Shown piece by piece: positions 1 to 64,000 of a stretch of 64,000 nucleotides of DNA. The position numbers were made by a program, and so were the translations under genes. The stretch lies in the NCBI GenBank assembly GCA_032430995.1, contig GCA_032430995.1_3952.1; one strand, written 5' to 3'. The notes under the pieces are model-generated. The model had not been told where the DNA came from, did no database searches, and saw only the letters and a program-made list of their open reading frames with translations. This stretch comes from a phage. How positions within the stretch are numbered: the first letter of the stretch is position 1; each line of letters starts with the position of its first letter.

Positions 1-113
1 AAAAAAAGCTTCTACAATCCAAACAAACAGATGCTTGAAAGTAACTTTGCAGTATCTACAAGTATCGTCCATGACAGAAGCTTTATCCTTTACAAAAATA
101 TGAGAGGTGAGTC

Positions 114-290
114 ATGCAAGCATATTGGATAGAAATTTTACTGTCACTTGGCAGCGTAGCAGTATTTGTTTACCTTCTTTGCAAGTACTATGCAGAGTAC
201 AAGAAGTGTGATTACTGCAATGGGGAAGGGTATACAAGAGCAGGTTGTTGCCCTATGTGTGGTGGTTCTGGTAAAATGTTTAATAAGTAA
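114..290 (+). CDS. small membrane protein with DnaJ-type zinc finger (58 aa, below ORF-track cutoff)
   Basis: ATG at 114 after GAGAGGTGA RBS; own translation gives a hydrophobic N-terminus and two CxxCxGxG motifs (CDYCNGEG, CPMCGGSG); stop at 288-290. Confidence 0.4.
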   Translation: MQAYWIEILLSLGSVAVFVYLLCKYYAEYKKCDYCNGEGYTRAGCCPMCGGSGKMFNK

Positions 291-318
291 TTTAACAGTA
301 AACTAAGAGGAAAGTATT

Positions 319-2685
319 ATGCGCATGGTAAATGACCACGCAGAAGTGATTAAGAGTTCAACTTCTTTAGAGACGTCTCAAGCACAGATTACAATGACAC
401 CTGAGATGTTCAGCCTTTTGAGTTCTGGTGTGTATACCTTTAAAGAAAGGGCAGTGATTCGTGAACTGTCATGTAACGCAGTAGATGCTCAGAAAGAAGC
501 TGGAAAAGAGAACATTCCATTCCATGTGCATTTACCTACTCGTTTTGAGCCTTACTTCGAAGTTCGTGATTTTGGAACTGGATTGACTCATGATAAAGTT
601 ATGAGTTTGTACCTAAACTATGGAGCTTCTACGAAGAATGACTCTAATGACTACATTGGTGCAATGGGTATCGGCTCAAAGTCACCATTTGCAATTGCTC
701 AGTCATTCACAGTATCTAGCTATGTTGACGGTGTTGTTAATAAGTACTCTGTTTATCTTGAGAATGGTATCCCTCAAGTAACTAAGCTTACCACTAACCC
801 AACAAAAGAGCCTAATGGTTTAGCTGTACGTGTAGCAGTTGCTGACCACCGTATCTCAAAGTTCTTTGAAGAAGCTGGAAATGTGTACTCATACTTCACT
901 GTAAAACCAGAAAGTAATATTGAGTACGACGATGTATTAGCAGATATGAACGTCATTGCCCGTGAAGAAGGTGTTTATGATGCCATGATTCATAAGCAAA
1001 GCTGGCGTTCTAGTGGTAACAGGACAGAGTTTAATGTGGTGATGGGTAATATTGCCTATCCAGTGAACATGGAAGCATTACTTGGTGATGATTTCTTCAA
1101 AGTCTTGCCAGAGTTTTTCCGTAGGAGCGTAGACCTTGTAAACATCTACATGCCTATTGGTTCAGTTGCTATAGCAGCTTCTCGTGAAGCATTGCAGATG
1201 AATGATACGACAAAAAATGTTATCATCGAGGCTACCAAAAAGATAACTGAAGCAATTACAAAGGATGTTATCAAGAAAGTTAATAGCCAACCTACACTCA
1301 TGGATGCTGCACAGGCTTATGCAGAGCTACGTTTGAACTCACGAGAGATGTTTAATGCTGTGTGTCCAAAGCTAGAGTGGGGAGGCATTAAGCTTGATTC
1401 TCTGGAAGAAGAATTGTTAAACATTCGTCGTGGAATTATCTACGCAGAAGACGGCTCAGTCATTTATGAACGTGACGGTAAAGGCAATATTAAGGTTGAT
1501 AGGAACGGGAACAATATCCCTAAAGTAGATTATCTTTATGACCCAGTTGCTTATGTCAAGTTCAACTCTTTAGAGAGTAAGATTCGTGCAACAGCACTTT
1601 CCTACACTCAAGAGGCAAGCATGTTCAATATCTTTGGTGCAATGCGTAAAAGCCAAATTGAACAGTTTTTGTTCGTGATTAATGACCGTCGCAATAAAAA
1701 CGGTACTGAGAAGACTGTAGGACGCAATCAAATTTTGCGTGGTGCATGTCGAGACTACGCCAGTGAGTCAAATCTGTTTCACAGATACAATGGTATTGTC
1801 TTTGTATTCTCTACAGAGAAAGAGCTAGATGACTTAATCAATCTGCACAAACTTGATAAAAGCTTGTTAAAGATTGTGAAGATGTCTGATAAGGAACATC
1901 ACTATCAGCGTAAAGAAGCTGTAAGGGGTGTTGTAAAACTCTGGAAAGCTGTTCCAGCAGAAACTAAAGCTTCATACAAAGAGGTGTCAGAAGACTTAGA
2001 CACAATTGAAGAGCCTCAGCTTTATATTAAGGCAGTAGGTGACACAGTTGATGGTAGATGTTTTTGCTCATCTCCAGAGGATGTAGCTAAGTCAGTTGCT
2101 AATGTTACAGGCAAGACAGTCTATGTTTTCCGAAAAGCAAATTGGAAAAAGATACCAGAAGACTGGATTGAAGTAGATGAGAAGCTCTTGAACGACAGCT
2201 TAACTGATGTTCATTGGATTAACCATAACAGGTATATGACACGCATCTACATGGATGGTGTCCTCGACCTTACAAGCAGTTGGATTATTGCCAGAAACTT
2301 TACGTTCAATAACAGGAAGATTTCTCGCGGGTATTGTTATTCAAGGGATACTATTAAGACAATCTTCTTAGAAGGTAATGAAGATGCTGTAGAGGCAATG
2401 TTTGGTAAAATCCAATACGTTGCTGCACCTTTTGCATACACTTACACTATTAGTGTGTTGCAAGATTTAAAAAGATGTCTTGATAATGATACAAAGCTGT
2501 ACAAGAAAATTAAGAAAGCTGGTGACCGCATGGTTATCAAGCTGACAAACTATCTTTCAAAAAGAAAACAAGAAAACTTCTTGCTTTCACACTTAGATTG
2601 GAATAAAGTATCACCTATCGAAGTGAGTAAGTTTTTAGGCTTTAATGTGAAATGTGTTCCAGAAGGTACAACAATTTACGATTAA
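319..2685 (+). CDS. rIIA: rIIA-like protein (GHKL/Bergerat ATPase fold)
   Basis: 788 aa; N-terminal motifs RAVIRELSCNAVDA, VRDFGTGL, NDYIGAMGIGSKSPF match T4 rIIA from memory; followed by rIIB homolog. Confidence 0.8.
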   Translation: MRMVNDHAEVIKSSTSLETSQAQITMTPEMFSLLSSGVYTFKERAVIRELSCNAVDAQKEAGKENIPFHVHLPTRFEPYFEVRDFGTGLTHDKVMSLYLNYGASTKNDSNDYIGAMGIGSKSPFAIAQSFTVSSYVDGVVNKYSVYLENGIPQVTKLTTNPTKEPNGLAVRVAVADHRISKFFEEAGNVYSYFTVKPESNIEYDDVLADMNVIAREEGVYDAMIHKQSWRSSGNRTEFNVVMGNIAYPVNMEALLGDDFFKVLPEFFRRSVDLVNIYMPIGSVAIAASREALQMNDTTKNVIIEATKKITEAITKDVIKKVNSQPTLMDAAQAYAELRLNSREMFNAVCPKLEWGGIKLDSLEEELLNIRRGIIYAEDGSVIYERDGKGNIKVDRNGNNIPKVDYLYDPVAYVKFNSLESKIRATALSYTQEASMFNIFGAMRKSQIEQFLFVINDRRNKNGTEKTVGRNQILRGACRDYASESNLFHRYNGIVFVFSTEKELDDLINLHKLDKSLLKIVKMSDKEHHYQRKEAVRGVVKLWKAVPAETKASYKEVSEDLDTIEEPQLYIKAVGDTVDGRCFCSSPEDVAKSVANVTGKTVYVFRKANWKKIPEDWIEVDEKLLNDSLTDVHWINHNRYMTRIYMDGVLDLTSSWIIARNFTFNNRKISRGYCYSRDTIKTIFLEGNEDAVEAMFGKIQYVAAPFAYTYTISVLQDLKRCLDNDTKLYKKIKKAGDRMVIKLTNYLSKRKQENFLLSHLDWNKVSPIEVSKFLGFNVKCVPEGTTIYD

Positions 2686-2764
2686 AGTGTTTGACAAGGG
2701 GCTTTGAAGCCCCTTAGAATATCCTCACAAAATGATTTATTAACTAACAAGAGAGAGTAATAAG

Positions 2765-3874
2765 ATGACTACTAAAACTAAAGCACAGATTGACGCAGAA
2801 ATTTACAAACTGGTTAAAGAAGGTAAGCTGACTAAAACAGCTATTGCACAGAAATTTAATACTTCAACCCGTTCAGTCGGTCGTGCTGTAGAGCGTCATG
2901 AAGCAACCTTAAAAGGGAATAAGAAGGCAACTTCTACACCAGCTACGAAGTCTTTGAAACAAGTTGCTAAGACTTTTAAAAAGAAAGCTGGCAAACCAGT
3001 TGAAAAGGTTGTTAAAGATGCTGTACAGAAAGCTCCAGTAAATAAACTGCATGAAGCTATGCAGAAAGATGACAAGATTGAGTACATGATTACTGGTGAC
3101 TCTGTAATTATGACTTACGGTTCAGAGTCTGAAATTGTTGAGTCTACTCATCCGAACTATCAAGAGATTGTAGTTCATGTTGTGAAAGGTGAGTTTAAGA
3201 AAGCCTTTGAACTGATGAACATTCGTAAGTCTATCGAAAACTTCACTCAGGGTGCTATCACAATCAAAGGTGACAAACTATTCTACGGTGCTGTTGAGAT
3301 GCGTTCTACTCTGGTTGACCGTATTCTTCACATGATGAAGACTGGAGATAAAGGTTTTGAACGCCTTGTAATGTTCTTTGAAAAACTGATGGAAAACCCA
3401 TCTAAAGACTCTGTAGAACAACTTTGGGGCTTCGTATCTCACCTTGATGTTGAAATTGATGAAGAAGGCTACATCATTGGTTGGAAGAAAGTCTCTACTC
3501 GTGAAGGTAAGCTGGTTGACTCCCACACCTACAAAGTTCCTAACGATTTGGGTAACATTGTAGAGATGCCACGTTGGATGGTTGATAATAACCGTAACGT
3601 GACTTGCTCTCAAGGTCTTCATGTTGGTGCTTGGGATTATGTTCGTTGTTTCTCAGGTGATACAATTCTGAAGGTTCGTGTCCATCCACGAGATGTTGTA
3701 TCTGTTCCAACTGATTACAACGATATGAAGATGCGCTCATCTCGTTATGAAGTTGCAGCAATCGTTGATAATCAACGTAAAGTGTTGAAAGCATGGGATG
3801 GCAAGACTGAAGCTTTACATGTCATCGTTGGCACTGCTGGTGAACTCATCTCTCAACGTAAACGTGAAATCTAA
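2765..3874 (+). CDS. rIIB: rIIB-like protein
   Basis: 369 aa; C-terminal motifs LVDRIL, ENPS, TCSQGLHV, KVRVHPRDVVSVPTDYNDMKMR resemble T4 rIIB as recalled; sits directly after rIIA. Confidence 0.75.
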   Translation: MTTKTKAQIDAEIYKLVKEGKLTKTAIAQKFNTSTRSVGRAVERHEATLKGNKKATSTPATKSLKQVAKTFKKKAGKPVEKVVKDAVQKAPVNKLHEAMQKDDKIEYMITGDSVIMTYGSESEIVESTHPNYQEIVVHVVKGEFKKAFELMNIRKSIENFTQGAITIKGDKLFYGAVEMRSTLVDRILHMMKTGDKGFERLVMFFEKLMENPSKDSVEQLWGFVSHLDVEIDEEGYIIGWKKVSTREGKLVDSHTYKVPNDLGNIVEMPRWMVDNNRNVTCSQGLHVGAWDYVRCFSGDTILKVRVHPRDVVSVPTDYNDMKMRSSRYEVAAIVDNQRKVLKAWDGKTEALHVIVGTAGELISQRKREI

Positions 3875-3890
3875 TAAGTAATTTCTTAAA

Positions 3891-3914
3891 AGGCTGCTTC
3901 GGCGGCCTTTTTTA
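3891..3914 (+). terminator. rho-independent terminator after rIIB
   Basis: GGCTGC-TTCG-GCGGCC hairpin followed by T6. Confidence 0.6.
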
Positions 3915-3974
3915 TTTGTATTTTGTGCAGAGTGCTGTATAATTGTTGTCACGATAAACTAAACAGGAGAACCA

Positions 3975-4523
3975 ATGAAGAAATTGATTCTAGGTTTGTG
4001 CTTAATGTTTACAGCACACTTATCTTATGCAGTTGACTGCCCAGAGCTATCAATTAGCCAAAAAGTAAACATGTTAAAAGCTTACCAGTATGGTGAGAAT
4101 AACATGGGTAAAGGTTGGGGTATCACTCTAGCAGCTATAGCCTTACAAGAGTCAGAGTTAGGTCTGAAGGTAGAAAATAAAAAGACCCATGACTACGGTA
4201 TCTTCCAGAATCACTTGAAGACTGTTGTAAAGCGTAACAAAATTAGTCCTAATGTTGCTAAAAAGAAACTCTTAAAAGATTTTGACTATGCCGCAAAAGA
4301 AACACATAAAGAGCTTGAGTTTTGGACGAAGGTGCATGGTCACCCAAAGTCAAAGAAGACTTTACAAAAAGTTTTAGCATCATATAATGCTGGGTATTCG
4401 TACAGAATCCCTAAAGCTAAGAAATATTCTCAAGATGTCTATAACAACATGAAAGTTATTGCTCAATGTGAATTTGCAACAAACATTTCTAAGGTAAACC
4501 ATGAAAAAATTAAAAAAGTCTGA
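3975..4523 (+). CDS. secreted lytic transglycosylase-like protein (SLT domain)
   Basis: N-terminal signal peptide; ALQESELG ... DYGIFQ resembles the SLT catalytic-Glu motif. Confidence 0.5.
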   Translation: MKKLILGLCLMFTAHLSYAVDCPELSISQKVNMLKAYQYGENNMGKGWGITLAAIALQESELGLKVENKKTHDYGIFQNHLKTVVKRNKISPNVAKKKLLKDFDYAAKETHKELEFWTKVHGHPKSKKTLQKVLASYNAGYSYRIPKAKKYSQDVYNNMKVIAQCEFATNISKVNHEKIKKV

Positions 4524-5196
4524 TGAAGTCCTGTGCCACGCTTATGACTTACATCCTCATGAGTTAGGTCTTGATTCCTGTGTATGGACTCCAGAACAGT
4601 GCAGGGATTTTGAAGACACTGCAAGAGAAGTTGTATGTTCACTTGAAGAGTTCCACACATCAGAACCCATTGTGAACGTTGTGGACAAAGAGACCGGACA
4701 AACTATAGGTGTAAGACGTGACAGTTTAGTCATAGTCAATAAAGACCTTGTAGAAAAAGGTAACCTCATCTTAGCAGATATTGATGGTGTTCTTACAAAT
4801 TTTAATCACGAAGATTGCTCAACGGAATTGACTGATGGGTCATTCTCACAGTACACTAATCTTCTTGACTCTGTAAGAGCAAAACCAACGTATGTTTTTA
4901 GTATTATTGATGCAATTGCTAATCATGCTGCCATTGGACTCTTGACAGCGAGAGGTGAATCTCAGAGAATACCTACTGAGATGTTTTTAAGGCATAACAT
5001 AGAGCATGATTACATGCTTTTTATGCGTGGTTTTGGAACTAACTCTATAAGTGCAGAAAGTTTAAAAGTGAGGATGATTCAGTCTTGCATTCTTCCTTAT
5101 TTTAATATAGTATGCTTTATAGAAGATACAGAGAAGAATGTTCAGAAGGTAAACAGAATCCTTCCACACATTAAAACCATGTTAGTTAAACATTGA
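4501..5196 (+). CDS. HAD-superfamily phosphatase, 5'(3')-deoxyribonucleotidase-like
   Basis: motif ILADIDGVLTNF resembles HAD motif I (DxDGV) of nucleotidases. Confidence 0.4.
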   Translation: MKKLKKSDEVLCHAYDLHPHELGLDSCVWTPEQCRDFEDTAREVVCSLEEFHTSEPIVNVVDKETGQTIGVRRDSLVIVNKDLVEKGNLILADIDGVLTNFNHEDCSTELTDGSFSQYTNLLDSVRAKPTYVFSIIDAIANHAAIGLLTARGESQRIPTEMFLRHNIEHDYMLFMRGFGTNSISAESLKVRMIQSCILPYFNIVCFIEDTEKNVQKVNRILPHIKTMLVKH

Positions 5197-5672
5197 GAGA
5201 AAAACTTATGAACAATATCATTACGGTAGCACTGGACGATACGGCAAACAAATCTGAAGTAGTTCGTAAAATGATTCAAGGTAACTTTGAAGGTAAAATT
5301 TTCCGTGCTGTTAATGTAAAAGCTGATGGCAGTATTCGTGAATACCGTGCATTGTTGAATGTTAAAAAGCACGTAAAAGGTGCTGGTTCAACGACTGCAC
5401 ACAAAGAAAACCTGATGACTATCTATGATATGGGTAAGGCTTCAGAGTTAGGTGCTGAAGGTATCGTTAAAGAAGGTGCTCCGTATCGCTCTTTCAATCT
5501 GGAAACTACTCTTATGCTTTCCTTTACGAGTGGTTCTAAAACAATCACTTATCTCTTTACTGATGCTGCAACGGTATCTGCTATTAAGGATAGCACTGTC
5601 AAAGCTGGCGTAGTTGCTGCTGCAAAAGCTTCTTCGATGGCTGCAAATATCCTTGCTAAAGTCCTCGGTTAA
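5193..5672 (+). CDS. hypothetical protein
   Basis: 159-aa ORF, start overlaps upstream stop, terminator downstream. Confidence 0.55.
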   Translation: MREKLMNNIITVALDDTANKSEVVRKMIQGNFEGKIFRAVNVKADGSIREYRALLNVKKHVKGAGSTTAHKENLMTIYDMGKASELGAEGIVKEGAPYRSFNLETTLMLSFTSGSKTITYLFTDAATVSAIKDSTVKAGVVAAAKASSMAANILAKVLG

Positions 5673-5684
5673 GGTTAAGATACA

Positions 5685-5705
5685 GGCTCCTTCGGGAGCC
5701 TTTTT
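5685..5705 (+). terminator. rho-independent terminator
   Basis: GGCTCC-TTCG-GGAGCC hairpin plus T5. Confidence 0.7.
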
Positions 5706-5724
5706 CATTTCAGGAGATTGTTAA

Positions 5725-6072
5725 ATGACATTTAAAGAGTTCTGTCAAGCTACTTTCATAATTGTTTTCTTAGTTGGGGCAGGTGTCTGGGGAGGATACT
5801 CTTACAGAGACTACCAAGTTGCTGAAGCTGAGTTAAGCAATGAGAAACTAATAAGTGTTGCTAAAGATGCTTATCAGGAAGGTTTAGCCACACTGAGCAC
5901 CAATTACAAAAATGATTTGAAAGATGTGCTTGCTAAGAATAAGCATACAAAAGAGGTACTAACATATGAAAAAACTAAGCCAGAGTTTTATAATGTTTGT
6001 GTTACTGATAATTATGTCAGGGTGTTCAACGAACAAAGTGAACAGTACATTCAAAAACTCCCAAGTAAGTGA
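5725..6072 (+). CDS. membrane-anchored protein (N-terminal TM helix, coiled-coil-like)
   Basis: 115 aa; hydrophobic N-terminus FIIVFLVGAGVWGG; 3' end overlaps a lipoprotein ORF in +1 frame. Confidence 0.5.
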   Translation: MTFKEFCQATFIIVFLVGAGVWGGYSYRDYQVAEAELSNEKLISVAKDAYQEGLATLSTNYKNDLKDVLAKNKHTKEVLTYEKTKPEFYNVCVTDNYVRVFNEQSEQYIQKLPSK

Positions 6073-6235
6073 GGGTGACAAGTACACTCAAGAAGAATCA
6101 CGGTATATCATCAAAGGTAACACAGGCAGTGATGTAGCAGCAGCACTTGAGTTCTACCGTGACGGCTTTTACCAGTGTACAATTAAAGCTAATAACCTTA
6201 TTGACATGATTTTATTAGGAAATAAACAGCAATGA
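5966..6235 (+). CDS. lipoprotein (lipobox IMSGC)
   Basis: 89 aa; signal peptide ending LLIIMSGC; start embedded in 3' end of upstream ORF. Confidence 0.45.
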   Translation: MKKLSQSFIMFVLLIIMSGCSTNKVNSTFKNSQVSEGDKYTQEESRYIIKGNTGSDVAAALEFYRDGFYQCTIKANNLIDMILLGNKQQ

Positions 6236-6501
6236 CAGAGAATGAAGATACTTTTTACGTAGAAGGGTACTTACTGTTACCGCGACCAAAAGAAACTTAT
6301 ATGCGAATTGACTTCATACCAACCATTATGGATAATGTGATGTGTCATATCTTTATGCAGGGTGTCACAGCACAGCTTAAGTATGTTGGTAAAGAGTGCA
6401 AAATAAAGGTTGACACTCATCCAGAAATCAAAGAGAATCACTACACATGGTTCTTACCAGACTCTAAAGAAATCTTAGCAGTTCTTAAAACGAGGAAATG
6501 A
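6232..6501 (+). CDS. hypothetical protein
   Basis: 89-aa ORF, start/stop overlap with neighbours. Confidence 0.5.
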   Translation: MTENEDTFYVEGYLLLPRPKETYMRIDFIPTIMDNVMCHIFMQGVTAQLKYVGKECKIKVDTHPEIKENHYTWFLPDSKEILAVLKTRK

Positions 6502-6812
6502 TTATGCAATTCCAGCCAACAAATCGTGGATTTTCTTATGCAGAATTTAAAGATGCTAAAGGGGAAATTTGTACTTTACAAGAGAGTTCATCATACGAAC
6601 CATGTATCTGGTTAGGTGCTAAAGAGGTCTCTGTTCAGTACCTAGATAATGGCTGGAAAACACTTGATATCCCAGCATTAGTAGGTAAAGACTTTGTAGG
6701 TAATCAAAGAATGAAGCTCAATCAAGAACAGGTAAAAGAATTGTTGCCGTACCTTCAATACTTTGCTGAAAATGGTGAATTACCAACAGAGGAACTTACA
6801 AATGCAGATTAA
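6498..6812 (+). CDS. hypothetical protein
   Basis: 104-aa ORF, ATGA start/stop overlap. Confidence 0.5.
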   Translation: MIMQFQPTNRGFSYAEFKDAKGEICTLQESSSYEPCIWLGAKEVSVQYLDNGWKTLDIPALVGKDFVGNQRMKLNQEQVKELLPYLQYFAENGELPTEELTNAD

Positions 6813-7128
6813 TGGAAGAGACTTTGTAGCCGTTTACTACGAGAAAGGTAAAGAAGTTGGCGTAGCGCAAGTATCTTATGGCAATGGTGGGTGGCTATAT
6901 GGAACAATCGCAGTAGTTGGAACGAGAAGTGATACAAAAACTTTTAAAGATTGTGTTGACCTTCTTGAAGAATCCATTCAGAATCATTGGTGTCTGATAT
7001 GGATGACTGACAACGAAGTGATAGAACGCTTCAAAAAGATTGATATCAACATTGATAGTATTGAGCATGTTGATTTATATGAGCTAACTGAGAAGGTAAA
7101 CTATGAGAGTAATTCTAGCCAGAGATAA
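6802..7128 (+). CDS. hypothetical protein
   Basis: start moved to ATG 6802 (MQINGRDF) with GAGGA RBS; track gave 6763. Confidence 0.45.
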   Translation: MQINGRDFVAVYYEKGKEVGVAQVSYGNGGWLYGTIAVVGTRSDTKTFKDCVDLLEESIQNHWCLIWMTDNEVIERFKKIDINIDSIEHVDLYELTEKVNYESNSSQR

Positions 7129-7330
7129 AAAGACACGGAAACTCATCCGGTCAGCAGTATTCATTGGAAGAAATGAAGTCATCCCGTTTACAGCAAACGA
7201 TGTGATAGCCTACAGGAAAAACTTAGTGTTTAGTGATTGCTTGCGTGGCTTCATCTCCCAACCGTTGGAAGACTTTAAAAGCCGTTGTGGTAAAGGTATC
7301 ATCATTCAAGAGGCAATTATCAATGGCTGA
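7103..7330 (+). CDS. hypothetical protein
   Basis: 75-aa ORF with GAGAAGG RBS. Confidence 0.45.
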   Translation: MRVILARDKKTRKLIRSAVFIGRNEVIPFTANDVIAYRKNLVFSDCLRGFISQPLEDFKSRCGKGIIIQEAIING

Positions 7331-7523
7331 CTTCTGCAAAGACTGTTCTATCGAAATGTTCGGACGTGATACAGGTGACTTAAAAGGTCTTATCACTGAA
7401 GATGACTTTAAAGCTGGTTATGCAATGCCAGTAATCTGTGAAGGCTGTGGGTGTATCTGGGTAGACCACGAAGGACAACGTGTAAAACCTTCAGAAGACA
7501 AAGAATCTTGGGAGAGATGTTAA
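7323..7523 (+). CDS. small Cys-rich protein (putative zinc ribbon)
   Basis: internal ATG 7323 (MADFCKDC...CEGCGC) overlapping upstream stop. Confidence 0.4.
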   Translation: MADFCKDCSIEMFGRDTGDLKGLITEDDFKAGYAMPVICEGCGCIWVDHEGQRVKPSEDKESWERC

Positions 7524-8309
7524 ATGGGTATTGTAAAAATAATTAATGGTGATATCTTTGCCGCATTTGATAAAGGTAAGTTTGACATCATCGGTCACGG
7601 TTGCAACTGTATGAACTTAATGGGTGCAGGTATCGCTGACAAGATTTCTAAACTTTACCCAAAAGCGTATGAGACCGATACAGAAGTTTATCTGTATGCA
7701 GGTGGTATAGGTCACAAACCCTGTGAAAATTTACTAGGTAATTTCTCTGTAGCACGTTTAAAACAAGGTCGTATAGCTAATCTTTACACTCAGCTTAAGA
7801 CTGGTAAAGATGCCCGATACAGTGCTTTAGAGTCATCTTTGAAACAGCTTAACAGATACTGTGAAGTTAACCAGTTGAAGAAAGTTGGTTTACCTATGAT
7901 TGGTGCAGGTATTGGTGGGCTGGACCCTCAAGCTGTCACAGTTATCATCAATCAGGTGATGAAGAGTGTAGATGTTTATCTGTATGTCTATGAAGGCGAG
8001 ATGTACCACAAGTTACGCTCAGGTTGGAAGAACTACTGTGAACCAGAATACTTTGCAGGTGTAGCAGTGTTCACGGATAACGCAGTTACCCTCTTCAGAC
8101 GAAGAAAAGGTAAGATACATCAAAGTAACCCTCCGGTTGAAAAGATGTCTCTAGGTAATGCTCTAGTTACCCACCTGTCGAAGAGCAATCACAGAATGGC
8201 TGTGACATTTGGTAGTGATGCAGAAGCTTATATCTATGCAAGAACTGATGAGGATATCGAGGCAATCTTCTCTTCACCAGAAGTTACCTTCTTAGACGCA
8301 AAGAACTAA
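7524..8309 (+). CDS. macro-domain protein (ADP-ribose binding/processing)
   Basis: N-terminus IINGDIFAAFDKGKFDIIGHGCNCMNLMGAGIADKI resembles the macro-domain Gly-rich core. Confidence 0.55.
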   Translation: MGIVKIINGDIFAAFDKGKFDIIGHGCNCMNLMGAGIADKISKLYPKAYETDTEVYLYAGGIGHKPCENLLGNFSVARLKQGRIANLYTQLKTGKDARYSALESSLKQLNRYCEVNQLKKVGLPMIGAGIGGLDPQAVTVIINQVMKSVDVYLYVYEGEMYHKLRSGWKNYCEPEYFAGVAVFTDNAVTLFRRRKGKIHQSNPPVEKMSLGNALVTHLSKSNHRMAVTFGSDAEAYIYARTDEDIEAIFSSPEVTFLDAKN

Positions 8310-8381
8310 GAAACTCTGTAGAATATTCACAATAGACTAAGCCTTTCTTATCTGGTAAATTTTTCAGGTAAGGAGGGCTTT

Positions 8382-8563
8382 TTCATTTCAGAATTGTGCA
8401 GGTAGAGTTCTGTAGAGAAATCTGTAGAGAGAATTTTGAACTCCAAAGAGAAAATTCATTTTCAAACTGTGCAGGTAATCTCCAAAGAGCTTTTTCATTT
8501 TCAAAACGTGCAGACCCCGCTCAGGTCGGGCAAGAAAAATCATTTTAGAATTGTGCAGGTAGG
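8382..8563. repeat. four direct copies of a 22-23 bp repeat (TTCATTTTCARAAYTGTGCAGGTA)
   Basis: copies at 8382-8404, 8456-8478, 8495-8516, 8540-8563; followed by C/CT-rich tract 8585-8618. Confidence 0.7.
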
Positions 8564-8737
8564 TTTTTATAGACAGCCAGCCCAACACCTCTCCCCCTCT
8601 TACTCCCCCTCTCCCCAAAAGTCAATAGAAAAATTTGTAGCGGATTGAAAAATAATTCTTGATTTGCGTTCTGTTTTGTGGTAGTCGTGTGCGCACGTTT
8701 CATTACAGTTTTTCCAAAAATATTTTTAAAATTTTTC

Positions 8738-8829
8738 TTGACTCTTTGAACGGGGTTATCTAGTATTTGCATCAACGGGGAGGGAATGACCTTCCCCACT
8801 AAATAAAGTCCTAAACTGGAGATTCAAAA
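8738..8829 (+). promoter_or_regulatory. early promoter + 5' stem-loop + conserved leader cassette (type A)
   Basis: TTGACT-17-TAGTAT, hairpin GGGGAGGGAATGACCTTCCCC, leader CCACTAAATAAAGTCCTAAACTGGAGATTCAAAAATG. Confidence 0.6.
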
Positions 8830-9210
8830 ATGGCATACCGTGCACCTAAATTCATCAACAAAGACAACTTTCGCAACGCACTGGAGAAGTCACTTGATGA
8901 GAATTTTAAAGGTAACGTTATTGTTGTTCACTCGTTCAATTTCAAGTATGATATTAACGGGAATAAAATCAACCATTACACGGCGACAATGCTAGATGGT
9001 ACTCTTTCAAGTGAAAAAGCCATTTTACATGCACTTGCTGGACGTGGTAAAAACCTGATAAGATGCGATAAGAGACGTTATCAGGGTGGCGCATATGGTT
9101 ACGATGATGCTGTTTATCATCTTGAAAATATGGGCTATCAAGTAGAAAAAGCTGGAGTGTCTCAAATAATCGGTAGTGATGGTTATGTAACAATCTTCAA
9201 AATTAACTGA
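8830..9210 (+). CDS. hypothetical protein (cassette gene)
   Basis: 126-aa ORF directly after conserved leader. Confidence 0.6.
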   Translation: MAYRAPKFINKDNFRNALEKSLDENFKGNVIVVHSFNFKYDINGNKINHYTATMLDGTLSSEKAILHALAGRGKNLIRCDKRRYQGGAYGYDDAVYHLENMGYQVEKAGVSQIIGSDGYVTIFKIN

Positions 9211-9298
9211 TAAAGTACTTTACAAGGGGCTTATAGTTCGATAAAGTAAGCCCCAGATAAAGAGCTTTACCACTAAATCCTAAATTGGAGATTCAAAA
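9211..9298 (+). promoter_or_regulatory. stem-loop + conserved leader cassette (type B)
   Basis: hairpin GGGGCTTAT...ATAAGCCCC then conserved leader ...CCTAAATTGGAGATTCAAAAATG. Confidence 0.5.
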
Positions 9299-9589
9299 AT
9301 GGCTACTATCAAAAACGTTGTAATTCCTGTAAAAACTCGTGATGACGCTCGCATCATGGCGAAAAAGTTAGGCGGGAAAGTGGTTGACAACGGAAAACAA
9401 TCTGCTGTAAGATGGGGTGTGAAGGCTGATAAACAGTTGAAGTTAAAAAATTCACCAATAAATCTTTTTACATGTGTAAACACTATCGGAAAGACAAATG
9501 TATACACGAAAAAGGCATATATTAGACGCGTAGCCTTAACATCTCCAATTCGTACAATGAGAGGTTATGCAAAGCTGAAAATTAGCTGA
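9299..9589 (+). CDS. hypothetical protein (cassette gene)
   Basis: 96-aa ORF after conserved leader. Confidence 0.55.
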   Translation: MATIKNVVIPVKTRDDARIMAKKLGGKVVDNGKQSAVRWGVKADKQLKLKNSPINLFTCVNTIGKTNVYTKKAYIRRVALTSPIRTMRGYAKLKIS

Positions 9590-9677
9590 TAAAGTACTTT
9601 ACAAGGGGCTTAAAAGTTGGTATCTTAAGCCCCAGATAAAGAGCTTTACCACTCAATCCTAAACTGGAGATTCAAAA
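9590..9677 (+). promoter_or_regulatory. stem-loop + conserved leader cassette (type B)
   Basis: hairpin GGGGCTTAAAAGTTGGTATCTTAAGCCCC (9-bp stem) plus conserved leader. Confidence 0.5.
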
Positions 9678-9974
9678 ATGAAATTATCAAATAAAGTTCG
9701 TGAAAATCTAAGCAAATTACTCAACAAAATTGATTTCATTGAAACATCAAGAAATAGCCATGATGTTATGGAATGGTTACACGGCAAAATAAAAGGTCGT
9801 CGTGTAGTGATTTGCTTATGGAATAGTTGCAGGGAGTATAAAAAACCTGTATTGCAAGTCAATATCTATGATGATACTTTTAAAAGCCCTGTAAAGTCTA
9901 AAAGTGATTTATTAGAATCCTATGAGATAACTGTAAATGGCAAAGTATCAAGTAAAGAGGAAACACCATGTTAA
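9678..9974 (+). CDS. hypothetical protein (cassette gene)
   Basis: 98-aa ORF after conserved leader. Confidence 0.55.
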   Translation: MKLSNKVRENLSKLLNKIDFIETSRNSHDVMEWLHGKIKGRRVVICLWNSCREYKKPVLQVNIYDDTFKSPVKSKSDLLESYEITVNGKVSSKEETPC

Positions 9975-10300
9975 TGACTGGTATCACTGCAATCATTGCC
10001 ATTTTCGCGCTATATAAGGCATATAAAGCCTATAATCTAGCAAATAAGGCAATCACACAGCAGGTTAGCAATAGCCTTGTAGAAAGCTTTCTAGGGCGTC
10101 TCAGTGATGAGCAAATAAAGCGGTTAGAAATGAGCTTCAGATTCAAAGCGAAAACCTATCAGATAAGTGACATCTTCAAGGATGATTTCCAGTTAGTCGA
10201 TGATTATAATTCTCTGATAAATGCTTTAAATATCAGTGACTTAAAAGACTACTACGCTGTAATTGTTCAAGAGTTGAGCAAACGAAAACAAAACTGTTGA
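9968..10300 (+). CDS. hypothetical protein with N-terminal hydrophobic segment
   Basis: 110-aa ORF overlapping upstream stop. Confidence 0.5.
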   Translation: MLMTGITAIIAIFALYKAYKAYNLANKAITQQVSNSLVESFLGRLSDEQIKRLEMSFRFKAKTYQISDIFKDDFQLVDDYNSLINALNISDLKDYYAVIVQELSKRKQNC

Positions 10301-10389
10301 CACTGATTTTTAGATAGATTAAATTACACATCAACGGGGAGGGAACAACCTTCCCACTAAATAAAGTCCTTAAACTAGGAGATTCTAAA
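10297..10389 (+). promoter_or_regulatory. early promoter + stem-loop + leader cassette (type A)
   Basis: TTGACA-17-TAAATT, hairpin GGGGAGGGAACAACCTTCCC, conserved leader. Confidence 0.6.
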
Positions 10390-10662
10390 ATGTATACTAC
10401 TAACAATGGCCTCACTTTGAACGTCACACTACGTCACTATGTAGATGGTGTCATGCACTTTGAAGATTTACAAGCTGAACAACATATCTTAGATTGGCAA
10501 GTCGCAGGACTCCAAAAAACTGCTACGGGATACGGTAAAAAGATTCCAACTAGTTGGAAAGTTCACTATGAAGGACGTTTGCGCAGAATTTATCAAGATG
10601 TGCAAAGCAATAGCGCATCGAGTTACATTATAGTAAAAGGTGAAAAACTGCATTTAGTATAA
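10390..10662 (+). CDS. hypothetical protein (cassette gene)
   Basis: 90-aa ORF after conserved leader. Confidence 0.55.
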   Translation: MYTTNNGLTLNVTLRHYVDGVMHFEDLQAEQHILDWQVAGLQKTATGYGKKIPTSWKVHYEGRLRRIYQDVQSNSASSYIIVKGEKLHLV

Positions 10663-10747
10663 AGTACTTTACATGGGGTTTAAAAGTTGGTATCTTAAGC
10701 CCCAGATAAAGAGCTTTACCCCTAAATCCTAAATTGGAGATTCAAAA
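10660..10747 (+). promoter_or_regulatory. stem-loop + conserved leader cassette (type B)
   Basis: near-identical copy of the 9590-9677 element. Confidence 0.5.
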
Positions 10748-11152
10748 ATGGCTATTAATAATCGTGAGTTATCAATCTTAAAAGCACGTTTAACCGTTAA
10801 TCGAATCAATGTTATCACGTCATCAGCACCAGACGAGACATTACACAACATTATCGGGAAGATTCAAGGTGTTATCTTAGACGTTGAGAATGTAAAAAAC
10901 TCATTAGCAGACGTTGCAGCAGGTGTTACACTAGACGGCGCACAATATGAAATGATTGACATGTTAGGCAAATCAAAGGTTATGAATAAAGAGTTAGACT
11001 TAAAAATGTTTCGATTTGCCGTGAAAGTATGGCTATCTGTCGAGTATGATGCTAATTTTGCAATTGCTGATTTCTTTGCCACTTGGTTGCAACGTAACTT
11101 AACAAATCATGATTTTCGTGATATCTGTGATGCAATTTACGCAGAACTTTAA
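10748..11152 (+). CDS. hypothetical protein (cassette gene)
   Basis: 134-aa ORF after conserved leader. Confidence 0.55.
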   Translation: MAINNRELSILKARLTVNRINVITSSAPDETLHNIIGKIQGVILDVENVKNSLADVAAGVTLDGAQYEMIDMLGKSKVMNKELDLKMFRFAVKVWLSVEYDANFAIADFFATWLQRNLTNHDFRDICDAIYAEL

Positions 11153-11160
11153 AAATTTTA

Positions 11161-11252
11161 TTGACACTGATTTTTAGATAGACTAAATTACACATCAACG
11201 GGGAGGGAACAACCTTCCCACTAAATAAAATCCTTAAACTAGGAGATTCAAA
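11161..11252 (+). promoter_or_regulatory. early promoter + stem-loop + leader cassette (type A)
   Basis: TTGACA-17-TAAATT, near-identical to the 10297 copy. Confidence 0.6.
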
Positions 11253-11795
11253 ATGAAATGCTTTCACGGTACTACTCAAGAAAACTTTATCAACCTGATT
11301 AATAACGGTGATAAACCATCAGGTGTATGGAATTGTTCGGATATGGACGGCAATTTTTACGTGTACCCAGAAAATAAACTCTATGGTGATGATGAGGAAG
11401 AGATAGCATCGGAAGGTATCCAGCAAGCTCTAGGAAATGCCACTATCACGGCAGCTTTTCAGATGAAAACTCAAAATATTGTTATCTTAGAACTTGACAT
11501 TCCAGAGGATGAGCTAAATGATGATTATTCTTGTGATAACATGTCAAATATAGCAAGCTTTACAGAGTACTTTGATGTAAATTGGATTAAAAAGGTCTAT
11601 ACAACAGAGTTCAACGCTATGTATTCACCTTTTTGTCTCCCTTCACTGGATAACCCAAATTTGAATTATCTTGATGAAACATTGGAGCTACTTGCTAAAA
11701 GTATCCAACAATCCGACAGTATTCAGGTTTTTTGTGACATCATGGATACACTGACAGAAAACATTGTAGAGAGTGATTTAAAGGTCTTTTTCTAA
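11253..11795 (+). CDS. highly acidic hypothetical protein
   Basis: 180 aa; by eye about 34 Asp+Glu versus about 8 Lys and no Arg. Confidence 0.55.
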   Translation: MKCFHGTTQENFINLINNGDKPSGVWNCSDMDGNFYVYPENKLYGDDEEEIASEGIQQALGNATITAAFQMKTQNIVILELDIPEDELNDDYSCDNMSNIASFTEYFDVNWIKKVYTTEFNAMYSPFCLPSLDNPNLNYLDETLELLAKSIQQSDSIQVFCDIMDTLTENIVESDLKVFF

Positions 11796-11861
11796 AAACC
11801 TATACATTCACCTTATAAACACTGATTAACCCCTTACAGGGGCTTTTAGAGGGCTTAAATC

Positions 11862-12095
11862 ATGCTTACAACCATTTATCTCATCCTTTCTATCTGTAAC
11901 GGTCATTCATGTGACTTTAAAGGGCTTGAAGAGTTTACAGGAAGTAAAGAAAATGCTATTCAGGTTTGCCAGATAGCAAGACAAGACTATCCCGCCAGTG
12001 ACGACATTCAATGCTACTTTAAGACAGAAGATGAAGACGGCATCTATTTTGACAGCGTTGACGGTCAATATGAAATTATCATTGAAAAAGACTAG
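11862..12095 (+). CDS. hypothetical small protein
   Basis: 77-aa ORF. Confidence 0.4.
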   Translation: MLTTIYLILSICNGHSCDFKGLEEFTGSKENAIQVCQIARQDYPASDDIQCYFKTEDEDGIYFDSVDGQYEIIIEKD

Positions 12096-12186
12096 ACAAG
12101 CCTGATAAAAGTCTGTAAATTACACATCAACGGGGAGGGAATGACCTTCCCCACTAAATAAAGTCCTTAAACTAGGAGATTCAAAA
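12093..12186 (+). promoter_or_regulatory. early promoter + stem-loop + leader cassette (type A)
   Basis: TAGACA-17-TAAATT, hairpin GGGGAGGGAATGACCTTCCCC, conserved leader. Confidence 0.55.
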
Positions 12187-12528
12187 ATGGCTTATGTAAC
12201 CGTAATTACCGATAAAGCTGGCTCATCTTGGTCAACTCAGGTTAGTGATAAGATGTCGCCTATGCAGTGCCTAAAATACTTTGAGCAGTGGAACAAAGGC
12301 GAGGATGTAAGCCCCTTTCAAGTGATGCAAATCATCCATACAGATAACGAAGGGAATAAAACGACCTTGAACAGTGAATACTACGCAAGCCGTTTTGAAA
12401 CGAGAAGTAAAACAATGAAGCTTTTACGTGAATCCGGCTATTCTCATATTGCCGCGCTAATCTGGGATGACCTGCTAAAAAGCCAGCGTATCAGCTATGT
12501 AAAACCTGAAAAAATATTCATCAGTTAA
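12187..12528 (+). CDS. hypothetical protein (cassette gene)
   Basis: 113-aa ORF after conserved leader. Confidence 0.55.
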   Translation: MAYVTVITDKAGSSWSTQVSDKMSPMQCLKYFEQWNKGEDVSPFQVMQIIHTDNEGNKTTLNSEYYASRFETRSKTMKLLRESGYSHIAALIWDDLLKSQRISYVKPEKIFIS

Positions 12529-12647
12529 TCAATAACTTACAAAAAACTTTTAAAAAAGTGTTGACAATACCCCTTGACATTGGTAACTTTGTTCGAGGGG
12601 GTTTATCTAAAAGGGATTCACTTAAAAGATTCTTTATAGATAAACTT

Positions 12648-12728
12648 AAAAAATTGCTTGCAATCATCTTCCAAAAACTTTATAGTTTATCTCAAGCAAT
12701 AATGCTTTCCTAAACTGGAGATTCAAAA
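12648..12728 (+). promoter_or_regulatory. sigma70-like promoter plus conserved leader
   Basis: TTGCAA-17-TATAGT then ...CCTAAACTGGAGATTCAAAAATG. Confidence 0.55.
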
Positions 12729-13259
12729 ATGAACAAGTTCAAAGCTATCAACTACATTCGCTCAAATAGTGTCATGTCTAAGCCTGTTAAGGATACCTAC
12801 GAATTTCGTTGCAATGGTGAACACTTTGCTACCATCACCAAATCAAACAACGGGGCTTATTATATCCATCGTCGTAATGTTTCTACGGTTGTAGTTTCTA
12901 ACTTTATGCAAGCTGTAGCGGAACTCCTCCCGCTCTTCTTAGAAAAGTATGCCGTACAGTGTGAAAGTGTTCGTGAATGCACTAAAACAGTGTTAAACGG
13001 TTATCGTATGGCTTACGAGCGCTCTTTAAAGAATCTCAATAAATACTACAAAGCACCGGAAGGCACTTCATCCACAGCCTACGGGGTAGGGGGCTTCAAT
13101 GTCAGCCTTTACGAAGTGGAAGAAATCGAGCTTTATGACCATCGCCCAAATGGTTACGCTAAGACACTGGGAGAGGGGTTAATGCTGAATATCAAGAACT
13201 TAGAAAAAACTTTAAGAGAAATTGAAAAAGATATTGACGAGACAATCAAAAATCTGTAA
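12729..13259 (+). CDS. hypothetical protein (cassette gene)
   Basis: 176-aa ORF after conserved leader. Confidence 0.55.
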   Translation: MNKFKAINYIRSNSVMSKPVKDTYEFRCNGEHFATITKSNNGAYYIHRRNVSTVVVSNFMQAVAELLPLFLEKYAVQCESVRECTKTVLNGYRMAYERSLKNLNKYYKAPEGTSSTAYGVGGFNVSLYEVEEIELYDHRPNGYAKTLGEGLMLNIKNLEKTLREIEKDIDETIKNL

Positions 13260-13327
13260 ATTGTCAATCAACGGGGGGGGGGGGTAACCTGCCCCACTAA
13301 ACAAAATCCTAAACTGGAGTTATCAAG
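13234..13327 (+). promoter_or_regulatory. early promoter + stem-loop (with G12 tract) + leader cassette
   Basis: TTGACG-17-TAAATT; hairpin position carries a 12-G run at 13273-13284. Confidence 0.5.
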
Positions 13328-13591
13328 ATGGAAAACGTAGAATTAACCACACTATTGCAGATTGCAACTGACAAAGAAGACGTAGCGTTGTTTCACCGTA
13401 TCGAAAGTGATTTGTTCAATGGTGAAATCATTAAAGAATCTTACGAAGTTGTCGGATTCAAAGATGGTAAAGCATTTGGCTTTTTTGACCTCGACAAAAG
13501 CAAAGCGGTTACAATGTACGATGTTCTATCTTGTGAAATTCTGACAAAATACAACGAAAAAAGGCTTGCAACCTACGCCAATATGCAGTAA
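13328..13591 (+). CDS. hypothetical protein (cassette gene)
   Basis: 87-aa ORF. Confidence 0.5.
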   Translation: MENVELTTLLQIATDKEDVALFHRIESDLFNGEIIKESYEVVGFKDGKAFGFFDLDKSKAVTMYDVLSCEILTKYNEKRLATYANMQ

Positions 13592-13658
13592 ATTACTAAT
13601 CAACGGGGAGGGAATGACCTTCCCACTAAACAAAGTCCTAAACTGGAGAATCTAAATT
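13566..13658 (+). promoter_or_regulatory. early promoter + stem-loop + leader cassette (type A)
   Basis: TTGCAA-17-TAAATT, hairpin GGGGAGGGAATGACCTTCCC, conserved leader. Confidence 0.55.
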
Positions 13659-13907
13659 ATGTCAACTATCCGCGTAACTGTTAATGCTTATGGCTGCCAT
13701 CAACTTGATGCAAAATTCGATATCGGTGGAACAGATAACACCTTTGACCTTATCAAAATGCTGATTCAGCAGGTGATACCAGATTATAACCCTACTGATG
13801 ACTTCTGGAAAGATGCCGTAAAAGAAGCCATAAACGAGGAATCTCACTACCATTATTGGGGTGACTTGATTATCTCTCTGTACTACAGCAAACAAGGTTA
13901 CAACTAA
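13659..13907 (+). CDS. hypothetical protein (cassette gene)
   Basis: 82-aa ORF. Confidence 0.5.
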   Translation: MSTIRVTVNAYGCHQLDAKFDIGGTDNTFDLIKMLIQQVIPDYNPTDDFWKDAVKEAINEESHYHYWGDLIISLYYSKQGYN

Positions 13908-13917
13908 TCGACGCAGC

Positions 13918-13970
13918 GGGGCTAAATAGCCCCAGATACCTGAAAAGCTCCTTCTCATAGGGGCTTTTTT
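13918..13970 (+). terminator. terminator region closing the plus-strand cassette block
   Basis: GGGGCTAAATAGCCCC hairpin, then GGGGC followed by T6. Confidence 0.5.
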
Positions 13971-13974
13971 ACGT

Positions 13975-15540
13975 CTATAAAGAGACTCTATACAGTCCCT
14001 TTCCTTTCCTTCCTAGAATCTATCCCACTAATTCGATAGAGACTATCTCATACCTTAAAAAGCAATAACTCTATAGTCTACTCTATAACCTCTTATCAAA
14101 TTAACTTAAATAAAAGCCCATAACCCGAAAGGGAAGGGCAACCACTAAAACGCTCTATAAAGCTCTATAACAACCTTATCAACCTAACTTAAGCAATCAT
14201 ATTAACCCACTCTAAAAAGCCCTTTATAGAGCTTCCTATAGCCTTAAAAGAATCTTATAAGGGTGTAGCCTTATAGGCTGGCTAGTATCTTGTGAATAAC
14301 TAAACAATCCCTTGATAGTCTCTAAAAAGTATGTTATAGGGGCTGTTAAGTTACTTTGAAGTTACGTGATAGATAGCTTAAAAGTTACGTAAATGCTAGC
14401 CCCCTTAACATTTTCTTAACAATTTCTTAACAATCCCTACATAGTTATGCTTTTAAGGCACTTGTTAGCAACTTGTTAGCCCCTTGTTAAATCTCTGTTA
14501 AGACCACGTAAAAGCCTTGTAAGAGTCTTTAGCATAGCCTTTAAAGCCTCTGTAAAGCCCTATAAAGAGGTGTCTGTATAGTTGGGGTGTAATTACTAGG
14601 AAGAGACTTAAAAGAGCTTACAAGGAGCTATAGAGAGCTTTTAAGAGGGCTATTTAGAGAATCACTAAGAGGGAAAGGGAACGATAAGAAAAGAGATAGT
14701 GACCATGTTAATAGCTTGTTAAAAAGATTAAACACTTGTTAGGAACTTGTTAATTATCCCTACAAAATAACTCTTTAAAATTAACTTGTTAGCTCTCGTT
14801 AGTTATCTGTTAAGATTCTATAAAGACTATTCAGCACTTGTTAGAAAACTGTTACAGCCTTGTTAGTTCTGTTAAGAATCTGTTAAGACTTTTGAAGGGT
14901 TGTTAAGAGCTTGAGAGAGTTGTTAAGAGATTGTTAAGGATATTTTAAAATTTTGCAAAGTACTTGTAAGGGAGCTGTTAAGGGCTACCAAGCAGATATA
15001 CATCTTCTACAGATATTTTTCAGTTCCTTCAAAGACCCTAAAAAATGACTTGATAGTCCTATTTTATAAAAATTTTAAAATTCTGAATAATTACCTAGAC
15101 AGTCTTTTAAAAATACAGGTAGAAACAGGCTTATAAGATACCTTGTTAGTACCGTGTTAGACCTTGTGAGATAAGGTCTGTAAAGATATTCCTGTTAAGT
15201 TTGTTAAAACAGTCTATATAGAGGCTTAGTATTTCCTAGTGAACACCTATAGAGGGTAACATAGCTAACCTAGAGATTAAGAGGTGTATAGGAGCTTCTA
15301 AGAGGGTGTAGAGAGATGGTTAAGGTGATTGTATAGGTTGTTAAGAAGGCTTGTTAGAAGAGTGTTTAGAGGGGCTATACAGAGGGGCTATTAAGACCAC
15401 TAGATAGATACTAAGATACTATATAGTACTATATAACTATATAGAGAGTAAGATTAAGAAGGTTGTTAAGAAGGGTAGATATTTTATTCACATATGATGG
15501 TGACCCAGCGGTTGGGACAACCGATAAATTTTATAAAAAT
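13975..15540. repeat. ORF-free region dense in degenerate short repeats
   Basis: no ORF of 60 aa or more in any frame; more than 20 copies of CTTGTTAG / TTGTTAAG / CTGTTAAG and CTATAAAG / CTATAG words; AT-rich tandem TACTATATA copies near 15410-15445. Confidence 0.7.
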
Positions 15541-15565
15541 TAAAAAGCCCCCGATTAAGGAGGCT
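15541..15565 (-). terminator. minus-strand terminator after ORF 15577..16200
   Basis: A5 then GCCCCC-GATTAA-GGAGGC hairpin on plus strand (hairpin plus T-run on minus). Confidence 0.5.
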
Positions 15566-15576
15566 CTTAAGATATT

Positions 15577-16200
15577 TTAAATCAGTGTTTCCAGAACTGT
15601 TTTCAATGATGACTTGGTTGTCTGATAAAAATGAGTAAATCCATTGTTATTATCGAATACCTGCATCATGATATCATCTCCCTTGATTGGGTACACTCGG
15701 ATATCATAGTGAAAACCATTAAAGACACAAGAACCACTACAGAATGCTCTAAAGTCATCTACTGAGATATACTCTTCATGACCTGTGATTTTTATACAAA
15801 CGCCTTTACTCGGTCTCTTAGGGTTGATATCTTCCATCACAGACATACTCTGTCCACCAAGAGATACCATAGTGACCACTTTACGGTTCTTCTGTTTAAA
15901 GTGCATCTTAACTTTCTGCAAAGTGTCTTCATAGAATGGATAAGACCTTTCTACAAAGATTCCTTCAAGTGGCTCTTTACCATTTTCAACTTCTCGGTTA
16001 TGCCGTACTGCAAAGATAATTTGTTCGAACCAGTCAAGATTTTCTTCGGAGAGTGCTTCCCGAACATCCTTCCAGTCAAGGACTAGATAGTTACCTTCAA
16101 CATCTTTTAAGTTATCTTTTTCCATATCTATCACACCATTATCGTAAAACTTGATATTCTGGTACTGCGAATTTATTACTATTGTTCTTGATGAGGTCAT
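15577..16200 (-). CDS. hypothetical protein
   Basis: 207-aa ORF, last gene of minus-strand block. Confidence 0.55.
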   Translation of the reverse strand: MTSSRTIVINSQYQNIKFYDNGVIDMEKDNLKDVEGNYLVLDWKDVREALSEENLDWFEQIIFAVRHNREVENGKEPLEGIFVERSYPFYEDTLQKVKMHFKQKNRKVVTMVSLGGQSMSVMEDINPKRPSKGVCIKITGHEEYISVDDFRAFCSGSCVFNGFHYDIRVYPIKGDDIMMQVFDNNNGFTHFYQTTKSSLKTVLETLI

Positions 16201-16603
16201 CCTCTGAAACTAAAAATGTAATACCACATAAGTGTCTGTAACGACTATCATACTCGAATATCTTAAACAGATATTTACCATCATGATAAACCTGTTGCAC
16301 TTCACCTTCTGCAACAATCTCGCCTGTAATAAAATTTTTTAGTTTATACACATTACCGACCTTAGGTACTGTTTTCATCTCAGGCTCTTTTAGTGCTACA
16401 CCTATTTTTACATCACCGAGTAAATGAGAACTCTCAAAAGCTACGTGTTCCATATAGGCTTCTGAGCATTCCCAAATAAAACAATGTACAAGAACCTTAG
16501 CAGCATGTCTTGAGCAGTTCAACTTATCACAAATTTCTGTGTACATCTCATCTTTAGTAGAATTGTCAAGCATTGCTCTTTGCACTACTTCTTTAATTTT
16601 CAT
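16139..16603 (-). CDS. hypothetical protein
   Basis: 154-aa ORF. Confidence 0.5.
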   Translation of the reverse strand: MKIKEVVQRAMLDNSTKDEMYTEICDKLNCSRHAAKVLVHCFIWECSEAYMEHVAFESSHLLGDVKIGVALKEPEMKTVPKVGNVYKLKNFITGEIVAEGEVQQVYHDGKYLFKIFEYDSRYRHLCGITFLVSEDDLIKNNSNKFAVPEYQVLR

Positions 16604-17021
16604 AAGCTCTCCGAATAACCCTATTAAGCATCTCTAAAGTCAGCTTTCCAGATTCTAAATGCGGCATAACAAGCTTTAAAGCTTTTTCAACATCATGCAC
16701 AACATCTGTTATACCTTCTTCATAGGCTTCTACAAGGATATCTTTTACGTTTTGTTGGTTATCTTTTTGTGGTATTGCTAGACGCATATTAAACTCATTT
16801 GCTTGAGGGTGGTCACTACCACGCCAGTAACCATCTTTGTTAAAGCTGATGTAGTCACCGTGGTAAAAGTGTACACCATTAGCTTTAAACTTCTCCAGCA
16901 CAAGGCATTGAATTGGGTATTCAGTATTCCACTCCCTGACTCCTATAACCTTCACTGTTGCGATGTACTCCTGTGTTTTTGCATCTATGATGTCAAGTTC
17001 TTGACCAGCTATGATTTGCAT
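16593..17021 (-). CDS. hypothetical protein
   Basis: 142-aa ORF. Confidence 0.5.
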   Translation of the reverse strand: MQIIAGQELDIIDAKTQEYIATVKVIGVREWNTEYPIQCLVLEKFKANGVHFYHGDYISFNKDGYWRGSDHPQANEFNMRLAIPQKDNQQNVKDILVEAYEEGITDVVHDVEKALKLVMPHLESGKLTLEMLNRVIRRAYEN

Positions 17022-17074
17022 ATTCGCTACCTTCTAAGTTCTACAAAGGGGCTATCAAGTAACCCCTCAAGCTA

Positions 17075-17299
17075 CTACTCAGACTTTTCAGTCTTCTTAT
17101 CGGATTTCTTACTAGTCTTCTTCTCAGCTTTCTGTTCAGGTTCCTTCTCAGAAGTTGCCTTGATAACCATATCAAGAAGCTCTGATAAGTCACTCTTCAG
17201 CAAAGTAACAGGTTGCTCATTGTAGAAGTTTTTGTCAAGATAGACTTTGAACTCTTCAATAGATGGAAATCCAAAAATTGGTACAGGTGTCTTAATCAT
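17075..17299 (-). CDS. hypothetical small Lys/Glu-rich protein
   Basis: 74-aa ORF. Confidence 0.4.
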   Translation of the reverse strand: MIKTPVPIFGFPSIEEFKVYLDKNFYNEQPVTLLKSDLSELLDMVIKATSEKEPEQKAEKKTSKKSDKKTEKSE

Positions 17300-17375
17300 T
17301 ACTTAGTTTCTCCATAAGCATCTTTCAAGATTGCCTTGTTAATCATTTCAGCGATTGCAAAACGAACACATACAG

Positions 17376-17879
17376 CTATAATTGTAGGTTGCATTCTTTA
17401 CTTACCTCTTCAAGTTTAACCTCAGAGTCCTTAAGTCGTTTCTTATGAACTCTGAATCTTATTAGTGAGATGATGATACCAGCTAAAGGAACAGCATACA
17501 AGTACCAGATATCATGTAGCTTTGCATTAATCTGTGTAATTGTCAAATCTTGAGCTATGTAGCTGATTGCTGATACTGCTAGTAATGTTGCTAAGAAAAA
17601 CACTAGTATCATTGCAATATTCATACAACCTCTTGCATGGTACTCATGCTTAATACACTTATTCTTTTCGTCAACAACCCTGTTGTAGTCGTTTGTAAAG
17701 TCTCTGTAGAAAGCTTTCAAGTATTCTTTATTGTAGCCTTCAAAGCAACCTGTACCGTACCAATAATCACCACCAAAATGTGCTATGATACCAGTATCTC
17801 CGTTTGGTTTGGTTACTCTTAGAGAGACATGATGACCAGTCTTCTGGTAATCTATCTTATATCTTTCTTCGTAAATCAT
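17376..17879 (-). CDS. hypothetical membrane protein
   Basis: 167 aa with two hydrophobic helices in the C-terminal half. Confidence 0.5.
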   Translation of the reverse strand: MIYEERYKIDYQKTGHHVSLRVTKPNGDTGIIAHFGGDYWYGTGCFEGYNKEYLKAFYRDFTNDYNRVVDEKNKCIKHEYHARGCMNIAMILVFFLATLLAVSAISYIAQDLTITQINAKLHDIWYLYAVPLAGIIISLIRFRVHKKRLKDSEVKLEEVSKECNLQL

Positions 17880-18094
17880 TTTTCAACCCCTCTCAATCTC
17901 TTGTTCCATTCAAGGTCAACAAATCTTTGCAGAACTTTTCCTCTAGGTGTTACACCTTTTAAATCTGCATCGTAACAATGGTAAAAGTCACCTTCAGCGT
18001 GTTTACCATAGCATTTTCTGATATTCTGGCTTCTGCGATACTGTTCTAACAAGGACAGTTTGTAGTAATCTTCAACTGTAGTTAGTTTTTTCAT
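17876..18094 (-). CDS. hypothetical small protein
   Basis: 72-aa ORF. Confidence 0.4.
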   Translation of the reverse strand: MKKLTTVEDYYKLSLLEQYRRSQNIRKCYGKHAEGDFYHCYDADLKGVTPRGKVLQRFVDLEWNKRLRGVEK

Positions 18095-18177
18095 TCTTTC
18101 ACCACGTATCTTCTCAAGAAACTAAAAAGGGAACTACCTCTCGATAGCTCCCATCATAGTTAATGTTGTATATTCGG

Positions 18178-18759
18178 TCAAGAGTATTTTTTAGGCAGTA
18201 ATGCACTGCGCTTATTGCTCTCTTCACTCAATAGTGCGATAAATTCATCACCTTTACCCTTCCACGGGCTGAATGTCGGAATGTGCTCTCTGATAGCATC
18301 AATCACTGTTTTAAGGGCGTTGTTCTTTAACCACCAATCAGATACCGCTGAAGCTACAATGTAGTAAGCACCGTCATCTGTGAAGATTGGCTCAGAGATA
18401 CATGGCGAAATCATAGTGGTAATGATAGAACCATTATTCATGTAATATGTTCTTTTTTCAACCTTATCAAGAAGCTTATGAAGGTCTGCAAAGAGACTCA
18501 CCACCTCTTTATGGTCAATATCTTTTTCAAGATTTGCTCTATATTTCAATAGTGCAGCATCGACCTCTTTGTCATTGAATTTGAAGTATTGAACTTCTTC
18601 ATTCACACATACACTGATGTTGTTGGTGTTTATCGTCAATTTGCACAGTTTGACTGGAGAGTTAATGTTGGTCTGAAAAAGTGCTACACAGCCTTCTACA
18701 TTCCCGAAATGTTTGACTAATGTAACTTCTGGTTGAATGTGCTCATGTTCTTCTGACAT
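18178..18759 (-). CDS. hypothetical protein
   Basis: 193-aa ORF. Confidence 0.5.
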   Translation of the reverse strand: MSEEHEHIQPEVTLVKHFGNVEGCVALFQTNINSPVKLCKLTINTNNISVCVNEEVQYFKFNDKEVDAALLKYRANLEKDIDHKEVVSLFADLHKLLDKVEKRTYYMNNGSIITTMISPCISEPIFTDDGAYYIVASAVSDWWLKNNALKTVIDAIREHIPTFSPWKGKGDEFIALLSEESNKRSALLPKKYS

Positions 18760-19103
18760 TATAGTTTCCTCATTAAATACTTTTTAAGTTGTGTGTTAGG
18801 TTTCTCAAAAACTTCTATAGAAGATATCTTGACAGACTCACCACGCATACCTGTATGTTTAAATATGTAATACTCTAACATCCCTATGTACTTTGCTGGT
18901 AAGTCATGTTTGACATACACTGTTACAGAATCTTCAAATTCAACAACCTTTGTACCATCCTTGTAGTTAAACTCTCTAGGGTGGTTGTAGTTATCAATGT
19001 CATACATTAAAAAGAGTCTTTTACGTTGTAAATCAAGCTTATTTGTTAAAGACTCTTTGATATCTGAGAAGTTTTTGTACACTGTGACATGGAGCTTACT
19101 CAT
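18759..19103 (-). CDS. hypothetical protein
   Basis: 114-aa ORF. Confidence 0.5.
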   Translation of the reverse strand: MSKLHVTVYKNFSDIKESLTNKLDLQRKRLFLMYDIDNYNHPREFNYKDGTKVVEFEDSVTVYVKHDLPAKYIGMLEYYIFKHTGMRGESVKISSIEVFEKPNTQLKKYLMRKL

Positions 19104-19389
19104 CGTTAAACTCTCTGACGAAGAAATAGTTGACTTTGTTATTACCTACCATAAGGTCAAAGCAGGTATTTTCAAAAGGTTTGTTGTAGGCATCGTATGA
19201 AGTGTACGTATCAGCTACTTGTTTAGTATTGAGCTTTTTACTTGATGGGTTTAAGAGGCCACCATACAGTTTCTTGATAGCCTCTTCTACAACAGACCAG
19301 ATGATTTCGTCAGTAATTTCTTCGTACAGGTCAAGTTCACGCTCTAGTGAGAAGTCACAAATAGGGAAGATAACCTGTACTTTGCTCAT
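19096..19389 (-). CDS. hypothetical protein
   Basis: 97-aa ORF. Confidence 0.45.
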   Translation of the reverse strand: MSKVQVIFPICDFSLERELDLYEEITDEIIWSVVEEAIKKLYGGLLNPSSKKLNTKQVADTYTSYDAYNKPFENTCFDLMVGNNKVNYFFVREFNDE

Positions 19390-19784
19390 TAACGAATAAC
19401 CTGTGAAACTTGAATTGCTTCAGTTACAGACAAATCACCAACTTTCTCTTCTTTGATGAAAGTAAAGGTGAGTTCAACAGGTTCTTGCTCTTCTTGCTCA
19501 ACTGGAATACCGTTAAGCTCATCAAAGATTGATTGGGTAGTCCAGTCTTCTCCACCATCTGGATAGTGGATGGCATAAAGAGGAAACTCTAAATTATACC
19601 AAGCAAAAACAGGACAACCGTCTGCATCATCTCGGCATCTGTGGAGGTACGTATTTGTACCTTCAAAATGCAAATGAAGATTGCCATTCTTCTCAAAGAG
19701 AAGAGCATCTCGCAGGTCTAGTTCCTCATTTTCGCTGTAACGACTGACATCAACTTTAACGTGGATATGACTGTTATTATTCAT
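19389..19784 (-). CDS. hypothetical protein
   Basis: 131-aa ORF. Confidence 0.5.
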   Translation of the reverse strand: MNNNSHIHVKVDVSRYSENEELDLRDALLFEKNGNLHLHFEGTNTYLHRCRDDADGCPVFAWYNLEFPLYAIHYPDGGEDWTTQSIFDELNGIPVEQEEQEPVELTFTFIKEEKVGDLSVTEAIQVSQVIR

Positions 19785-20175
19785 AAAAACCTCTCTCTGC
19801 TTGTTCGATTTTTACTCTTAAAGTTTCGCAATACTGTAAATGGTAGTTAGCTTCTTGTTCATGTGTTGCTAACTGCCTTTCAAGAACAGTTTTATAGTAA
19901 CCTGCAAGTTGCTCTTTTGTCAATGGGTGCTCTGAAATAATATCAAGTCCACTTTCACCAAGAGGATTGAATTGTCCATGCTCATTGACATTGTAAGTCT
20001 CAAACTTGAACATACCATTGTTCACAGACTCAATAGGTGACAGTTCAACAAGCTCTACAGTAAACCGTGTATACACCTTGTCGCCTCTTGAAACTACATT
20101 GTTTCCAATGATGCGTACAAGCGAACCATTACGAGTGTATTTAAAAGTCCCAAAATCACTAGCCCAAAGCTTCAT
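19777..20175 (-). CDS. hypothetical protein
   Basis: 132-aa ORF. Confidence 0.5.
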   Translation of the reverse strand: MKLWASDFGTFKYTRNGSLVRIIGNNVVSRGDKVYTRFTVELVELSPIESVNNGMFKFETYNVNEHGQFNPLGESGLDIISEHPLTKEQLAGYYKTVLERQLATHEQEANYHLQYCETLRVKIEQAERGFYE

Positions 20176-20190
20176 AGTTTTCTCCTTAGA

Positions 20191-20216
20191 AAATAAAAAA
20201 GGCTCCCGAAGGAGCC
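20191..20216 (-). terminator. minus-strand rho-independent terminator after lysozyme gene
   Basis: A-run then GGCTCC-CGAA-GGAGCC hairpin on plus strand. Confidence 0.6.
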
Positions 20217-20226
20217 TATGAAGATA

Positions 20227-20691
20227 TTACTTTGGATATACACTGTCAAGATAAATGTCAGCTTCCATTCTACGTCTATTTTTCAAGCCGTTTGAAGTTA
20301 CCTTCTTACCTTTGACTGTAATCTTGTTCCACCACTGCATAGCTTCTGCACAACCTACCTTATTACCAGCATTGTGGCGCTTGATAAATGTAGAGTCCTG
20401 CATAGCTGTGATACCGATGTTATATGTTTCACTTACAAGTGCATCGAACTCATTCTGAGAAGTTGGAGCCTTGATAGCTTTGTTCACTGCTGCAACAAAC
20501 TTTTCAACATCTGCGAGAAGATACTGTTCAGCTTGTTCAGCCGTGATTTTCATACCCATCTTAACAGGTTTCCCGTCAATACGGATTGTACCATACCCGA
20601 TTGTTGGGATTCCGGCAGAGTCTTCGTAAGCCTCTAACTCCAGACCTTCGAAGAACTTAATAGCGTCTAAACCTTTTCTTGAGAGTTGCAT
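20227..20691 (-). CDS. phage lysozyme (T4 e-type muramidase)
   Basis: N-terminus AIKFFEGLELEAYEDSAGIPTIGYGT matches the Glu/Asp/Thr catalytic region of T4-type lysozymes. Confidence 0.75.
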   Translation of the reverse strand: MQLSRKGLDAIKFFEGLELEAYEDSAGIPTIGYGTIRIDGKPVKMGMKITAEQAEQYLLADVEKFVAAVNKAIKAPTSQNEFDALVSETYNIGITAMQDSTFIKRHNAGNKVGCAEAMQWWNKITVKGKKVTSNGLKNRRRMEADIYLDSVYPK

Positions 20692-21824
20692 TACGCCTCC
20701 CCTGCTGGGTTAACTGTAACTGTTGCTGCATTGGATGTTACAGAGCCACCTGCACCAGTAACTACACAGGTGTAGCTTCCTGCATCAGCAGCGGTTGCAC
20801 CCTCTTTGGTGTAAGTTGCAGTAGTTGCATCGAGGATGTCTTCCTCACCTTTCTTCCATTGGTAACCTGTCGCACCTGTTGCCACAACATTCAGCGTTAA
20901 GGTCTCACCTTCAGTGATTTCTTGATTGGTTGGCTGTTGAGTGATAACTGGTAAAGCTTTCACAGTAACGGTTGCAGGGTTAGAAGTGACAGAACCACCT
21001 GCACCTGTTACAACGCAAGTGTATGAACCTGCATCTGCTGGCAGAGCACCAGACTTACTATAGGTTGCATCTGTAGCCGAAGGAATGTCAGAGCCATCTT
21101 TCTTCCACTGATAACCTGTTGCACCTGTTGCAGTCACTTCCAAGTTGATGTTTCCACCCTCATTGACGGTCTGGCTAGAAGGTTGTTGTGTAATCACAGG
21201 CAGTGCGTTGACAGTAACTGTTGCCGCATCTGAGGTAACGCTTGTCCCAGCCTCTCCAGATACAACACAAGTGTATGAACCAGCATCAGAAGGTTCTACA
21301 GACTGTTTTGTGTAGGTTGCAGATGTGGCGCTAGTGATATCCTCACCATCCTTTTTCCATTGATATCCAGTGGCATTAGTTGCAATAACACTTAGGGTAA
21401 GTGTACCACCTTCATTTACTGTTTGATTGGTTGGTTGCTGAGTGATTGATGGTGGCTTGATAGCGTCCTTCAACTTAGCATTCAACATTGAGAATGGTTT
21501 AACTCTTGCCAGCCATTCACAATAAACTGTATCAACGTCTTTACCATTGATAATTGCATATTGTAAGTCCATGAAGAAGTCAGAAGTTCTCATTTGAGCA
21601 CCAACACTGTAAAGCAACTCATCACTAAATGGAACTTTGTAGTCTGGTTTATAGTCAAACTTCTCAACTTCTGCAATATCAGCTTCAGGCCAATACGAGC
21701 TATAGGTAAGTGGTAAAATAGCCTCTTGATATGTTCTAAAATCATATCTCTTACCAGCCTTTACGTTTGCAATGAAGCCCTTCACAAACTCTTTGAAGTC
21801 TGGGTAAGTCTTTGCTTTAATCAT
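20691..21824 (-). CDS. protein with three tandem Ig-like repeats
   Basis: three repeats of about 90 aa (ITQQP..QTVNEGG..YQWKKDG..AGSYTCVV..TV); N-terminal 130 aa paralogous to the next ORF. Confidence 0.55.
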   Translation of the reverse strand: MIKAKTYPDFKEFVKGFIANVKAGKRYDFRTYQEAILPLTYSSYWPEADIAEVEKFDYKPDYKVPFSDELLYSVGAQMRTSDFFMDLQYAIINGKDVDTVYCEWLARVKPFSMLNAKLKDAIKPPSITQQPTNQTVNEGGTLTLSVIATNATGYQWKKDGEDITSATSATYTKQSVEPSDAGSYTCVVSGEAGTSVTSDAATVTVNALPVITQQPSSQTVNEGGNINLEVTATGATGYQWKKDGSDIPSATDATYSKSGALPADAGSYTCVVTGAGGSVTSNPATVTVKALPVITQQPTNQEITEGETLTLNVVATGATGYQWKKGEEDILDATTATYTKEGATAADAGSYTCVVTGAGGSVTSNAATVTVNPAGEA

Positions 21825-22192
21825 TTCTTTTCAGCCTCTAAATGTGCGTTTAGTCTAAAATAACCTTTGTGATTCGGAGATACATCACCAACGACAATAC
21901 CTTTAACCTTATATCCTTTACCAATTACATACTGGATATCCATAAGGAATCTTCCAAGACCAACAATATGGAACATTGGGTATAATAGACTCTCAGAGTC
22001 TGGAATATTGATTTCAGGTTTGTAGGTACGCTGTTCGCTTGTTGGTGTAATATCTTCTTCAGGCCATTTACTGAGTCTCCATGTCAAAGGTGTTGGGATA
22101 ACATCATTAAGGTTGTACCTTTCACCATTTTGCACGGAATTGATATAGGATTGTAGGAAGCAATAAAAGTCTTTTGCACTCTTAGCTTTCAT
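21821..22192 (-). CDS. hypothetical protein, paralog of N-domain of the Ig-repeat protein
   Basis: shared motifs (FLMDIQYVIGKG vs FFMDLQYAIINGKD). Confidence 0.5.
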   Translation of the reverse strand: MKAKSAKDFYCFLQSYINSVQNGERYNLNDVIPTPLTWRLSKWPEEDITPTSEQRTYKPEINIPDSESLLYPMFHIVGLGRFLMDIQYVIGKGYKVKGIVVGDVSPNHKGYFRLNAHLEAEKK

Positions 22193-22239
22193 TAAATATC
22201 CTTATAAATAGTTAAAGGGGCATAAGCCCCTATTCACAC

Positions 22240-22830
22240 TTAAGCTTTGGTCTTAAGTAGGTTCTTAAGTTTTTTAAGATTCATACTCTCATCAAACTTA
22301 AAACCAAATCCATTGACATAATCAATGAACTCGGATTTCTTACTGAGTGACAATGCGTAACTCATATCAAAGTTCTTACTTGTTTCTGCATCTGGACTAG
22401 AGTTCACATCAAATGAAATTTCCGTAGGCTCTTGCTTACTTTTTCTCATATTATCAACCAACAAACATGTATAGTTTGCTGGATAGAAATTTACACTACC
22501 ATCAACGTAGCTGTACTTATTATTATGGACAAGGTTGGAAAATACCTTAAGGAATGTTTCTGAGTCGTGGCAAACAAGTTTGAATTGGCTGCTCTCTCCA
22601 AGCGCAACTAATGAATACGGACTTTCACTATCGAAGTGATAATTTGGATTCGATGCCGTTACTGTTACACGCATCAAGTTATTAGCAATAGTCTTCTGTT
22701 TAAAAGAATTTTGAACATAGTGAAGACCTCTATCACACTGATTGACTAGCTCTTTAAGTAGGTCATTTGCATATGGTGAATTAATTGATACAGAGCCATC
22801 ACTATTGTAATTAAAACTTACTGTTAACAT
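22240..22830 (-). CDS. hypothetical protein
   Basis: 196-aa ORF. Confidence 0.5.
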   Translation of the reverse strand: MLTVSFNYNSDGSVSINSPYANDLLKELVNQCDRGLHYVQNSFKQKTIANNLMRVTVTASNPNYHFDSESPYSLVALGESSQFKLVCHDSETFLKVFSNLVHNNKYSYVDGSVNFYPANYTCLLVDNMRKSKQEPTEISFDVNSSPDAETSKNFDMSYALSLSKKSEFIDYVNGFGFKFDESMNLKKLKNLLKTKA

Positions 22831-23057
22831 TTTTCAGTTCTCCTGCGATTTATAATTTTGCTGCAATAGAGAAACGAAGTAAACTCACTGGAAGAAACCA
22901 TTAAGTGTTGTTCACTAGATTGAGCTATTGCCCTGAAATACATTCCAGTCAAAGCATCATAGTGACTATTCTTTCCAATTGAGGTTATATAGCCATGACT
23001 CTTTGCAGTTTGATATAAATCTATAATATCTGCGATTTCTAATTGGGAACTACACAT
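22824..23057 (-). CDS. hypothetical small protein
   Basis: 77-aa ORF. Confidence 0.4.
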   Translation of the reverse strand: MCSSQLEIADIIDLYQTAKSHGYITSIGKNSHYDALTGMYFRAIAQSSEQHLMVSSSEFTSFLYCSKIINRRRTEKC

Positions 23058-23221
23058 AGATAATCCTCTTGTCTTCTGTAATTTTGAAAGAACAGGTACA
23101 GACCAATTTCAGAGGATGAATAGTAGATTAACTCTACCCTTTTTGATTCCTTACAGTGATTGGTATTCTTACCTTTCTTCGGTTTATTTGATTTTCTCAT
23201 TAAGTCTCCTTTGTAGAACAA
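23039..23221 (-). CDS. hypothetical small basic protein
   Basis: 60-aa ORF, first gene of minus-strand block. Confidence 0.3.
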   Translation of the reverse strand: MFYKGDLMRKSNKPKKGKNTNHCKESKRVELIYYSSSEIGLYLFFQNYRRQEDYLCVVPN

Positions 23222-23448
23222 GGCAGACCTACAGCTTTAACTAAGATGGTACAGTAATCCATACAACAAGTCAAGAACTATTGCAAGTTAAAAAAGTTGT
23301 TGACAAAGTACTTGACAAGGTGTAGGCTTATAAATACTTAGAAGATAACTTAAAAGGTTCCTCTAAAAGGCTATTTAAACAGATATCTTTCTGGATATCT
23401 ATCTTTTATCTTAAAAGCCTTTTAAGAGGTCTTATAAGAGGCATACCA

Positions 23449-23820
23449 ATGAAAAACAGAACAAACAAAGGCCAGTTTAAAAAAGGCCAGTCTGGAAACC
23501 CATCTGGAAGACCAAAAGGCTCTCGTAACAAAAGCTCACTTGTAAAAGCTCAACTGACCATTGATAATTCTGCTGAGTTTGCTGCAAAGTTGTTTGAAGC
23601 AATTGTTACAAGGGATGCTGCTAAGCTTGCAGAGTTCGGGTTAAACACAGACGACGTAACCATCAAGAGCATGATTGAGGTCGGTAAAACTATCATGACT
23701 CACTCAGCAGGTGAGATGAAAGCCATTGCAGCAGACACTAAGAAGACTCCTGATAACGGTGGTCAGTCTCAGACAGATAACAAACCAACGTTCTCTGCTG
23801 TAGCGACTCTTAAAAAATAA
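23449..23820 (+). CDS. hypothetical protein with N-terminal basic GNPSGRPKG motif
   Basis: 123-aa ORF. Confidence 0.5.
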   Translation: MKNRTNKGQFKKGQSGNPSGRPKGSRNKSSLVKAQLTIDNSAEFAAKLFEAIVTRDAAKLAEFGLNTDDVTIKSMIEVGKTIMTHSAGEMKAIAADTKKTPDNGGQSQTDNKPTFSAVATLKK

Positions 23821-23901
23821 TTTTAAAAGATGTTGACAGACTCTACAAAGTTGCTCTAAAGTCTGTCACATCAAACAACAAATGAGAGAAGAGAGTAAAA
23901 T

Positions 23902-25317
23902 ATGAGCGAATTATTTAAACATGCGCACCTTCATGCAGGTCGAACTGAAAATGGTGCTGTAAACCATACTTCATCAATGTCTGCTCTTGTAGACTTTTAC
24001 AAAGCTGCTGGTTCAAGCCGTAGCAACGTAGAAATCTTACCAGACCTGTTCTACAAAGCTTTGCGTGAGGATGTTGATGTTGCAGTTCGTATTTTGCTTC
24101 ATATGCGAGATGTACGAGAAGGTATGGGTGAGCGTAAAGCCTTCAGAACTGTTTTGCTTCAAGCAATTGAAGATAAAGTTTTAGAGCCTACACAGGTTCT
24201 TCGCATTATGGATAAGATTGCAGAACTTGGTCGTTTTGATGACTTCAAAATCTTCGTGGGTACTTGTTTCGAGACAGATGCCTTCAAACATTTAGAAGCA
24301 GCATTACTAGACCCTGCAACAGCAGGTTTGGCGGCTAAGTGGTTACCACGAGTCAAACCACGTCATAAGCAGTTTGTAAAACGTTTCTGCAAGTTTGCCA
24401 ACTTGAGTGAGAAAGAGTACCGCACACTGTTGTCTGCACTATCTGATACAGTTGAGCAAAAAATCTCTGCTAATGAGTTTGGTAAGATTGACTACAGTAA
24501 GATTCCTTCACTTGCTGCTGCACGTTACCAAAAACTGTTTAACCGTAAAGATGGAGAGCGTTACAAAGCTTACATCGAGTCCTTATCAAAAGGTGAGACT
24601 AAGATTAGCGCTGGTGCTGTTTACCCATACGATGTGATTAAATCTGTCAAGCATGGTAATGCAGATGTTGCTAATGAGCAGTGGAAAGCACTACCAAACT
24701 GGATGGCAGAAGGTGAAAACATCTTGTGTATGTCTGATGTATCAAGTTCAATGTCTTGGGTGAATTTTGGCTCCATTACTGCTCTGGATATTGGTGTATC
24801 ACTTGCCTTGTATGTAGCAGAACGCAATACAGGTTGCTTTAAGAATGAGTTGATGGTTTATTCAACAAACCCTCACTTCATCGAACTGAGTGGTGATTTA
24901 CGAAACCGTCATCGTCAGGTGATGCGACACGTTGAATATGGCTCAACTAACTTACAAGCAGCTTTTGACCGCATTCTTGAGACAGGCAAAAGAAACAACT
25001 TGACTCAGAAAGATATGCCAAGTAAGCTTATCATCTTCTCCGATATGGAGTTTAATCAGGTTGATGGGGCTAACGGTCGTACAAACTTTGAAGCAATTCA
25101 GAGTAAGTACAAAAAAGCTGGATATGAGATGCCACAACTGGTATTCTGGTACTTAGCAAACCGTAATGGTACTTGCGAAGTATCTGTTAAGGATAACGGT
25201 GTAGCAATGGTATCAGGGTTCTCTCCAGCCACTTTAAAAGCTCTGCTTGGTGGTGAGAAGTTTGACCCAATCAGTGTAATGCTCAAAGCAGTAATGATTG
25301 ACCGTTATATCTGGTAA
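23902..25317 (+). CDS. Ro60/Rsr-like protein (TROVE-like N-domain plus vWA domain with MIDAS motif)
   Basis: 471 aa; MIDAS-like DVSSSM; C-terminal blocks (GSI, IIFSDMEF, VSGFSPATLKAL) resemble the Ro60 vWA region as recalled from memory. Confidence 0.45.
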   Translation: MSELFKHAHLHAGRTENGAVNHTSSMSALVDFYKAAGSSRSNVEILPDLFYKALREDVDVAVRILLHMRDVREGMGERKAFRTVLLQAIEDKVLEPTQVLRIMDKIAELGRFDDFKIFVGTCFETDAFKHLEAALLDPATAGLAAKWLPRVKPRHKQFVKRFCKFANLSEKEYRTLLSALSDTVEQKISANEFGKIDYSKIPSLAAARYQKLFNRKDGERYKAYIESLSKGETKISAGAVYPYDVIKSVKHGNADVANEQWKALPNWMAEGENILCMSDVSSSMSWVNFGSITALDIGVSLALYVAERNTGCFKNELMVYSTNPHFIELSGDLRNRHRQVMRHVEYGSTNLQAAFDRILETGKRNNLTQKDMPSKLIIFSDMEFNQVDGANGRTNFEAIQSKYKKAGYEMPQLVFWYLANRNGTCEVSVKDNGVAMVSGFSPATLKALLGGEKFDPISVMLKAVMIDRYIW

Positions 25318-25335
25318 AAAGTTTTAAAAAGGGTA

Positions 25336-25364
25336 TTGACAATGTGTTTAATACCCTTTAATAT
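25336..25364 (+). promoter_or_regulatory. sigma70-like promoter upstream of tRNA array
   Basis: TTGACA-17-TAATAT. Confidence 0.5.
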
Positions 25365-25481
25365 GTTCTACATAGAAACGAAATGAGAGCTTTTCTAAGA
25401 TACTGAAAAATATTTTAAAAAGTTCTTGACAACCACTAAAAAATAATGTTAAAGTGGTTACATAGAGTTTGAAAAGTTTAT

Positions 25482-25558
25482 CTCTGTTTAGCTCAGCTTG
25501 GTAGAGCGTTCCGTTTGGGGCGGTAAGGCCGGAGGTTCAAGTCCTCCAACAGAGACCA
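25482..25558 (+). tRNA. tRNA-Pro (anticodon TGG)
   Basis: hand-folded cloverleaf; acceptor CTCTGTT/AACAGAG; T-loop TTCAAGT; CCA encoded. Confidence 0.7.
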
Positions 25559-25565
25559 AATTAAT

Positions 25566-25643
25566 GTTCCAGTGGACAAAATGGTAAAGTCACCACTCTT
25601 TCAAAGTGGATATTTGAGGGTTCAAATCCCTTCTGGAACGCCA
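25566..25643 (+). tRNA. tRNA-Glu (anticodon TTC)
   Basis: acceptor GTTCCAG/CTGGAAC; anticodon stem CCACT/AGTGG; CCA encoded. Confidence 0.7.
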
Positions 25644-25733
25644 GTTTTGACAGAAGACCAATTACAGCAAACTTAATCTACTCATCTGAAAGTTAATCGG
25701 ACAAAGAAGATATTTGGTCTGGTCATTAAGAAT

Positions 25734-25810
25734 TGCGGGTATAGAGAAAGGGCGTCTCACATGTCTCATTAGCATGGTATCGGCAGGTTCGACTCCTGCA
25801 CCCGCCTCCA
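25734..25810 (+). tRNA. tRNA with CAT anticodon (Met or Ile-lysidine), atypical
   Basis: T-arm GCAGG-TTCGACT-CCTGC; anticodon loop CTCATTA; 1:72 mismatch and 3-bp D-stem. Confidence 0.45.
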
Positions 25811-25893
25811 AATTTACAGAAGACCGTTTACAGCAATATTTATTAAATTTTTAGCGGAAAAATTGAAAGATACGGTCTGGTAATACTAAACAT

Positions 25894-25970
25894 GGTTAGG
25901 AAGCACATAAGGTATGTGCGGTCGCCTGTTAAGCGAATGGCACAGGGTTCGAATCCCTGACTAACCGCCA
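25894..25970 (+). tRNA. tRNA-Asn (anticodon GTT)
   Basis: T-arm CAGGG-TTCGAAT-CCCTG; anticodon loop CTGTTAA. Confidence 0.6.
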
Positions 25971-26039
25971 AATTTAGGAGAGAAGCGATTGCTCACCGAT
26001 TTGTAAGGTGCAAGTCCTTAGCCTGAATAGAAATCAAAT

Positions 26040-26127
26040 GTGTCGTTATCCCGTAGATGGTAGCGGTGGGGACTGTAAATCCCTTGTCATTGAGACTCGG
26101 TAGGTTCGACTCCTACACGGCACACCA
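26040..26127 (+). tRNA. tRNA-Tyr (anticodon GTA), class II
   Basis: long variable arm; anticodon loop CTGTAAA; T-arm GTAGG-TTCGACT-CCTAC. Confidence 0.65.
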
Positions 26128-26133
26128 AATAAA

Positions 26134-26211
26134 GGTTATGTAGTTTAATCTGGTTAAAATACTCCCCTGTCACGGGAGATGATGAGGGTTCAAATCCCTT
26201 CGTAACCGCCA
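26134..26211 (+). tRNA. tRNA-Asp (anticodon GTC)
   Basis: anticodon stem CTCCC/GGGAG, loop CTGTCAC. Confidence 0.7.
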
Positions 26212-26359
26212 ATTTTGAGAGGGCTATTTAGCCCCTCCCTTAAAGGGTTCTTACGAGTATTCTTTAAAGGAGCAGAAGACCAAATACAGCAAGTTATTTA
26301 AAATTTCAAGCCAATTTAATTTTGAAAAATTTAAAACTTGGTCTGGCTCAACAAATTTA

Positions 26360-26491
26360 CAGAAGACCGTTTACAGCAAAACTTAAACAATCTATTTCTC
26401 CGGTAAAGAAAAGGCGAAGGTTCGATTCCTTCACTCGGCAGATGTCGAGTTGGTGTAATGGTAGCACTTAAGATGATAAACAACGGTCTGG
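26360..26491 (+). ncRNA. candidate structured RNA with orphan tRNA-like T-arm (Y-RNA/YrlA-like hypothesis)
   Basis: flanked by AGACCGT / ACGGTCT arms; contains GAAGG-TTCGATT-CCTTC T-arm (26416-26432) without a full cloverleaf. Confidence 0.3.
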
Positions 26492-26640
26492 TAATTATCT
26501 TTGTAGATAAGTTATTAAGCTTACCTGTGAGTATGCGACCACAAAGGGTGAAAGGGTAAATTCTAGATTTAAACCCAAAAAGGCACATCGCTACAGACCT
26601 TAAGCAAGTCTGGGTAGCTTATCTACAAAGATAATTTAAT

Positions 26641-26716
26641 GGAAGTGTAGCAGAATGGTGATGCGGCAGACTTTTAATCTGACAGGCGATGGGTTCGAAT
26701 CCCTCCACTTCTACCA
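26641..26716 (+). tRNA. tRNA-Lys (anticodon TTT)
   Basis: acceptor GGAAGTG/CACTTCT; anticodon loop CTTTTAA; weak T-stem. Confidence 0.55.
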
Positions 26717-26794
26717 AATTCACCCTTAACTGAGAAACACCTGCGCGGCTGGAAACACCCACTCAACAGTTTCTCTAACTAGGGTACTTATTCT

Positions 26795-26871
26795 GGTTCA
26801 GTCGCAGATAAGGTAATGCAAGGGTCTCATAAGCCCTATGAATGTGGGTTCGATTCCCATCTGAACCTCCA
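26795..26871 (+). tRNA. tRNA-Met (anticodon CAT)
   Basis: acceptor GGTTCAG/CTGAACC; anticodon stem AGGGT/GCCCT, loop CTCATAA. Confidence 0.65.
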
Positions 26872-26872
26872 A

Positions 26873-26948
26873 GCTGGTATAGTTAAGAAGGTTATAACAC
26901 TCCCCTGATAAGGGAACATCGGTGGTTCGATTCCACCTACCAGTACCA
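26873..26948 (+). tRNA. tRNA-Ile (anticodon GAT)
   Basis: T-arm GGTGG-TTCGATT-CCACC; anticodon loop CTGATAA. Confidence 0.65.
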
Positions 26949-26963
26949 ATTTCAATAAAGTTG

Positions 26964-26992
26964 TTGACATTGAGATGTGACTACTTTATAGT
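26964..26992 (+). promoter_or_regulatory. internal sigma70-like promoter within tRNA array
   Basis: TTGACA-17-TATAGT. Confidence 0.55.
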
Positions 26993-27194
26993 AACCTTAG
27001 TTTTCGTTGCGTAGCGTCTATTTTGCAAATTTAAAATAAATGCAAACGACAATGTTTTTCTGGCAGTAGCTTGATAGGCTAAACACCAGTGAGGTCTTCC
27101 AATCCCTCATCAAAGAATTTGGCGTACTCGCCCACGGTATGATTAATAAGGTGGGCATCTTTAAGGGCTTTCTAAGAGAGTCTTTAAAGATAAT

Positions 27195-27271
27195 GCACCC
27201 TTAGTTCAATTGGATAGAGCAACGGTCTTCTAAATCGTTAGTTACAGGTTCGAATCCTGTAGGGTGTACCA
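27195..27271 (+). tRNA. tRNA-Arg (anticodon TCT)
   Basis: D-arm GTTCAATTGGATAGAGC; anticodon loop CTTCTAA; T-arm ACAGG-TTCGAAT-CCTGT. Confidence 0.7.
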
Positions 27272-27413
27272 AATAGTTAGCAGATTACTTAGACGGCCTT
27301 AGCGGGTCTTCCTGTAGGGAGGTGGTCTGTATCTCATGTTTTCCAGAACATGTAAATAATCTGAGAAGGAGCTTGACAGTGTTGAGATAACAGGGTAAGC
27401 TTCGAATTATAAT

Positions 27414-27496
27414 ATGGGACGATGTTAAGACTCTAAGGCATGAGCAACGGCCTCCAAAACCGTTTCAAAGGGGTTCAACTCCTCCGTCCCATGCCA
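27414..27496 (+). tRNA. tRNA-like gene, possible Trp (anticodon CCA), atypical D region
   Basis: acceptor ATGGGAC/GTCCCAT; loop CTCCAAA; D region about 6 nt longer than canonical. Confidence 0.35.
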
Positions 27497-27509
27497 AAGT
27501 CTTATTAGG

Positions 27510-27597
27510 GGTAGGTAGCGGCTAATGGTAGCCAAACTGTCTTGAAAACAGTTGCCACTGTAGAGATACGGTGAGGGTTCGACTCCTTTACTTACCG
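27510..27597 (+). tRNA. tRNA-Ser (anticodon TGA), class II
   Basis: anticodon stem ACTGT/ACAGT, loop CTTGAAA; long variable arm; no CCA encoded. Confidence 0.65.
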
Positions 27598-27853
27598 CCT
27601 AATAAGATTTACTCCGTCCATGCTTGTTCGCATTGTCGGTTTATCCCTCGTGTATTGTCGTACACTGTCAAAGCACCTAGTAGGTGTCACGGAGAAGAGA
27701 TAATATCAAGCTCTCCAAAGGTTCTAGTCACCGGATTAAACAAGACTATGCAAAGACCTATTTAGGTCTTTTTAGAGGGCTTCTAAGGTTATTAGTCGCT
27801 TGTTGTGGAACCTTGTTGCTTAGGTTCTTAGAAGTTCTCTAAAAAGATTTAAT

Positions 27854-27931
27854 GGGAGATTGACGGTAATTGGTAAACCTACCATCCTTAGAAGTTGGTG
27901 TTTGAGGGTTCGAATCCCTTGTCTCCTACCA
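27854..27931 (+). tRNA. tRNA-like gene, anticodon uncertain (best fold gives TAG)
   Basis: acceptor GGGAGAT/GTCTCCT; T-arm GAGGG-TTCGAAT-CCCTT; anticodon stem has a mismatch. Confidence 0.4.
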
Positions 27932-27938
27932 AATTAAT

Positions 27939-28014
27939 GCAGGTGTAGCAAAATGGTTATGCGGCTGACTCTTAATCAGTAAGACGATGGGTTCAATTCC
28001 CTCCACCTGTACCA
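27939..28014 (+). tRNA. tRNA-Lys (anticodon CTT)
   Basis: anticodon stem GCTGA/TCAGT, loop CTCTTAA; T-arm similar to Lys(TTT) copy. Confidence 0.5.
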
Positions 28015-28020
28015 AACATT

Positions 28021-28096
28021 GGGGATGTAGTTTACATGGTTAAAACATAAGTTTTGCAAACTTAAGTACAGGGTTCAATTCCCTGCTTCTCCACCA
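28021..28096 (+). tRNA. tRNA-Ala (anticodon TGC)
   Basis: D-stem GTTT/AAAC; anticodon stem TAAGT/ACTTA, loop TTTGCAA. Confidence 0.6.
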
Positions 28097-28102
28097 ATTA
28101 GT

Positions 28103-28177
28103 GCATCCATAGTTTAAACGGGAAAATTACAGTCTTCCAAACTGAGGTTGAGGGTTCGATTCCCTCTGGATGCTCCA
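28103..28177 (+). tRNA. tRNA-Gly (anticodon TCC)
   Basis: acceptor GCATCCA/TGGATGC; loop CTTCCAA; T-arm GAGGG-TTCGATT-CCCTC. Confidence 0.65.
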
Positions 28178-28183
28178 AACAAT

Positions 28184-28260
28184 GCTGCTTTCGTATAATT
28201 GGCTATTACACATCCCTTGTAAGGATGGAAATGCAGGTTCGAGTCCTGTGAGCAGCACCA
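28184..28260 (+). tRNA. tRNA-Thr (anticodon TGT)
   Basis: anticodon stem CATCC/GGATG, loop CTTGTAA. Confidence 0.7.
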
Positions 28261-28356
28261 ATTCAGAGGTCAAGTGAAAGACCGCTTTGAGTCAACTGAA
28301 GACCGTAACAAATACCACGGAGTTGAGTTAGCGGCACAACTTCAGACCTCTTTCAT

Positions 28357-28431
28357 ACTCGCTTAGTTTATATGGTAAAACATCACCCTTACAAGATGAA
28401 GAAAAAGGTTCAAGTCCTTTAGTGAGTACCA
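28357..28431 (+). tRNA. tRNA-Val (anticodon TAC)
   Basis: T-arm AAAGG-TTCAAGT-CCTTT; loop CTTACAA. Confidence 0.6.
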
Positions 28432-28432
28432 T

Positions 28433-28510
28433 GTTCCAGTATCCCAATTGGCAGAGGATGCAAGCTCAAACCTTGTATTAGTGACGGTTCGAATCCGTCT
28501 TGGAACACCA
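28433..28510 (+). tRNA. tRNA with CAA anticodon (Leu-reading), short variable arm
   Basis: anticodon stem GCAAG/CTTGT, loop CTCAAAC; T-arm GACGG-TTCGAAT-CCGTC; 75 nt. Confidence 0.5.
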
Positions 28511-28515
28511 ATTTT

Positions 28516-28591
28516 GCAGGATTAGTTCAAATGGAAAGAGCAACAGTCTACGAAGCTGTTAATAGGGGTTCGAATCCCTTATCCTGCGCCA
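28516..28591 (+). tRNA. tRNA-Arg (anticodon ACG)
   Basis: perfect acceptor GCAGGAT/ATCCTGC; loop CTACGAA. Confidence 0.75.
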
Positions 28592-28608
28592 GATAAAAAG
28601 GTGATACT

Positions 28609-28851
28609 ATGCAAACATTAACAGTAGTTGAACATGAAAACTGTGAGAGTATTGAGTTTGTCAGGGTCATTGGTGTTGAACACCACATTTTCTTAAAAGT
28701 GGGATACTTATGCGACCCCGCTAGAGTAGAAAGATTTATACGTGATTGTTTTGGTGGTAGACATCTGAAGAGTGTTATTTTTGAGACAGTTTTACCAGAA
28801 GGTTTAGAAACGAATAATAACATTTACCTCCTTACGAGGATTAGACAATGA
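28609..28851 (+). CDS. hypothetical protein embedded in tRNA array
   Basis: 80-aa ORF with AAAGGTGA RBS. Confidence 0.5.
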   Translation: MQTLTVVEHENCESIEFVRVIGVEHHIFLKVGYLCDPARVERFIRDCFGGRHLKSVIFETVLPEGLETNNNIYLLTRIRQ

Positions 28852-29405
28852 GATACTTAAAGTATGCTTCATGGATTTTCTTAGCTTTGTTAGAGCCATT
28901 TGCAGCAATCTTAGCAGTTATCTTAGCACCTTTTGTAGTTCCATTCTACAGTGAGAAGAAAGGACACTTACCTTTCGGGTTCAGATGGATGGAGACATAT
29001 GACAACCCAATTGATGGTGATGAAGGTCACGTTAAAAGATGGGCTAATATTAGATGGGTTGGTAAACTAGGTGTCTACATGCAAAGAGTCGGATGGCTCT
29101 GGAGAAACAAAGCTTATAACTTCTCTTACCATGTATTAGGAAGAGATGTAAGAGATGTTACTAAGTGGAAAGGTAATATCAACGTAAGTTCTAACCCTGA
29201 AGATAATCAGACTGGTTATCTCCTAATGTGGAACAGTAATGCTTGGGGATTATTCGCTTTTATCCCATCAATTAAAGTCTTCGGTAAACAGTTTTACTGG
29301 AGAATTTATGTTGGATGGAAACTTAAAAGTGTTGTCCCAGAAGAAAGAGCATTCTCAAGGGAAAGAGTTATGTTGGCATTCTTTATTCATCCACTGAGAA
29401 AGTAA
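28848..29405 (+). CDS. hypothetical membrane protein (Trp-rich) embedded in tRNA array
   Basis: 185 aa; N-terminal hydrophobic helix; ATGA start/stop overlap. Confidence 0.5.
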   Translation: MRYLKYASWIFLALLEPFAAILAVILAPFVVPFYSEKKGHLPFGFRWMETYDNPIDGDEGHVKRWANIRWVGKLGVYMQRVGWLWRNKAYNFSYHVLGRDVRDVTKWKGNINVSSNPEDNQTGYLLMWNSNAWGLFAFIPSIKVFGKQFYWRIYVGWKLKSVVPEERAFSRERVMLAFFIHPLRK

Positions 29406-29413
29406 AGATTTAA

Positions 29414-29489
29414 AGGGGATTAGTTTACAAGGTTAAAACCTCGGTCTTTGAAATCGAAGAAGTTGGTTCAATTCCAACATCCCCCGCCA
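29414..29489 (+). tRNA. tRNA-Gln (anticodon TTG)
   Basis: loop CTTTGAA; unpaired 1:72 (A:C); T-arm GTTGG-TTCAATT-CCAAC. Confidence 0.6.
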
Positions 29490-29491
29490 AT

Positions 29492-29570
29492 GCTCCATTA
29501 CTCCAATTGGCAGAGAGGCCAGACTTAAAATCTGTGTTATGTATCGGTTCGAATCCGATATGGAGTACCA
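29492..29570 (+). tRNA. tRNA with TAA anticodon (Leu-reading), short variable arm
   Basis: loop CTTAAAA; D-arm homologous to the 28433 tRNA. Confidence 0.5.
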
Positions 29571-29575
29571 AATTT

Positions 29576-29651
29576 AGCGGTATAGCATAACTGGCAATGC
29601 AGCAGTCTCTGAAGCTGTCCTATTAAGGTTCAAATCCTTATGCCGCTGCCA
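29576..29651 (+). tRNA. tRNA-Gln (anticodon CTG)
   Basis: acceptor AGCGGTA/TGCCGCT; D-stem GCA/TGC; loop CTCTGAA. Confidence 0.5.
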
Positions 29652-29682
29652 CTTCTAAGGATTCTTACGAGAGTCCTTAAAT

Positions 29683-29758
29683 GTGGCCTTATCATAAATG
29701 GTAATGACCCATGCTGTGAACATGGTCTATACGGGTTCAAATCCCGTAGGTCACCCCA
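29683..29758 (+). tRNA. tRNA-His (anticodon GTG)
   Basis: anticodon stem CCATG/CATGG, loop CTGTGAA; discriminator C; no encoded G-1. Confidence 0.7.
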
Positions 29759-29763
29759 ATTTA

Positions 29764-29840
29764 TAGTCCAAGTAGCTTATATGGTTAAAGCGCGTGTCTG
29801 AAAAACATGAGAAGAGGGTTCAAATCCCACTGGACTACCA
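29764..29840 (+). tRNA. tRNA-Phe (anticodon GAA), boundaries uncertain
   Basis: anticodon stem CGTGT/ACATG, loop CTGAAAA; acceptor register ambiguous. Confidence 0.5.
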
Positions 29841-29856
29841 ATTTCAAAGGTGCTTA

Positions 29857-30591
29857 ATGAAAGAGATGACAGAACAAGGTAAGGAGATTTTCAATCTCTT
29901 AAAAACCGGTAAAGGGTTTTCTAACCCCCTTATTACTGGTGCAGCAGTTCTCGGTGGAACCGTAGCTGCCTCTACATCACTTGTAAGCTCTATTAGCTCT
30001 GTATCAGACCCTACAGTAAAGGATAAGCTTGTTGCTGCTGGACTTACAACAGTTCTGCTTAACAGCTTTACCACGAGTCTGACAAGCACTACATCAACCA
30101 CCAAAACACTAACAGATTACGGTCAAAAGTCCATTGATGAGTTTTCATCACGTATGCAGGTAGCAAAAGGTTACTCTAATGTTATGGGTGCAGCAGGTGA
30201 ACAAGTTGGCTGTACACCATTTAGTGGTATTATGGGTGTTGCTACAGAGTATGGTCAAAAAGCTATTGATACGATTAACAGTGCACTAGACGGTGTTAAT
30301 GGTGTGTTAAGTGACTTACAAGACGCTATTGACAAAGGTCTTGATACTATTTCTGATTTAGCTAACCAAGCTGTTAGTAAGATTAATGAAGGTATCTCAA
30401 AGATTACAGCTTATGCAGATGAAGTTGTGCAGATGATTGAAGAAGAAGCTGCTCTTATTGCAGAGTACCTTAAAACGAATATCAATGGGTTCTTAGCAGG
30501 TATCTTACCAGACTGGTTTGATGATGCTTGTAAAACTGGTGTAATTGACACTATTGCAACACCAGAAATGAAGAGCGCATTACAGAAATAA
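29857..30591 (+). CDS. hypothetical Ser/Thr-rich protein
   Basis: track ORF 29794..30591 trimmed to ATG 29857 (MKEMTEQ) because the 5' extension overlaps tRNA-Phe. Confidence 0.5.
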   Translation: MKEMTEQGKEIFNLLKTGKGFSNPLITGAAVLGGTVAASTSLVSSISSVSDPTVKDKLVAAGLTTVLLNSFTTSLTSTTSTTKTLTDYGQKSIDEFSSRMQVAKGYSNVMGAAGEQVGCTPFSGIMGVATEYGQKAIDTINSALDGVNGVLSDLQDAIDKGLDTISDLANQAVSKINEGISKITAYADEVVQMIEEEAALIAEYLKTNINGFLAGILPDWFDDACKTGVIDTIATPEMKSALQK

Positions 30592-30592
30592 T

Positions 30593-30685
30593 GGAAGATT
30601 AACCCTAAAAGGTAAGGGAGCAGTTTGCTAAACTGCCAGTAGCTGAGAAATCGGTGTACCAGTTCAAGTCTGGTATCTTCCTCCA
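30593..30685 (+). tRNA. tRNA-Ser (anticodon GCT), class II
   Basis: perfect acceptor GGAAGAT/ATCTTCC; anticodon stem GCAGT/ACTGC, loop TTGCTAA; long variable arm. Confidence 0.7.
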
Positions 30686-30689
30686 ATTT

Positions 30690-30765
30690 GAATCCGTGAC
30701 AGAAATGGCTATGTACCTGTCTGCAAAACAGGTTTATAAGGGTTCGAGTCCCTTCGGATTCTCCA
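30690..30765 (+). tRNA. tRNA-Cys (anticodon GCA)
   Basis: perfect acceptor GAATCCG/CGGATTC; anticodon stem CCTGT/ACAGG, loop CTGCAAA. Confidence 0.75.
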
Positions 30766-30802
30766 AGTTATTTTACTCTCTCTCAATTAAAATAATAATA
30801 AT

Positions 30803-30862
30803 GCCCTGCTATAAGTATTCTTCCTTTCGCTACCGAAGAGTATTTTTAGACAGGGCTTTTTT
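30803..30862 (+). terminator. structured terminator closing the tRNA array
   Basis: GCCCTG ... CAGGGC stem followed by T6. Confidence 0.5.
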
Positions 30863-30987
30863 ACAGAGTTATACTTTATAAGAAGACTTATACAGTATGT
30901 CTCTGACGTACATTGTGGTTTCTCCTTGACGGTCTCTGTACCGTCTTTTTTAAGGGGAAACATGGTTAAATATTTGGAGAAAACATA

Positions 30988-31188
30988 ATGAGCGAGACCG
31001 TTTATAAAGAACTTTATGAAGCTAATAAGAAGCTAGAATTTATGCAGAATACTATCATGGCAATTGCAGACAGATTATCTGTAGCAACAGGTATTGATAT
31101 TAAAGAAGCGTCTATGGATGCACTTCTTGATGCTGTTGATGCAAAGTTCGAAGTTAAGAAAGAAGAGACTGCTACAGACTCTGAATAA
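30988..31188 (+). CDS. hypothetical small acidic protein upstream of terminase
   Basis: 66-aa ORF. Confidence 0.45.
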   Translation: MSETVYKELYEANKKLEFMQNTIMAIADRLSVATGIDIKEASMDALLDAVDAKFEVKKEETATDSE

Positions 31189-31209
31189 TTCTATTTGCGG
31201 AGGTGCTTA

Positions 31210-32811
31210 ATGGACTTAAATGCTGTTAAGCAGAAGCGAGTGGAAGATGTTAGGAAAGTCCTAGCTGGAGAGTTGGGGCTTTCTGATGAAGTAAAAGAAA
31301 TTATCAAATCATTCGGTAAAGACCCCTCTAAATTCCTTCCAACTCAAATTCTGACTTTATTAAGATACACCCCAGACCAAGTTAGACTTATCTTCAAATT
31401 GATGACTGATAAGAACTATGTAGCCCCTCAGCCGGGTTCTCAAGAGGTCTTTTTAAATACTAATGCTGACTTGGTTCTCTATGGTGGTGCTGCGGGTGCT
31501 GGTAAGACTGCTGCATTGTTAATGGACTCTTTAAGGTTTATTGATGACCCTAATTATAATGCTGTATATTTCCGTCGAAATACAACACAGCTACAAGGTG
31601 GTTTGTGGCCTGCTGCAAAGAAACTATTTGGTAAGTTTGGTGGGGTTCCTCACGAGCAGAAGATGACTATCACATTCCCTTCTGGGGCAACTATCAAGTT
31701 TACCTATCTAGAGCTTGAAAAGCACGCTGAAGGTCATCAGGGTATTGAGTATTCAGCTATTTACTTTGACGAAGGTACTCACTTCTCTGCTTCACAGATT
31801 TCATACCTACAGACTCGTCTACGTTCTGGGGCTGAAGGTGATTCATACATGAAGATTTCTATGAACCCAGACAGAGACCACTTTATTTACGATTGGGTAG
31901 AACCATTCTTAGATGAAGAAGGTTACCCAGACCCTGAAAAGTGTGGTCGTATTCGTTGGTATGTAATGAATGATGGTGTTATGGTTTCTGATTGGGAGAG
32001 AGACAAGATTCTTGAAATGTTTCCTCTTGAGATTCCTCAAACATATACATTCATCTCTGGTACGATTGATGATAACCCAATTCTTGACTTCTTAGAACCT
32101 AAATATCGTGGTAAGTTGGAAAACAACACCCCTGTAAACGTTGCAAGACTTCGTTTCGGTAACTGGAAGGCTCGTGCAGAAGGTTCAAACTATTGGCAAA
32201 GACAATGGTGTGAAATTGTTGATTCACTCCCAGAAGATGTATTCGATGTCAGAGCATGGGACTTAGCAGCAACTTTACCATCTGAGATTAACCCTAACCC
32301 AGACTGGACAGCAGGTGTTAAGATGGGTAAATCTAAAAAAGACGGTTGCTATTATATCATTGATGTAGTAAGATTTAGAGATAGACCCTCTGGAGTCGAA
32401 ACACAAATTAATTTGACTGCTGAAAGTGACGGTAAGCGAACTGGTATTTTTATCCCTCAAGACCCAGGCGCTGCTGGTAAATCCTACGCAACATCCCTCA
32501 TCAGGAAACTTGCCGAGAAAGGTTATCGAGCAAGAGCTAAACCAACAAATAAAGACAAAGTTACCCGATTTGCGGGGTTTTCTGCTGCTTCTGAAGCTGG
32601 ACTTGTAAAAGTCTTGAGAGGTAGTTGGAACGAAGCTTACTTTCAAGAACTTGAAGGTTTTTGTGGTGATGGTAAAACTAAAGATGACCAAGTGGATGCT
32701 ACCAGTGATGCTTTCAACAGTCTTAACGAAGTTAAATTATTCAAGCCACCATCAATGGGTGCTCACACAGACTTAGTGAGAGGAAACCCATATGAGGGGC
32801 TTAGACGTTGA
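31210..32811 (+). CDS. terminase large subunit
   Basis: Walker A-like LYGGAAGAGKT; start set at ATG 31210 after GGAGG RBS. Confidence 0.75.
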   Translation: MDLNAVKQKRVEDVRKVLAGELGLSDEVKEIIKSFGKDPSKFLPTQILTLLRYTPDQVRLIFKLMTDKNYVAPQPGSQEVFLNTNADLVLYGGAAGAGKTAALLMDSLRFIDDPNYNAVYFRRNTTQLQGGLWPAAKKLFGKFGGVPHEQKMTITFPSGATIKFTYLELEKHAEGHQGIEYSAIYFDEGTHFSASQISYLQTRLRSGAEGDSYMKISMNPDRDHFIYDWVEPFLDEEGYPDPEKCGRIRWYVMNDGVMVSDWERDKILEMFPLEIPQTYTFISGTIDDNPILDFLEPKYRGKLENNTPVNVARLRFGNWKARAEGSNYWQRQWCEIVDSLPEDVFDVRAWDLAATLPSEINPNPDWTAGVKMGKSKKDGCYYIIDVVRFRDRPSGVETQINLTAESDGKRTGIFIPQDPGAAGKSYATSLIRKLAEKGYRARAKPTNKDKVTRFAGFSAASEAGLVKVLRGSWNEAYFQELEGFCGDGKTKDDQVDATSDAFNSLNEVKLFKPPSMGAHTDLVRGNPYEGLRR

Positions 32812-32827
32812 TAGCTAGGTGAGAAGA

Positions 32828-34294
32828 ATGGCAGATATTACAGAAACACAAGAAAGCTTACCACCATTTAGAATGGGTGAAGTAGGTTCTTTGGGTCTGA
32901 AGGTTAAGAATGGAAGAATCTATGAAGAACCTCGTCAGGCACTAAGGTTCCCTGAAAGTATTAAAACTTTCCAATTAATGATGCGTGACCCTGCTGTAGC
33001 AGCATCTGTAAATATTATTAAGATGTTTGTCAGAAAAGTCAACTGGAGATTCGTACCTCCAAAGGGAAAAGAGCAAGACCCTAAAATGCTTGAAAGAGCA
33101 GACTTCTTTAATTCTTTAATGGATGACATGGAGCATGATTGGGCAGATTTTATTAATTCTGTAATGTCATTCTGCACTTATGGGTTCTGTGTTAACGAGA
33201 AAGTTTATAAGAAGCGTCAGGGTAAAAAAGGAAAGTACCAGTCTAAATTTGATGATGGTCTAATTGGATGGGCTAAATTACCAATCAGAAACCAATCAAC
33301 ACTTGATAAGTGGTATTTTGACGAAGACTTTAGAAAAGTTACAGGTGTTAGGCAGAATCTGAGAAATGTTTCACATATTGCTGGAGCAATTAATCTCGGA
33401 GAAAGACCACTAACAAGAAAACTTCCACGAGCTAAATTCATGCTGTTCAAGTATGACGATGAATATGGAAATCCAGAAGGTCGTTCACCATTACTTAATG
33501 CTTATGTACCGTGGAAGTATAAAGTACAGATTGAAGAGTATGAAGCTGTTGGTGTTTCAAGAGACTTGGTAGGTATGCCAAAGATTGGTTTACCACCAGA
33601 TTATCTGGATGAAAATGCAGAACCTGAAAAGAAAGCTTTCGTACAATACTGCAAAACTGTTGTCAACGATATGATTGCTAATGACAGAGCAGGTTTAATC
33701 TGGCCTAGATATATCGACCCAGATACTAAAGAGGATATTTTCGAGTTCTCATTAGTTTCTAGACAGGGTGCTAAAGCATACGATACAGGTTCTATTATTG
33801 ACAGATACTCCAAGCAGATTATGATGGCATTTATGTCAGATGTTCTTGCTATGGGTCAGTCAAAATACGGTTCATTCTCTCTTGCAGATTCTAAGACAAG
33901 CTTATTAGCGATGTCAGTAGATATTCTGCTCAAGCAAATTAAGAACGTAATTAACCGTGACTTAGTTGCACAGACTTATGCTCTTAATATGTGGGATGAT
34001 GAAGAACATGTACAAATCACATATGATGATATCGAAACTCCAGACCTTGAAGCAATTGGTTCTTATATTCAGAAGACTGTTGCAGTAGGTGCTTTGGAAG
34101 TTGACAAAGAACTATCTAACAAGCTTAGAGAGCATATTGGTCTTCCTCCTGCTGATGAGTCTCAGCCAGTATCTGAAAAGCTTTCTCCAAATAGCCAAAG
34201 CCGTTCAGGAGATGGTTATAAGACCGCTGGAGAAGGTACTGCAAAGACACCTTCAGCGAAAGACCCAAGCACAGCAAATAAGGCAAATAAATAA
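32828..34294 (+). CDS. portal protein
   Basis: about 490 aa directly after terminase; start set at ATG 32828 (MADIT); call by position and size. Confidence 0.55.
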   Translation: MADITETQESLPPFRMGEVGSLGLKVKNGRIYEEPRQALRFPESIKTFQLMMRDPAVAASVNIIKMFVRKVNWRFVPPKGKEQDPKMLERADFFNSLMDDMEHDWADFINSVMSFCTYGFCVNEKVYKKRQGKKGKYQSKFDDGLIGWAKLPIRNQSTLDKWYFDEDFRKVTGVRQNLRNVSHIAGAINLGERPLTRKLPRAKFMLFKYDDEYGNPEGRSPLLNAYVPWKYKVQIEEYEAVGVSRDLVGMPKIGLPPDYLDENAEPEKKAFVQYCKTVVNDMIANDRAGLIWPRYIDPDTKEDIFEFSLVSRQGAKAYDTGSIIDRYSKQIMMAFMSDVLAMGQSKYGSFSLADSKTSLLAMSVDILLKQIKNVINRDLVAQTYALNMWDDEEHVQITYDDIETPDLEAIGSYIQKTVAVGALEVDKELSNKLREHIGLPPADESQPVSEKLSPNSQSRSGDGYKTAGEGTAKTPSAKDPSTANKANK

Positions 34295-34794
34295 TGGCTG
34301 AAGTTATCTCTATTTCAAATGCTACACGAGTGCATTCGTATAGAGGTGTTCTTATTATCACTGACAAATTATCTGTAGAGGTTGGCTCAAGGGTCAGCCT
34401 TTCAGGTTATGTAAGTGATGGTGAAACCTCTGACGTTTTCACTATTTGCAGGTTACTTGATGCTCCAATGAGTGGGAAACCGTTTATTTCAGGAAATTGT
34501 AGTGAAATTGTTAAAATTCCATTTGACAGTTCATGCCTTTTGGGTGTAAAGTTATATAACTGCGAGAATAAACGTATCAATGTTAATAGCATTGAAGCCG
34601 CTTTCATTACCCTCGACACTGCATTTCAATCTCCAATGACAGTTAATAAAGAAACAAACAGACTTGAATACATTTTTTCACAAAATGATTACAAAGTACT
34701 TGTCAAAGGTAAAGTATATGATATGATTGTAAATGTGGTAGATGAATCTGGTAACCATTCAACAGTCCTTAAACAAAAAGTAAGGTTTAATTAA
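34294..34794 (+). CDS. hypothetical head-module protein
   Basis: 166-aa ORF, ATGA overlap with portal stop. Confidence 0.45.
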   Translation: MAEVISISNATRVHSYRGVLIITDKLSVEVGSRVSLSGYVSDGETSDVFTICRLLDAPMSGKPFISGNCSEIVKIPFDSSCLLGVKLYNCENKRINVNSIEAAFITLDTAFQSPMTVNKETNRLEYIFSQNDYKVLVKGKVYDMIVNVVDESGNHSTVLKQKVRFN

Positions 34795-35126
34795 TGGGAA
34801 CATTAACTATTGATGGTAAGAATAAAATCCTCGCCACGCTAACCCCAACGACTATTATTTTACACAATGTAGACCCAACGGCAGACCCTACAGCAAATAA
34901 GGTTACTCAGCCAGTGGCTATTTATTTTTCTGAACCGGATAACGGCTTAATTGCCTCAGAAGACACAGTTAATATTACTGTTCCAGCTTCTGCAACGGTC
35001 TCACACTATAGCTTGTGGGATGCTAACGATAAATGCGTGGCAACTGGTGCTCTTAGCAAACCTCAATTCTTTGCTGAAGAAGGTATTTATGTTATCTCTT
35101 CAGTCTCTGTAGATTTAAACAAATAG
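34794..35126 (+). CDS. hypothetical head-module protein
   Basis: 110-aa ORF. Confidence 0.45.
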   Translation: MGTLTIDGKNKILATLTPTTIILHNVDPTADPTANKVTQPVAIYFSEPDNGLIASEDTVNITVPASATVSHYSLWDANDKCVATGALSKPQFFAEEGIYVISSVSVDLNK

Positions 35127-35137
35127 GGTGAGTAAAA

Positions 35138-36484
35138 ATGAGTTCGAATATCTTCAGACTTGCTGATAGATTATTCAACCAACCTTTACTAGCCACTGAA
35201 TCATTAGCTCACTCAGCAGCAACTTATGTGAATAACAGATTGCTGGGTGATGTCCAAGCAGCAGTAAACTTTGATAAACCCAAAGGTGACGCAAGAAGTC
35301 TTTTAAAAGTAAAAGATGACATTGCTATTATCCCTATTATGGGTGGTTTAACTCATCGTATGACGTTCATTGATGCAATGTGTACAGGTGGATTAAGCTC
35401 TTATGAGGGTTTACGTAGAGGCTTTGACGAAGCTTTAGCAGATGAGTCAATCAAGACTATTGTTCTGCATATTGATTCTGGTGGTGGTGAAGCTTCAGGT
35501 TGCTTTGAATTAGCACGTCACATCATGGCTTCAAGAGGCCAAAAGAAAATTATTGCTTATGTAGATGAGTTCGCTTGTTCCGCTGCATATGCTCTTGCAT
35601 CTTCTGCTGAAGAAATTATTGCATCACCAGATGCAGATGTTGGTTCTATTGGTGTAATCATGGTTCATCAGGAATTAACTAAGGCATTTGAAAAGAATGG
35701 CGTAACAATTAACGTCATCAAAGCTGGTGAGTTTAAAGGTATGGGTTCACCATTCCAAGCACTCTCAGAAGAAAGCAAAGAAAGACTTCAAAAGAGAATT
35801 AATGATACCTACGCAACCTTTACAGGTTTTGTAGCTGAAGCTCGTAATATCTCTGAAGAAGCTGTAAAGAATACTGAGGCGAATGTTTATTCTGCTCAGG
35901 AAGCTCTTGAACTTGGTTTAATTAACTCAATCATGTCTCAAGATGATTTCTTAAATTACTTACAAGGTTCTGAAGAGGCTCCTGTAAGTTTAAACGTTAA
36001 CAATTCAGGTGAAGAAATGACTGAACAAGAAAAGCAAGAACTAGAAGCTTTGCGTCTTCAGGTTGCTCAAATGAAAGCTAAAGAACAGGAAGCTGCTTTG
36101 TCAGATTTGACTAATAAGATTTCTGCTTCTGCTGAAGCTTTTGGATTTGATGCAAAAGAAGCTGCAACGACTATTTTAGGTGCTGGTCTTGATAACCCTC
36201 TGAGTGTTCTGTTTATGAATGCTATGGAAGGTGCTAACCAGAAACTTAATGAAACTATCGCGTCCCATGCTTCTGCAATGGAAGAAAAAGAATCAGAAAT
36301 TACCAAGCTGAAAGAAACTGCTGGTGCTGTTCTTGAACATTCCAACGCTATGGAAGAAGTGGGTAATGACGGCGAAGCTGATTTAGTTGAAGAAGAAAAA
36401 GAACCAGCTAAGAATGCTTCCGAAGACACCGCTGAACAACGCAAACTGGCTCTCCAGAATGCTCTAAAATCTCTTATCAAATAA
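35138..36484 (+). CDS. prohead protease (S49/ClpP-like) with C-terminal scaffold-like coiled coil
   Basis: IVLHIDSGGGEASG ... FACSAAYALAS resembles S49 peptidase core; C-terminus Glu/Lys/Ala-rich. Confidence 0.55.
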   Translation: MSSNIFRLADRLFNQPLLATESLAHSAATYVNNRLLGDVQAAVNFDKPKGDARSLLKVKDDIAIIPIMGGLTHRMTFIDAMCTGGLSSYEGLRRGFDEALADESIKTIVLHIDSGGGEASGCFELARHIMASRGQKKIIAYVDEFACSAAYALASSAEEIIASPDADVGSIGVIMVHQELTKAFEKNGVTINVIKAGEFKGMGSPFQALSEESKERLQKRINDTYATFTGFVAEARNISEEAVKNTEANVYSAQEALELGLINSIMSQDDFLNYLQGSEEAPVSLNVNNSGEEMTEQEKQELEALRLQVAQMKAKEQEAALSDLTNKISASAEAFGFDAKEAATTILGAGLDNPLSVLFMNAMEGANQKLNETIASHASAMEEKESEITKLKETAGAVLEHSNAMEEVGNDGEADLVEEEKEPAKNASEDTAEQRKLALQNALKSLIK

Positions 36485-36495
36485 GGAACACAATA

Positions 36496-36873
36496 ATGGC
36501 ATATCAAGGTTTTACTAAGTTAGGTAAAAGAGAACCTCTGAATGATATCATTCTTTGGGAACAGGTTACCCCAACAGGCCACTCTCGTAAAGAGTACACC
36601 CCACAGGCATCTACAGAATATCGTGTAGGTGAAGTTCTGAAAGCAGATGGTACTAAAGTTGCAGCAGGGGAAGAAGCTCAGGCTGATTCTGTATGTATCG
36701 TTAACTTTTATGCAGACCTGCAACTGTCTTACCACGGTCAGTTGAAAGTTGTTGGTATTTACCGTGACGCAGAACTGAAAGACATGCTGACTCTTGAGTC
36801 TGGTGTTAATGCCGAGAGCGTCAAGACAGCTCTGGCTGCTAAAGGTATTGATTTCGTACCAACTGGCCTGTAA
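36496..36873 (+). CDS. possible head decoration protein
   Basis: 125-aa ORF between protease and capsid gene; positional inference only. Confidence 0.3.
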   Translation: MAYQGFTKLGKREPLNDIILWEQVTPTGHSRKEYTPQASTEYRVGEVLKADGTKVAAGEEAQADSVCIVNFYADLQLSYHGQLKVVGIYRDAELKDMLTLESGVNAESVKTALAAKGIDFVPTGL

Positions 36874-36906
36874 TAACAATAATAAGACATTCTGGAGAAT
36901 TTTACA

Positions 36907-38013
36907 ATGTTGACTAATTCTGAAAAAAGCAGATTTTTCCTTGCTGACCTGACTGGTGAAGTCCAGTCTATCCCAAATACTTATGGGTATATTTCCAACT
37001 TAGGTCTGTTCCGTTCAGCACCAATCACCCAAACTACTTTCCTTATGGACTTGACTGATTGGGATGTTAGCTTGCTTGATGCGGTAGACCGTGATAGCCG
37101 TAAAGCAGAGACTAGCGCACCTGAGCGTGTTCGTCAAATCAGCTTCCCAATGATGTACTTCAAAGAAGTTGAAAGCATTACTCCTGATGAAATTCAGGGT
37201 GTACGTCAGCCAGGCACTGCAAACGAACTGACTACTGAAGCTGTAGTACGTGCTAAGAAGCTGATGAAGATTCGTACCAAGTTCGATATTACTCGTGAGT
37301 TCCTGTTTATGCAAGCTCTGAAGGGTAAAGTTGTTGATGCTCGTGGTACTCTGTATGCTGACCTGTACAAGCAGTTCGACGTTGAGAAGAAGACTGTTTA
37401 CTTCGACCTTGACAACCCTAATGCTGACATCGACGCTTCTATTGAAGAACTGCGTATGCACATGGAAGACGAAGCTAAGACTGGCACTGTAATCAACGGT
37501 GAAGAAATTCACGTAGTTGTTGACCGTGTATTCTTCAGCAAGCTGACTAAACACCCTAAGATTCGTGATGCCTATCTTGCACAGCAGACCCCACTGGCTT
37601 GGCAACAGATTACTGGTTCTCTGAGAACTGGTGGTACTGACGGCGTTCAGGCTCACATGAACACTTTCTACTACGGTGGTGTTAAGTTTGTCCAGTACAA
37701 CGGTAAGTTCAAAGACAAGCGTGGTAAGGTTCATACTCTGGTGAGCATTGATGGTGCTGGTGCAGAGGTTGGTGTAGGACACGCTTTCCCTAACGTTTCT
37801 ATGCTGGGTGAAGCAAACAACATCTTCGAAGTGGCTTATGGCCCATGCCCTAAGATGGGTTACGCAAATACACTTGGTCAGGAACTGTATGTATTCGAAT
37901 ACGAAAAAGACCGTGATGAAGGTATTGACTTCGAAGCTCACTCTTACATGCTGCCATACTGTACTCGTCCTCAGTTGCTGGTAGACGTTCGTTCTGACGC
38001 TAAAGACGAATAA
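36907..38013 (+). CDS. major capsid protein
   Basis: 368 aa; position after protease/decoration genes; C-terminal region loosely resembles lambda gpE-type capsid. Confidence 0.55.
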   Translation: MLTNSEKSRFFLADLTGEVQSIPNTYGYISNLGLFRSAPITQTTFLMDLTDWDVSLLDAVDRDSRKAETSAPERVRQISFPMMYFKEVESITPDEIQGVRQPGTANELTTEAVVRAKKLMKIRTKFDITREFLFMQALKGKVVDARGTLYADLYKQFDVEKKTVYFDLDNPNADIDASIEELRMHMEDEAKTGTVINGEEIHVVVDRVFFSKLTKHPKIRDAYLAQQTPLAWQQITGSLRTGGTDGVQAHMNTFYYGGVKFVQYNGKFKDKRGKVHTLVSIDGAGAEVGVGHAFPNVSMLGEANNIFEVAYGPCPKMGYANTLGQELYVFEYEKDRDEGIDFEAHSYMLPYCTRPQLLVDVRSDAKDE

Positions 38014-38034
38014 TATTCTTAAGGAGGGTTATGA

Positions 38035-38484
38035 ATGTGTTATACAGGCGACCCAGCCAATAACCCTCTTGATAGAGTAAGAATCCTCTGCACAGACACC
38101 AATAATGATGAAATTCTTATTGAACAGTCTGTGCTAGAGTGGTTCTATCTAGAATCTGGAAAGGATGAAAAGAAAGCAGCCATCAAAGCTCTTAAATATT
38201 TACTCTTTCAAGTAGCCAAGATGGGAGATGAGAAGGTTGGTGGTGTTTATTTACGTAACTCTTCCAGATTCAAATCTCTGAAAGCTGTTTATGATGACCT
38301 TGTTAAAAGCTCTGTTTCAGGACTACCCTATGCAGGTGGTATTAACCAGTGCGATATTGATATGCGTCGTCAGAATCCTTGCTCTGTCAAGAAATACACA
38401 GAATATGGTGATGCTGCCAGATACGAAGGCAGAGATTACTGCAACCGTGTTAATGGCGTATTTATTATCGAGCGAGATGAATAA
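38035..38484 (+). CDS. hypothetical head-tail joining protein
   Basis: 149-aa ORF. Confidence 0.4.
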   Translation: MCYTGDPANNPLDRVRILCTDTNNDEILIEQSVLEWFYLESGKDEKKAAIKALKYLLFQVAKMGDEKVGGVYLRNSSRFKSLKAVYDDLVKSSVSGLPYAGGINQCDIDMRRQNPCSVKKYTEYGDAARYEGRDYCNRVNGVFIIERDE

Positions 38485-38966
38485 TGGTTAAAAGGGTTAT
38501 TCACCCCGCTAGAGCAAAATTAGTCGGGGCTATGAAGAACTTGCAAACGGCTAATGCTCAAGTTGGGTATTTTCAAGAACAAGGTCAACATAGCTCTGGT
38601 TTTTCTTATCCTGCTTTAATGTATTTGCAAGAAGTTATTGGGGTTCCCTCAGTTTCTGGTAAAGTATATCGTAGGTTGTTTGAAATCACTATGATGCTAA
38701 ACAGACAGACCTTGTTAGAGCAGACTAAGAAGAATCTATATAAGCAACTTAGCAGTCTCAACACAGACCCTTCAAATACTTTAGAAGCATTTGCAAAGAA
38801 TGCTCAGAAGGCAATTAAAAGGGGTTTTGGTAATTCTGCTATACTCCCTCCTAACGCACCTTCCACAGTCAAGAAAAAAGGCTTTAACGCACCTCTTGTT
38901 GAGACAGGTGACTTAAGGGATAGCCTTGCTTATAAAATTTCTACTAAGAAGGGTATTAAGAAATGA
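38484..38966 (+). CDS. hypothetical head-tail joining protein
   Basis: 160-aa ORF. Confidence 0.4.
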   Translation: MVKRVIHPARAKLVGAMKNLQTANAQVGYFQEQGQHSSGFSYPALMYLQEVIGVPSVSGKVYRRLFEITMMLNRQTLLEQTKKNLYKQLSSLNTDPSNTLEAFAKNAQKAIKRGFGNSAILPPNAPSTVKKKGFNAPLVETGDLRDSLAYKISTKKGIKK

Positions 38967-39364
38967 GACTCTTAAACAGACACAGCTTTGTAGTAAAGCG
39001 TAAAGTCTCTGAAGATGGTTATTACAATGATGATGGTGATTGGGTAGCTTCACAAGATATTGTAGAGGTTAACTGCAAAGGTAATATCCAGCCATATATC
39101 AAAGGTTCTGTAAAGAATGGTACACAGATTGCTTTACCGGAAGGTATCAGGCTTACCGATACAAGAATCCTGTATACTACATATAAACTTAGAACTTCAG
39201 ATGATGTAGAGTGGAATGAGTCTGACATTGTTATGATTGATGGTCATGAGTATGAAGTATTTATGACTATGGATTGGTCACAACAATTAGCCCATACGTC
39301 CCATTATGAATATATCATTATTAGAAGGGATAAAATGAATGCAGTTAGAAACAGCAGAACTTGA
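38963..39364 (+). CDS. hypothetical head-tail joining protein
   Basis: 133-aa ORF. Confidence 0.4.
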   Translation: MRLLNRHSFVVKRKVSEDGYYNDDGDWVASQDIVEVNCKGNIQPYIKGSVKNGTQIALPEGIRLTDTRILYTTYKLRTSDDVEWNESDIVMIDGHEYEVFMTMDWSQQLAHTSHYEYIIIRRDKMNAVRNSRT

Positions 39365-39938
39365 AAAAGGTCTAGTTAGAACCTTAGTGGATGTTATTGG
39401 TCACAGACTAGCTCGTGATAAAAATAATAGACCAAACGTAATTAGAGCTTACCCTTCTGATAACTCAAATGACAAAGGTTTAAAACCTGACCAGCCATTT
39501 ATTACCGTATATTGTCAAGATGCTGCAACACCTTATGGTTGGGTTCTTGATAAGTTTGTTGAGGATGATGTAGTTTGCTACAGAATTGCTTTTCAGATTC
39601 CTGTACTAATTACGGTGAATGGTAAAGGTGCTCACAGCATCATGCTTGAGCTTAAACAACGATTAGAGATGAGTTCAGTCAGAGATTTAATTCTTGAAGA
39701 GACAGGAGCTACAGTTCTAGACACTGGAGCTATCCCAAATGACTACACTTATCTTAATACAGATTTCGAAAATTCTGCACCTCTTGTTGTAACTCTTGTA
39801 AAAAATTCAGTCCTGAAAGATGAACGTGGGGGAATTATTGAACGTGTCATTGTTGATGGTGAATTAGTTTACGAAGAAGGACAAGAGCCACCAGAATATA
39901 CTATCCATCTAGATGTAGACTCCAAAGGGGTAAAATAA
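39339..39938 (+). CDS. hypothetical tail completion protein
   Basis: 199-aa ORF. Confidence 0.4.
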   Translation: MQLETAELEKGLVRTLVDVIGHRLARDKNNRPNVIRAYPSDNSNDKGLKPDQPFITVYCQDAATPYGWVLDKFVEDDVVCYRIAFQIPVLITVNGKGAHSIMLELKQRLEMSSVRDLILEETGATVLDTGAIPNDYTYLNTDFENSAPLVVTLVKNSVLKDERGGIIERVIVDGELVYEEGQEPPEYTIHLDVDSKGVK

Positions 39939-41291
39939 ATGTGGAATCCAATTGTTAATGTAGATATTACATTGAACACCGCAGGAACTACAAGAGAAGG
40001 TTTTGGGCTACCACTATTTTTAGCTTCAACAGATAACTTTGAAGAAAGAGTCCGTGGTTACACTTCCTTAACTGAAGTTGCTGAAGATTTCGATGAAAAC
40101 TCTGCTGCATATAAGGCTGCTAAACAACTTTGGAGTCAGACTCCTAAAGTAACTCAGCTTTATATTGGTAGACGTGCTATGCAGTACACTGTATCAATTC
40201 CTGATGAGGTTACTGAGAGCACCGACTATTCTTTAACTGTAGCTGTGAGCGGTGGAGTTTCTCAGCCATTCCAGTACACTTCACAGTCAGAAGATACTGC
40301 TGAGAAGGTGCTACAGCAGCTTAAAACTCAGATTGAAGCAGAGCCTTCTGTAAAAGACCTTGTTACCGTCAATGTAACTGGTGCTGGTGGTTCAGCAACA
40401 ATGGTAATCACCAAAGCGGGTGACAATGACTTCGTGAAGGTTACCACTACAGCACAAACAGTGTCAATTGCAAGTACAACTGCTGACACAGCATCGACTG
40501 CTCTGGCAGCTATTGAGGCTTATTCAACTGACTGGTATTTCATTGCAGCAGAAGATAGAACTCAACAGTTTGTCTTAGCAATGGCTTCTGAGATTCAAGC
40601 TCGTAAGAAGATTTTCTTTACAGCTAACTCTGATGTAACAGCCCTACAAGGCACAGAATTAGCCAGTGCAAATGATGTTCCAGCACAGCTTGTTAAGAGT
40701 CAGTACACTCGTACCGTTTGCTTGTGGCATCACACAGCAGCAGAAGACTATCCAGAAATGGCATACATTGCTTATGGCGCTCCGTATGATGCAGGTTCAA
40801 TTGCTTGGGGTAACGCACAGTTAACTGGCGTAGCTGCTTCTCTACAGCCATCTAATCAGAGACCTCTGACAAGTATTCAGAAGTCAGCTTTAGATGCACG
40901 TCACTGTAACTTTATTGACCTTGATGGTGGTGTTCCAGTGGTTCGTAGAGGGATTACTTCTGGTGGGGAATGGATTGATATCATCCGTGGTGTTGACTGG
41001 TTAGAATCAGACCTGAAAACTTCTCTGAGAGACTTGCTAATTAACCAGAAGGGTGGTAAGATTACTTATGATGATACTGGTATTACCCGTATTCGTCAAG
41101 TCATTGAAACCTCTCTGCAAAGAGCAGTCAACAGAAACTTCCTGTCATCTTACACAGTTAATGTTCCTAAAGCCTCTCAAGTTGCTTTGGCAGACAAGAA
41201 AGCTCGTATCCTGAAAGACGTTACCTTCGCAGGTATCTTAGCAGGGGCTATCTTGGATGTTGACTTGAAAGGTACAGTGGCTTACGAATAA
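39939..41291 (+). CDS. tail sheath protein
   Basis: 450 aa followed by 148-aa tube-sized ORF, chaperone pair and tape measure. Confidence 0.5.
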   Translation: MWNPIVNVDITLNTAGTTREGFGLPLFLASTDNFEERVRGYTSLTEVAEDFDENSAAYKAAKQLWSQTPKVTQLYIGRRAMQYTVSIPDEVTESTDYSLTVAVSGGVSQPFQYTSQSEDTAEKVLQQLKTQIEAEPSVKDLVTVNVTGAGGSATMVITKAGDNDFVKVTTTAQTVSIASTTADTASTALAAIEAYSTDWYFIAAEDRTQQFVLAMASEIQARKKIFFTANSDVTALQGTELASANDVPAQLVKSQYTRTVCLWHHTAAEDYPEMAYIAYGAPYDAGSIAWGNAQLTGVAASLQPSNQRPLTSIQKSALDARHCNFIDLDGGVPVVRRGITSGGEWIDIIRGVDWLESDLKTSLRDLLINQKGGKITYDDTGITRIRQVIETSLQRAVNRNFLSSYTVNVPKASQVALADKKARILKDVTFAGILAGAILDVDLKGTVAYE

Positions 41292-41306
41292 TAGAGGTAA
41301 ATTGGA

Positions 41307-41753
41307 ATGGCTATGTATCAGCAATATTCCCCTAAAGACGTTGTGTGTAGCTGGAATGGTATTGCTATTGAAGGCTTTGCCCCAGACTCATTCTTACGTC
41401 TACAGAGAACATCACCACTTGTGACACCAGTTGTAGGTGCAGGTGGTCAAGTTGCTCTGACAAGAAATGCAGACAAGACAGGTACTATTGAGATTGAGCT
41501 AATGCAGACTTCTCTCTCTAACCAGATGCTTTCTGCAATTCAAGCTAAACAAGACAATATGGAACTTGAAGAAGATATCTCTTCTAACTTCGTAATCTAC
41601 GACCCATCAGGCTCTGTTCTGGCAACTGGTATTAATGCTTGGTTGCAGGAATTACCACAGATTGAACTTGGTCGTGACCAGAACTCTAAGACTTGGATTT
41701 TTGGTTGTGAGAAGCTAGACTACACTTCTACAATTCCAGCGTCAAGTGTTTAA
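41307..41753 (+). CDS. tail tube protein
   Basis: 148 aa, position between sheath and chaperones. Confidence 0.45.
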   Translation: MAMYQQYSPKDVVCSWNGIAIEGFAPDSFLRLQRTSPLVTPVVGAGGQVALTRNADKTGTIEIELMQTSLSNQMLSAIQAKQDNMELEEDISSNFVIYDPSGSVLATGINAWLQELPQIELGRDQNSKTWIFGCEKLDYTSTIPASSV

Positions 41754-41765
41754 TAAATCCTATAA

Positions 41766-41797
41766 GGGGGAGACTTTAAAAGGTCTTCCCCTTTTTT
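41766..41797 (+). terminator. rho-independent terminator after tail tube gene
   Basis: GGGGGAGAC ... GTCTTCCCC hairpin plus T6. Confidence 0.6.
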
Positions 41798-41826
41798 GTT
41801 TCTTTTAAAAATATTAAGGAATCACA

Positions 41827-42225
41827 ATGAAAACAGAATCTAGAGTAATTAATGGTAAGAAAGTAAATATCGTTCTGCTTGGGGCAAGAGATGGTATTAA
41901 GATGTCTATGAAGTTGGGTAAAATTGTTGTTCCAACCTTTGCACAGATGCTGTCAAGTCTGACTGATAAAGACAAGAAAGAAGCTCCAATGGTTCCATTT
42001 AAAGAACTTGTTGAAGCTTGTTTTGACAGAATTGAAGAAATTAACCTTGAAGAAATGGCTACCTTACTATTTCAAGGGGCGACTGTTGATGACTTCCCAC
42101 TAAATATTGATACCTACTTCCAAGCAAACTACGGTGAATTTATTGATTACTTAGCATTTGCGCTGGAGGCAAACTTCGGAAGTTTTTTCGAAGCAAGCAT
42201 TTTCAAAAGCCTAACTTCTCAGTAA
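41827..42225 (+). CDS. tail assembly chaperone
   Basis: 132-aa ORF upstream of tape measure; slippery T_TTT_TTC at 42183-42189. Confidence 0.5.
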   Translation: MKTESRVINGKKVNIVLLGARDGIKMSMKLGKIVVPTFAQMLSSLTDKDKKEAPMVPFKELVEACFDRIEEINLEEMATLLFQGATVDDFPLNIDTYFQANYGEFIDYLAFALEANFGSFFEASIFKSLTSQ

Positions 42226-42227
42226 AC

Positions 42228-42466
42228 ATGGGTAACACTCTACAGACACCACTGACTGATGCTGCTGTAGAGGCAACCTATGAAGAAGCAGACGAGATGA
42301 AATTTGTGCTTGCTATTTATGGTATGGAAGGGTGTAAAGAAACACTTGACCAACTCTTTGCTATGACATTCTCTGATTTATTATCATTGAGACAATTTCT
42401 TGAGATTCAGAGGTCGTATAAAGAGGAAATTGCTTACAACGAACTTAGAAGAGCAGGAAAAATGTA

Positions 42467-42467
<1 letters not shown>
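42228..42467 (+). CDS. tail assembly chaperone frameshift-extension ORF
   Basis: 79-aa ORF in -1 frame relative to 41827..42225, open from slip site. Confidence 0.4.
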
Positions 42468-47851
<5,384 letters not shown>

Positions 47852-47852
<1 letters not shown>

Positions 47853-49321
47853 TGGCAGGACTAACTACAACAGGATTACAAACTCTAAGATATCAGGAGA
47901 TTTTTGATAATATCAAATCAAGACTTCTTAGAGATATTTCACCAAACCTTGACGTCTCTGAAGACAGTCAATTAGGTCTCTTCCTAGCTTCAATTGCAAG
48001 GTCTTTAGCAGATACTCATGAGATTCTATCAGAAATCTACGATGGGGGTACAATTGATAAGGCTGAAGGCTTTAACCTTGATGATATTACAGCTTTAAAT
48101 GCGGTATACAGATACGTTGCTCAGGCAACAAGAGGTCAAGTTGAGTTTACTGGAACTACTGGTGCTACCATTCCTTCAACAACAAGATTAAGAAGTACTG
48201 CCGGAAACATCTTTTATCCAGTTAATAACATTACTCTTACTCCATCATATTGTGTTGAAGCTACCCTTGAAGTTAACTCTTTACGAACTGATGCAGATTA
48301 TGTTATTATTATTGATAACGTCATTTTCTCATATAAACCAACCTCATTAGATACAATCACCACGCTGCTAACAAAATTAGCAGAAGCTATTAATGGTGGT
48401 ATTGTAGCAAAAGCAGAAGTCATTAATGATGGAGCCGCATTAAGAGTCTATAAAGATGAAGGTGATATCATTGCAAGAACAAACCCTATGGTTGTCACTG
48501 CAACAACGTTTCTGACCTTTACAAAGATTACAACTATCTCAGATGTAGTAGCTGAAGAGGTTGGTGCTATTCCTGCTTTAGCTGGAACTCTTATTGAGAT
48601 TGAGACAACTGTTGATGGTCTTGACAGCATCTATAACAGGTATGACTTAACGACTGGTAGAAACGAAGAAACTGACACAGAACTTAGACAGAGATATTTA
48701 GAATCCTTAGCAGTTACTGGTGTAGGGACTTTGGATGCAATTGTAGCTGCTGTTAAAAGAGTTCAAGGTGTCTCAGATGCTTCAGGTGTTGAGAATGATA
48801 CTGAAGAGACAAACTCAGAAGGTCTTCCACCAAAATCTTTTAGGATTGTTGTAGTTGGTGGTCAAAATGATAATGTTGCTCAAGCAATCTGGGATACAAA
48901 ACCTGCTGGTATCAGGGCTTATGGCTCAATTTTTGGTACAGCCTATGATTTAGGTGGTCTGGCACATAATATCTATTTTAGCAGACCAACACCAAAATAC
49001 GCATTTGTTAAGGTGTCTTACTCATTATATGACGAAGAAAGTTTGACAATCCCTGAAGAAGATATCAGAGATAGTATTGTGCAAGGTATTAACGCCTACG
49101 GAAGAACTCTTAAGGTTGGTAATGATGTTATCCCTAACAGAATTTATGGGTACATCTATGACGTAATCAAAGGTATTGAGATTAATGAGGTGAAAGTAGC
49201 ATTATCAAACAGCCAATCAGTTCCACCTAGTGACGGACAATATACTACAGCAAGAATTACTGTTGACGGTGACCAATATACTGTTTGGGAAAGTAGCCAG
49301 TATACCATCACTAAGGAGTAA
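47852..49321 (+). CDS. putative baseplate wedge protein (gpJ-like size)
   Basis: 489 aa; positional inference. Confidence 0.3.
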
Positions 49322-49323
49322 TA

Positions 49324-50178
49324 ATGTTTGAAAAGATTGATAGTGTTTATTATAAAACACTTGATGAAAGGACTGTAACACAGTTTAAAGATAAATTTAT
49401 CTATACAAGTATCTTGAAAGCAATCACTGATGAGCTACAAACACTAGAGGATGTTTGCTGGCAGATGCACACAGAGAGAAATATCAGGACGTCAGTAGGT
49501 CAACAACTTGATAATATTGGCTCACTGATTAAAGTTCCTAGACCTTTAGGTGCTGATGATGAAACATACAGAGCTATGCTTTATATCCAAATCTTCCTAA
49601 GACGTTCTGATACTACTCCAACATTCTTGCAAAAAGCAATTATGACATTGTATGGTGCAACTTTCTCTCAGATTTTTGAGCATATTACTCCTAAGACTGG
49701 TGGTATCGTTATCCGTATTAATACTAGAAAAAGCGTTCTTGATGCTGCATATACACTGTCAAAGATTTCTGCAACAACCACTGGTTCCGCTGTTATCTTA
49801 AGAGATGTTACTTTAAATGGGACTGCTTGGACACCTGTAGAGGTTGCTGATTCATCACTTGCTATTGTTGATGATAAAGAGAACTGGTTTGTAACTGATG
49901 CTAACAGAGGTCTGGTCACAAATAACACTGGTGGCTCTCTGGAGTCCAACCTAGTAGGGAGTCTTGCAGATGCTGGTGTTATTGATGGTTACTTTAAGGT
50001 TGACAGAACAGCAAACTCACAGAGCGATGATTATATGACTGTAGATAGGTCTAATAAGAGTGGTTATTTCATCGTTGGTAAAGAAGCTATTGCAGGTGGT
50101 GCATACGGAATCATGGCTGAGGTTGCACAAATTGTCAAAGGCAGAAAAGATAAATCACAACAAGAAGGAAATTCTTAA
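49324..50178 (+). CDS. putative baseplate/tail fiber base protein
   Basis: 284 aa; positional inference. Confidence 0.3.
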
Positions 50179-50480
50179 TGGCAGTTCTAAATTGGTCTAC
50201 AAACGAAGTAGATACTGATGGTAATCAGTTAAAAGTTTTACCACCACCGGAAGTTCAAGAGACAGGTCTTTTAAAGGGTGAGCCTATGGGTAGACAGTGG
50301 TTCAACTATATTATCAACTACCTGCTGAATAAAGTAAATGGCACTGTTGGTGAAGTTCGTTCATATGCAACTGAGCAACCAGATTTAGTGGCTAATGGCT
50401 GGAACCTCATTAAGTCTGAGACAGGGACTGCATCAACAAGTACAAGAAACCTTTACACATATGAATATGTAGGAGCTTAA
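50178..50480 (+). CDS. hypothetical tail protein
   Basis: 100-aa ORF. Confidence 0.4.
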
Positions 50481-50482
50481 TA

Positions 50483-51658
50483 ATGGCAGTAGGTGAAATT
50501 CAAATTAGTGCCTTGCCACAAGCGGCCTTACCAATTGATTTGAGTGATATCTTCCACCTTAAGCAAGGTGTTGAGGATAAAAGATGTACGCTTGAGCAGT
50601 TGTTAGCACCTCACGCATCTCTGAGGAATAATCCTCATGGTGTAACTAAATCACAAGTGGGTCTTGATAATGTTATTAACTCTCTTCAATTAGTTGCAAC
50701 TAATAACTTGTCAGACATTGTGAATGTTGCTGAGGCAAGAGCAAATCTACAAATTATGTCGTCAGAGGAAGTGAATAACTTAATTCAGCAACATATTGAC
50801 GACAAAAGTAACCCACACAATACAACGAAAGCACAGGTTGGTTTAAGTAATGTTCAGAACTGGACAACATCTAATCTGTACAATGAAGATGCTGATAAGT
50901 ATGCTACAGCGAGAGCAGTGAATAACTTATACAAAGCTATCCAAGCATCATATCCAGTGGGGACTATTCATCTGTCTGTTAACTCTGCTAACCCATCCAC
51001 TTACTTGCTTTGTGGTGGCACTTGGGAGTTAGTTTCTAAAGGTAGGGCACTAGTTGGTTATGATACAGATTCTAGACCTGTTGGTTCAATGTTTGGTTCT
51101 CAGACTGTAGCATTAACAAATAATAATTTACCAGCACATACTCACTCTATCTACCTAACAGGTGGTGGTCATACACACTCTGCAAGTGTATCTATCTCTA
51201 GTTTTGATTATGGTTCAAAAAGCACATCAACTTTTGATTACGGTACAAAAACGACTAATAGTGCTGGTGCTCACACTCACACGTTTAGTGGCACAACAAG
51301 TAATGCTGGTAACCACAACCATAGAGTTCCTATGAGGGGTAATGATAGGGGTGGCACAAATGCTATTACTGCATCTGCTGATGCTGGTGTTGGTAATGCT
51401 ATGTATACTGATTTAGCTGGTGCTCACACCCATAGCTTCTCAGGTACAACTGCATCATCTGGTGCTCATAGTCATACTGTCGCAATTGGTGCTCACAGCC
51501 ACACTGTTAATATTGGTTCGCACAGTCATACAGGCACTGTTACTGTTTCTAGCTCTGAGCATACACACTCAGGGACAACTGGTTCTGTTGGTGGTGGTCA
51601 AGCATTCAGTGTTGAGCAGCCATCTTTTGTAGTGTATGTGTGGCAGAGAACAGCTTAA
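50483..51658 (+). CDS. tail fiber protein with His-x-His repeat tip
   Basis: N-terminal NPHGVTKSQVGLDNV / NPHNTTKAQVGLSNV repeats; C-terminal AHTHSFSG, AHSHTVAIGAHSHTVNIGSHSHTG. Confidence 0.6.
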   Translation: MAVGEIQISALPQAALPIDLSDIFHLKQGVEDKRCTLEQLLAPHASLRNNPHGVTKSQVGLDNVINSLQLVATNNLSDIVNVAEARANLQIMSSEEVNNLIQQHIDDKSNPHNTTKAQVGLSNVQNWTTSNLYNEDADKYATARAVNNLYKAIQASYPVGTIHLSVNSANPSTYLLCGGTWELVSKGRALVGYDTDSRPVGSMFGSQTVALTNNNLPAHTHSIYLTGGGHTHSASVSISSFDYGSKSTSTFDYGTKTTNSAGAHTHTFSGTTSNAGNHNHRVPMRGNDRGGTNAITASADAGVGNAMYTDLAGAHTHSFSGTTASSGAHSHTVAIGAHSHTVNIGSHSHTGTVTVSSSEHTHSGTTGSVGGGQAFSVEQPSFVVYVWQRTA

Positions 51659-51668
51659 TTTCTTTACA

Positions 51669-51688
51669 GGGGCTTTATAGCCCCTTTT
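51669..51688 (+). terminator. rho-independent terminator
   Basis: GGGGCTTTATAGCCCC hairpin plus T4. Confidence 0.55.
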
Positions 51689-51704
51689 AAGAGGAAAACT
51701 TATA

Positions 51705-54245
51705 ATGGCAGATTACAAATTGAGTCAATTAAACTCAATCGACACAATTCGTTCAGAAGACCTATTGCACATCAGAGTTAAGAAAAGACCTGAAATGTTG
51801 GGTGATGAAGACCGTAGAATGACCTATCAAGACTTCTTAGCTTCCTTCAAACTAGAAAGGTTTGTTCAGATTGCTGGAAGCACTATGACTGGGGATTTAG
51901 GTATTGTCAAGTTACTTTACGGTGGAAAGTCTGTATTTGACCCTACAGGCTCTTCTGAGATTACTATTGGGGATATTTTAAAGACTTTTAAAATTAACGC
52001 AAACGGTCTTAAACTAACTATTGCAGATGCTTCAAGGTCAGCAACTGTTTATCATACTCTGAATAAGCCAAGTCCTAATGAGCTTGGTATGAGGACTAAT
52101 GAAGAGAATGATGCAAGATACGCAAGACTTGCTATCACAAACACATTCTCTGGAACTCAAAATATTCAAGGTGATGCTAACTTACTTCGCCTTAGAAACC
52201 AAAATGCAAATAATGCACAATATATTGAAGGTGTAAACCTAGATGGTTCGGCTAGATGGTGGGTTGGTATTGGTAGTAATGGCTCTGACGAAGTAAAGCT
52301 GTACAATAACAAATACAACTCAGCCTTGACTGTTGCAAGTAATGTCTCTGTTAATAAGTCTTTAGCAATCACTGGTCAAGTTCAACCTTCAGATTTCTCT
52401 AACTTAGATGCTAGATACTTCACTCAGACAGTTGCTAATCAGAGATTTGCACAGTTAGCTGCTAATAATAATTTCACGGGCACTAACACGTTTAGTAGAA
52501 ATCTAACTATCATTAGTGACAGTGCTGCTTTAAGGTTGAAAAATGCAACAGCTAGCTCACTATTCATTCAGGGTGTTGACTCTCAGAACACTAACAGGTG
52601 GTATGTAGGGAACGGGGATAACACAGCCTCTGTGCTGCTACACAACTATGTACACGGTTCAAATATCAGACTTGATAATGGCTATATCTCAGTCAACCAG
52701 AACTTCAGAATCACTGGTCAAGTTCAACCTTCGGATTGGACTAATATTGATTCTAGATATATTCCGGCAGCCACATTAAGTACAATTGCAAGAACCAATG
52801 CTGCTAACACATTCTCTGCACAACAGGTTATCAACTCTGATGGTGAAGCTCTTGCGTTAAAAGCAAAAACTGCATCGTCATTATTTATTAGAGGGAAGGC
52901 TGTTGATGGAACCAGCAAGTGGTATATCGGTAATGGTGATGCCAGTGATATCTTAAACCTGTATAACTACAAGACAGGTAAAGGGCTTAACATTGGTTCA
53001 GTATTTGAAATGAATGCAACTTTAGCAATCACTGGTCAAGTTCAACCTTCAGATTTCTCTAACTTAGATGCTAGATATTTTACTCAAAGTGCTAGTGATA
53101 GCAGATACCTGAGAATCAGAAGCACCAGTTTTAATTTAGGAAACGATGAAAAGTGGGCTAAAATCGCTACTGTTGTAATGCCACAATCAACATCTACAGC
53201 AGTTATTGAGGTTTTTGGAGGTGCTGGTTTTAATGCGAATAACCCATACCAATCAGGCAAGTGTGAAATTGTTTTACGAACATCAAATAATAATCCAAAG
53301 GATTTAAATGCTGTAGCTTGGAGAACAGCAGATAATGCCCTCATCACGGATATTGGTTACGTTAACACTTCTGGTGACACTTATGATATTTACTGTAAGG
53401 TTGGAGGCTACCAAAATTCTACGGTATCTAGGGTTCAATCTTCTAGTAATGCAAGTGTACAGTTGTTTGAAGTCCCACAGACATTTGATGATGCTCCACA
53501 AGGTATTGTGAAGGGTACAATTGCAAAATACTACACAAGTTTGCAAAAACCAACCCCTTCAGATATTGGTGCATACACTAAAGCAGAAACTGACCAGAAG
53601 ATTGCAGAAGCAATTAGTGACTCTACAGACCTGAATAAAATCTATCCAGTAGGTATTGTAACGTGGTTTAACAGTAATGTTAACCCTAATACAGCACTTC
53701 CTGGGTTAACTTGGACGTACCTGAATAATGGTGTTGGTAGAACTATTAGAATTGCAGCAGCAAACGGTTCAGATGTTGCTACAACTGGTGGTTCAGACTC
53801 TGTAACGTTATCTGTTGGTAACTTACCTTCACATACACACAGTTTCTCTGCTACCACTTCATCATTTGATTATGGTACTAAGACTTCTAGCACAACTGGT
53901 AACCATAACCACAACAGAGGTACTATGGAGATTACTGGTTCATTTGGTTACTTCAGGAGTGACACTAGCAGCTTCTACACAGCAAGTGGTGCATTCCACC
54001 TCGGTAGTCAGGCAGGTTCTAAAGGGTATACTGGTAATAACTTTACTAATGGTATCCCTGTCAACTTCAACGCATCAAGAAACTGGTCTGGTGTAACGAA
54101 TACAACAGGTAACCACAGCCACACTGTTGGTATTGGTGCTCACAGCCACACAGTTAGTGGTAACACTGGTGGTACTGGTTCTGGTTCAGCATTCAGTGTT
54201 ACTAACCAGTTCTATAAGTTAATGGCTTGGGTAAGAACTGCTTAA
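51705..54245 (+). CDS. long tail fiber protein with internal triplicated segment and His-x-His tip
   Basis: 846 aa; AITGQVQPSD(F/W)(S/T)N(L/I)D(A/S)RY repeated three times; C-terminus GNHSHTVGIGAHSHTVSG paralogous to previous fiber. Confidence 0.6.
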   Translation: MADYKLSQLNSIDTIRSEDLLHIRVKKRPEMLGDEDRRMTYQDFLASFKLERFVQIAGSTMTGDLGIVKLLYGGKSVFDPTGSSEITIGDILKTFKINANGLKLTIADASRSATVYHTLNKPSPNELGMRTNEENDARYARLAITNTFSGTQNIQGDANLLRLRNQNANNAQYIEGVNLDGSARWWVGIGSNGSDEVKLYNNKYNSALTVASNVSVNKSLAITGQVQPSDFSNLDARYFTQTVANQRFAQLAANNNFTGTNTFSRNLTIISDSAALRLKNATASSLFIQGVDSQNTNRWYVGNGDNTASVLLHNYVHGSNIRLDNGYISVNQNFRITGQVQPSDWTNIDSRYIPAATLSTIARTNAANTFSAQQVINSDGEALALKAKTASSLFIRGKAVDGTSKWYIGNGDASDILNLYNYKTGKGLNIGSVFEMNATLAITGQVQPSDFSNLDARYFTQSASDSRYLRIRSTSFNLGNDEKWAKIATVVMPQSTSTAVIEVFGGAGFNANNPYQSGKCEIVLRTSNNNPKDLNAVAWRTADNALITDIGYVNTSGDTYDIYCKVGGYQNSTVSRVQSSSNASVQLFEVPQTFDDAPQGIVKGTIAKYYTSLQKPTPSDIGAYTKAETDQKIAEAISDSTDLNKIYPVGIVTWFNSNVNPNTALPGLTWTYLNNGVGRTIRIAAANGSDVATTGGSDSVTLSVGNLPSHTHSFSATTSSFDYGTKTSSTTGNHNHNRGTMEITGSFGYFRSDTSSFYTASGAFHLGSQAGSKGYTGNNFTNGIPVNFNASRNWSGVTNTTGNHSHTVGIGAHSHTVSGNTGGTGSGSAFSVTNQFYKLMAWVRTA

Positions 54246-54324
54246 TCCCTTGTTGACTGATTGTTAAGATGGTGTTAATATTCTTTATAGGTATTCTCAC
54301 CATCTTGGCTGATGAGGTGATTAA

Positions 54325-54519
54325 ATGCCTACAATCCTAGCAATTCTTCTAAAAAATCTAGGTAGCTTCTTCTGGAAACTCATTTTATCCCTTCTAAGTG
54401 AATACATGATTGAGAAAGTGTTCTTTAAGCTTGCAAGATACCTTGCGAGTAAAACAGATACACCTATTGATGATGAGTTCGTAGATAACTTAGAAAAAGC
54501 TTTTAAGGGGGAGAAATAA
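54325..54519 (+). CDS. small membrane protein
   Basis: 64 aa with hydrophobic N-terminal half. Confidence 0.4.
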   Translation: MPTILAILLKNLGSFFWKLILSLLSEYMIEKVFFKLARYLASKTDTPIDDEFVDNLEKAFKGEK

Positions 54520-54891
54520 ATGAAGTGGCTAGAGGAAGCTTTTAAAAATAATATTGGTGCAATTGTAGTTGGTATTTTTAGTGTTATTGGGATGTATACC
54601 ACTATGCAAGTCTCAAGTGGTAAGCAGGAAGTGTCTGTCACAACAAAGTTACAGCAGCTAGATAATTATTCCAAAAGTAACTATTCAGCTATTCGTGATT
54701 TACAGTCTGACATGAGATTGATTCAGCTAGGGATGGAGAACCAGAAAGTTCAGTTAGAGAATGTTAAGGGTGAAAACGCAAAACTTACCAAAACCCTTGA
54801 TAAATTCTCTGACAGTGTGAACAATCTGGCTCAATCAGTATCAGCCTTGCAAGCTATTACTGAAAAGAACACAAAGAATACTGAAAAATAA
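54520..54891 (+). CDS. membrane protein with coiled-coil region
   Basis: 123 aa; TM segment IGAIVVGIFSVIGMY then heptad-like region. Confidence 0.45.
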   Translation: MKWLEEAFKNNIGAIVVGIFSVIGMYTTMQVSSGKQEVSVTTKLQQLDNYSKSNYSAIRDLQSDMRLIQLGMENQKVQLENVKGENAKLTKTLDKFSDSVNNLAQSVSALQAITEKNTKNTEK

Positions 54892-54930
54892 AATTTAAGG
54901 CTCCCGTAAAAAGGAGCCTTTTTTGTTTTT
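54890..54930. terminator. bidirectional terminator between convergent fiber-side and thyA-side units
   Basis: A-run, GGCTCC-CGTAAAAA-GGAGCC hairpin, T-run. Confidence 0.65.
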
Positions 54931-55828
54931 ACTTACCTACTGACAGAGGTGCTTCAATCTTTCCTGCATGTTGGTAGTTGTAAATGCCACCAATAAAATC
55001 ACTTGCAGTAAGGTGTTTTAGGTCACTTAGTGTGTTAAGTGGTACACCAATCTCAAAAGTAGGTGCATGGAACTCTTCATTGTTCATCAGTTCATAAACC
55101 TGCTTCATATGGTTCTGATAAATCTGGGTATCCCCAAAGACACCTATCAAGTACCGTGGAGTGTATCCAGTCATCTTACAAAGAACTTCTAAGATGAAAC
55201 CATAAGACGCAATATTAAACGGAAGTCCTAAAAAGGTGTCTACTGAACGTTGATACCACTGTAAGTCAACTTCACCCTCATTAGTGATATAAATCTGAAA
55301 CAGAACATGACAAGGTGCTAAAGCCATTGAGTTTGCTGCAATATCTGCTGCATTCCAAGCATTAACAAGCATGTAACGGTCTGTGATATCACCCTTCATC
55401 TTCGTTACTAAGGTCTCTAGCTGGTCTACAACACAACCATTATGACCTTCAAAGTTTCTCCACTGAACCCCATAGATTCTCCCACCTGCATCTTCTAACC
55501 AATCTTGTTCAGAAGAATAATTAGAACTTAACCAGCGTTTAAAATCATCTGACCAGATAGTCCAGCGTTCTCCGTCATTTTCATCCCAAGTACGGTAACG
55601 AAGTTCACCCAGCTTATTCTCACCATTCAGGAACCATAAAGCCTCCCCAATAACTTGCCGTGTAAACACCTGTTTAGATGTTAAGAGCGGGAAACCAGTC
55701 CTCATATCAAAACGAAACTGAGGTGGAGCAAAAGCAGAGATAACATCTCCAGTTCGTGTAGTACGCAGTTCACCAACGGATAAAACATGGTTCAGGATAT
55801 TTTTGTAACTTGTATCTGCTTGTGACAT
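54929..55828 (-). CDS. thyA: thymidylate synthase
   Basis: motifs RTGTG-like TRTGDVISAF and active-site APCHVLFQ. Confidence 0.8.
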   Translation of the reverse strand: MSQADTSYKNILNHVLSVGELRTTRTGDVISAFAPPQFRFDMRTGFPLLTSKQVFTRQVIGEALWFLNGENKLGELRYRTWDENDGERWTIWSDDFKRWLSSNYSSEQDWLEDAGGRIYGVQWRNFEGHNGCVVDQLETLVTKMKGDITDRYMLVNAWNAADIAANSMALAPCHVLFQIYITNEGEVDLQWYQRSVDTFLGLPFNIASYGFILEVLCKMTGYTPRYLIGVFGDTQIYQNHMKQVYELMNNEEFHAPTFEIGVPLNTLSDLKHLTASDFIGGIYNYQHAGKIEAPLSVGK

Positions 55829-55829
55829 A

Positions 55830-56375
55830 TCAAAAGTGTCCTTTTACTTGTGGAACATAAATTTCAAAAGTTGCTTTACCATCCTCTGATGGTTTTGACT
55901 GTACCTTTGTAAACACACGGTTATCATACAGCTTCTCAAAGAAGTTTTCAAAAGGTAAATGCACAGTGGCCTCTTCAGTAACTTTATGGAAAACAGTATG
56001 GAACACCACACTAGCATACGGTAAAGCATTGACAAGGATACCTGCACCACCAATTACAAAGACATCTTCATCAATAGAGCTATCAAGATACTTCAAAAAT
56101 GCTCCAAATGACTCTTTACTGGCTTTAGCATACATTACATCATCTTTGCCAAAGTCTATACCTAAGTATGGTACAGAATTTGTTAAGATGAGGTTTGCAC
56201 GTTCTGGTAAAGGTTTACTACCCAGAGTCTTAAAAGTCTCATTACCCATGACTACTAAGTTATTTTTAGTGAGTCTCTTAAACTCTTGCATGTCCTGTTT
56301 ATGTCGAGGCCACGGCATACCAGTCGGTGTACCAAATTCACCGTTTTCACCACTTGCAAATATTAGCTTAATCAT
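55830..56375 (-). CDS. dihydrofolate reductase
   Basis: N-terminus IFASGENGEFGTPTGMPW and LVVMGNETFKTLG; adjacent to thyA. Confidence 0.75.
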   Translation of the reverse strand: MIKLIFASGENGEFGTPTGMPWPRHKQDMQEFKRLTKNNLVVMGNETFKTLGSKPLPERANLILTNSVPYLGIDFGKDDVMYAKASKESFGAFLKYLDSSIDEDVFVIGGAGILVNALPYASVVFHTVFHKVTEEATVHLPFENFFEKLYDNRVFTKVQSKPSEDGKATFEIYVPQVKGHF

Positions 56376-56632
56376 TTTGTAAACCCTTTCTTAATGAACC
56401 AGTTGATAACATTCTTCACAGCTTTATTGCTATGGTAGATTAAGTGTGGTGTAGGTTGGTATGAACCATAAGCCCAGAAAGCAATGATTTCATTACACTC
56501 TGTACACCTTGTACTCTCTTCAGCGATATGACCGTTGACTATTTCACTTACCTCGCCTTGCAAGTCTGTACACCCACAATGTGGACATCGGATAGGTGTT
56601 CCGTCAGGCTCATAGCAGTGTTCAATTTTCAT
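56372..56632 (-). CDS. small zinc-ribbon protein
   Basis: CPHCGC ... CTECN. Confidence 0.45.
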   Translation of the reverse strand: MKIEHCYEPDGTPIRCPHCGCTDLQGEVSEIVNGHIAEESTRCTECNEIIAFWAYGSYQPTPHLIYHSNKAVKNVINWFIKKGFTK

Positions 56633-57148
56633 TTATTTAACCTCAAAAACTGGTTCAAGAACCAATATAAAGTCTACACAGTCATCTTCTTCATCCAGAA
56701 TACCATCAAAGTTCTTAGGAACGAAGTCGAAGAGGCTCATCACAAAACAGTCAGAAGTAACCCTGATAGTTCCTCCAATGTTCTCTACAGTCAACACTGT
56801 ACGACTTTCTTTTACCTCCCTCAGAAGATTACTCACAAAGTCATCTAAGAAGTACTTCATCAGTGACTTAAAACCTTTAGGATAATCTGTACCAGAGTAT
56901 GTTTCAATCTGAGGTACAAGCTTAACATTTATACTAGTCTTTGTTAAGAACGTGCTAGAGAACATACTATCAGGTAGCTTACAAACAGTCTTTCCAGTAC
57001 CTTCATGTTCAATCTCAACAAAACCAGCTTCATCGCCACATGTAACTATTTTAAAAGATGCTTCATTATCACCCTGTGAAGCCATAAACTTTTTAAGCAT
57101 CACTTTAAGGAAATCTGCATGAGCATCTTGTAAGTATATATCAATCAT
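56633..57148 (-). CDS. hypothetical protein
   Basis: 171-aa ORF. Confidence 0.5.
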   Translation of the reverse strand: MIDIYLQDAHADFLKVMLKKFMASQGDNEASFKIVTCGDEAGFVEIEHEGTGKTVCKLPDSMFSSTFLTKTSINVKLVPQIETYSGTDYPKGFKSLMKYFLDDFVSNLLREVKESRTVLTVENIGGTIRVTSDCFVMSLFDFVPKNFDGILDEEDDCVDFILVLEPVFEVK

Positions 57149-57161
57149 AATTCATTACCTA

Positions 57162-57521
57162 TTATGGGAACAGACATTTGATGTCATCGTTTTTGAAAAC
57201 GAAGCTTGTGTAGTTGTGACCGTCAACATCCAGCCAAACAGCCTGAACATCTACACCATCAAGATTGTGGTAAAGCTCTTTGATGAAGTGGTCTTTCACA
57301 ATCTGGCTGCTAGTTGTCTCCAGCTTAATGTTAGAGATTGCCGAACCTACAGCCATATAACCCATGACACGTTTCTTCTCAGTATGCTTAATCTTACCAT
57401 CTTTGTAAGCCATAATGAGATTGGAGAGAATCTTCACACCATAATACTTTTCAAGGTGAGTAGGTGCACCATAAAAGCCTAATGCAAAGTTTTCAGAGTG
57501 GATAATGTTTTCACGTTTCAT
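57162..57521 (-). CDS. hypothetical protein
   Basis: 119-aa ORF. Confidence 0.5.
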   Translation of the reverse strand: MKRENIIHSENFALGFYGAPTHLEKYYGVKILSNLIMAYKDGKIKHTEKKRVMGYMAVGSAISNIKLETTSSQIVKDHFIKELYHNLDGVDVQAVWLDVDGHNYTSFVFKNDDIKCLFP

Positions 57522-57522
57522 A

Positions 57523-57852
57523 TTAATCTGCCAGCCTTAAATTAAAATTAACACCAAATTTTTCGCATACTTCCAACATATACTCAAGCGAGACATTTCC
57601 AGTGAGGTGGATTATGTTGGATACACGAGCCTGAGAGATACCACAAATTTTAGCAACTTGCTCTTGAGAAAGACCTCTGGATTTAATCTCTCTCTTAAAA
57701 CGATGTGCAACGAAATCTCTCATTTCGTCTACATCCATTGGACAAATATAACTCTCCATTTCAGCCTCTCTGTCAGCCTCCCAATCATCTTGTGGAGCAT
57801 AAGGGTCAAAAACCTCATTCATCTTTCTTCTTCCGTTTGCGTGAAGTGTCAA
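57523..57852 (-). CDS. putative HTH DNA-binding protein
   Basis: QEQVAKICGISQARVSNI resembles a helix-turn-helix. Confidence 0.4.
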   Translation of the reverse strand: MTLHANGRRKMNEVFDPYAPQDDWEADREAEMESYICPMDVDEMRDFVAHRFKREIKSRGLSQEQVAKICGISQARVSNIIHLTGNVSLEYMLEVCEKFGVNFNLRLAD

Positions 57853-58027
57853 TCAATGAATCTATGTTTGTAGCCCTAACCTTTTCACGTTCATCGTTAA
57901 GATAATCGTCAAGAATCTTTTCAATCTGTGAATCATCTTGACAGATAACTGTAAAGACTGTAAAGCCGTCTGTATCATCAATTATCTTACCATAACCGCT
58001 TCTGGGATGTAACTTTTTAAGAGCCAT
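57815..58027 (-). CDS. hypothetical small protein
   Basis: 70-aa ORF. Confidence 0.4.
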   Translation of the reverse strand: MALKKLHPRSGYGKIIDDTDGFTVFTVICQDDSQIEKILDDYLNDEREKVRATNIDSLIDTSRKRKKKDE

Positions 58028-58028
58028 A

Positions 58029-58412
58029 TCAAATACCTGTGCAGCTTCTGTTTTCTAAGAAATACTCAACACCATACATAGCTTTTTGCATCAAATCTTC
58101 TTTAAACTGAATACGATGATTGAGCATAGCCTGTACATCAATATCATCAGGGTGCTTCTCTTTAATGTTTGCAGATTGCAGGAAATACTCTGCAAGAACG
58201 CGATATTGATAGCCAGTCACCTTATCAGTCATCTCTGTTAAAGACTCTTCAGAGATTGGTTTAAGTAGTTCGCCATTAGCTAGAGCAACACCTTTAACAA
58301 TCTGACAAGTGTCTTCTGGAACACCTGATAAGTCCACATTTGGAAGTTCTGTTGCATTGACTGGTAAATTCATTGCCATAACCATTGCAGCAGCTAATAA
58401 AATCTTTTTCAT
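58029..58412 (-). CDS. secreted/periplasmic hypothetical protein
   Basis: signal peptide MKKILLAAAMVMAMNLPVNA. Confidence 0.5.
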   Translation of the reverse strand: MKKILLAAAMVMAMNLPVNATELPNVDLSGVPEDTCQIVKGVALANGELLKPISEESLTEMTDKVTGYQYRVLAEYFLQSANIKEKHPDDIDVQAMLNHRIQFKEDLMQKAMYGVEYFLENRSCTGI

Positions 58413-58800
58413 AATGACCTCAAAGTTATATTAAATTTTGTATTACATTGAGTATAAAAATAAGCTATAACACCTGACTTGTCAACAGATTTTATAGCTT
58501 ATTTGGCAGATTTTTTATAAGGCTACTGCCATCCTTCCATACCTCACCACACAAGACCAGACCATGCCGTACTCCACATCACCGTACATCACTTAAAAAC
58601 CCTTTTCAAAGACTCTTAAGTGATGTAATCGAATTTTTATGTAGCTCCGATTAACTACCCATACCATACAAAGCCATACCCAACCAAACATTACCGCACC
58701 ATACAGAACCGTACCTAACCTGACATAGCCGCACCTTACCTTGTTAAAAGACCCTCTTAAAAGACCTTTTAAAAAGGAGCCTCCGAAGAGGCTGCCTAGT
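58413..58800. repeat. CA-rich noncoding element, copy 1 of duplicated intergenic module
   Basis: CCATACC / ACCTTACC words; 10-bp-stem palindrome CATCACTTAA ... TTAAGTGATG (58587-58625); homologous to 59860-60190. Confidence 0.6.
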
Positions 58801-58804
58801 CAAC

Positions 58805-59245
58805 TTAGAAAGGTTTTCTGCGTTGCTTGTTAATGTTAGCTTTCATAGCAGCTAAGTGGTTTTGCTGTTCAATTAGTCGTGAACGTTCTTGGTGGCTAAG
58901 TGCCATAGTGTTCACATTCTCAATCGCTTGAGTAGCTTGCTTTAAAGCACGACCAATTTTACCAGACATTTTGCGTTTTGCAATAGTTGCTTGATGCTTA
59001 GGTTCAACCACACGATAACCAACACCCATTGAAGCAACCAGATAAATCTTCTCTTCTTTAAGAAGCTTCTCAATAAACTTCTCAAGTCGGTTTAGGCGTG
59101 TAAGTGCATAAGCCTTCATTTCATCTTCGTACTTAACAATGTCACCTTGATAAGTTGGCTTCACAATACCTAAGAAGGTATCCATCTCAGAATGTGATAC
59201 AGTGTCACCGTAACTAAACTTTGCTGCTAATGCTTTTGTATTCAT
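58805..59245 (-). CDS. hypothetical protein
   Basis: 146-aa ORF. Confidence 0.5.
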   Translation of the reverse strand: MNTKALAAKFSYGDTVSHSEMDTFLGIVKPTYQGDIVKYEDEMKAYALTRLNRLEKFIEKLLKEEKIYLVASMGVGYRVVEPKHQATIAKRKMSGKIGRALKQATQAIENVNTMALSHQERSRLIEQQNHLAAMKANINKQRRKPF

Positions 59246-59247
59246 AA

Positions 59248-59853
<606 letters not shown>

Positions 59854-59859
59854 TTAGTT

Positions 59860-60190
59860 GATTGTTAAGTTGTTTGTAAAGAACCCTCAACAGAGGACTC
59901 TTTAGAAACTTGGTAGATTTTTAACGTGGCTACTACCATCCACCCATACCGCGACACACCGAACCAGACCTTACACCACCTTACACCACCCCACCTCATT
60001 AAAAGACCCTCTTAAAAGGCCTTTTAAAAAGGTAAGTCTCATTTTAATGTAGCTGAGACTAACTACCCATACCTCACATCACCGCACCATACTACACCTG
60101 ACACCACCTTACACCACCGCACCATACCTGACCGAGCTACACATCACTTAAAAACCCTCTTAGAAAGACTCTTAAGTGATGCTGGTGAGT
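59860..60190. repeat. CA-rich noncoding element, copy 2 of duplicated intergenic module
   Basis: ACCTTACACCACC repeats; same palindrome at 60142-60181. Confidence 0.6.
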
Positions 60191-60396
60191 ACCTGTTGGT
60201 TTATGCTGCTCAGTATACTCACCAAATTTTCTATGTCAACAGCTTTTTATATAAAAGTCCTGATAGCTATATGTGTCACGAAACAAAAGATTGTAAACAA
60301 GACACCCATTGCAAAAGATGTGTCCAAAAGCTTACTTGCAACGTATGACAATACAAAGACAACCAGTATAAACAGAATGACTGTACTGAACATAGT

Positions 60397-61536
60397 TTAT
60401 TCATAATCCCTAATAACTAGCCCGACAGGAAACTGTAAAGAACCCTTACGAGTCATCTTCTGGAACTGAACCGTTAAAGGCTTCCCAATAAACTCTTCAG
60501 GATGCTCAGCAAGATACTGTTTCTTCTCATGAGTAGTCTTCCATGAGACATCTACAAAGACGTTAGGAAGAGTCTCTACAACGAACTTGCCATGACCACG
60601 CTTATCAGTCTTTACACCAGTCACTTTAAACTCTTCAGTGTGCATCTTCTTGTGCTTAATCAAGAAGTATGAACGGTGACAGCACTCATAGAAGGAGTCT
60701 TCAGAGATTGAACGGTACATTGCACCTTCAAACTTAGCTTCAACCCACTTATCATGAGCTTCATCAAACTCTTCCCAAGAATTTACACGACGAGACTTAA
60801 CAGGAACAACTTTACAGCCGTCTCTAAAGTCATTCAATGGTGAAGTCTCAATAATATCTCTACGCTCAGGCCACGTCTTAGTACTGTCACAGATATCATA
60901 CCAGTAAAACTTAAGTAGATGACGGTCAGGATTGTCTTCATTTTTAATCATAGAGACAATATCTTCTAAGTCCCACCCATGAGCATAAATCTCACCATCA
61001 AATTCATCAACATCTTTGTGGAGCCTTAACATTGCCATAATGTCAGGTATTAGCTCAGTGGGGATTTTATAAACAGTATTCTCACGAGAGTATGCTGTAA
61101 ATACACTACCAATGCTTAAGTGTCTTGAAATTCTACAACGGACACCATCAAGTTTTGGTTGAGCGTCAGCAGGGAACTTCAGATACTTTGCATGACTAAC
61201 CTTTGCAGCATCATGAGCAAGCTGTACACCTACCTTCTCAGTATTCTGTGCAGACTCTTTTGTGTAAGCATAACCTTTGCGGTCAACTTGTTTTTTATAC
61301 TTAGCAGCAACTTCAAAGAGAGCTTGTTGTTCAGCGTTACGCTCATTCTTTTTACCGATGTTTTTAGGTTCTGCTGTATACTCTTCAAACATCATCTTGC
61401 CATTTTCTTTGCCATACGTGGTAACAACTTTGTCACCTACAGCGACACATGACCAGACGTTAAAAGAGCCATCTTTATTTTGTTTGTATAGAATTGTCAT
61501 TTTATTCCTCTGAGTGATACAAAGTATTGCAAGCAT
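60397..61536 (-). CDS. ATP-dependent DNA ligase
   Basis: motif I KLDG in context KFPADAQPKLDGVRC, resembling T4 ligase KFPAFAQLKADGARC as recalled. Confidence 0.65.
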   Translation of the reverse strand: MLAILCITQRNKMTILYKQNKDGSFNVWSCVAVGDKVVTTYGKENGKMMFEEYTAEPKNIGKKNERNAEQQALFEVAAKYKKQVDRKGYAYTKESAQNTEKVGVQLAHDAAKVSHAKYLKFPADAQPKLDGVRCRISRHLSIGSVFTAYSRENTVYKIPTELIPDIMAMLRLHKDVDEFDGEIYAHGWDLEDIVSMIKNEDNPDRHLLKFYWYDICDSTKTWPERRDIIETSPLNDFRDGCKVVPVKSRRVNSWEEFDEAHDKWVEAKFEGAMYRSISEDSFYECCHRSYFLIKHKKMHTEEFKVTGVKTDKRGHGKFVVETLPNVFVDVSWKTTHEKKQYLAEHPEEFIGKPLTVQFQKMTRKGSLQFPVGLVIRDYE

Positions 61537-61693
61537 TACATGCGTAAAGCTCTAAGTCATTTTTATCTGGTTTATGAAAACAGTTTGCTCCGCAGTGGCA
61601 ACGAAATGGCTTTCCACCAACTGTAAGGATGAAGGATTGAACCTTTCCATCAGGAGTTCGTACAGCATTTTTATGTTTATCTTCTTTGTTCAT
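61502..61693 (-). CDS. small zinc-finger protein
   Basis: CHCG ... C ... CNAC pattern; paralog at 62063..62233. Confidence 0.45.
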   Translation of the reverse strand: MNKEDKHKNAVRTPDGKVQSFILTVGGKPFRCHCGANCFHKPDKNDLELYACNACNTLYHSEE

Positions 61694-61754
61694 TTTATCT
61701 CTTGCCTCACAAGCTATGCAACCTTTTGAGTAGAAGTAGTGCCAAGCACAACCA

Positions 61755-62021
61755 TCAAAGCTCTCTTTCGTGATTAATTGAATTTACTAATTCCATGTGT
61801 TTTTCGTAGAAACATAAACATTTTTTATCTTGCTCATTTATGTAGCTCTCATAAAATTCTGGTGATTCTGGTCTTTCACCAAATGAAATAACCTTTAGGT
61901 AGTACTTCCCATATGTAGAGCTATCTAACCAAGAGTCAAATAGTAATTTCTTAGTATTAGTCTTTGGAGGGATTACCAGACTTTTCTCATACAATCCCTT
62001 CATTTCTTGAGTTATCTTCAT
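61755..62021 (-). CDS. hypothetical protein
   Basis: 88-aa ORF. Confidence 0.45.
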   Translation of the reverse strand: MKITQEMKGLYEKSLVIPPKTNTKKLLFDSWLDSSTYGKYYLKVISFGERPESPEFYESYINEQDKKCLCFYEKHMELVNSINHEREL

Positions 62022-62062
62022 TGCATATCCTTAATCTTACCTAAGAACCTTACCTAAGAACC

Positions 62063-62233
62063 TTACCCACAGTTATTACACTCGTATATGTCTAACTTTG
62101 TGTTATCAGGTTTGTGAAAACAGTTTGACCCACAACGACACCGGAATAGCTTACCATCAACACGAAGAATGAATGTTTCAAGCTCACCATCTTCTGTAAG
62201 AACTGCGTTCTTAAATTTATCTTCTACAGTCAT
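62063..62233 (-). CDS. small zinc-finger protein (56 aa, below ORF-track cutoff)
   Basis: own translation MTVEDKFKNAVLTEDGELETFILRVDGKLFRCRCGSNCFHKPDNTKLDIYECNNCG. Confidence 0.4.
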   Translation of the reverse strand: MTVEDKFKNAVLTEDGELETFILRVDGKLFRCRCGSNCFHKPDNTKLDIYECNNCG

Positions 62234-62436
62234 TTTCTCTTACCACCAATCTCTACGTCAATAACTTGAACATCACCAGCAACATCAAACTTATGAATGA
62301 TGCTTTCCACAGTGTAAGTCCAACCATCGATTCTAACCAACTCACCCTCTCGTGGGACGATTGGGTTACGTTGAGCTACCGTTGTAGTGGAGTGAACAAC
62401 ATCATAACAGTAGATATAGTTTATTAAGACCTGCAT
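62230..62436 (-). CDS. hypothetical protein
   Basis: track ORF 62230..62535 trimmed to internal ATG 62436 to avoid overlap with lipoprotein ORF. Confidence 0.35.
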   Translation of the reverse strand: MQVLINYIYCYDVVHSTTTVAQRNPIVPREGELVRIDGWTYTVESIIHKFDVAGDVQVIDVEIGGKRK

Positions 62437-62446
62437 CGTAAAAACC

Positions 62447-62680
62447 TCACTCAATAACCGTAGTGTGTGATTGGCTATTTTTACCATATCTATAAGATGT
62501 TGTTGTTTGAGAGTTTGGACATCTGACAACAACAATATCTGTGCTTATTGCATCCCCATTTAACTTATAGACTTTGCAATCTTGCATCTCTGGTGGGAGG
62601 CTATAAGAAGCGTTTTTGTCCTCGTAAGATGGGTTACAGCCAGACAGAAAGATAACACCAACACAATTACTGCTTTCCAC
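62447..62680 (-). CDS. putative lipoprotein
   Basis: signal peptide with lipobox FLSGC. Confidence 0.4.
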   Translation of the reverse strand: MESSNCVGVIFLSGCNPSYEDKNASYSLPPEMQDCKVYKLNGDAISTDIVVVRCPNSQTTTSYRYGKNSQSHTTVIE

Positions 62681-62869
62681 ATAATACTTCTCCTATTACT
62701 GTTCACGATGTTCTACCTCTCTGTACGTTCGTCGATAGTTTATAATAAGCTGTGCTAATTCATTGCTTTTAACATCTGAACGTAGCAGTTGCCAATCAAA
62801 ACCTTTACCGACTCTTCCATATAAACTAAATAATTTTACTTTGCGTTTCATTTTGATGTCCCCCAATAC

Positions 62870-63097
62870 TCAGAGGTCAATACTAATACGTTCACCCTTA
62901 AGGACTCCTGTACGGTCCCTTGCAATCTTACCGTCAACAATAAGGATATGTGCAGACCTTAAAGATTCACTATTAAAACCTTTTACGAACTTACTAGGCA
63001 TAACCACAATAAGCATCTCCTGAATCAACTCTGGAGTATAGCAGTTGTCGTGAAGTTGCTGAATAACGTCTGCAAGTGTCATTTTTGATGTCTCCAA
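62870..63097 (-). CDS. hypothetical protein
   Basis: 75-aa ORF. Confidence 0.4.
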   Translation of the reverse strand: METSKMTLADVIQQLHDNCYTPELIQEMLIVVMPSKFVKGFNSESLRSAHILIVDGKIARDRTGVLKGERISIDL

Positions 63098-63288
63098 TAC
63101 TCAATGTCAATAAGTTCTTGTGCAATGCTTTTCAGATTACCTTTCAAGAAAACCTTCTCAGAACCTGAAAGAGATGAATTGTCAATCAACCTGTTCATTC
63201 TCTCAAACAACTTCTGCTTACGATTCTTGATAGTTTCCTTTGAAGCACCTTTCATCATCGCTGCATGGGTTCTTCCACGGTGGCTCAT
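63079..63288 (-). CDS. hypothetical small basic protein
   Basis: 69-aa ORF. Confidence 0.4.
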   Translation of the reverse strand: MSHRGRTHAAMMKGASKETIKNRKQKLFERMNRLIDNSSLSGSEKVFLKGNLKSIAQELIDIEYWRHQK

Positions 63289-63349
63289 AAGCCCTCCTAT
63301 ATAAGATATTGTATAAGGTACTCTTCCATGAGCACCTTGTCAATACTAA

Positions 63350-64000
63350 TTAGTGTACTTCAAGCCAGCTTTTACCAACCTTACCAGTACCTGTTACAAG
63401 TGTTTCTTTCTTTAGACCTAAGTTCTTAGAAGCTTGTCCATAATACCAGTCGGTAACTGCTTTCACTTCTGCCGTCATACTTTCTGGACATTCCCAACTT
63501 GTTTCATCGTGATATGCACAGAGTAAACGAGCACCAATAGCTGGTTGACGACCATTTAACTTCATCAAACCTTCGTCAATCATACGACGACAAGCAAGGT
63601 TAATTGCCTCATTTTGAATCTGAGCCTCTGAACCCATCAAAAGATAGTTCAACAGTTTGTGTGGAGATTTACACCACAACCAAGCTCCAGCAACCTTTAC
63701 AAATCCCCCTTTAGAGATTGCAGCGGTCTTACCAAACACCTCTTCAAGTGCCTTTTTAGTTGCTTTGTAGTCAGCTTCCAAGTCATCCAGCAGCTTCTTA
63801 ATCTTAGGTAAACGAATAAAGTAAGTCTGTTTAGTCAGTGCACCTTCCTGAGTAGTTGCAGCTTTAATCGTCTTAGCAAACTTCTCATCACCTGCACCGA
63901 ACAGCAGTGCATAGATACCATTCTTAGCTTTCTTACGACCCTTGCTAATCTCATGGAGAAGGTTCTCATCCTGAGTAGCTCGACAAGTCAAGATATCCTG
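63350..64000 (-). CDS. DNA polymerase, family A, C-terminal part (truncated by window end)
   Basis: motif-B-like RKKAKNGIYALLFG and motif-C-like CAYHDE; ORF open to window edge. Confidence 0.55.
   Translation of the reverse strand, partial: QDILTCRATQDENLLHEISKGRKKAKNGIYALLFGAGDEKFAKTIKAATTQEGALTKQTYFIRLPKIKKLLDDLEADYKATKKALEEVFGKTAAISKGGFVKVAGAWLWCKSPHKLLNYLLMGSEAQIQNEAINLACRRMIDEGLMKLNGRQPAIGARLLCAYHDETSWECPESMTAEVKAVTDWYYGQASKNLGLKKETLVTGTGKVGKSWLEVH

What the first reader, a model, noticed from the sequence alone, without database searches (positions are those of the whole stretch)
7524..8309. Early-region macro-domain protein
The N-terminus matches the macro-domain Gly-rich ADP-ribose-binding core (IINGDIF ... 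GHGCNCMNLMGAGIADKI). In a lytic phage early block this is a plausible counter to host ADP-ribosylation-based immunity or NAD-derived signalling, though a housekeeping role cannot be excluded.
Basis: partly seen in the sequence, partly recalled or inferred. Interest (0 to 1): 0.45.

Follow-up and report, generated by a model that had tools for sequence, protein, structure and literature searches.

The report
Phage macrodomain with extra orphan domain
This Felix-O1-type phage gene encodes a genuine ADP-ribose-binding macro domain related to phage T4's anti-DarTG2 factor Tk.4/AdfM, fused to a roughly 100-residue domain found only in this phage lineage, so it is most likely an ordinary counter-defence enzyme with one unexplained add-on.

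Summary
Window 7524-8309 (+) is a 261-aa ORF, and its first ~157 residues are a macro domain: Pfam PF01661 32.9 bits against a cut-off of 22, AlphaFold pLDDT 85.5, and best structural matches TARG1 and DarG with TM about 0.8.

The window is a Felixounavirus. The protein is identical to Escherichia phage HY02 gp013. The gene is effectively a core gene of enterobacterial Ounavirinae, sits in a conserved position downstream of rIIA-rIIB, and is usually annotated "phosphatase".

Its macro domain is 34% identical over the full length of T4 Tk.4 and falls in the same PHROG. A 2025 preprint named Tk.4 "AdfM" because deleting it sensitises T4 to DarTG2. DarG is the only match in PADLOC and NCBIfam.

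Two qualifications:
- **Missing catalytic lysine.** This clade carries a nearly invariant Gln where DarG and TARG1 have their catalytic Lys, so it is not a DarG in the strict sense.
- **Orphan C-terminal domain.** Residues ~158-261 form a confidently predicted beta-rich domain with no detectable relatives outside this fusion. It evolves faster than the macro domain (dN/dS 0.24 against 0.03), and its function is unknown.

Interest is modest.

The parts
7524..8309 (+). Complete CDS, 261 aa plus stop: a Tk.4/AdfM-type macro domain fused to an Ounavirinae-specific C-terminal domain
   Evidence: ORF list and translation. 100% identical to HY02_013. phrog_335 E 2.4e-112 over aa 1-260.
7524..7994 (+). 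Macro domain, aa 1-157
   Evidence: Pfam PF01661 at 32.9 bits. Foldseek matches to TARG1 and DarG with TM about 0.8. 34% identity to T4 Tk.4 aa 2-152. dN/dS about 0.03.
7596..7637 (+). Loop 1 / catalytic region, H25-G-C-N28-C-M-N-L-M-G34-A-G36-I-A38
   Evidence: N28, M33, G36 and A38 are invariant, and H25, C29 and G34 nearly invariant, across the Tk.4 clade. N28 aligns with PhiKZ AdfM N23, whose N23A mutation reduces activity.
7779..7793 (+). N86-L-Y-T89-Q90 motif. Q90 occupies the position of DarG K80 and TARG1 K84.
   Evidence: The alignments agree. Q90 is nearly invariant in the clade, and DarG and PhiKZ AdfM have FPTK. K80 and K84 are catalytic according to the review PMC8120803.
7890..7925 (+). 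Loop 2, L123-P-M-I-G127-A-G129-I-G-G132-L-D134 (diphosphate-binding Gly-rich loop). G131 aligns with TARG1 D125.
   Evidence: Invariant columns P124, G127-I130 and G132-D134 in alignment A1. Alignment to TARG1.
7995..8306 (+). C-terminal orphan domain, aa 158-261: a linker helix (aa 158-167), six to seven beta strands (aa ~179-239) and a terminal helix (aa 242-249)
7510..7516 (+). Shine-Dalgarno-like GGGAGAG, 7 nt upstream of the ATG. The upstream ORF's TAA stop (7521-7523) abuts the start codon.
   Evidence: Read directly from the sequence.
8339..8380 (+). Terminator-like hairpin followed by a T run, 30 nt after the stop codon. It closes the gene run 5725-8309.
   Evidence: Consensus scan: 17-pair stem, then TTTTCATTTC. 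Terminators are annotated here in KhF3 and XTG1.

Best explanation
The gene encodes a two-domain counter-defence protein.

**N-terminal domain.** It is a TARG1/DarG-branch macro domain of the phage Tk.4/AdfM clade. Most likely it binds ADP-ribose attached to phage DNA by a host DarT2-type ADP-ribosyltransferase (thymidine-linked, on single-stranded DNA) and hydrolyses it. Replication can then proceed despite DarTG2-type toxin-antitoxin defence.

**C-terminal domain.** This is a ~100-residue beta-rich domain confined to the Ounavirinae lineage. It is a lineage-specific accessory module, perhaps for targeting or partner binding. Its role is inferred only from being selected and always fused.

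**Shown here:** the ORF, the macro fold, membership of the Tk.4 clade, conservation of the binding loops and of Asn28, strong purifying selection, conserved synteny, and the orphan status of the C-terminal domain.

**Shown by others:** T4 lacking tk.4 becomes sensitive to DarTG2. The distantly related PhiKZ AdfM removes DarT2-made ADP-ribose from DNA in vitro.

**Inferred:** that this protein has the same substrate and role, that a clade with Gln instead of the catalytic Lys is catalytically active, and any function for the C-terminal domain.
For: **Macro fold and family**
- Pfam Macro is above its cut-off.
- The model is confident, and TARG1 and DarG are the top structural matches.
- DarG is the only match in PADLOC and NCBIfam, and the query scores higher than T4 Tk.4 does.
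- 34% identity to T4 Tk.4 over the whole of that protein, E 3e-24, and both are in phrog_335.
- The clade shares the motifs HGCNC, MGAGIA, NLYTQ and IGAGIGG.

**Experimental support from relatives**
- T4 tk.4 = adfM is required for resistance to DarTG2 (preprint 10.1101/2025.11.20.689424).
- PhiKZ AdfM de-ADP-ribosylates DarT2-modified DNA, and its N23 corresponds to N28 here (PMC13309987).

**Selection and distribution**
- dN/dS is 0.026 for the macro domain, with zero non-synonymous against 14-22 synonymous differences in several pairs.
- The full-length protein is present in 258 phage records, against 257 records whose major head protein is at least 80% identical.
- Synteny downstream of rIIB is conserved even at 32-36% identity.

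**Context**
- No ADP-ribosyltransferase is annotated in a relative's genome, and nothing DarT-like is in the window. The enzyme therefore faces a host writer, not a phage one.
- SCO6735 is a precedent for an active TARG1-branch macrodomain that lacks the Lys/Asp pair.
Against: - No experiment exists for any Felixounavirus, and no paper links DarTG to this genus.
- The T4 evidence is genetic and comes from a preprint. No enzymology exists for the Tk.4-type clade.
- Q90 replaces the Lys whose mutation inactivates DarG, and G131 replaces TARG1 D125. Any catalysis must therefore use another route.
- PhiKZ AdfM, the biochemically proven enzyme, is only 24% identical and is of the Lys type.
- Macro domains are promiscuous. 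One clade member is fused to a cREC_REC domain, which is predicted to process soluble ADP-ribose derivatives.
- The N-terminal 60 residues also resemble the ADP-ribose-1''-phosphate phosphatase Poa1p.
Confidence: 0.55

Rival explanations
1. The macro domain acts on soluble ADP-ribose derivatives, not on DNA adducts. It would hydrolyse or sequester O-acetyl-ADP-ribose, ADP-ribose-1''-phosphate or its cyclic phosphate, or ADP-ribose-based immune signals such as those of Thoeris. That would place it in the phage's NAD/ADP-ribose toolkit.
For: - The historical annotations are 'phosphatase', 'A1pp motif' and 'Poa1p-like'.
- The N-terminal 60 residues match Poa1p (6lfq-6lfu).
- One clade member (P0026) is fused to cREC_REC PF20274, 30.8 bits against a cut-off of 27.
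- Iyer et al. 2022 argue that phage macro domains mainly target low-molecular-weight ADP-ribose derivatives (PMC9503650).
- Relatives encode NAMPT and PRPP synthetase a few kb away.
Against: - Defence-oriented libraries return only DarG.
- The closest characterised homolog, T4 Tk.4, has a DarTG2-specific phenotype.
- No Tpt1/KptA or RNA ligase, which would generate ADP-ribose-1''-phosphate, is annotated in the relative's genome.
- The Poa1p similarity covers only aa 1-60.
Confidence: 0.2
2. It reverses ADP-ribosylation of RNA or protein rather than DNA. Examples are mRNA modification by CmdTAC-type systems, or host protein ADP-ribosyltransferases. The C-terminal domain would provide target selection.
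For: - TARG1-branch macro domains remove ADP-ribose from acidic residues and from nucleic-acid ends (review PMC8120803).
- TARG1 is the best sequence and structure match.
- The loss of the DarG-type Lys leaves substrate specificity open.
Against: - No homolog of this clade has been tied to RNA or protein substrates.
- The T4 phenotype is DarTG2-specific in the screen reported.
- The charge of the C-terminal domain is not conserved (pI 4.8-9.7), which argues against a generic RNA- or DNA-binding module.
Confidence: 0.13
3. It is a non-catalytic ADP-ribose reader. Without the catalytic Lys, the macro domain only binds ADP-ribose or ADP-ribosylated targets, and the C-terminal domain carries out the effect, for example by shielding, recruitment or toxin binding.
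For: - Q90 replaces DarG K80 / TARG1 K84, and G131 replaces TARG1 D125.
- Mutating K80 inactivates DarG.
- Non-enzymatic macro readers exist.
- The extra domain is always fused.
Against: - The single-domain T4 Tk.4 has the same Gln and is sufficient for the DarTG2 phenotype.
- Asn28, which is catalytically important in PhiKZ AdfM, and His25 are conserved.
- SCO6735 lacks the pair and is still active.
- A dN/dS of 0.03 is typical of an enzyme core.
Confidence: 0.08
4. It is the eraser partner of a phage-encoded ADP-ribosyltransferase, as might be imagined for T4 Alt/ModA/ModB, and tunes the phage's own modification of host proteins.
For: T4 encodes both ADP-ribosyltransferases and Tk.4 (established knowledge, mentioned). 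Macro-plus-writer pairs exist in some phages.
Against: - No ADP-ribosyltransferase or sirtuin is annotated anywhere in the 87-kb genome of a close relative.
- The neighbours of the gene have no Pfam matches.
- The closest cellular and plasmid homologs are orphans as well.
Confidence: 0.04

Closest known systems
T4 Tk.4 = AdfM (anti-DarT factor Macrodomain), phrog_335
   Same: - Same PHROG.
- 34% identity across the whole of Tk.4.
- Same motif set: HGCNC, MG(A/S)G, NLYTQ, IGAGIG.
- Both are orphan phage macro domains with no adjacent toxin.
- DarG is the only defence-library match for both.
   Different: - Tk.4 is a 155-aa single domain. This protein has an extra ~100-aa C-terminal domain that maps to phrog_335 profile positions 206-312, which T4's protein does not reach.
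- The genomic neighbourhoods differ: next to vs/tk in T4, downstream of rIIA-rIIB here.
- The anti-DarTG2 phenotype has been shown only for T4.
DarG2 antitoxin of DarTG2 (NCBIfam NF048014, PADLOC DarG; structures 5m31, 5m3e, 5m3i)
   Same: - The macro domain belongs to the same TARG1/DarG branch.
- 25% identity, E 4e-09, to a B. thuringiensis DarG2.
- Foldseek TM about 0.79.
- The Asn and both Gly-rich loops, including GGLD, are shared.
- Both have a two-domain architecture with the macro domain first.
   Different: - NCBIfam score of 48 against a cut-off of 250.
- The catalytic Lys (TK motif) is replaced by Gln.
- The C-terminal domain is unrelated to DarG2's DarT-binding half (hhalign probability 0.2%).
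- There is no adjacent darT.
PhiKZ gp104 AdfM (chimallivirus DarG2-like macrodomain)
   Same: A phage orphan macro domain that counters DarTG2. Its catalytic Asn (N23) aligns with N28, and the GGLD loop is shared.
   Different: - Only 24% identity, E 3e-04.
- It is of the DarG type, with FPTK Lys.
- It is single-domain and is imported into the phage nucleus.
Human TARG1/OARD1 (4j5q, 4j5r, 4j5s)
   Same: It is the best PDB match by sequence profile (E 3.8e-11) and by fold (E 7.5e-09, TM 0.77-0.82). It has the same compact macro core without N- or C-terminal MacroD extensions.
   Different: The catalytic pair Lys84/Asp125 corresponds to Gln90/Gly131 here. TARG1 acts on Glu/Asp-linked protein ADP-ribose and on OAADPr.

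Membership tests
Macro domain superfamily (Pfam PF01661) | Profile match above the curated gathering score | tested here: met
   32.9 bits against a cut-off of 22, E 6.7e-08, aa 25-141 covering profile positions 2-117 of 118.
Macro domain superfamily (Pfam PF01661) | Three-layer alpha/beta macro fold | tested here: met
   AF2 model with pLDDT 85.5. 221 PDB chains match at E <= 0.001, and every one of the 50 top-ranked matches listed is a macro-domain chain or a design built on one, with TM 0.66-0.82 normalised to the target.
Macro domain superfamily (Pfam PF01661) | Gly-rich ADP-ribose-binding loops 1 and 2 | tested here: met
   M33-G-A-G-I-A38 and I126-G-A-G-I-G-G-L-D134 are invariant or nearly invariant in 19 homologs.
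Macro domain superfamily (Pfam PF01661) | Binds ADP-ribose | not testable with these tools
   Needs ITC, thermal shift or a co-crystal.
Phage Tk.4/AdfM clade (phrog_335) | Assignment to the same profile family as T4 Tk.4 | tested here: met
   Query E 2.4e-112 and T4 Tk.4 E 1.3e-65, both to phrog_335.
Phage Tk.4/AdfM clade (phrog_335) | Clade signature H-G-C-N-C ... N-L-Y-T-Q ... I-G-A-G-I-G | tested here: met
   Present in the query. H25, N28, T89 and Q90 are invariant or nearly invariant in 16 of 16 non-DarG clade members.
Phage Tk.4/AdfM clade (phrog_335) | Stand-alone single-domain protein of about 150-185 aa | tested here: not met
   The protein is 261 aa, with a separate folded domain at aa 158-261. 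T4 Tk.4 is 155 aa.
Phage Tk.4/AdfM clade (phrog_335) | Protects the phage from DarTG2 | not testable with these tools
   Shown only for T4. No data exist for Felixounavirus.
DarG antitoxin (NCBIfam NF048014 equivalog) | Score above the equivalog cut-off | tested here: not met
   48.1 bits against a cut-off of 250. Only model positions 4-154 of 338 are matched.
DarG antitoxin (NCBIfam NF048014 equivalog) | Catalytic Lys of the TK-G-G signature (K80 in T. aquaticus DarG) | tested here: not met
   Gln90 aligns with the Lys in the alignments that cover this position. The role of K80 is taken from PMC8120803.
DarG antitoxin (NCBIfam NF048014 equivalog) | C-terminal DarT-interacting domain | tested here: not met
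   hhalign of the C-terminal profile against a full-length DarG2 from a darT2-darG2 locus gives probability 0.2%. The DarG HMMs match only their macro part.
DarG antitoxin (NCBIfam NF048014 equivalog) | Encoded next to a darT toxin gene | tested here: not met
   tblastn with DarT2 finds nothing in the window. The neighbours have no Pfam match.
TARG1/OARD1 | Catalytic pair Lys84 / Asp125 | tested here: not met
   The pair aligns with Gln90 and Gly131. The pair is defined in PMC8120803.
Poa1p-like ADP-ribose-1''-phosphate phosphatase | Full-length similarity to Poa1p | tested here: inconclusive
   Sequence matches cover only aa 1-60 (E 5.8e-05 with the profile). The fold match to 6lfr is full length, with TM 0.72. 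Phosphatase activity is not testable here.

The most novel reading that the evidence does not exclude
The Ounavirinae-only C-terminal domain is a new kind of toxin-neutralising or targeting module. By convergence it would give the phage protein the same two-pronged design as the DarG2 antitoxin: a macro eraser plus a domain that binds and blocks the ADP-ribosyltransferase. Alternatively it could retarget the eraser to a different ADP-ribosylating defence. Its fast but still constrained evolution would then reflect tracking of variable host toxins.
Probability: 0.18. Interest if true: 0.6.

Novelty: new variant of a known kind. Interest (0 to 1): 0.33.

Why it matters
Felix-O1-type phages are widely used for Salmonella and E. 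coli typing, biocontrol and therapy. Knowing which host defences they can neutralise helps predict host range.

If this gene is the Ounavirinae counterpart of T4 AdfM, DarTG2-type systems should not restrict these phages. The gene would also be a ready-made tool for rescuing DarTG2-sensitive phages.

The Tk.4 clade lacks the lysine considered essential in DarG and TARG1. Its enzymology would show how a macro domain can cleave a base-linked ADP-ribose by another route.

The always-fused orphan domain is a small, tractable case of a lineage-specific add-on to a counter-defence enzyme.

None of this overturns current understanding. It extends a recently described counter-defence family.

Tried and rejected
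**Attempts to identify the C-terminal domain**
1. Sequence relatives. A profile search of aa 158-261 against 1.84 billion representatives gave 11 hits. The real ones are the same fusion or truncated fragments of it (P0032, P0036). The rest are PQQ/BamB-type and Sortilin-type beta-propeller proteins, a retroelement polyprotein (RVT_2) and a PAS-domain protein, rejected as biased beta-hairpin similarity.
3. Homology to DarG2's DarT-binding domain (hhalign probability 0.2%), to T4 AdfA gp61.2 (0.2%) and to the cREC extension of P0026 (0.1%): all rejected.
4. A generic nucleic-acid-binding role: not supported, because the charge is not conserved (pI 4.8-9.7).

**Context and partners**
5. A conserved multi-gene module: rejected. 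The neighbours have no Pfam hits. The abutting Cys-rich upstream ORF is not conserved in Arno18 or in the P0019 contig.
6. A toxin partner next to the closest plasmid or cellular homologs: none found.
7. A phage-encoded ADP-ribosyltransferase partner: none is annotated in a relative's genome.

**Other checks**
8. Recent horizontal acquisition: GC content matches the flanks, and synteny is conserved down to 32% identity.
9. Positive selection on the C-terminal domain as a whole: not seen, with omega 0.24. Site-specific tests were not possible with eight sequences.

Full report
**Observation**

Window 7524-8309 (+) is an intact 261-codon ORF, and the opposite strand is closed by stops. A Shine-Dalgarno-like GGGAGAG lies 7 nt upstream of the ATG, and the TAA stop of a 66-aa upstream ORF directly abuts the ATG. 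A terminator-like hairpin follows 30 nt after the stop codon (8339-8380). A second hairpin at 5684-5701 marks the start of the same tightly packed gene run.

**Identity of the window**

The 2-kb region matches 235 phage records at megablast level. Nearly all are Felixounavirus or close relatives infecting Escherichia, Salmonella, Shigella and Citrobacter. The protein is 100% identical to HY02_013 of Escherichia phage HY02. The DNA differs from HY02 by 18 synonymous changes, so the window is a different isolate. In public records the gene is called 'hypothetical protein', 'putative phosphatase', 'macro domain-containing protein' or 'O-acetyl-ADP-ribose deacetylase'. The UAB_Phi87 record annotates its copy of the gene as 'similar to bacteriophage Felix O1 FelixO1p025'.

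**The macro domain is real**

- Pfam Macro scores 32.9 bits against a cut-off of 22.
- A profile built from 19 full-length homologs reaches TARG1 (E 3.8e-11) and the DarG macrodomains of M. tuberculosis and T. aquaticus (E 7.3e-09 and 3.1e-07).
- An AlphaFold2 model built on that alignment has mean pLDDT 85.5 and pTM 0.84.
- Foldseek places TARG1 and DarG first, with TM 0.77-0.82 on the target. Coronavirus and alphavirus macro domains and Poa1p follow.
- All of these matches cover only aa ~1-165.

**Which macro domain**

The domain is 34% identical (E 3e-24) to T4 Tk.4 across the whole 155-aa T4 protein, and both fall in phrog_335. tblastn finds the N-terminal domain in 2798 phage records, including the tk.4 locus next to vs in T4-like phages.

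In the defence-oriented libraries the only match for both the query and T4 Tk.4 is DarG: PADLOC E 2.8e-13, and NCBIfam antitoxin_DarG E 9.4e-13, which is far below the equivalog cut-off because only the macro half matches.

The literature gives this a function:
- The HIDEN-SEQ preprint found tk.4 as the single T4 gene depleted on a DarTG2 host. A clean deletion sensitises T4 to DarTG2, and the authors renamed the gene adfM.
- Earlier work had noted that T-even phages must carry an unknown anti-DarTG2 factor.
- Independently, PhiKZ gp104, also called AdfM, was shown in vitro to remove DarT2-made ADP-ribose from DNA, with N23A reducing activity.
- PhiKZ gp104 is only 24% identical to the query, but its N23 aligns with the universally conserved N28 here.

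**Not a DarG in the strict sense**

I obtained genuine DarG2 sequences from darT2-darG2 loci on plasmids. Alignment shows that DarG2 and PhiKZ AdfM carry VNxVGVMGxG, FPTK and LGCxNGGLD, whereas the query, T4 Tk.4 and all 14 other clade members examined carry HGCNC...MGAG, NLYTQ and IGAGIGG.

The Lys of the TK motif is DarG K80, whose mutation inactivates the enzyme, and it corresponds to TARG1 K84 (review PMC8120803). Here it is a nearly invariant Gln (Q90). TARG1 D125 corresponds to G131.

So the Tk.4 clade is a distinct sub-family of the TARG1/DarG branch, and it must work without the canonical lysine. SCO6735, a TARG1-branch macrodomain that lacks the pair and is still active, is a precedent.

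**The C-terminal domain**

*Distribution and structure.* Only 258 of the 2798 phage records cover at least 80% of the protein. Residues ~158-261 are predicted with pLDDT 82-89 in the full model, as a helix, six to seven strands and a terminal helix. The domain folds similarly when modelled alone (pLDDT 78.6).

*No relatives found.*
- An exhaustive profile search of 1.84 billion representatives returned 11 hits. The real ones are the same macro fusion or fragments of it, and the others are propeller-blade and other unrelated long-protein noise.
- The viral structure library returned only its own family.
- Profile-profile comparisons with DarG2's DarT-binding half, T4 AdfA and a cREC extension were all negative.

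*Evolution.*
- The domain evolves about twice as fast as the macro domain (mean pairwise identity 30% against 58%), and its charge is not conserved (pI 4.8-9.7).
- It keeps a small conserved set: N170, P174, F177, G179, D232 and Y236.
- Among eight Felixounavirus genes, dN/dS is 0.026 for the macro domain and 0.244 for the C-terminal domain. The domain is selected but permissive.

*Age of the fusion.*
- It is present in Felixounavirus, Mooglevirus, Suspvirus and the Pectobacterium Arno/Wc4 phages.
- 258 records carry the full-length protein, and 257 records have a major head protein at least 80% identical.
- Metagenomic carriers at 32-36% identity keep the gene in the same slot, 5-6 kb downstream of rIIA-rIIB.
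- Erwinia relatives match only over the macro domain.

The fusion is therefore old and vertically inherited in this lineage.

**Context**

The neighbours have no family assignment. The closest plasmid or cellular homologs are orphans without a toxin partner. No ADP-ribosyltransferase is annotated in a close relative's genome, which does encode NAMPT, PRPP synthetase and an 'NAD synthetase'-like protein just outside the window. GC content matches the flanks.

The 'early' label is unverified. One annotation places a lysin and a spanin in the same block, and the overlapping pair 5725-6072 / 5966-6235 has a lipobox.

**Mechanism and rivals**

The best-supported reading is an AdfM-type eraser of DarT2-made ADP-ribose on phage DNA (confidence about 0.55). 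The C-terminal domain would be a lineage-specific accessory of unknown role.

The rivals are:
- Action on soluble ADP-ribose derivatives. This is supported by the Poa1p-like N-terminus, by the cREC fusion in P0026 and by the argument of Iyer et al..
- Action on RNA or protein adducts.
- A reader-only role, given the missing Lys.
- An eraser for a phage-encoded writer, for which no writer was found.

**Verdict**

The gene family is well known and widely annotated. Two things are not described in the literature I could search: the always-fused orphan C-terminal domain, and the clade-wide Lys-to-Gln substitution. I rate it a new variant of a known kind, of modest interest.

Noticed in passing
window 8383-8558: There are four direct copies of a 19-nt motif (TCATTTYMRAANYGTGCAG) between the terminator-like hairpin and the next gene. 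The motif occurs nowhere else in the 64 kb (expected 0.15 by chance). The same cluster is conserved in Salmonella phage SLAM_phiST56 (L003:8860-9040). These could be regulator sites or iterons, but the function is unknown.
   Followed up: partly
window 8310-8830, compared with L003:8787-9791: The intergenic gap after the macro gene is about 483 bp longer in many relatives (KhF3, XTG1, SLAM_phiST56). The extra DNA is a small ORF cassette that begins with a duplicated RBS/start sequence (AACCTTAAACTAGGAGATTCAAAAATGGCAT).
   Followed up: partly
window 7524-8309, compared with L001:7001-7786 (HY02): The protein is identical to that of HY02. However, all 18 synonymous DNA differences lie in codons 1-157 and none in codons 158-261, which suggests a recombination breakpoint inside the gene.
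   Followed up: no
P0009 cluster (Salmonella phage Si3 and others): Phage genomes of ~86-94 kb, including Salmonella phage Si3 and vB_SenM-pSJ21, carry an allele only 42% identical to the window's protein (53% in the macro domain, 21% in the C-terminal domain). This indicates allelic replacement at this locus.
   Followed up: partly
window 7323-7523: A 66-aa ORF with two CxxC pairs (zinc-ribbon-like) has its stop codon directly against the macro ATG. It is conserved in Mooglevirus Michonne. An unrelated 63-aa CxxC...CxxC ORF sits in the same position in a distant metagenomic carrier, but nothing comparable is present in Arno18 or in the P0019 contig.
   Followed up: partly
window 5725-6235: There is an overlapping pair of ORFs resembling an i-spanin/o-spanin pair. 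The second ORF has a lipoprotein signal (LLIIMSGC). One relative annotates the first as an Rz-like spanin and has a lysin upstream. All of this lies in the same terminator-bracketed block as the macro gene, so the 'early' label is doubtful.
   Followed up: no
just upstream of window position 1 (L016:18863-21572 in SLAM_phiST56): Relatives encode nicotinamide phosphoribosyltransferase and ribose-phosphate diphosphokinase immediately before rIIA, and an 'NAD synthetase'-like gene further away. This looks like an NAD+ salvage set. None of these genes is inside the window.
   Followed up: partly
P0026 (L017:1250-2269): A metagenomic member of the Tk.4-type macro clade is fused to a cREC_REC domain (PF20274, 30.8 bits against a cut-off of 27). 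It is a different, independent C-terminal fusion in the same macro clade.
   Followed up: partly

What the first reader, a model, noticed from the sequence alone, without database searches (positions are those of the whole stretch)
8382..8620. Four direct 22-bp repeats plus a C-rich tract at the entry to the cassette block
TTCATTTTCARAAYTGTGCAGGTA occurs four times (8382-8404, 8456-8478, 8495-8516, 8540-8563) with a tandem TCTGTAGAGA pair between copies, followed by CTCTCCCCCTCTTACTCCCCCTCTCCCC (8588-8616). No convincing ORF covers it. Looks like a protein-binding site array or a promoter cluster.
Basis: seen in the sequence. Interest (0 to 1): 0.45.

Follow-up and report, generated by a model that had tools for sequence, protein, structure and literature searches.

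The report
Conserved four-site repeat array in Felix O1-like phages
Four copies of a two-part DNA motif sit in one non-coding gap of a Felix O1-type phage genome; they occur nowhere else in it and persist in distant relatives, which points to a docking array for an unidentified DNA-binding protein, although the phage grows normally in the laboratory when the array is disrupted.

Summary
The window is a Felixounavirus genome. In the 520-bp gap between a macro-domain 'phosphatase' gene and the first small early gene lie four same-strand copies of TCATTT-N7-GTGCA, at 8383, 8456, 8495 and 8540. A weight matrix scores them 33-37 bits; the next best site in the ~88-kb genome scores 16. The array follows the macro gene in Felixounavirus, Mooglevirus, Kolesnikvirus and one unclassified metagenomic phage, where the macro protein is only 33-37% identical. 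Selection acts on the nucleotides. The two half-sites are nearly invariant, the N7 and spacers drift, repeat spacing breaks every reading frame, and would-be synonymous positions never vary. I found no sigma-70 promoter inside, no Rfam match and no conserved RNA fold. Best reading: a multi-site landing pad for a sequence-specific DNA-binding protein at the junction between a terminator and the early promoter region. An iteron-like replication origin is the main rival. Published PhageMaP data for phage Bas63 show that barcode insertions in the array are as fit as knock-outs of non-essential genes, so it is accessory or redundant. The C-rich tract is a perfect mirror repeat, but about a third of the Felixounavirus sequences examined carry a different module there. 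The binding protein and the function remain untested.

The parts
8339..8380 (+). Intrinsic terminator of the rIIA-rIIB...macro-domain transcription unit. Its T-tract runs directly into repeat copy 1.
   Evidence: The terminator scan gives a 17-pair stem followed by TTTCATTT. wV8 annotates a Rho-independent terminator at the homologous place. The 3' arm AGGTAAGGAGGGCTTTTT is invariant, while the 5' arm varies but keeps pairing.
8383..8401 (+). Repeat copy 1, TCATTTCAGAATTGTGCAG (bipartite core TCATTT-N7-GTGCA).
   Evidence: PWM score 37.5 bits.
8409..8430 (+). Tandem TCTGTAGAGA pair with a 12-nt period, in the long spacer between copies 1 and 2.
   Evidence: (family D7). It is only loosely conserved in relatives (TCTGGACAGA, TCTATAAAGA). 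Related CTRTAVAG motifs are enriched in the 13.9-15.6 kb non-coding region.
8456..8474 (+). Repeat copy 2, TCATTTTCAAACTGTGCAG, preceded by the conserved CTCCAAAGAG and an A-run.
   Evidence: PWM score 36.1 bits. This copy is naturally absent in two full-length relatives, L012 and L046.
8495..8513 (+). Repeat copy 3, TCATTTTCAAAACGTGCAG, preceded by CTCCAAAGAG and a T-run.
   Evidence: PWM score 33.4 bits.
8540..8558 (+). Repeat copy 4, TCATTTTAGAATTGTGCAG.
   Evidence: PWM score 33.8 bits.
8563..8616 (+). Exchangeable ~55-bp module. In this phage it is the C-rich allele, with the perfect homopyrimidine mirror repeat CCTCTCCCCCTC-TTA-CTCCCCCTCTCC at 8588-8614. The complementary strand is G-rich with a G4-like pattern.
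   Evidence: mirror repeat, 20 C in 30 nt, G-tract pattern; of 33 relatives' sequences, about a third, including Bas63, carry a different G-rich/mixed module between the same flanks. Mooglevirus also has the C-rich form, and Kolesnikvirus a shorter one.
8617..8657 (+). The most conserved block of the gap, AAAAGTCAA.AGAAAAATTTGTAG.G.A.T.AAAAATAATTC. It leads into a -35-like TTGATT at 8659-8664 with a poor -10, TAGTCG, at 8682-8687.
   Evidence: 80% of its columns are invariant in the Felix+Moogle alignment. The -10 candidates in relatives all end in G (TAKNNG), and the promoter scan did not call the site.
8738..8766 (+). Sigma-70-type early promoter, TTGACT-17-TAGTAT, with an upstream A/T tract. 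It is followed by a 5'-UTR hairpin (8777-8797) and the cassette ribosome site CTGGAG...ATG (ATG at 8830).
   Evidence: It is conserved in relatives. The same 5'-UTR and ribosome-site module recurs before each small gene of the cassette block.

Best explanation
The four repeats are a cis-acting DNA element: an array of four independent, asymmetric, bipartite recognition sites. Each has an A- or T-run, then TCATTT, then 7 A/T-rich variable bases, then GTGCA(G/T). They would bind a sequence-specific DNA-binding protein, either a monomer with two reading heads or a protein that reads one specific half-site plus DNA shape.

The array starts on the T-tract of the terminator that ends the rII-macro operon. 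It ends about 100-120 bp upstream of the conserved promoter region that opens the block of small early genes. The most likely role is accessory transcription control at this junction. For example, a nucleoprotein roadblock or insulator could reinforce termination and shield the early promoters. Alternatively, it could be a remote operator through which a phage protein modulates the early block after infection is under way.

Shown here: reality of the repeats, uniqueness in the genome, conservation pattern, and the non-coding, non-promoter, non-structured-RNA nature. Shown by others' data: dispensability in laboratory hosts. Inferred: protein binding, the identity of the binder (the phage's Xre-type HTH protein at 57526-57822 is only a candidate), and the transcriptional role.
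For: 1. Four sites score 33-37 bits against 16 bits for the next best in the whole genome, and all are on one strand.
2. In an alignment of the whole gap, made without reference to the motif, the 11 core positions per copy are 97% conserved. The internal N7 is 76% conserved and the spacers 81%. Across 82 distinct units from four lineages, positions 1-6 and 14-18 are near-invariant.
3. The array follows the macro-domain gene in Felixounavirus (spacing 73/39/45), Mooglevirus (75/41/45), Kolesnikvirus (37/37/39) and the metagenomic lineage L029. In the last two the macro protein is only 33% and 37% identical. In Kolesnikvirus, BLAST aligned only the repeat segment of the gap.
4. The run before TCATTT is either AAAA or TTTT, about equally often. 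These are equivalent as minor-groove shape in duplex DNA but not in RNA.
5. It is not coding. Spacings of 37, 41, 43, 73, 75 and 77 break the frame. The third positions of the would-be CAT and GTG codons are invariant in 82/82 units. Annotators chose different strands.
6. No promoter lies inside, there is no Rfam match, and there is no consensus fold or covariation.
7. The position between a terminator and conserved promoter elements is kept in Felixounavirus and Mooglevirus; Kolesnikvirus also has a terminator before the array and a promoter-like site after it.
8. The phage encodes a small HTH_3 protein, called a transcriptional regulator in Bas63.
Against: - No binding protein is identified, and nothing was tested biochemically.
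- Xre-type HTH proteins usually bind palindromes, and these sites are asymmetric.
- The array does not overlap any -35 or -10. Its distance to the downstream -35-like hexamer varies from 111 to 120 bp, and the helical phasing of the four sites differs between genera. This argues against a stereospecific activator or repressor complex.
- Only the first promoter region of the cassette block has such an array.
- PhageMaP insertions inside the array give fitness +0.24 to +0.93 in three host backgrounds, like non-essential genes. No phenotype therefore supports any function. Single insertions may leave three sites intact.
- Spacer sequences are also fairly conserved within each genus (CTCCAAAGAG in Felix/Moogle, CTGGCAA in Kolesnik). 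One 19-bp site does not explain that.
Confidence: 0.45

Rival explanations
1. Iteron-type origin of replication. The four direct repeats bind an initiator, phage-encoded or host. This opens neighbouring A/T-rich DNA, possibly helped by transcription from the adjacent early promoters, as at T4 and T7 origins.
For: - There are four direct, same-orientation ~19-bp repeats, unique in the genome. From general knowledge, this is the format of lambda ori and F ori2.
- A 77% A+T stretch lies at 8709-8768, in the top 0.3% of the window.
- In L029 the array abuts an A/T-rich stretch of TTAACA hexamers in 11-bp phase.
- Copy number is conserved across genera.
- The Kolesnikvirus and L029 version, TGTGCATAG, matches 8 of 9 positions of the DnaA-box complement. 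That comparison is from memory and by eye.
Against: - Spacing is 37-45 and 73-75 bp, not about 2 helical turns, and the phase is not conserved between genera.
- The array itself has average A+T (61.5%), and equally A/T-rich tracts occur at other promoters.
- No initiator-like gene lies nearby; Pfam and PHROGs give nothing for the 9 small early genes downstream of the array, and the upstream neighbour is a macro-domain protein.
- The replication genes are about 25-30 kb away on the circular map.
- Insertions in the array cost no fitness, whereas polymerase and primase knock-outs score -0.8 to -2.3. This is not decisive if origins are redundant.
Confidence: 0.2
2. RNA-level element. Read-through transcripts of the terminator carry four repeated motifs, plus the C-rich tract in this allele. 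These would act as an anti-ribosome-site or sponge RNA, as RNase or Hfq sites, or, for the C-rich part, as a Rho-loading (rut) site that backs up the intrinsic terminator.
For: - The repeat resembles the reverse complement of the cassette ribosome-site/start region: TCATTTTTGAATCTCCAG against TCATTTTCAAACTGTGCAG.
- Felix/Moogle spacers contain CUCCA, complementary to the UGGAG Shine-Dalgarno sequence.
- The C-rich tract has 27 C against 5 G over 61 nt and no G in 28 nt, a composition ideal for Rho.
- All copies are on the sense strand of the flanking genes.
Against: - No promoter was found to drive it, and it lies behind a strong terminator.
- CUCC is absent from the Kolesnikvirus and L029 spacers, while TCATTT and GTGCA persist.
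- A-runs and T-runs are interchangeable before the core.
- No consensus structure or covariation was found, fold z-scores were -2.1 and +1.4, and there was no Rfam hit.
- The C-rich tract is replaced by a G-rich module in many relatives.
Confidence: 0.1
3. Non-functional scar. The units would be decayed duplications of a 'terminator tail + promoter-upstream' junction, of the kind that flanks every small early gene. Recombination and gene conversion would keep them similar, rather than selection for a function.
For: - Copy 1 is fused to a terminator T-tract.
- The best off-array PWM hit (16 bits, 3907-3933) also sits right after the rIIB terminator and just upstream of an extended -10, TGTATAAT.
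- The neighbouring block is built of repeated promoter/hairpin/ribosome-site modules.
- Spacers are homogenised within genera.
- One copy is missing in L012 and L046.
- Insertions show no fitness effect.
Against: - The core is near-invariant while the interior drifts, which is not what uniform gene conversion gives.
- The same 11 core bases and the copy number (4, or 5 in L029) survive divergence that took the adjacent protein to 33-37% identity.
- The units contain no promoter remnants.
Confidence: 0.1
4. Promoter cluster. Each repeat would be a promoter for host RNA polymerase or for a phage-modified polymerase.
For: The units are A/T-rich and resemble an UP element by eye. Copies 1, 2 and 4 of this phage are followed by TAnnnT-like hexamers: TAGAGT, TAATCT and TAGGTT.
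Against: - The scan finds no sigma-70-type site in 8382-8620 on either strand.
- The TAnnnT hexamers are not conserved in relatives.
- Conservation peaks at TCATTT and GTGCA, not at -35/-10 positions.
- A phage-specific promoter class should recur before other genes, but the motif is found nowhere else.
Confidence: 0.05
5. A small repeat-containing protein is encoded. One candidate is the + strand frame reading ...KIHFQTVQV...ELFHFQNVQ...KNHFRIVQV. Another is the - strand frames annotated in Bas63 (g96/g97) and Sf14.
For: - Stop-free frames of 70-80 codons cover copies 2-4 in several phages. In this phage the spacings 39 and 45 are multiples of 3.
- Several GenBank records annotate ORFs here.
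Against: - wV8 (39/43), Mooglevirus (41), Kolesnikvirus (37/37) and L029 (38) break the frame.
- There is no conserved start codon or ribosome site.
- Annotated ORFs are on different strands in different records.
- Positions that would be synonymous (third base of CAT and of GTG) are invariant in 82/82 units, whereas neighbouring first and second positions vary.
- Insertions carrying stop codons in all frames are neutral.
Confidence: 0.03

Closest known systems
Iterons of lambda ori and of theta-replicating plasmids (for example F ori2, which has four 19-bp direct repeats). From general knowledge.
   Same: Four direct, same-orientation repeats of about 19 bp, unique in the replicon and asymmetric, as expected for a protein with two DNA-reading domains.
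   Different: Spacing is 37-75 bp rather than about 20-22 bp, and the phase is not conserved. No adjacent initiator gene or clear unwinding element was found. The array tolerates insertions without fitness cost. Membership is not established.
Multi-site transcription-switch regions of lytic phages, for example the four p4-binding sites between the early and late promoters of phi29. From general knowledge.
   Same: Several spaced sites for one small phage DNA-binding protein, in a non-coding control region next to early promoters. The sites are A/T-rich with short specific ends.
   Different: The phi29 sites are inverted repeats that overlap the promoters they control. Here the sites are direct and asymmetric, and lie more than 100 bp upstream of the nearest promoter-like hexamers.
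PeSL (promoter-early stem-loop) regulatory cassettes that flank hyperplastic-region genes of T4-type phages. From general knowledge.
   Same: The neighbouring block (9.2-13.7 kb) is built the same way: small early genes, each preceded by a repeated promoter + hairpin + ribosome-site module. The array sits at the entry to that block.
   Different: The four repeats themselves contain no promoter and no hairpin, and they flank no genes. They are a distinct element.
Homopurine-homopyrimidine mirror repeats (H-DNA/triplex-forming tracts) and Rho-loading rut sites. This comparison applies to the C-rich tract only.
   Same: A perfect 12-nt-arm pyrimidine mirror repeat with a 3-nt centre, and an extreme C>G bias on the sense strand.
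   Different: No structural or termination assay exists. The tract is replaced by an unrelated module in many close relatives, so it is not required for whatever the repeats do.

Membership tests
Iteron-type replication origin | Three or more direct repeats of 17-22 bp in one orientation, unique in the replicon | tested here: met
   Four 19-nt cores on the + strand, with none elsewhere in about 88 kb.
Iteron-type replication origin | Repeats contiguous or regularly spaced, in conserved helical phase | tested here: not met
   Spacing is 73/39/45 in Felixounavirus, 75/41/45 in Mooglevirus, 37/37/39 in Kolesnikvirus and 36/148/38 in L029. The phases differ between genera.
Iteron-type replication origin | Adjacent A/T-rich unwinding element | tested here: inconclusive
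   A 77% A+T window at 8709 is in the top 0.3%, but it coincides with a promoter UP-like tract and is not the richest in the genome. L029 has an A/T-rich TTAACA array next to the repeats.
Iteron-type replication origin | Cognate initiator gene overlapping or next to the repeats | tested here: not met
   The upstream gene is a macro-domain protein. Nine downstream small genes have no Pfam family, and their PHROGs are of unknown function.
Iteron-type replication origin | Needed in cis for replication | tested here: inconclusive
   Published PhageMaP scores for insertions in bas63_0096, which spans copies 1-4, are +0.24 to +0.93, like non-essential genes. Single insertions and redundant origins cannot be excluded.
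Sigma-70 promoter (cluster) | -35 and -10 hexamers 16-18 bp apart within each unit | tested here: not met
   No site was called in 8382-8620 on either strand.
Sigma-70 promoter (cluster) | Conservation concentrated on the hexamers; a -10 kept in relatives | tested here: not met
   The conserved parts are TCATTT and GTGCA. The bases after GTGCAG vary between relatives.
Phage-specific promoter class | The same motif recurs upstream of several genes | tested here: not met
   The motif is confined to this locus.
Structured non-coding RNA | Match to a described family | tested here: not met
   Rfam search at E<=10 gave only chance-level hits far below the gathering scores.
Structured non-coding RNA | Conserved secondary structure with compensatory changes | tested here: not met
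   RNAalifold gave -1.9 kcal/mol, 5 trivial pairs and no compensatory change. Single-sequence z-scores were -2.1 (dominated by the terminator) and +1.4.
Protein-coding gene | Reading frame kept in relatives, with variation mainly at synonymous sites | tested here: not met
   Spacings break the frame in wV8, Mooglevirus, Kolesnikvirus and L029. The would-be synonymous positions 4 and 16 are invariant in 82/82 units.
Rho utilisation (rut) site (C-rich tract only) | C-rich, G-poor tract in untranslated RNA | tested here: met
   19 C and 0 G in 28 nt; 27 C and 5 G in 61 nt. It is the most C-rich 30-mer of the window. Whether the tract is actually transcribed was not tested: it lies behind an intrinsic terminator and no promoter was found to drive it.
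Rho utilisation (rut) site (C-rich tract only) | Retained in relatives; causes Rho-dependent termination | tested here: inconclusive
   It is present in Mooglevirus and, shorter, in Kolesnikvirus. About a third of the Felixounavirus sequences carry a G-rich module instead. Termination cannot be tested with these tools.
H-DNA-forming mirror repeat (C-rich tract only) | Perfect homopyrimidine mirror symmetry with arms of at least 10 nt | tested here: met
   Arms of 12 nt with a 3-nt centre at 8588-8614. Whether a triplex forms is not testable here.
T4-type PeSL regulatory cassette | The unit contains an early promoter and a stem-loop and flanks a gene | tested here: not met
   The repeats have neither feature. 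The downstream cassette junctions do have them.

The most novel reading that the evidence does not exclude
The four-site array and the 1.2-1.7-kb non-coding region packed with YTGTTAR hexamers in 11-bp phase (window 13.9-15.6 kb) may be two halves of one ancestral control locus. They are contiguous in the divergent phage L029. In Felixounavirus and Kolesnikvirus they bracket the hyperplastic block of small early genes. Proteins bound at the two ends could pair, forming a loop or insulated domain, or an origin- or centromere-like complex. That would govern the whole early block or mark where replication starts. Such a bracketed gene-cassette domain has not been described for phages.
Probability: 0.12. 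Interest if true: 0.65.

Novelty: new member of a known kind. Interest (0 to 1): 0.4.

Why it matters
Felix O1-type phages are classic typing and biocontrol phages. One of them, Bas63, is now a genetic model. The published genome paper states that how their transcription is timed is not known, and I found no study locating a replication origin.

A genome-unique, deeply conserved four-site array at the boundary of the early gene block is a concrete handle on that question. It gives a short DNA bait for finding the protein that reads it. It also gives a defined target for deletion, and a marker that locates the entry to the variable early-gene block in new genomes.

The result also corrects annotation. 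The small 'hypothetical proteins' called over this region in many records, on either strand, are most likely not genes.

Tried and rejected
- **Rfam scan of 8000-9200:** nothing meaningful.
- **RNA folding of both strands and an alignment fold:** no structure beyond the terminator.
- **Promoter and terminator scan:** no promoter in the array.
- **Coding test in six frames across seven phages:** rejected.
- **Genome-termini or packaging site:** rejected. The experimentally mapped 608-bp terminal repeats of UAB_Phi87 lie about 22 kb away.
- **Scan of 185,579 bacterial and archaeal species genomes for a pair of sites:** only unrelated tandem repeats in non-enteric taxa. There is no host-chromosome or prophage counterpart.
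- **Metagenome scan with the GTGCAT variant:** only unrelated exact tandem repeats. One look-alike, L107, is a CT-microsatellite region.
- **BLAST of the L029 locus against GenBank phages:** no match.
- **Attempt to extend L029 downstream:** failed because the locus lies at the contig end.
- **Pfam and PHROGs on the neighbouring genes:** no DNA-binding or initiator domain.
- **Literature:** the Felix O1 and wV8 genome papers do not mention these repeats. I found no transcript-start or origin study for the group.
- **Host-factor consensus sequences, compared by eye from memory:** CRP, Fur, IHF, Fis, DnaA, MarA/SoxS/Rob, PhoB, LexA, NtrC, sigma-54, sigma-E, sigma-32, the UP element and the EcoKI-type bipartite site. 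None fits the invariant positions in all lineages. These comparisons are leads, not tests.
- **Anti-ribosome-site RNA idea:** weakened because the CUCC element is lineage-specific.
- **A/T-richness as evidence for an unwinding element:** not distinctive.
Full report
**What the window is.** BLAST of 8200-8900 against GenBank phages finds 289 records, almost all Felix O1-like phages of Escherichia, Salmonella, Shigella, Citrobacter and Erwinia. The best matches are 96-97% identical. The window is collinear with Escherichia phage wV8, which is opened at rIIA. The finding lies in a 520-bp gap (8310-8829). Upstream is a 261-aa macro-domain protein gene at 7524-8309 (Pfam Macro; PHROG 'phosphatase'). 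Downstream is the first of a series of small + strand genes of unknown function (8830-9210 onward).

**Checking the observation.** The four repeats are present as described. Their common part is a 19-nt unit starting at 8383, 8456, 8495 and 8540. Reduced to what is shared, it is the bipartite pattern TCATTT-N7-GTGCA.
- The pattern occurs four times in the 64-kb window, all here and all on the + strand. Shuffles give 0.055 expected, with a maximum of 1.
- It does not occur in the 43 kb of the wV8 genome that the window does not cover.
- A weight matrix built from relatives scores the four sites 33-37 bits. The next best site in the genome scores 16 bits.
- The TCTGTAGAGA pair (8409-8430) and the C-rich tract (8589-8616) are also real.
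- The C-rich tract has 19 C and no G in 28 nt, and is the most C-rich 30-mer in the window. It is a perfect mirror repeat, CCTCTCCCCCTC-TTA-CTCCCCCTCTCC.

**Anatomy of the gap.**
- An intrinsic terminator lies at 8339-8380 (annotated at the same place in wV8). Its T-tract is the start of copy 1.
- After copy 4 comes a ~55-bp module, C-rich in this phage.
- Next is a 41-bp block (8617-8657) that is the best conserved stretch of the whole gap. It leads into a -35-like TTGATT (8659) with a poor -10 (TAGTCG).
- Then comes a good sigma-70 promoter, TTGACT-17-TAGTAT (8738-8766), followed by a 5' hairpin and the ribosome site of the first small gene.

**Relatives.** The repeat segment matches 293 GenBank phage records. 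A pattern scan of IMG/VR returned 43 loci.
- The array follows the macro-domain gene everywhere it is found. Copy number and spacing are conserved: 73/39/45 in nearly all Felixounavirus, 75/41/45 in Mooglevirus (Sf14) and 37/37/39 in Kolesnikvirus (phiEa21-4).
- An unclassified 88-kb IMG/VR phage (L029) has a five-copy version.
- The macro proteins of phiEa21-4 and L029 are only 33% and 37% identical to the one here. Yet the 11 core bases are intact in each copy.
- In Kolesnikvirus, BLAST could align only the repeat segment of the gap.
- Two full-length relatives (L012, L046) lack copy 2.

**Where selection acts.** I aligned the whole gap from eight Felixounavirus and Mooglevirus phages without reference to the motif.
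- The 44 core columns are 97% conserved. The 11 columns affected by the natural loss of copy 2 account for nearly all the rest.
- The internal N7 columns are 76% conserved and the spacers 81%.
- Over 82 distinct units from four lineages, positions 1-6 and 14-18 carry 1.7-2.0 bits. The interior stays A/T-rich but variable. The run before the core is AAAA or TTTT about equally often.

The A/T-run alternation is neutral for duplex DNA shape but not for RNA. The pattern is that of an asymmetric two-part protein recognition site.

**Not a gene.** Stop-free frames cross the array on both strands. Annotators have called ORFs on the + strand in wV8 and on the - strand in Bas63, Sf14 and phi63_307.
- In one + frame the repeat would read (K/E)xxHFQxVQ.
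- Spacings of 37, 41, 43, 73, 75 and 77 break the frame in other phages.
- No start codon or ribosome site is conserved.
- The third positions of the would-be His (CAT) and Val (GTG) codons are invariant in 82 of 82 units, while first and second positions of neighbouring codons vary. That is the opposite of protein-level selection.

**Not a promoter cluster and not a structured RNA.**
- The promoter scan finds nothing in 8382-8620 on either strand.
- TAnnnT-like hexamers after copies 1, 2 and 4 are not kept in relatives.
- The motif precedes no other gene.
- Rfam gives nothing.
- Folding is unremarkable apart from the terminator.
- An alignment fold finds 5 trivial pairs and no compensatory change.
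- The repeat resembles the reverse complement of the cassette ribosome-site region, and Felix/Moogle spacers carry CUCCA. That element is missing in Kolesnikvirus and L029, so I rank an antisense-RNA role low.

**Experimental data from the literature.** PhageMaP (bioRxiv 10.1101/2024.10.10.617714) inserted barcodes with stop codons in all frames at Cas9 cut sites in every annotated gene of Bas63, a Felixounavirus.
- Bas63 annotates two - strand ORFs over this gap. bas63_0096 (64142-64297) runs from inside copy 1 to the start of copy 4.
- Its insertion mutants score +0.65/+0.62/+0.24 on host S17. They score +0.93/+0.83/+0.65 in a second host sheet whose name was not visible in the part read, and +0.57/+0.77/+0.71 in a TerY-P defence background.
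- These values match the neighbouring non-essential phosphatase gene. DNA polymerase and primase/helicase score -0.8 to -2.3.
- bas63_0097, which covers the rest of copy 4 and the conserved block, has no data.

The array is therefore dispensable, or redundant, for growth in the laboratory. The exact insertion points are not available to me, and a single insertion leaves most sites intact.

**The C-rich tract.** Among 33 relatives' sequences, the ~55 bp between copy 4 and the conserved AAAAGTCAA block comes in two forms. One is the C-rich form seen here, also in Mooglevirus and, shorter, in Kolesnikvirus. The other is an unrelated G-rich/mixed form, found in about a third of the Felixounavirus sequences, including Bas63. 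The tract is therefore an exchangeable module, not a fixed partner of the repeats. On composition it would make an excellent Rho-loading site on read-through RNA. As DNA it is a textbook H-DNA motif, with G4-like G-tracts on the other strand. None of this can be tested here.

**What it most likely is.** I take the repeats to be four docking sites for one sequence-specific DNA-binding protein. They are placed between the terminator of the rII-macro operon and the promoter region of the early block, and have an accessory role in transcription control at that junction (confidence 0.45).
- I am fairly sure of the general part of this claim, that the array is a selected DNA-level cis-element.
- I am much less sure of the specific transcriptional role.
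- A candidate reader is the phage's 99-aa Xre-type HTH protein, at window 57526-57822 on the - strand. Its Bas63 homologue is moderately important in PhageMaP and triggers the DRT7 defence system. Nothing links it to these sites.

The main rival is an iteron-like origin (0.2). The format fits. The spacing, the lack of a neighbouring initiator gene, the lack of a distinctive unwinding element and the neutral insertions do not. Lesser rivals are an RNA-level role (0.1), a homogenised but functionless scar of terminator/promoter junctions (0.1), a promoter cluster (0.05) and a small protein (0.03).

**Is it known?** The Felix O1 genome paper lists direct repeats of at least 24 bp elsewhere. It states that temporal control of transcription is unknown, and it does not mention these repeats. 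The wV8 record annotates nine repeat families in the cassette block, but none here. Searches for origin or transcript-start work on this group found nothing relevant. I therefore class the array as an undescribed member of a familiar kind, a cis-acting protein-site array. Interest is moderate.

**Side observation.** The cassette block ends in a 1.67-kb stretch without ORFs (13908-15576). It holds 26 YTGTTAR hexamers, many exactly 11 bp apart, plus CTATAAAG-type motifs. phiEa21-4 has the same kind of region at the same relative place. In L029, TTAACA hexamers in 11-bp phase lie directly next to the four-site array. The two non-coding regions may therefore belong together.

Noticed in passing
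window 13908-15576: A 1.67-kb stretch with no ORF of 55 aa or more lies between the end of the + strand cassette block and the 3' end of a - strand gene. It holds 26 YTGTTAR hexamers, 24 of them on the + strand. Many are exactly 11 bp apart, for example 14462/14473/14484/14495. It also holds many CTATAAAG/CTGTAAAG motifs and polypyrimidine/polypurine runs. phiEa21-4 has a homologous kind of region (record 16.47-17.66 kb), and L029 has TTAACA in 11-bp phase right next to the four-repeat array.
   Followed up: partly
window 9208-13661: Each small early gene is preceded by one of a few repeated modules: a promoter, a hairpin and a near-identical ribosome-site region, TCCTAAAYTGGAGATTCAAAAATG. wV8 annotates these as DR_1 to DR_9. 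They look like the promoter-stem-loop cassettes that shuffle genes in T4-type phages.
   Followed up: partly
window 3890-3945: Right after the rIIB terminator there is a single weak look-alike of the repeat, CTTTTTTATTTGTATTTTGTGCAGAGT (16 bits). It lies 7 nt upstream of an extended -10, TGTATAAT. It is at the noise ceiling of the matrix, but it has the same 'terminator T-tract + motif' layout as copy 1.
   Followed up: partly
window 8563-8616 and relatives (L091 5315-5375): The ~55-bp module after copy 4 is dimorphic among close relatives. One form is a C-rich mirror-repeat allele. The other is a G-rich/mixed allele that contains an extra GTGCAGGT half-site. Both sit between identical flanks.
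   Followed up: partly
window 8617-8687: A 41-bp block is 80% invariant between genera and ends in a -35-like TTGAYN. The matching -10 candidates all read TAKNNG, with G instead of the usual final T. CTGTTT in the spacer is also invariant. This may not be an ordinary sigma-70 promoter.
   Followed up: no
window 57526-57822 (- strand): A 99-aa Xre/Cro-type HTH protein (Pfam HTH_3, E 5e-10), 100% identical to wV8 gp91. Its Bas63 homologue, Bas63-035, is reported as the trigger of the DRT7 defence system and scores about -1.2 to -1.4 in PhageMaP.
   Followed up: partly
window 13268-13295: The 5'-UTR hairpin module before the gene at 13328 contains a run of about 12 G (caacggggggggggggtaacctgcccc), where the other copies read GGGGAGGG. 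This could be a slippage-prone homopolymer or a sequencing artefact.
   Followed up: no
L022 (IMGVR_UViG_3300045988_009833), about 60 nt after copy 4: The contig sequence switches to CTGTCTCTTATACACATCTCCGAGCCCACGAGAC. From memory I recognise this as a Nextera adapter, so this public contig would end in an assembly artefact.
   Followed up: no
GenBank records of relatives (wV8 gene 13; bas63_0096/0097; Sf14 FDI99_gp039; phi63_307 LINGLNFE_00143): Small 'hypothetical protein' genes are annotated over the repeat array on different strands in different records. On the evidence here they are most likely spurious.
   Followed up: yes

What the first reader, a model, noticed from the sequence alone, without database searches (positions are those of the whole stretch)
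8738..13960. Array of 12 small genes each preceded by a near-identical promoter / stem-loop / leader cassette
Ten upstream regions share an almost identical about 40-nt leader ending CCACTAAAT(A)AAGTCCTAAAYTGGAGATTCAAAAATG, preceded by one of two conserved hairpins: type A GGGGAGGGAA-TGAC-CTTCCCC (six copies, five with a TTGACA-like -35, 17-nt spacer and TAAATT or TAGTAT -10) and type B GGGGCTTAA ... TTAAGCCCC (three copies). This closely resembles the promoter-early stem-loop cassettes that flank rapidly exchanged accessory genes in T4-type phages. Such hyperplastic blocks are where host-takeover and anti-defense genes typically accumulate.
Basis: partly seen in the sequence, partly recalled or inferred. 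Interest (0 to 1): 0.65.

Follow-up and report, generated by a model that had tools for sequence, protein, structure and literature searches.

The report
Promoter-hairpin-leader gene cassettes, Felix-O1-like phage
A Felix O1-like phage places the same short control module (host-type promoter, RNA hairpin, shared ribosome-binding leader) in front of ten of twelve small genes near one genome end, and related phages gain and lose single genes at these modules, much like the regulatory cassettes known from T4-type phages.

Summary
In window 8737-13661, ten of twelve + strand genes are preceded by a repeated cassette: six type A, three type B and one hairpin-less remnant. Profile searches find no copy elsewhere in the window or in the rest of the Felix O1 genome.

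The window is a Felixounavirus. The block corresponds to Felix O1 ORF14-23 and ends about 490 nt before the region that forms a 613-bp terminal repeat in two relatives.

- **Type A:** -35, 17 nt, -10 (TAnnnT), ATCAAC, G/C hairpin, leader.
- **Type B:** a TTTACA-17/18-TAnnnT promoter-like site lies inside a roughly 20-bp RNA hairpin. TAnnnT is present in 101 of 101 copies, and the hairpin shows compensatory changes and + strand G·U pairs.

All cassettes end in the same leader, TCCT(T)AAACT(A)GGAGATTCAAAAATG. Between relatives, single genes come and go, and the junctions fall in this leader.

Best reading: self-contained early-expression cassettes whose shared leader also serves as a recombination site. 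They behave like T4-type PeSLs but are built differently, because the hairpin lies inside or after the promoter and has no U-tract.

The repeats were already listed as plain "direct repeats" in the Felix O1 paper and the wV8 record. Promoter activity and the hairpin's role are inferred, not shown. New variant of a known kind; moderate interest.

The parts
8339..8386 (+). Intrinsic terminator closing the upstream unit (Felix O1 't13'); left limit of the block
   Evidence: 17-pair stem plus T-run; same sequence as t13 in Table 2 of PMC3185647
8737..8829 (+). Type A cassette before g1: -35 TTGACT 8738-8743, -10 TAGTAT 8761-8766, CATCAAC 8770-8776, hairpin 8777-8797, leader 8798-8829
   Evidence: (hairpin in an MFE of -17.9 kcal/mol)
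8830..9210 (+). g1, 126 aa, phrog_4495, unknown function
9206..9298 (+). Type B cassette before g2: extended hairpin 9211-9269 (upper stem 9226-9254), embedded TTTACA 9219-9224 / TAAAGT 9242-9247, leader 9270-9298
   Evidence: (-25.1 kcal/mol, z -4.1)
9299..9589 (+). g2, 96 aa, phrog_5089, unknown function
9584..9677 (+). Type B cassette before g3: extended hairpin 9590-9648 (upper stem 9605-9633), TTTACA 9598-9603 / TGgTATCTT with -10 at 9621-9626, leader 9649-9677
9678..9974 (+). g3, 98 aa, unknown function
9968..10300 (+). g4, 110 aa, hydrophobic N-terminus; its start overlaps the g3 stop (translational coupling); no cassette
10296..10389 (+). Type A cassette before g5: -35 TTGACA 10297-10302, -10 TAAATT 10320-10325, hairpin 10336-10355, leader to 10389
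10390..10662 (+). g5, 90 aa, unknown function; a shorter paralogue occurs as an extra cassette in relatives
10656..10747 (+). Type B cassette before g6: extended hairpin 10660-10718 (upper stem 10675-10703 with a U·G pair), TTTACA 10668-10673 / TATCTT 10691-10696
10748..11152 (+). g6, 134 aa, unknown function
11160..11252 (+). Type A cassette before g7: -35 TTGACA 11161-11166, -10 TAAATT 11184-11189, hairpin 11200-11219
   Evidence: junction of the wV8 indel at 11228-11255
11253..11795 (+). g7, 180 aa; predicted ADP-ribosyltransferase-like fold; N-terminal FHGT motif
11830..11849 (+). Weak terminator-like hairpin CCCCTtacAGGGG plus CTTTTAG before g8; not a cassette
   Evidence: z -0.6, not distinguishable from shuffles; annotated as a terminator in wV8
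11862..12095 (+). g8, 77 aa, unknown function; always travels with g7
12093..12186 (+). Type A cassette before g9: -35 TAGACA 12093-12098, -10 TAAATT 12116-12121, hairpin 12132-12152
   Evidence: indel junction at 12168-12187
12187..12528 (+). g9, 113 aa, unknown function
12658..12728 (+). Degenerate cassette before g10: TTGCAA 12658-12663 / TATAGT 12681-12686, no hairpin, only the last 23 nt of the leader (12709-12731 including ATG). Relatives have a full type A here
12729..13259 (+). g10, 176 aa, unknown function
13233..13327 (+). Type A cassette before g11: -35 TTGACG 13234-13239, -10 TAAATT 13257-13262, variant hairpin 13273-13295 with a run of 12 G
13328..13591 (+). g11, 87 aa, unknown function; absent from several relatives
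13565..13658 (+). Type A cassette before g12: -35 TTGCAA 13566-13571, -10 TAAATT 13589-13594, hairpin 13605-13624
13659..13907 (+). g12, 82 aa, unknown function; last gene of the block
13918..13970 (+). Type-B-like remnant hairpin GGGGCTAaatAGCCCC plus AGATA (13918-13938), then the real intrinsic terminator 13943-13970 (Felix O1 't23' equivalent); right limit of the block
   Evidence: (-27.4 kcal/mol, z -3.7)

Best explanation
The block is an array of self-contained early-expression cassettes in a Felix O1-like phage (subfamily Ounavirinae). It sits next to one physical end of the genome.

Each intergenic cassette supplies three things:
1. A promoter for the host sigma-70 RNA polymerase.
2. 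A G/C-rich hairpin that forms in the + strand RNA.
3. A common A/U-rich leader with a GGAG Shine-Dalgarno sequence 8-9 nt before the ATG.

In type A, the hairpin would begin about 3-6 nt after the predicted transcription start. It would therefore cap the 5' end of the cassette's own mRNA, and it would also sit at the 3' side of the upstream cistron in read-through RNA.

In type B, the promoter spacer and -10 lie inside a roughly 20-bp interrupted hairpin. Only read-through RNA folds this hairpin. The predicted start is the A just after the hairpin.

I infer that the hairpins protect and delimit the short mRNAs. They would act as a 5' cap against 5'-end-dependent decay, as a 3' barrier to exonucleases, and, for type B, possibly as an RNase III-type processing site. 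I infer that the uniform leader gives every inserted gene the same strong translation start.

Because the 25-40-nt leader is the one segment shared by all cassettes, homologous recombination between leaders deletes, inserts or swaps units. Each unit consists of one ORF plus the promoter/hairpin that follows it.

Shown here: the anatomy, the conservation pattern, hairpin covariation, confinement to one block, and leader-bounded indels.

Inferred: promoter activity, early timing, the role of the hairpins, and the recombination mechanism.
For: Anatomy and restriction to one block:
- No copy was found in Felix O1 50-86 kb.
- Type A-like sequence occurs in 246 phage records at about 5.8 places each. 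Type B-like sequence occurs in 289 records, including 29 Erwinia phages.

Promoter signature:
- Type A, 101 copies in 59 versions: T1, A2 and T6 of the -10 carry 2.0 bits and the TTG of the -35 is conserved. Most spacer positions are variable (13 of 17 carry 0-0.5 bits; two reach 1.3 and 1.6). The 17-nt spacer was fixed by the parsing, not measured.
- Type B: CTTTACA is invariant. TAnnnT lies 17 nt (96 copies) or 18 nt (5 copies) downstream in 101 of 101 copies, with 14 different hexamers, although it sits in the hairpin loop and 3' arm.

RNA hairpins:
- Every window copy folds.
- Type B on 51 distinct versions: 97.1% of cells pair, 7 pairs show changes on both sides, and the covariation score is 0.235 against 0.090 for shuffles (0 of 500 reach it). 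Slid registers collapse to 34-58% paired.
- Examples of paired changes are GGGG/CCCC to GGTG/CACC and G-C to U-A in the lower stem.
- Frequent U·G and G·U pairs would be A·C mismatches on the other strand.
- About 45 type A hairpin variants all fold, at -5.6 to -15.9 kcal/mol.

Modular exchange:
- The gene-order table shows single-gene presence or absence on a conserved backbone.
- 68 of 87 homology boundaries, and 19 of 30 distinct ones, fall inside cassettes that cover 17.6% of the block (p = 3e-8).
- Successive alignment pieces overlap by 20-28 nt of leader.
- Cassette type follows the upstream gene family in 125 of 126 cases, against 134 of 144 for the downstream gene.

Timing:
- End-point RT-PCR in Felix O1 put ORF16, 20, 21 and 22 of this block at maximum 5 min after infection (PMC3185647).

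Position:
- A 613-bp exact terminal repeat in two relatives maps to window 14399-14989, about 490 nt after g12.
Against: - No transcript 5' ends, half-lives or reporter data exist for any of these elements. The promoters are consensus matches only.
- Felix O1 RT-PCR put ORF14, 17, 19 and 23 of the same block at 25 min, so timing is not uniform. The assay was crude.
- Type A -10 hexamers (TAAATT) match only 4 of 6 consensus positions.
- Type A stems are low-complexity (purine arm, pyrimidine arm) and slip in register, so they give little clean covariation.
- Copies are related by descent and probably by gene conversion. The covariation counts therefore overstate the number of independent events.
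- Invariant bases beyond what pairing needs (ATCAAC, CAGATAAAGA) suggest an additional, unidentified constraint.
- A hairpin 3-6 nt from the 5' end is at the edge of the range reported to stabilise E. coli mRNA (own knowledge: Emory, Bouvet and Belasco 1992).
- The backbone gene order is conserved across genera, so exchange is limited.
Confidence: 0.65

Rival explanations
1. The hairpins are transcription terminators or attenuators, as shown for PeSL stem-loops. They would insulate each gene from upstream read-through, and the adjacent promoter would restart transcription.
For: - PeSL stem-loops are also GGGG...CCCC-type and terminated transcription in lacZ fusions (PMC2839356).
- WebGeSTer called the type A hairpins 'rho-independent terminators' in the ASO1A record.
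- The type B hairpin lies upstream of its predicted start, so it could stop upstream transcripts without affecting its own.
Against: - Neither type is followed by a U-tract. Type A is followed by ACTAAATAAAG and type B by AGATAAAGAG.
- The consensus terminator scan flagged none of them, whereas both ends of the block carry canonical terminators.
- The type A hairpin lies downstream of its own -10, so it would also terminate its own transcript a few tens of nt after the start.
Confidence: 0.2
2. The conserved sequences are DNA-level or RNA-level binding sites for a dedicated phage factor. Candidates are a repressor that shuts off the whole block, a RegA/RegB-like RNA-binding protein or nuclease that acts on the common leader, or a recombinase. 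Expression signals would not be their only role.
For: - Invariant bases exceed pairing needs: ATCAAC before every type A hairpin, and CTTTACA and CAGATAAAGA in type B even in Erwinia phages.
- The two lower-stem halves of type B are each near-palindromes (TAAAGTACTTTA, TAAAGAGCTTTA), like operator half-site pairs flanking the promoter.
- Every leader carries GGAG, the motif cut by T4 RegB (own knowledge).
- Only two leader forms occur among 101 copies, with no mixed forms.
Against: - The lower-stem covariation (G-C to U-A, 81 against 11, with 5 mismatches) links the two distant halves and breaks each palindrome. This favours the long-range RNA pairing.
- No candidate regulator was identified.
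- No antisense copy of the leader exists elsewhere in the window or in Felix O1 50-86 kb.
Confidence: 0.12
3. The repeats are selfish or neutral mobile repeats (MITE-, REP- or integron-attC-like) that spread between genes without serving expression.
For: - The repeats are short, include an imperfect inverted repeat, number 8-13 copies per genome, and are associated with gene-cassette gain and loss in a one-directional array.
Against: - Every copy has the same orientation and is placed exactly between a stop codon and the next ATG, and it contains that gene's Shine-Dalgarno sequence.
- None lies outside this one block.
- No integrase, transposase or attC-type R/L boxes were seen.
- The promoter hexamers are conserved while the spacers vary.
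Confidence: 0.03

Closest known systems
PeSL (promoter-early stem-loop) cassettes of T4-type phages RB49/phi1, PST/T4, nt-1/KVP40 (Arbiol et al. 2010, PMC2839356; Comeau et al. 2014, PMC4122927)
   Same: - Short composite intergenic repeats with a sigma-70-like promoter, a GGGG...CCCC-type stem-loop, and a Shine-Dalgarno sequence plus ATG.
- Clustered between small genes of unknown function.
- Indels between close relatives have junctions inside the repeats.
   Different: - PeSL order is stem-loop, AT-rich region, -35, -10, SD, ATG, with the stem-loop acting as a terminator. Here the hairpin lies after the -10 (type A) or encloses the spacer and -10 (type B), and it has no U-tract.
- Here there is a much longer invariant leader (about 30-40 nt).
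- There are two interleaved cassette types.
- All copies lie in one block next to the terminal repeat, in a different phage subfamily.
- Mini-circle formation was not tested.
Host-takeover module of Bacillus phage SPO1 (Stewart et al. 1998; own knowledge)
   Same: - A terminal-region cluster of about two dozen very small early genes of unknown function.
- Many closely spaced strong host-type promoters and strong ribosome-binding sites.
   Different: - The SPO1 module lies inside the terminal redundancy. Here the block ends about 490 nt before it.
- SPO1 promoters are not embedded in near-identical hairpin and leader repeats.
- No sequence relationship.
RNase III processing hairpins between phage T7 early genes (Dunn and Studier 1983; own knowledge)
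   Same: - Type B is an intercistronic, roughly 20-bp hairpin interrupted by internal loops, between small early genes.
- A cut in the 3' side of the internal loop would leave a protective 3' hairpin on the upstream mRNA.
   Different: - T7 sites carry no embedded promoter and are not repeats of one sequence.
- Cleavage here is untested.
5'-terminal stabilising stem-loops of E. coli mRNAs, such as the ompA 5' UTR (Emory, Bouvet and Belasco 1992; own knowledge)
   Same: The type A hairpin would sit within a few nucleotides of the predicted 5' end, upstream of an unstructured ribosome-binding region.
   Different: - The start site is not mapped.
- With a start 5-6 nt upstream, the single-stranded 5' tail would be too long for protection.

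Membership tests
PeSL (T4-type promoter-early stem-loop cassette) | Sigma-70-like early promoter (-35, about 17 nt, -10) directly upstream of an SD and ATG | tested here: met
   By sequence only.: hexamers conserved, most spacer positions variable, spacing 17-18 nt.
PeSL (T4-type promoter-early stem-loop cassette) | Stem-loop located just upstream of the promoter and its AT-rich region, acting as terminator of upstream transcription | tested here: not met
   Position: type A hairpin starts 10 nt after the -10; type B hairpin encloses the spacer and -10. No U-tract follows, and the terminator scan is negative. Terminator activity itself is not testable here.
PeSL (T4-type promoter-early stem-loop cassette) | Concentrated in hyperplastic regions among small ORFans and flanking indels between close relatives | tested here: met
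PeSL (T4-type promoter-early stem-loop cassette) | Host phage is a T4-like myovirus; cassettes dispersed over several hyperplastic regions | tested here: not met
   Felixounavirus; single block only.
PeSL (T4-type promoter-early stem-loop cassette) | Formation of mini-circles by recombination between neighbouring cassettes | not testable with these tools
   Needs inverse PCR on infected cells or virion DNA.
Intrinsic (rho-independent) terminator | G/C-rich hairpin immediately followed by a U-rich tract | tested here: not met
   Only 8339-8386 and 13943-13970 qualify.
RNase III processing site (T7 early-region type) | About 20 bp of mostly double-stranded RNA with an internal loop, in an intercistronic position | tested here: met
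   Type B only: 6 + 5 + 9 pairs with 1x1 and 3x3 internal loops. Type A (7-8 bp) does not qualify.
RNase III processing site (T7 early-region type) | Cleavage by RNase III in vivo or in vitro | not testable with these tools
   Needs comparison of 5'/3' ends in rnc+ and rnc- hosts.
5'-terminal mRNA-stabilising stem-loop | Hairpin within about 0-4 unpaired nt of the primary 5' end | tested here: inconclusive
   The hairpin begins 10 nt after the -10 hexamer, which gives 3-6 unpaired nt depending on the start site. The start is not mapped.
Integron gene-cassette array (attC) | attC imperfect inverted repeat with R''/L''-L'/R' boxes (RYYYAAC...GTTRRRY) and a nearby tyrosine-recombinase integrase | tested here: not met
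   No such boxes by reading. No recombinase appeared in the annotated relatives. No systematic search was run.
Any Rfam RNA family | Match to a curated covariance model | tested here: not met
   only three chance-level hits, none at a cassette.

The most novel reading that the evidence does not exclude
Type B may be a dual-coded element, in which the same 60 nt acts as a promoter in DNA and as an RNase III-type processing hairpin in read-through RNA. Fresh initiation and processing would then yield the same monocistronic 5' end (AGAUAAAG...). In addition, or instead, the invariant leader and ATCAAC/hairpin may form a block-wide handle for a still unknown phage factor that switches the whole terminal gene set off together.
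Probability: 0.15. Interest if true: 0.7.

Novelty: new variant of a known kind. Interest (0 to 1): 0.45.

Why it matters
- Felix O1-like phages are widely used for Salmonella and E. coli typing, biocontrol and therapy. How they time transcription is unknown: the genome paper could not find promoters for this region.
- The cassettes give about ten testable early promoters.
- The 5' and intercistronic hairpin designs are compact and could be reused as expression parts.
- The cassettes offer a simple rule for where accessory genes are swapped, which shows where to look for host-takeover or anti-defence genes in more than 250 sequenced relatives.
- They show that PeSL-like modular shuffling is not confined to T4-type phages, and that it can be built with a different order of parts.

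Tried and rejected
- **IMG/VR scan for type B** (CTTTACA N24-34 CAGATAAAGA): the pattern was too loose. Most of the 120 loci were single chance hits. Only the multi-copy Felix O1-like contigs were used.
- **MAFFT alignment of type B**: it mis-registers the 3' arm of the ATC/GAT variant. I therefore counted pairs on arms anchored at the invariant flanks.
- **The same anchoring for type A:** it fails because the G-run/C-run stems slip by one register. I report folding of each variant instead.
- **A 6-codon mini-ORF in the type A loop** (ATGACCTTCCCCACTAAATAA): rejected, because the ATG is absent from the CAAC-loop variants.
- **Family searches:** Pfam and PADLOC gave nothing above threshold, PHROGs gave only unknown-function families, and Rfam gave nothing.
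- **Linking to the Bas63 gene-essentiality data** (10.1101/2024.10.10.617714): my guessed accession MZ501111 turned out to be Bas51. The equation g7 = Bas63 gp107 therefore remains a guess.
- **The afdb50 fold library** was unavailable.
- **Literature searches** for Felix O1 with promoter/stem-loop, transcriptome, PeSL or VpaE1 found no prior functional description of these cassettes.

Full report
**What the window is.** The 5.4 kb around the finding matches 259 phage records. Almost all are Felix O1-like (Escherichia, Salmonella, Shigella and Citrobacter phages; Felixounavirus). No record covers 80% or more of the query in one piece, so the region is mosaic. It corresponds to Felix O1 ORF14-23. 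It lies between the terminator the Felix O1 paper calls t13 (window 8339-8386) and the equivalent of t23 (window 13943-13970).

**Check of the observation.** Twelve + strand ORFs fill 8830-13907. An alignment of their upstream regions shows three groups.
- Six type A cassettes (g1, g5, g7, g9, g11, g12).
- Three type B cassettes (g2, g3, g6).
- One remnant before g10, which keeps a promoter-like site and only the last 23 nt of the leader.

g4 overlaps g3. g8 follows a weak hairpin that is not distinguishable from shuffled sequence. Exact and near-exact motif searches give 5, 5 and 3 copies where shuffles give none. Profile HMMs built from the copies find nothing else in the 64-kb window at E up to 10, and nothing in Felix O1 50-86 kb, the part of the genome the window lacks. 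The element is therefore real, strictly + strand, strictly intergenic, and confined to one block of the genome.

**Anatomy of type A.** The order is -35 (TTGACA-like), exactly 17 nt, -10 (TAAATT or TAGTAT), four variable bases, ATCAAC, a 7-8-bp hairpin, and the leader.
- The hairpin is GGGGAGGG / CCUUCCCC with one G·U pair and a 5-6-nt loop.
- The leader is ACTAAAYAAARTCCT(T)AAACT(A)GGAGATTCAAAAATG.

Across 101 copies from 23 genome segments (59 distinct promoter versions), T1, A2 and T6 of the -10 are invariant at 2.0 bits and the TTG of the -35 is conserved. Most spacer positions are variable: 13 of 17 carry 0-0.5 bits, and two reach 1.3 and 1.6 bits. That is the conservation pattern of a working sigma-70 promoter. 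The 17-nt spacing in that tally was set by how the copies were parsed, so it is not an independent result.

About 45 hairpin sequence variants occur. All fold, at -5.6 to -15.9 kcal/mol, always with a purine 5' arm and a pyrimidine 3' arm. Because the hairpin starts 10 nt after the -10, it would lie 3-6 nt from the 5' end of the cassette's own transcript. This is an inference, since the start site is unmapped.

**Anatomy of type B.** Folding gives a roughly 20-bp interrupted hairpin (-24.6 to -25.1 kcal/mol, z about -3.6 to -4.1).
- 5' side: UAAAGU-n-CUUUA-nnn-GGGGCUUAA.
- 3' side: UUAAGCCCC-AGA-UAAAG-A-GCUUUA.

In 101 copies, CTTTACA is invariant. A TAnnnT hexamer lies 17 nt (96 copies) or 18 nt (5 copies) after TTTACA in every copy, with 14 different hexamers. 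It sits in the loop and 3' arm, where the hairpin alone would not require it. Type B is therefore also a promoter-like site, folded inside a hairpin.

On 51 distinct versions, with arms anchored at the invariant flanks:
- 97.1% of cells pair.
- 7 of 20 pairs show changes on both sides.
- The covariation score is 0.235 against 0.090 for shuffles; 0 of 500 shuffles reach it.
- Sliding the partner by 1-3 columns drops pairing to 34-58%.

Clean examples are G3-C to U-A in the upper stem (90 against 7 copies, no mismatch) and G-C to U-A in the lower stem (81 against 11, with 5 mismatches). U·G pairs are common (21 and 43 of 51 rows at two positions). These would be A·C mismatches on the other strand, so the structure is selected in the + sense strand, most simply the RNA.

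One caveat applies. The copies are related by descent and probably by gene conversion, so the number of independent events is far smaller than the cell counts suggest.

**Distribution.**
- Type A-like sequence occurs in 246 phage records (1,437 places).
- Type B-like sequence occurs in 289 records (1,388 places), including 29 Erwinia phages.
- In Citrobacter phage Mordin (Mooglevirus) and SUSP2 (Suspvirus) both types are present.
- In Erwinia phage Coenus only the type B promoter/hairpin part is kept, and the leader differs.
- No Rfam family matches.

**Gene gain and loss.** I called ORFs and clustered proteins in 15 relatives. This gives a conserved backbone order: (F18) g1 g2 F13 g3 g4 g5 g6 [g5-like or F21] g7 g8 [F14, F17, F25 or F24] g9 g10 g11 g12. 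Single genes are present or absent on this backbone.
- The window lacks F13 and the g5-like gene.
- Felix O1 lacks g1, g2, g7, g8 and g11.

In blastn comparisons, 68 of 87 internal homology boundaries fall inside cassettes. So do 19 of 30 distinct boundary clusters, or 23 of 30 within 15 nt. The cassettes cover only 17.6% of the block (binomial p = 3e-8). Successive alignment pieces overlap by 20-28 nt of leader.

At nucleotide level, wV8 carries 263-bp and 317-bp insertions relative to the window. Each insertion consists of one ORF plus a type B promoter/hairpin, and each is flanked by the leader (window 11228-11255 and 12168-12187).

Cassette type is fixed by the upstream gene family in 125 of 126 cases, but by the downstream gene in only 134 of 144. 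The exchanged unit is therefore the ORF plus the promoter/hairpin that follows it, and the crossover lies in the shared leader. The exceptions are junctions in or near g3/g4, g8 and g10.

**Position in the genome.** The Ro111lw and SPJ41 records each carry an exact 613-bp direct terminal repeat. It maps to window 14399-14989. The block therefore ends about 490 nt before the terminal repeat, at one physical end of the virion DNA, and its genes are transcribed toward that end. This recalls the terminal early regions of T7, T5 and SPO1 (own knowledge). Which end enters the cell first is unknown.

**What was already known.**
- The Felix O1 genome paper listed a 57-bp repeat (type B) and a 39-bp repeat (the type A promoter) as plain direct repeats. 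It did not include them among its promoters, and it stated that temporal control is not understood (PMC3185647).
- The wV8 GenBank record marks DR_1 to DR_9 over the same sites, but the wV8 paper does not discuss them.
- The ASO1A record annotates a "promoter" followed 10 nt later by a WebGeSTer "terminator".
- Mordin marks 14-bp repeats and ribosome-binding sites.
- I found no paper that reads these as composite cassettes or links them to gene exchange.
- Felix O1 RT-PCR placed ORF16, 20, 21 and 22 at maximum 5 min, and ORF14, 17, 19 and 23 at 25 min.

**Mechanism.** The best-supported reading is an array of autonomous early-expression cassettes.
- Promoter function rests on the conservation pattern (confidence about 0.75).
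- The leader as a common translation start rests on the invariant GGAG with 8-9-nt spacing in an A/U-rich, unstructured context (about 0.85).
- Leader-mediated homologous exchange rests on the junction data (about 0.8).
- The hairpins' role is the weakest step (about 0.5).

For the hairpins I favour mRNA protection and delimitation. They are selected as + strand structures, they lack U-tracts, and type A sits downstream of its own promoter. This argues against the terminator role shown for PeSL stem-loops. Type B has the size and internal-loop layout of T7-type RNase III sites. A cut in its 3' internal loop would give nearly the same 5' end as initiation from the embedded promoter. That possibility is interesting but untested.

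Invariant bases beyond pairing needs (ATCAAC, CAGATAAAGA, and the two near-palindromic lower-stem halves) leave room for an unidentified binding factor.

**Comparison with known systems.** Functionally the closest system is the PeSL of T4-type phages. Membership fails on the defining order of parts, on terminator character, and on phage group, so I call this a PeSL-like variant rather than a PeSL.

**Verdict.** This is a new variant of a known kind, of moderate interest.

Noticed in passing
window 14399-14989: This stretch corresponds to an exact 613-bp direct terminal repeat carried at both ends of the Ro111lw and SPJ41 records. The physical genome ends of relatives therefore lie here, and the window is a collapsed or permuted version of the genome. 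The cassette block ends about 490 nt before it.
   Followed up: partly
window 13970-15570: A 1.6-kb non-coding region between convergent units is packed with the 7-mer YTGTTAR. It holds 24 + strand and 2 - strand copies, which is 26 of the 95 in the whole 64 kb. Some copies are spaced 11 nt apart (14462, 14473, 14484, 14495). The same spot in 13 of 15 relatives holds 21-31 copies; Coenus has 17 and SUSP2 only 7. Most copies lie in or next to the terminal-repeat equivalent, so this is a candidate packaging, replication or protein-binding array.
   Followed up: partly
window 8383-8562: Four direct repeats of about 23 nt (TTCATTTYnRAAnTGTGCAGGTA at 8383, 8456, 8495 and 8540) lie just after terminator t13 and before the first cassette. 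They occur nowhere else in the window. Two to four copies sit at the same place in 12 relatives. A C/T-rich tract follows at 8588-8617. Function unknown.
   Followed up: partly
[not shown]
   Followed up: partly
window 13273-13284: The g11 cassette hairpin has a run of 12 G in place of GGGGAGGGAA. The same cassette in relatives has ordinary arms. It could be a slippage-prone tract or a sequencing or assembly artefact.
   Followed up: no
window 13918-13938: A type-B-like remnant (GGGGCTAaatAGCCCC followed by AGATA) with no leader or gene after it sits just before the real terminator at the end of the block. It looks like the scar of a lost cassette.
   Followed up: no
L006 (ESCO45) 4832-5191 and 5740-5982; L014 (ESCO49) 4015-4347 and 5296-5499: Several GenBank records start block ORFs upstream of, or inside, a cassette. 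They also label small block genes 'prohead assembly scaffold protein', 'tail tube protein' or 'tail assembly protein'. The same families are unknown-function PHROGs here, so these labels look like annotation errors.
   Followed up: no
window 9968-9974: The g4 start (ATGTTAATG...) overlaps the g3 stop by 7 nt. In relatives that lack g3, g4 follows F13 directly. g4 has a hydrophobic N-terminus (MLMTGITAIIAIFALY), so it may be a membrane protein.
   Followed up: no
window 12558-12620: Upstream of the g10 remnant cassette lie two overlapping TTGACA hexamers and an inverted CCCC...GGGG repeat in the opposite order to the cassette hairpins. ASO1A annotates a promoter and a 59-nt 'terminator' at the equivalent site.
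   Followed up: no
window 25482-30765: A cluster of 26 tRNA genes on the + strand. This is ordinary for Felix O1-like phages (Felix O1 has 22).
   Followed up: no
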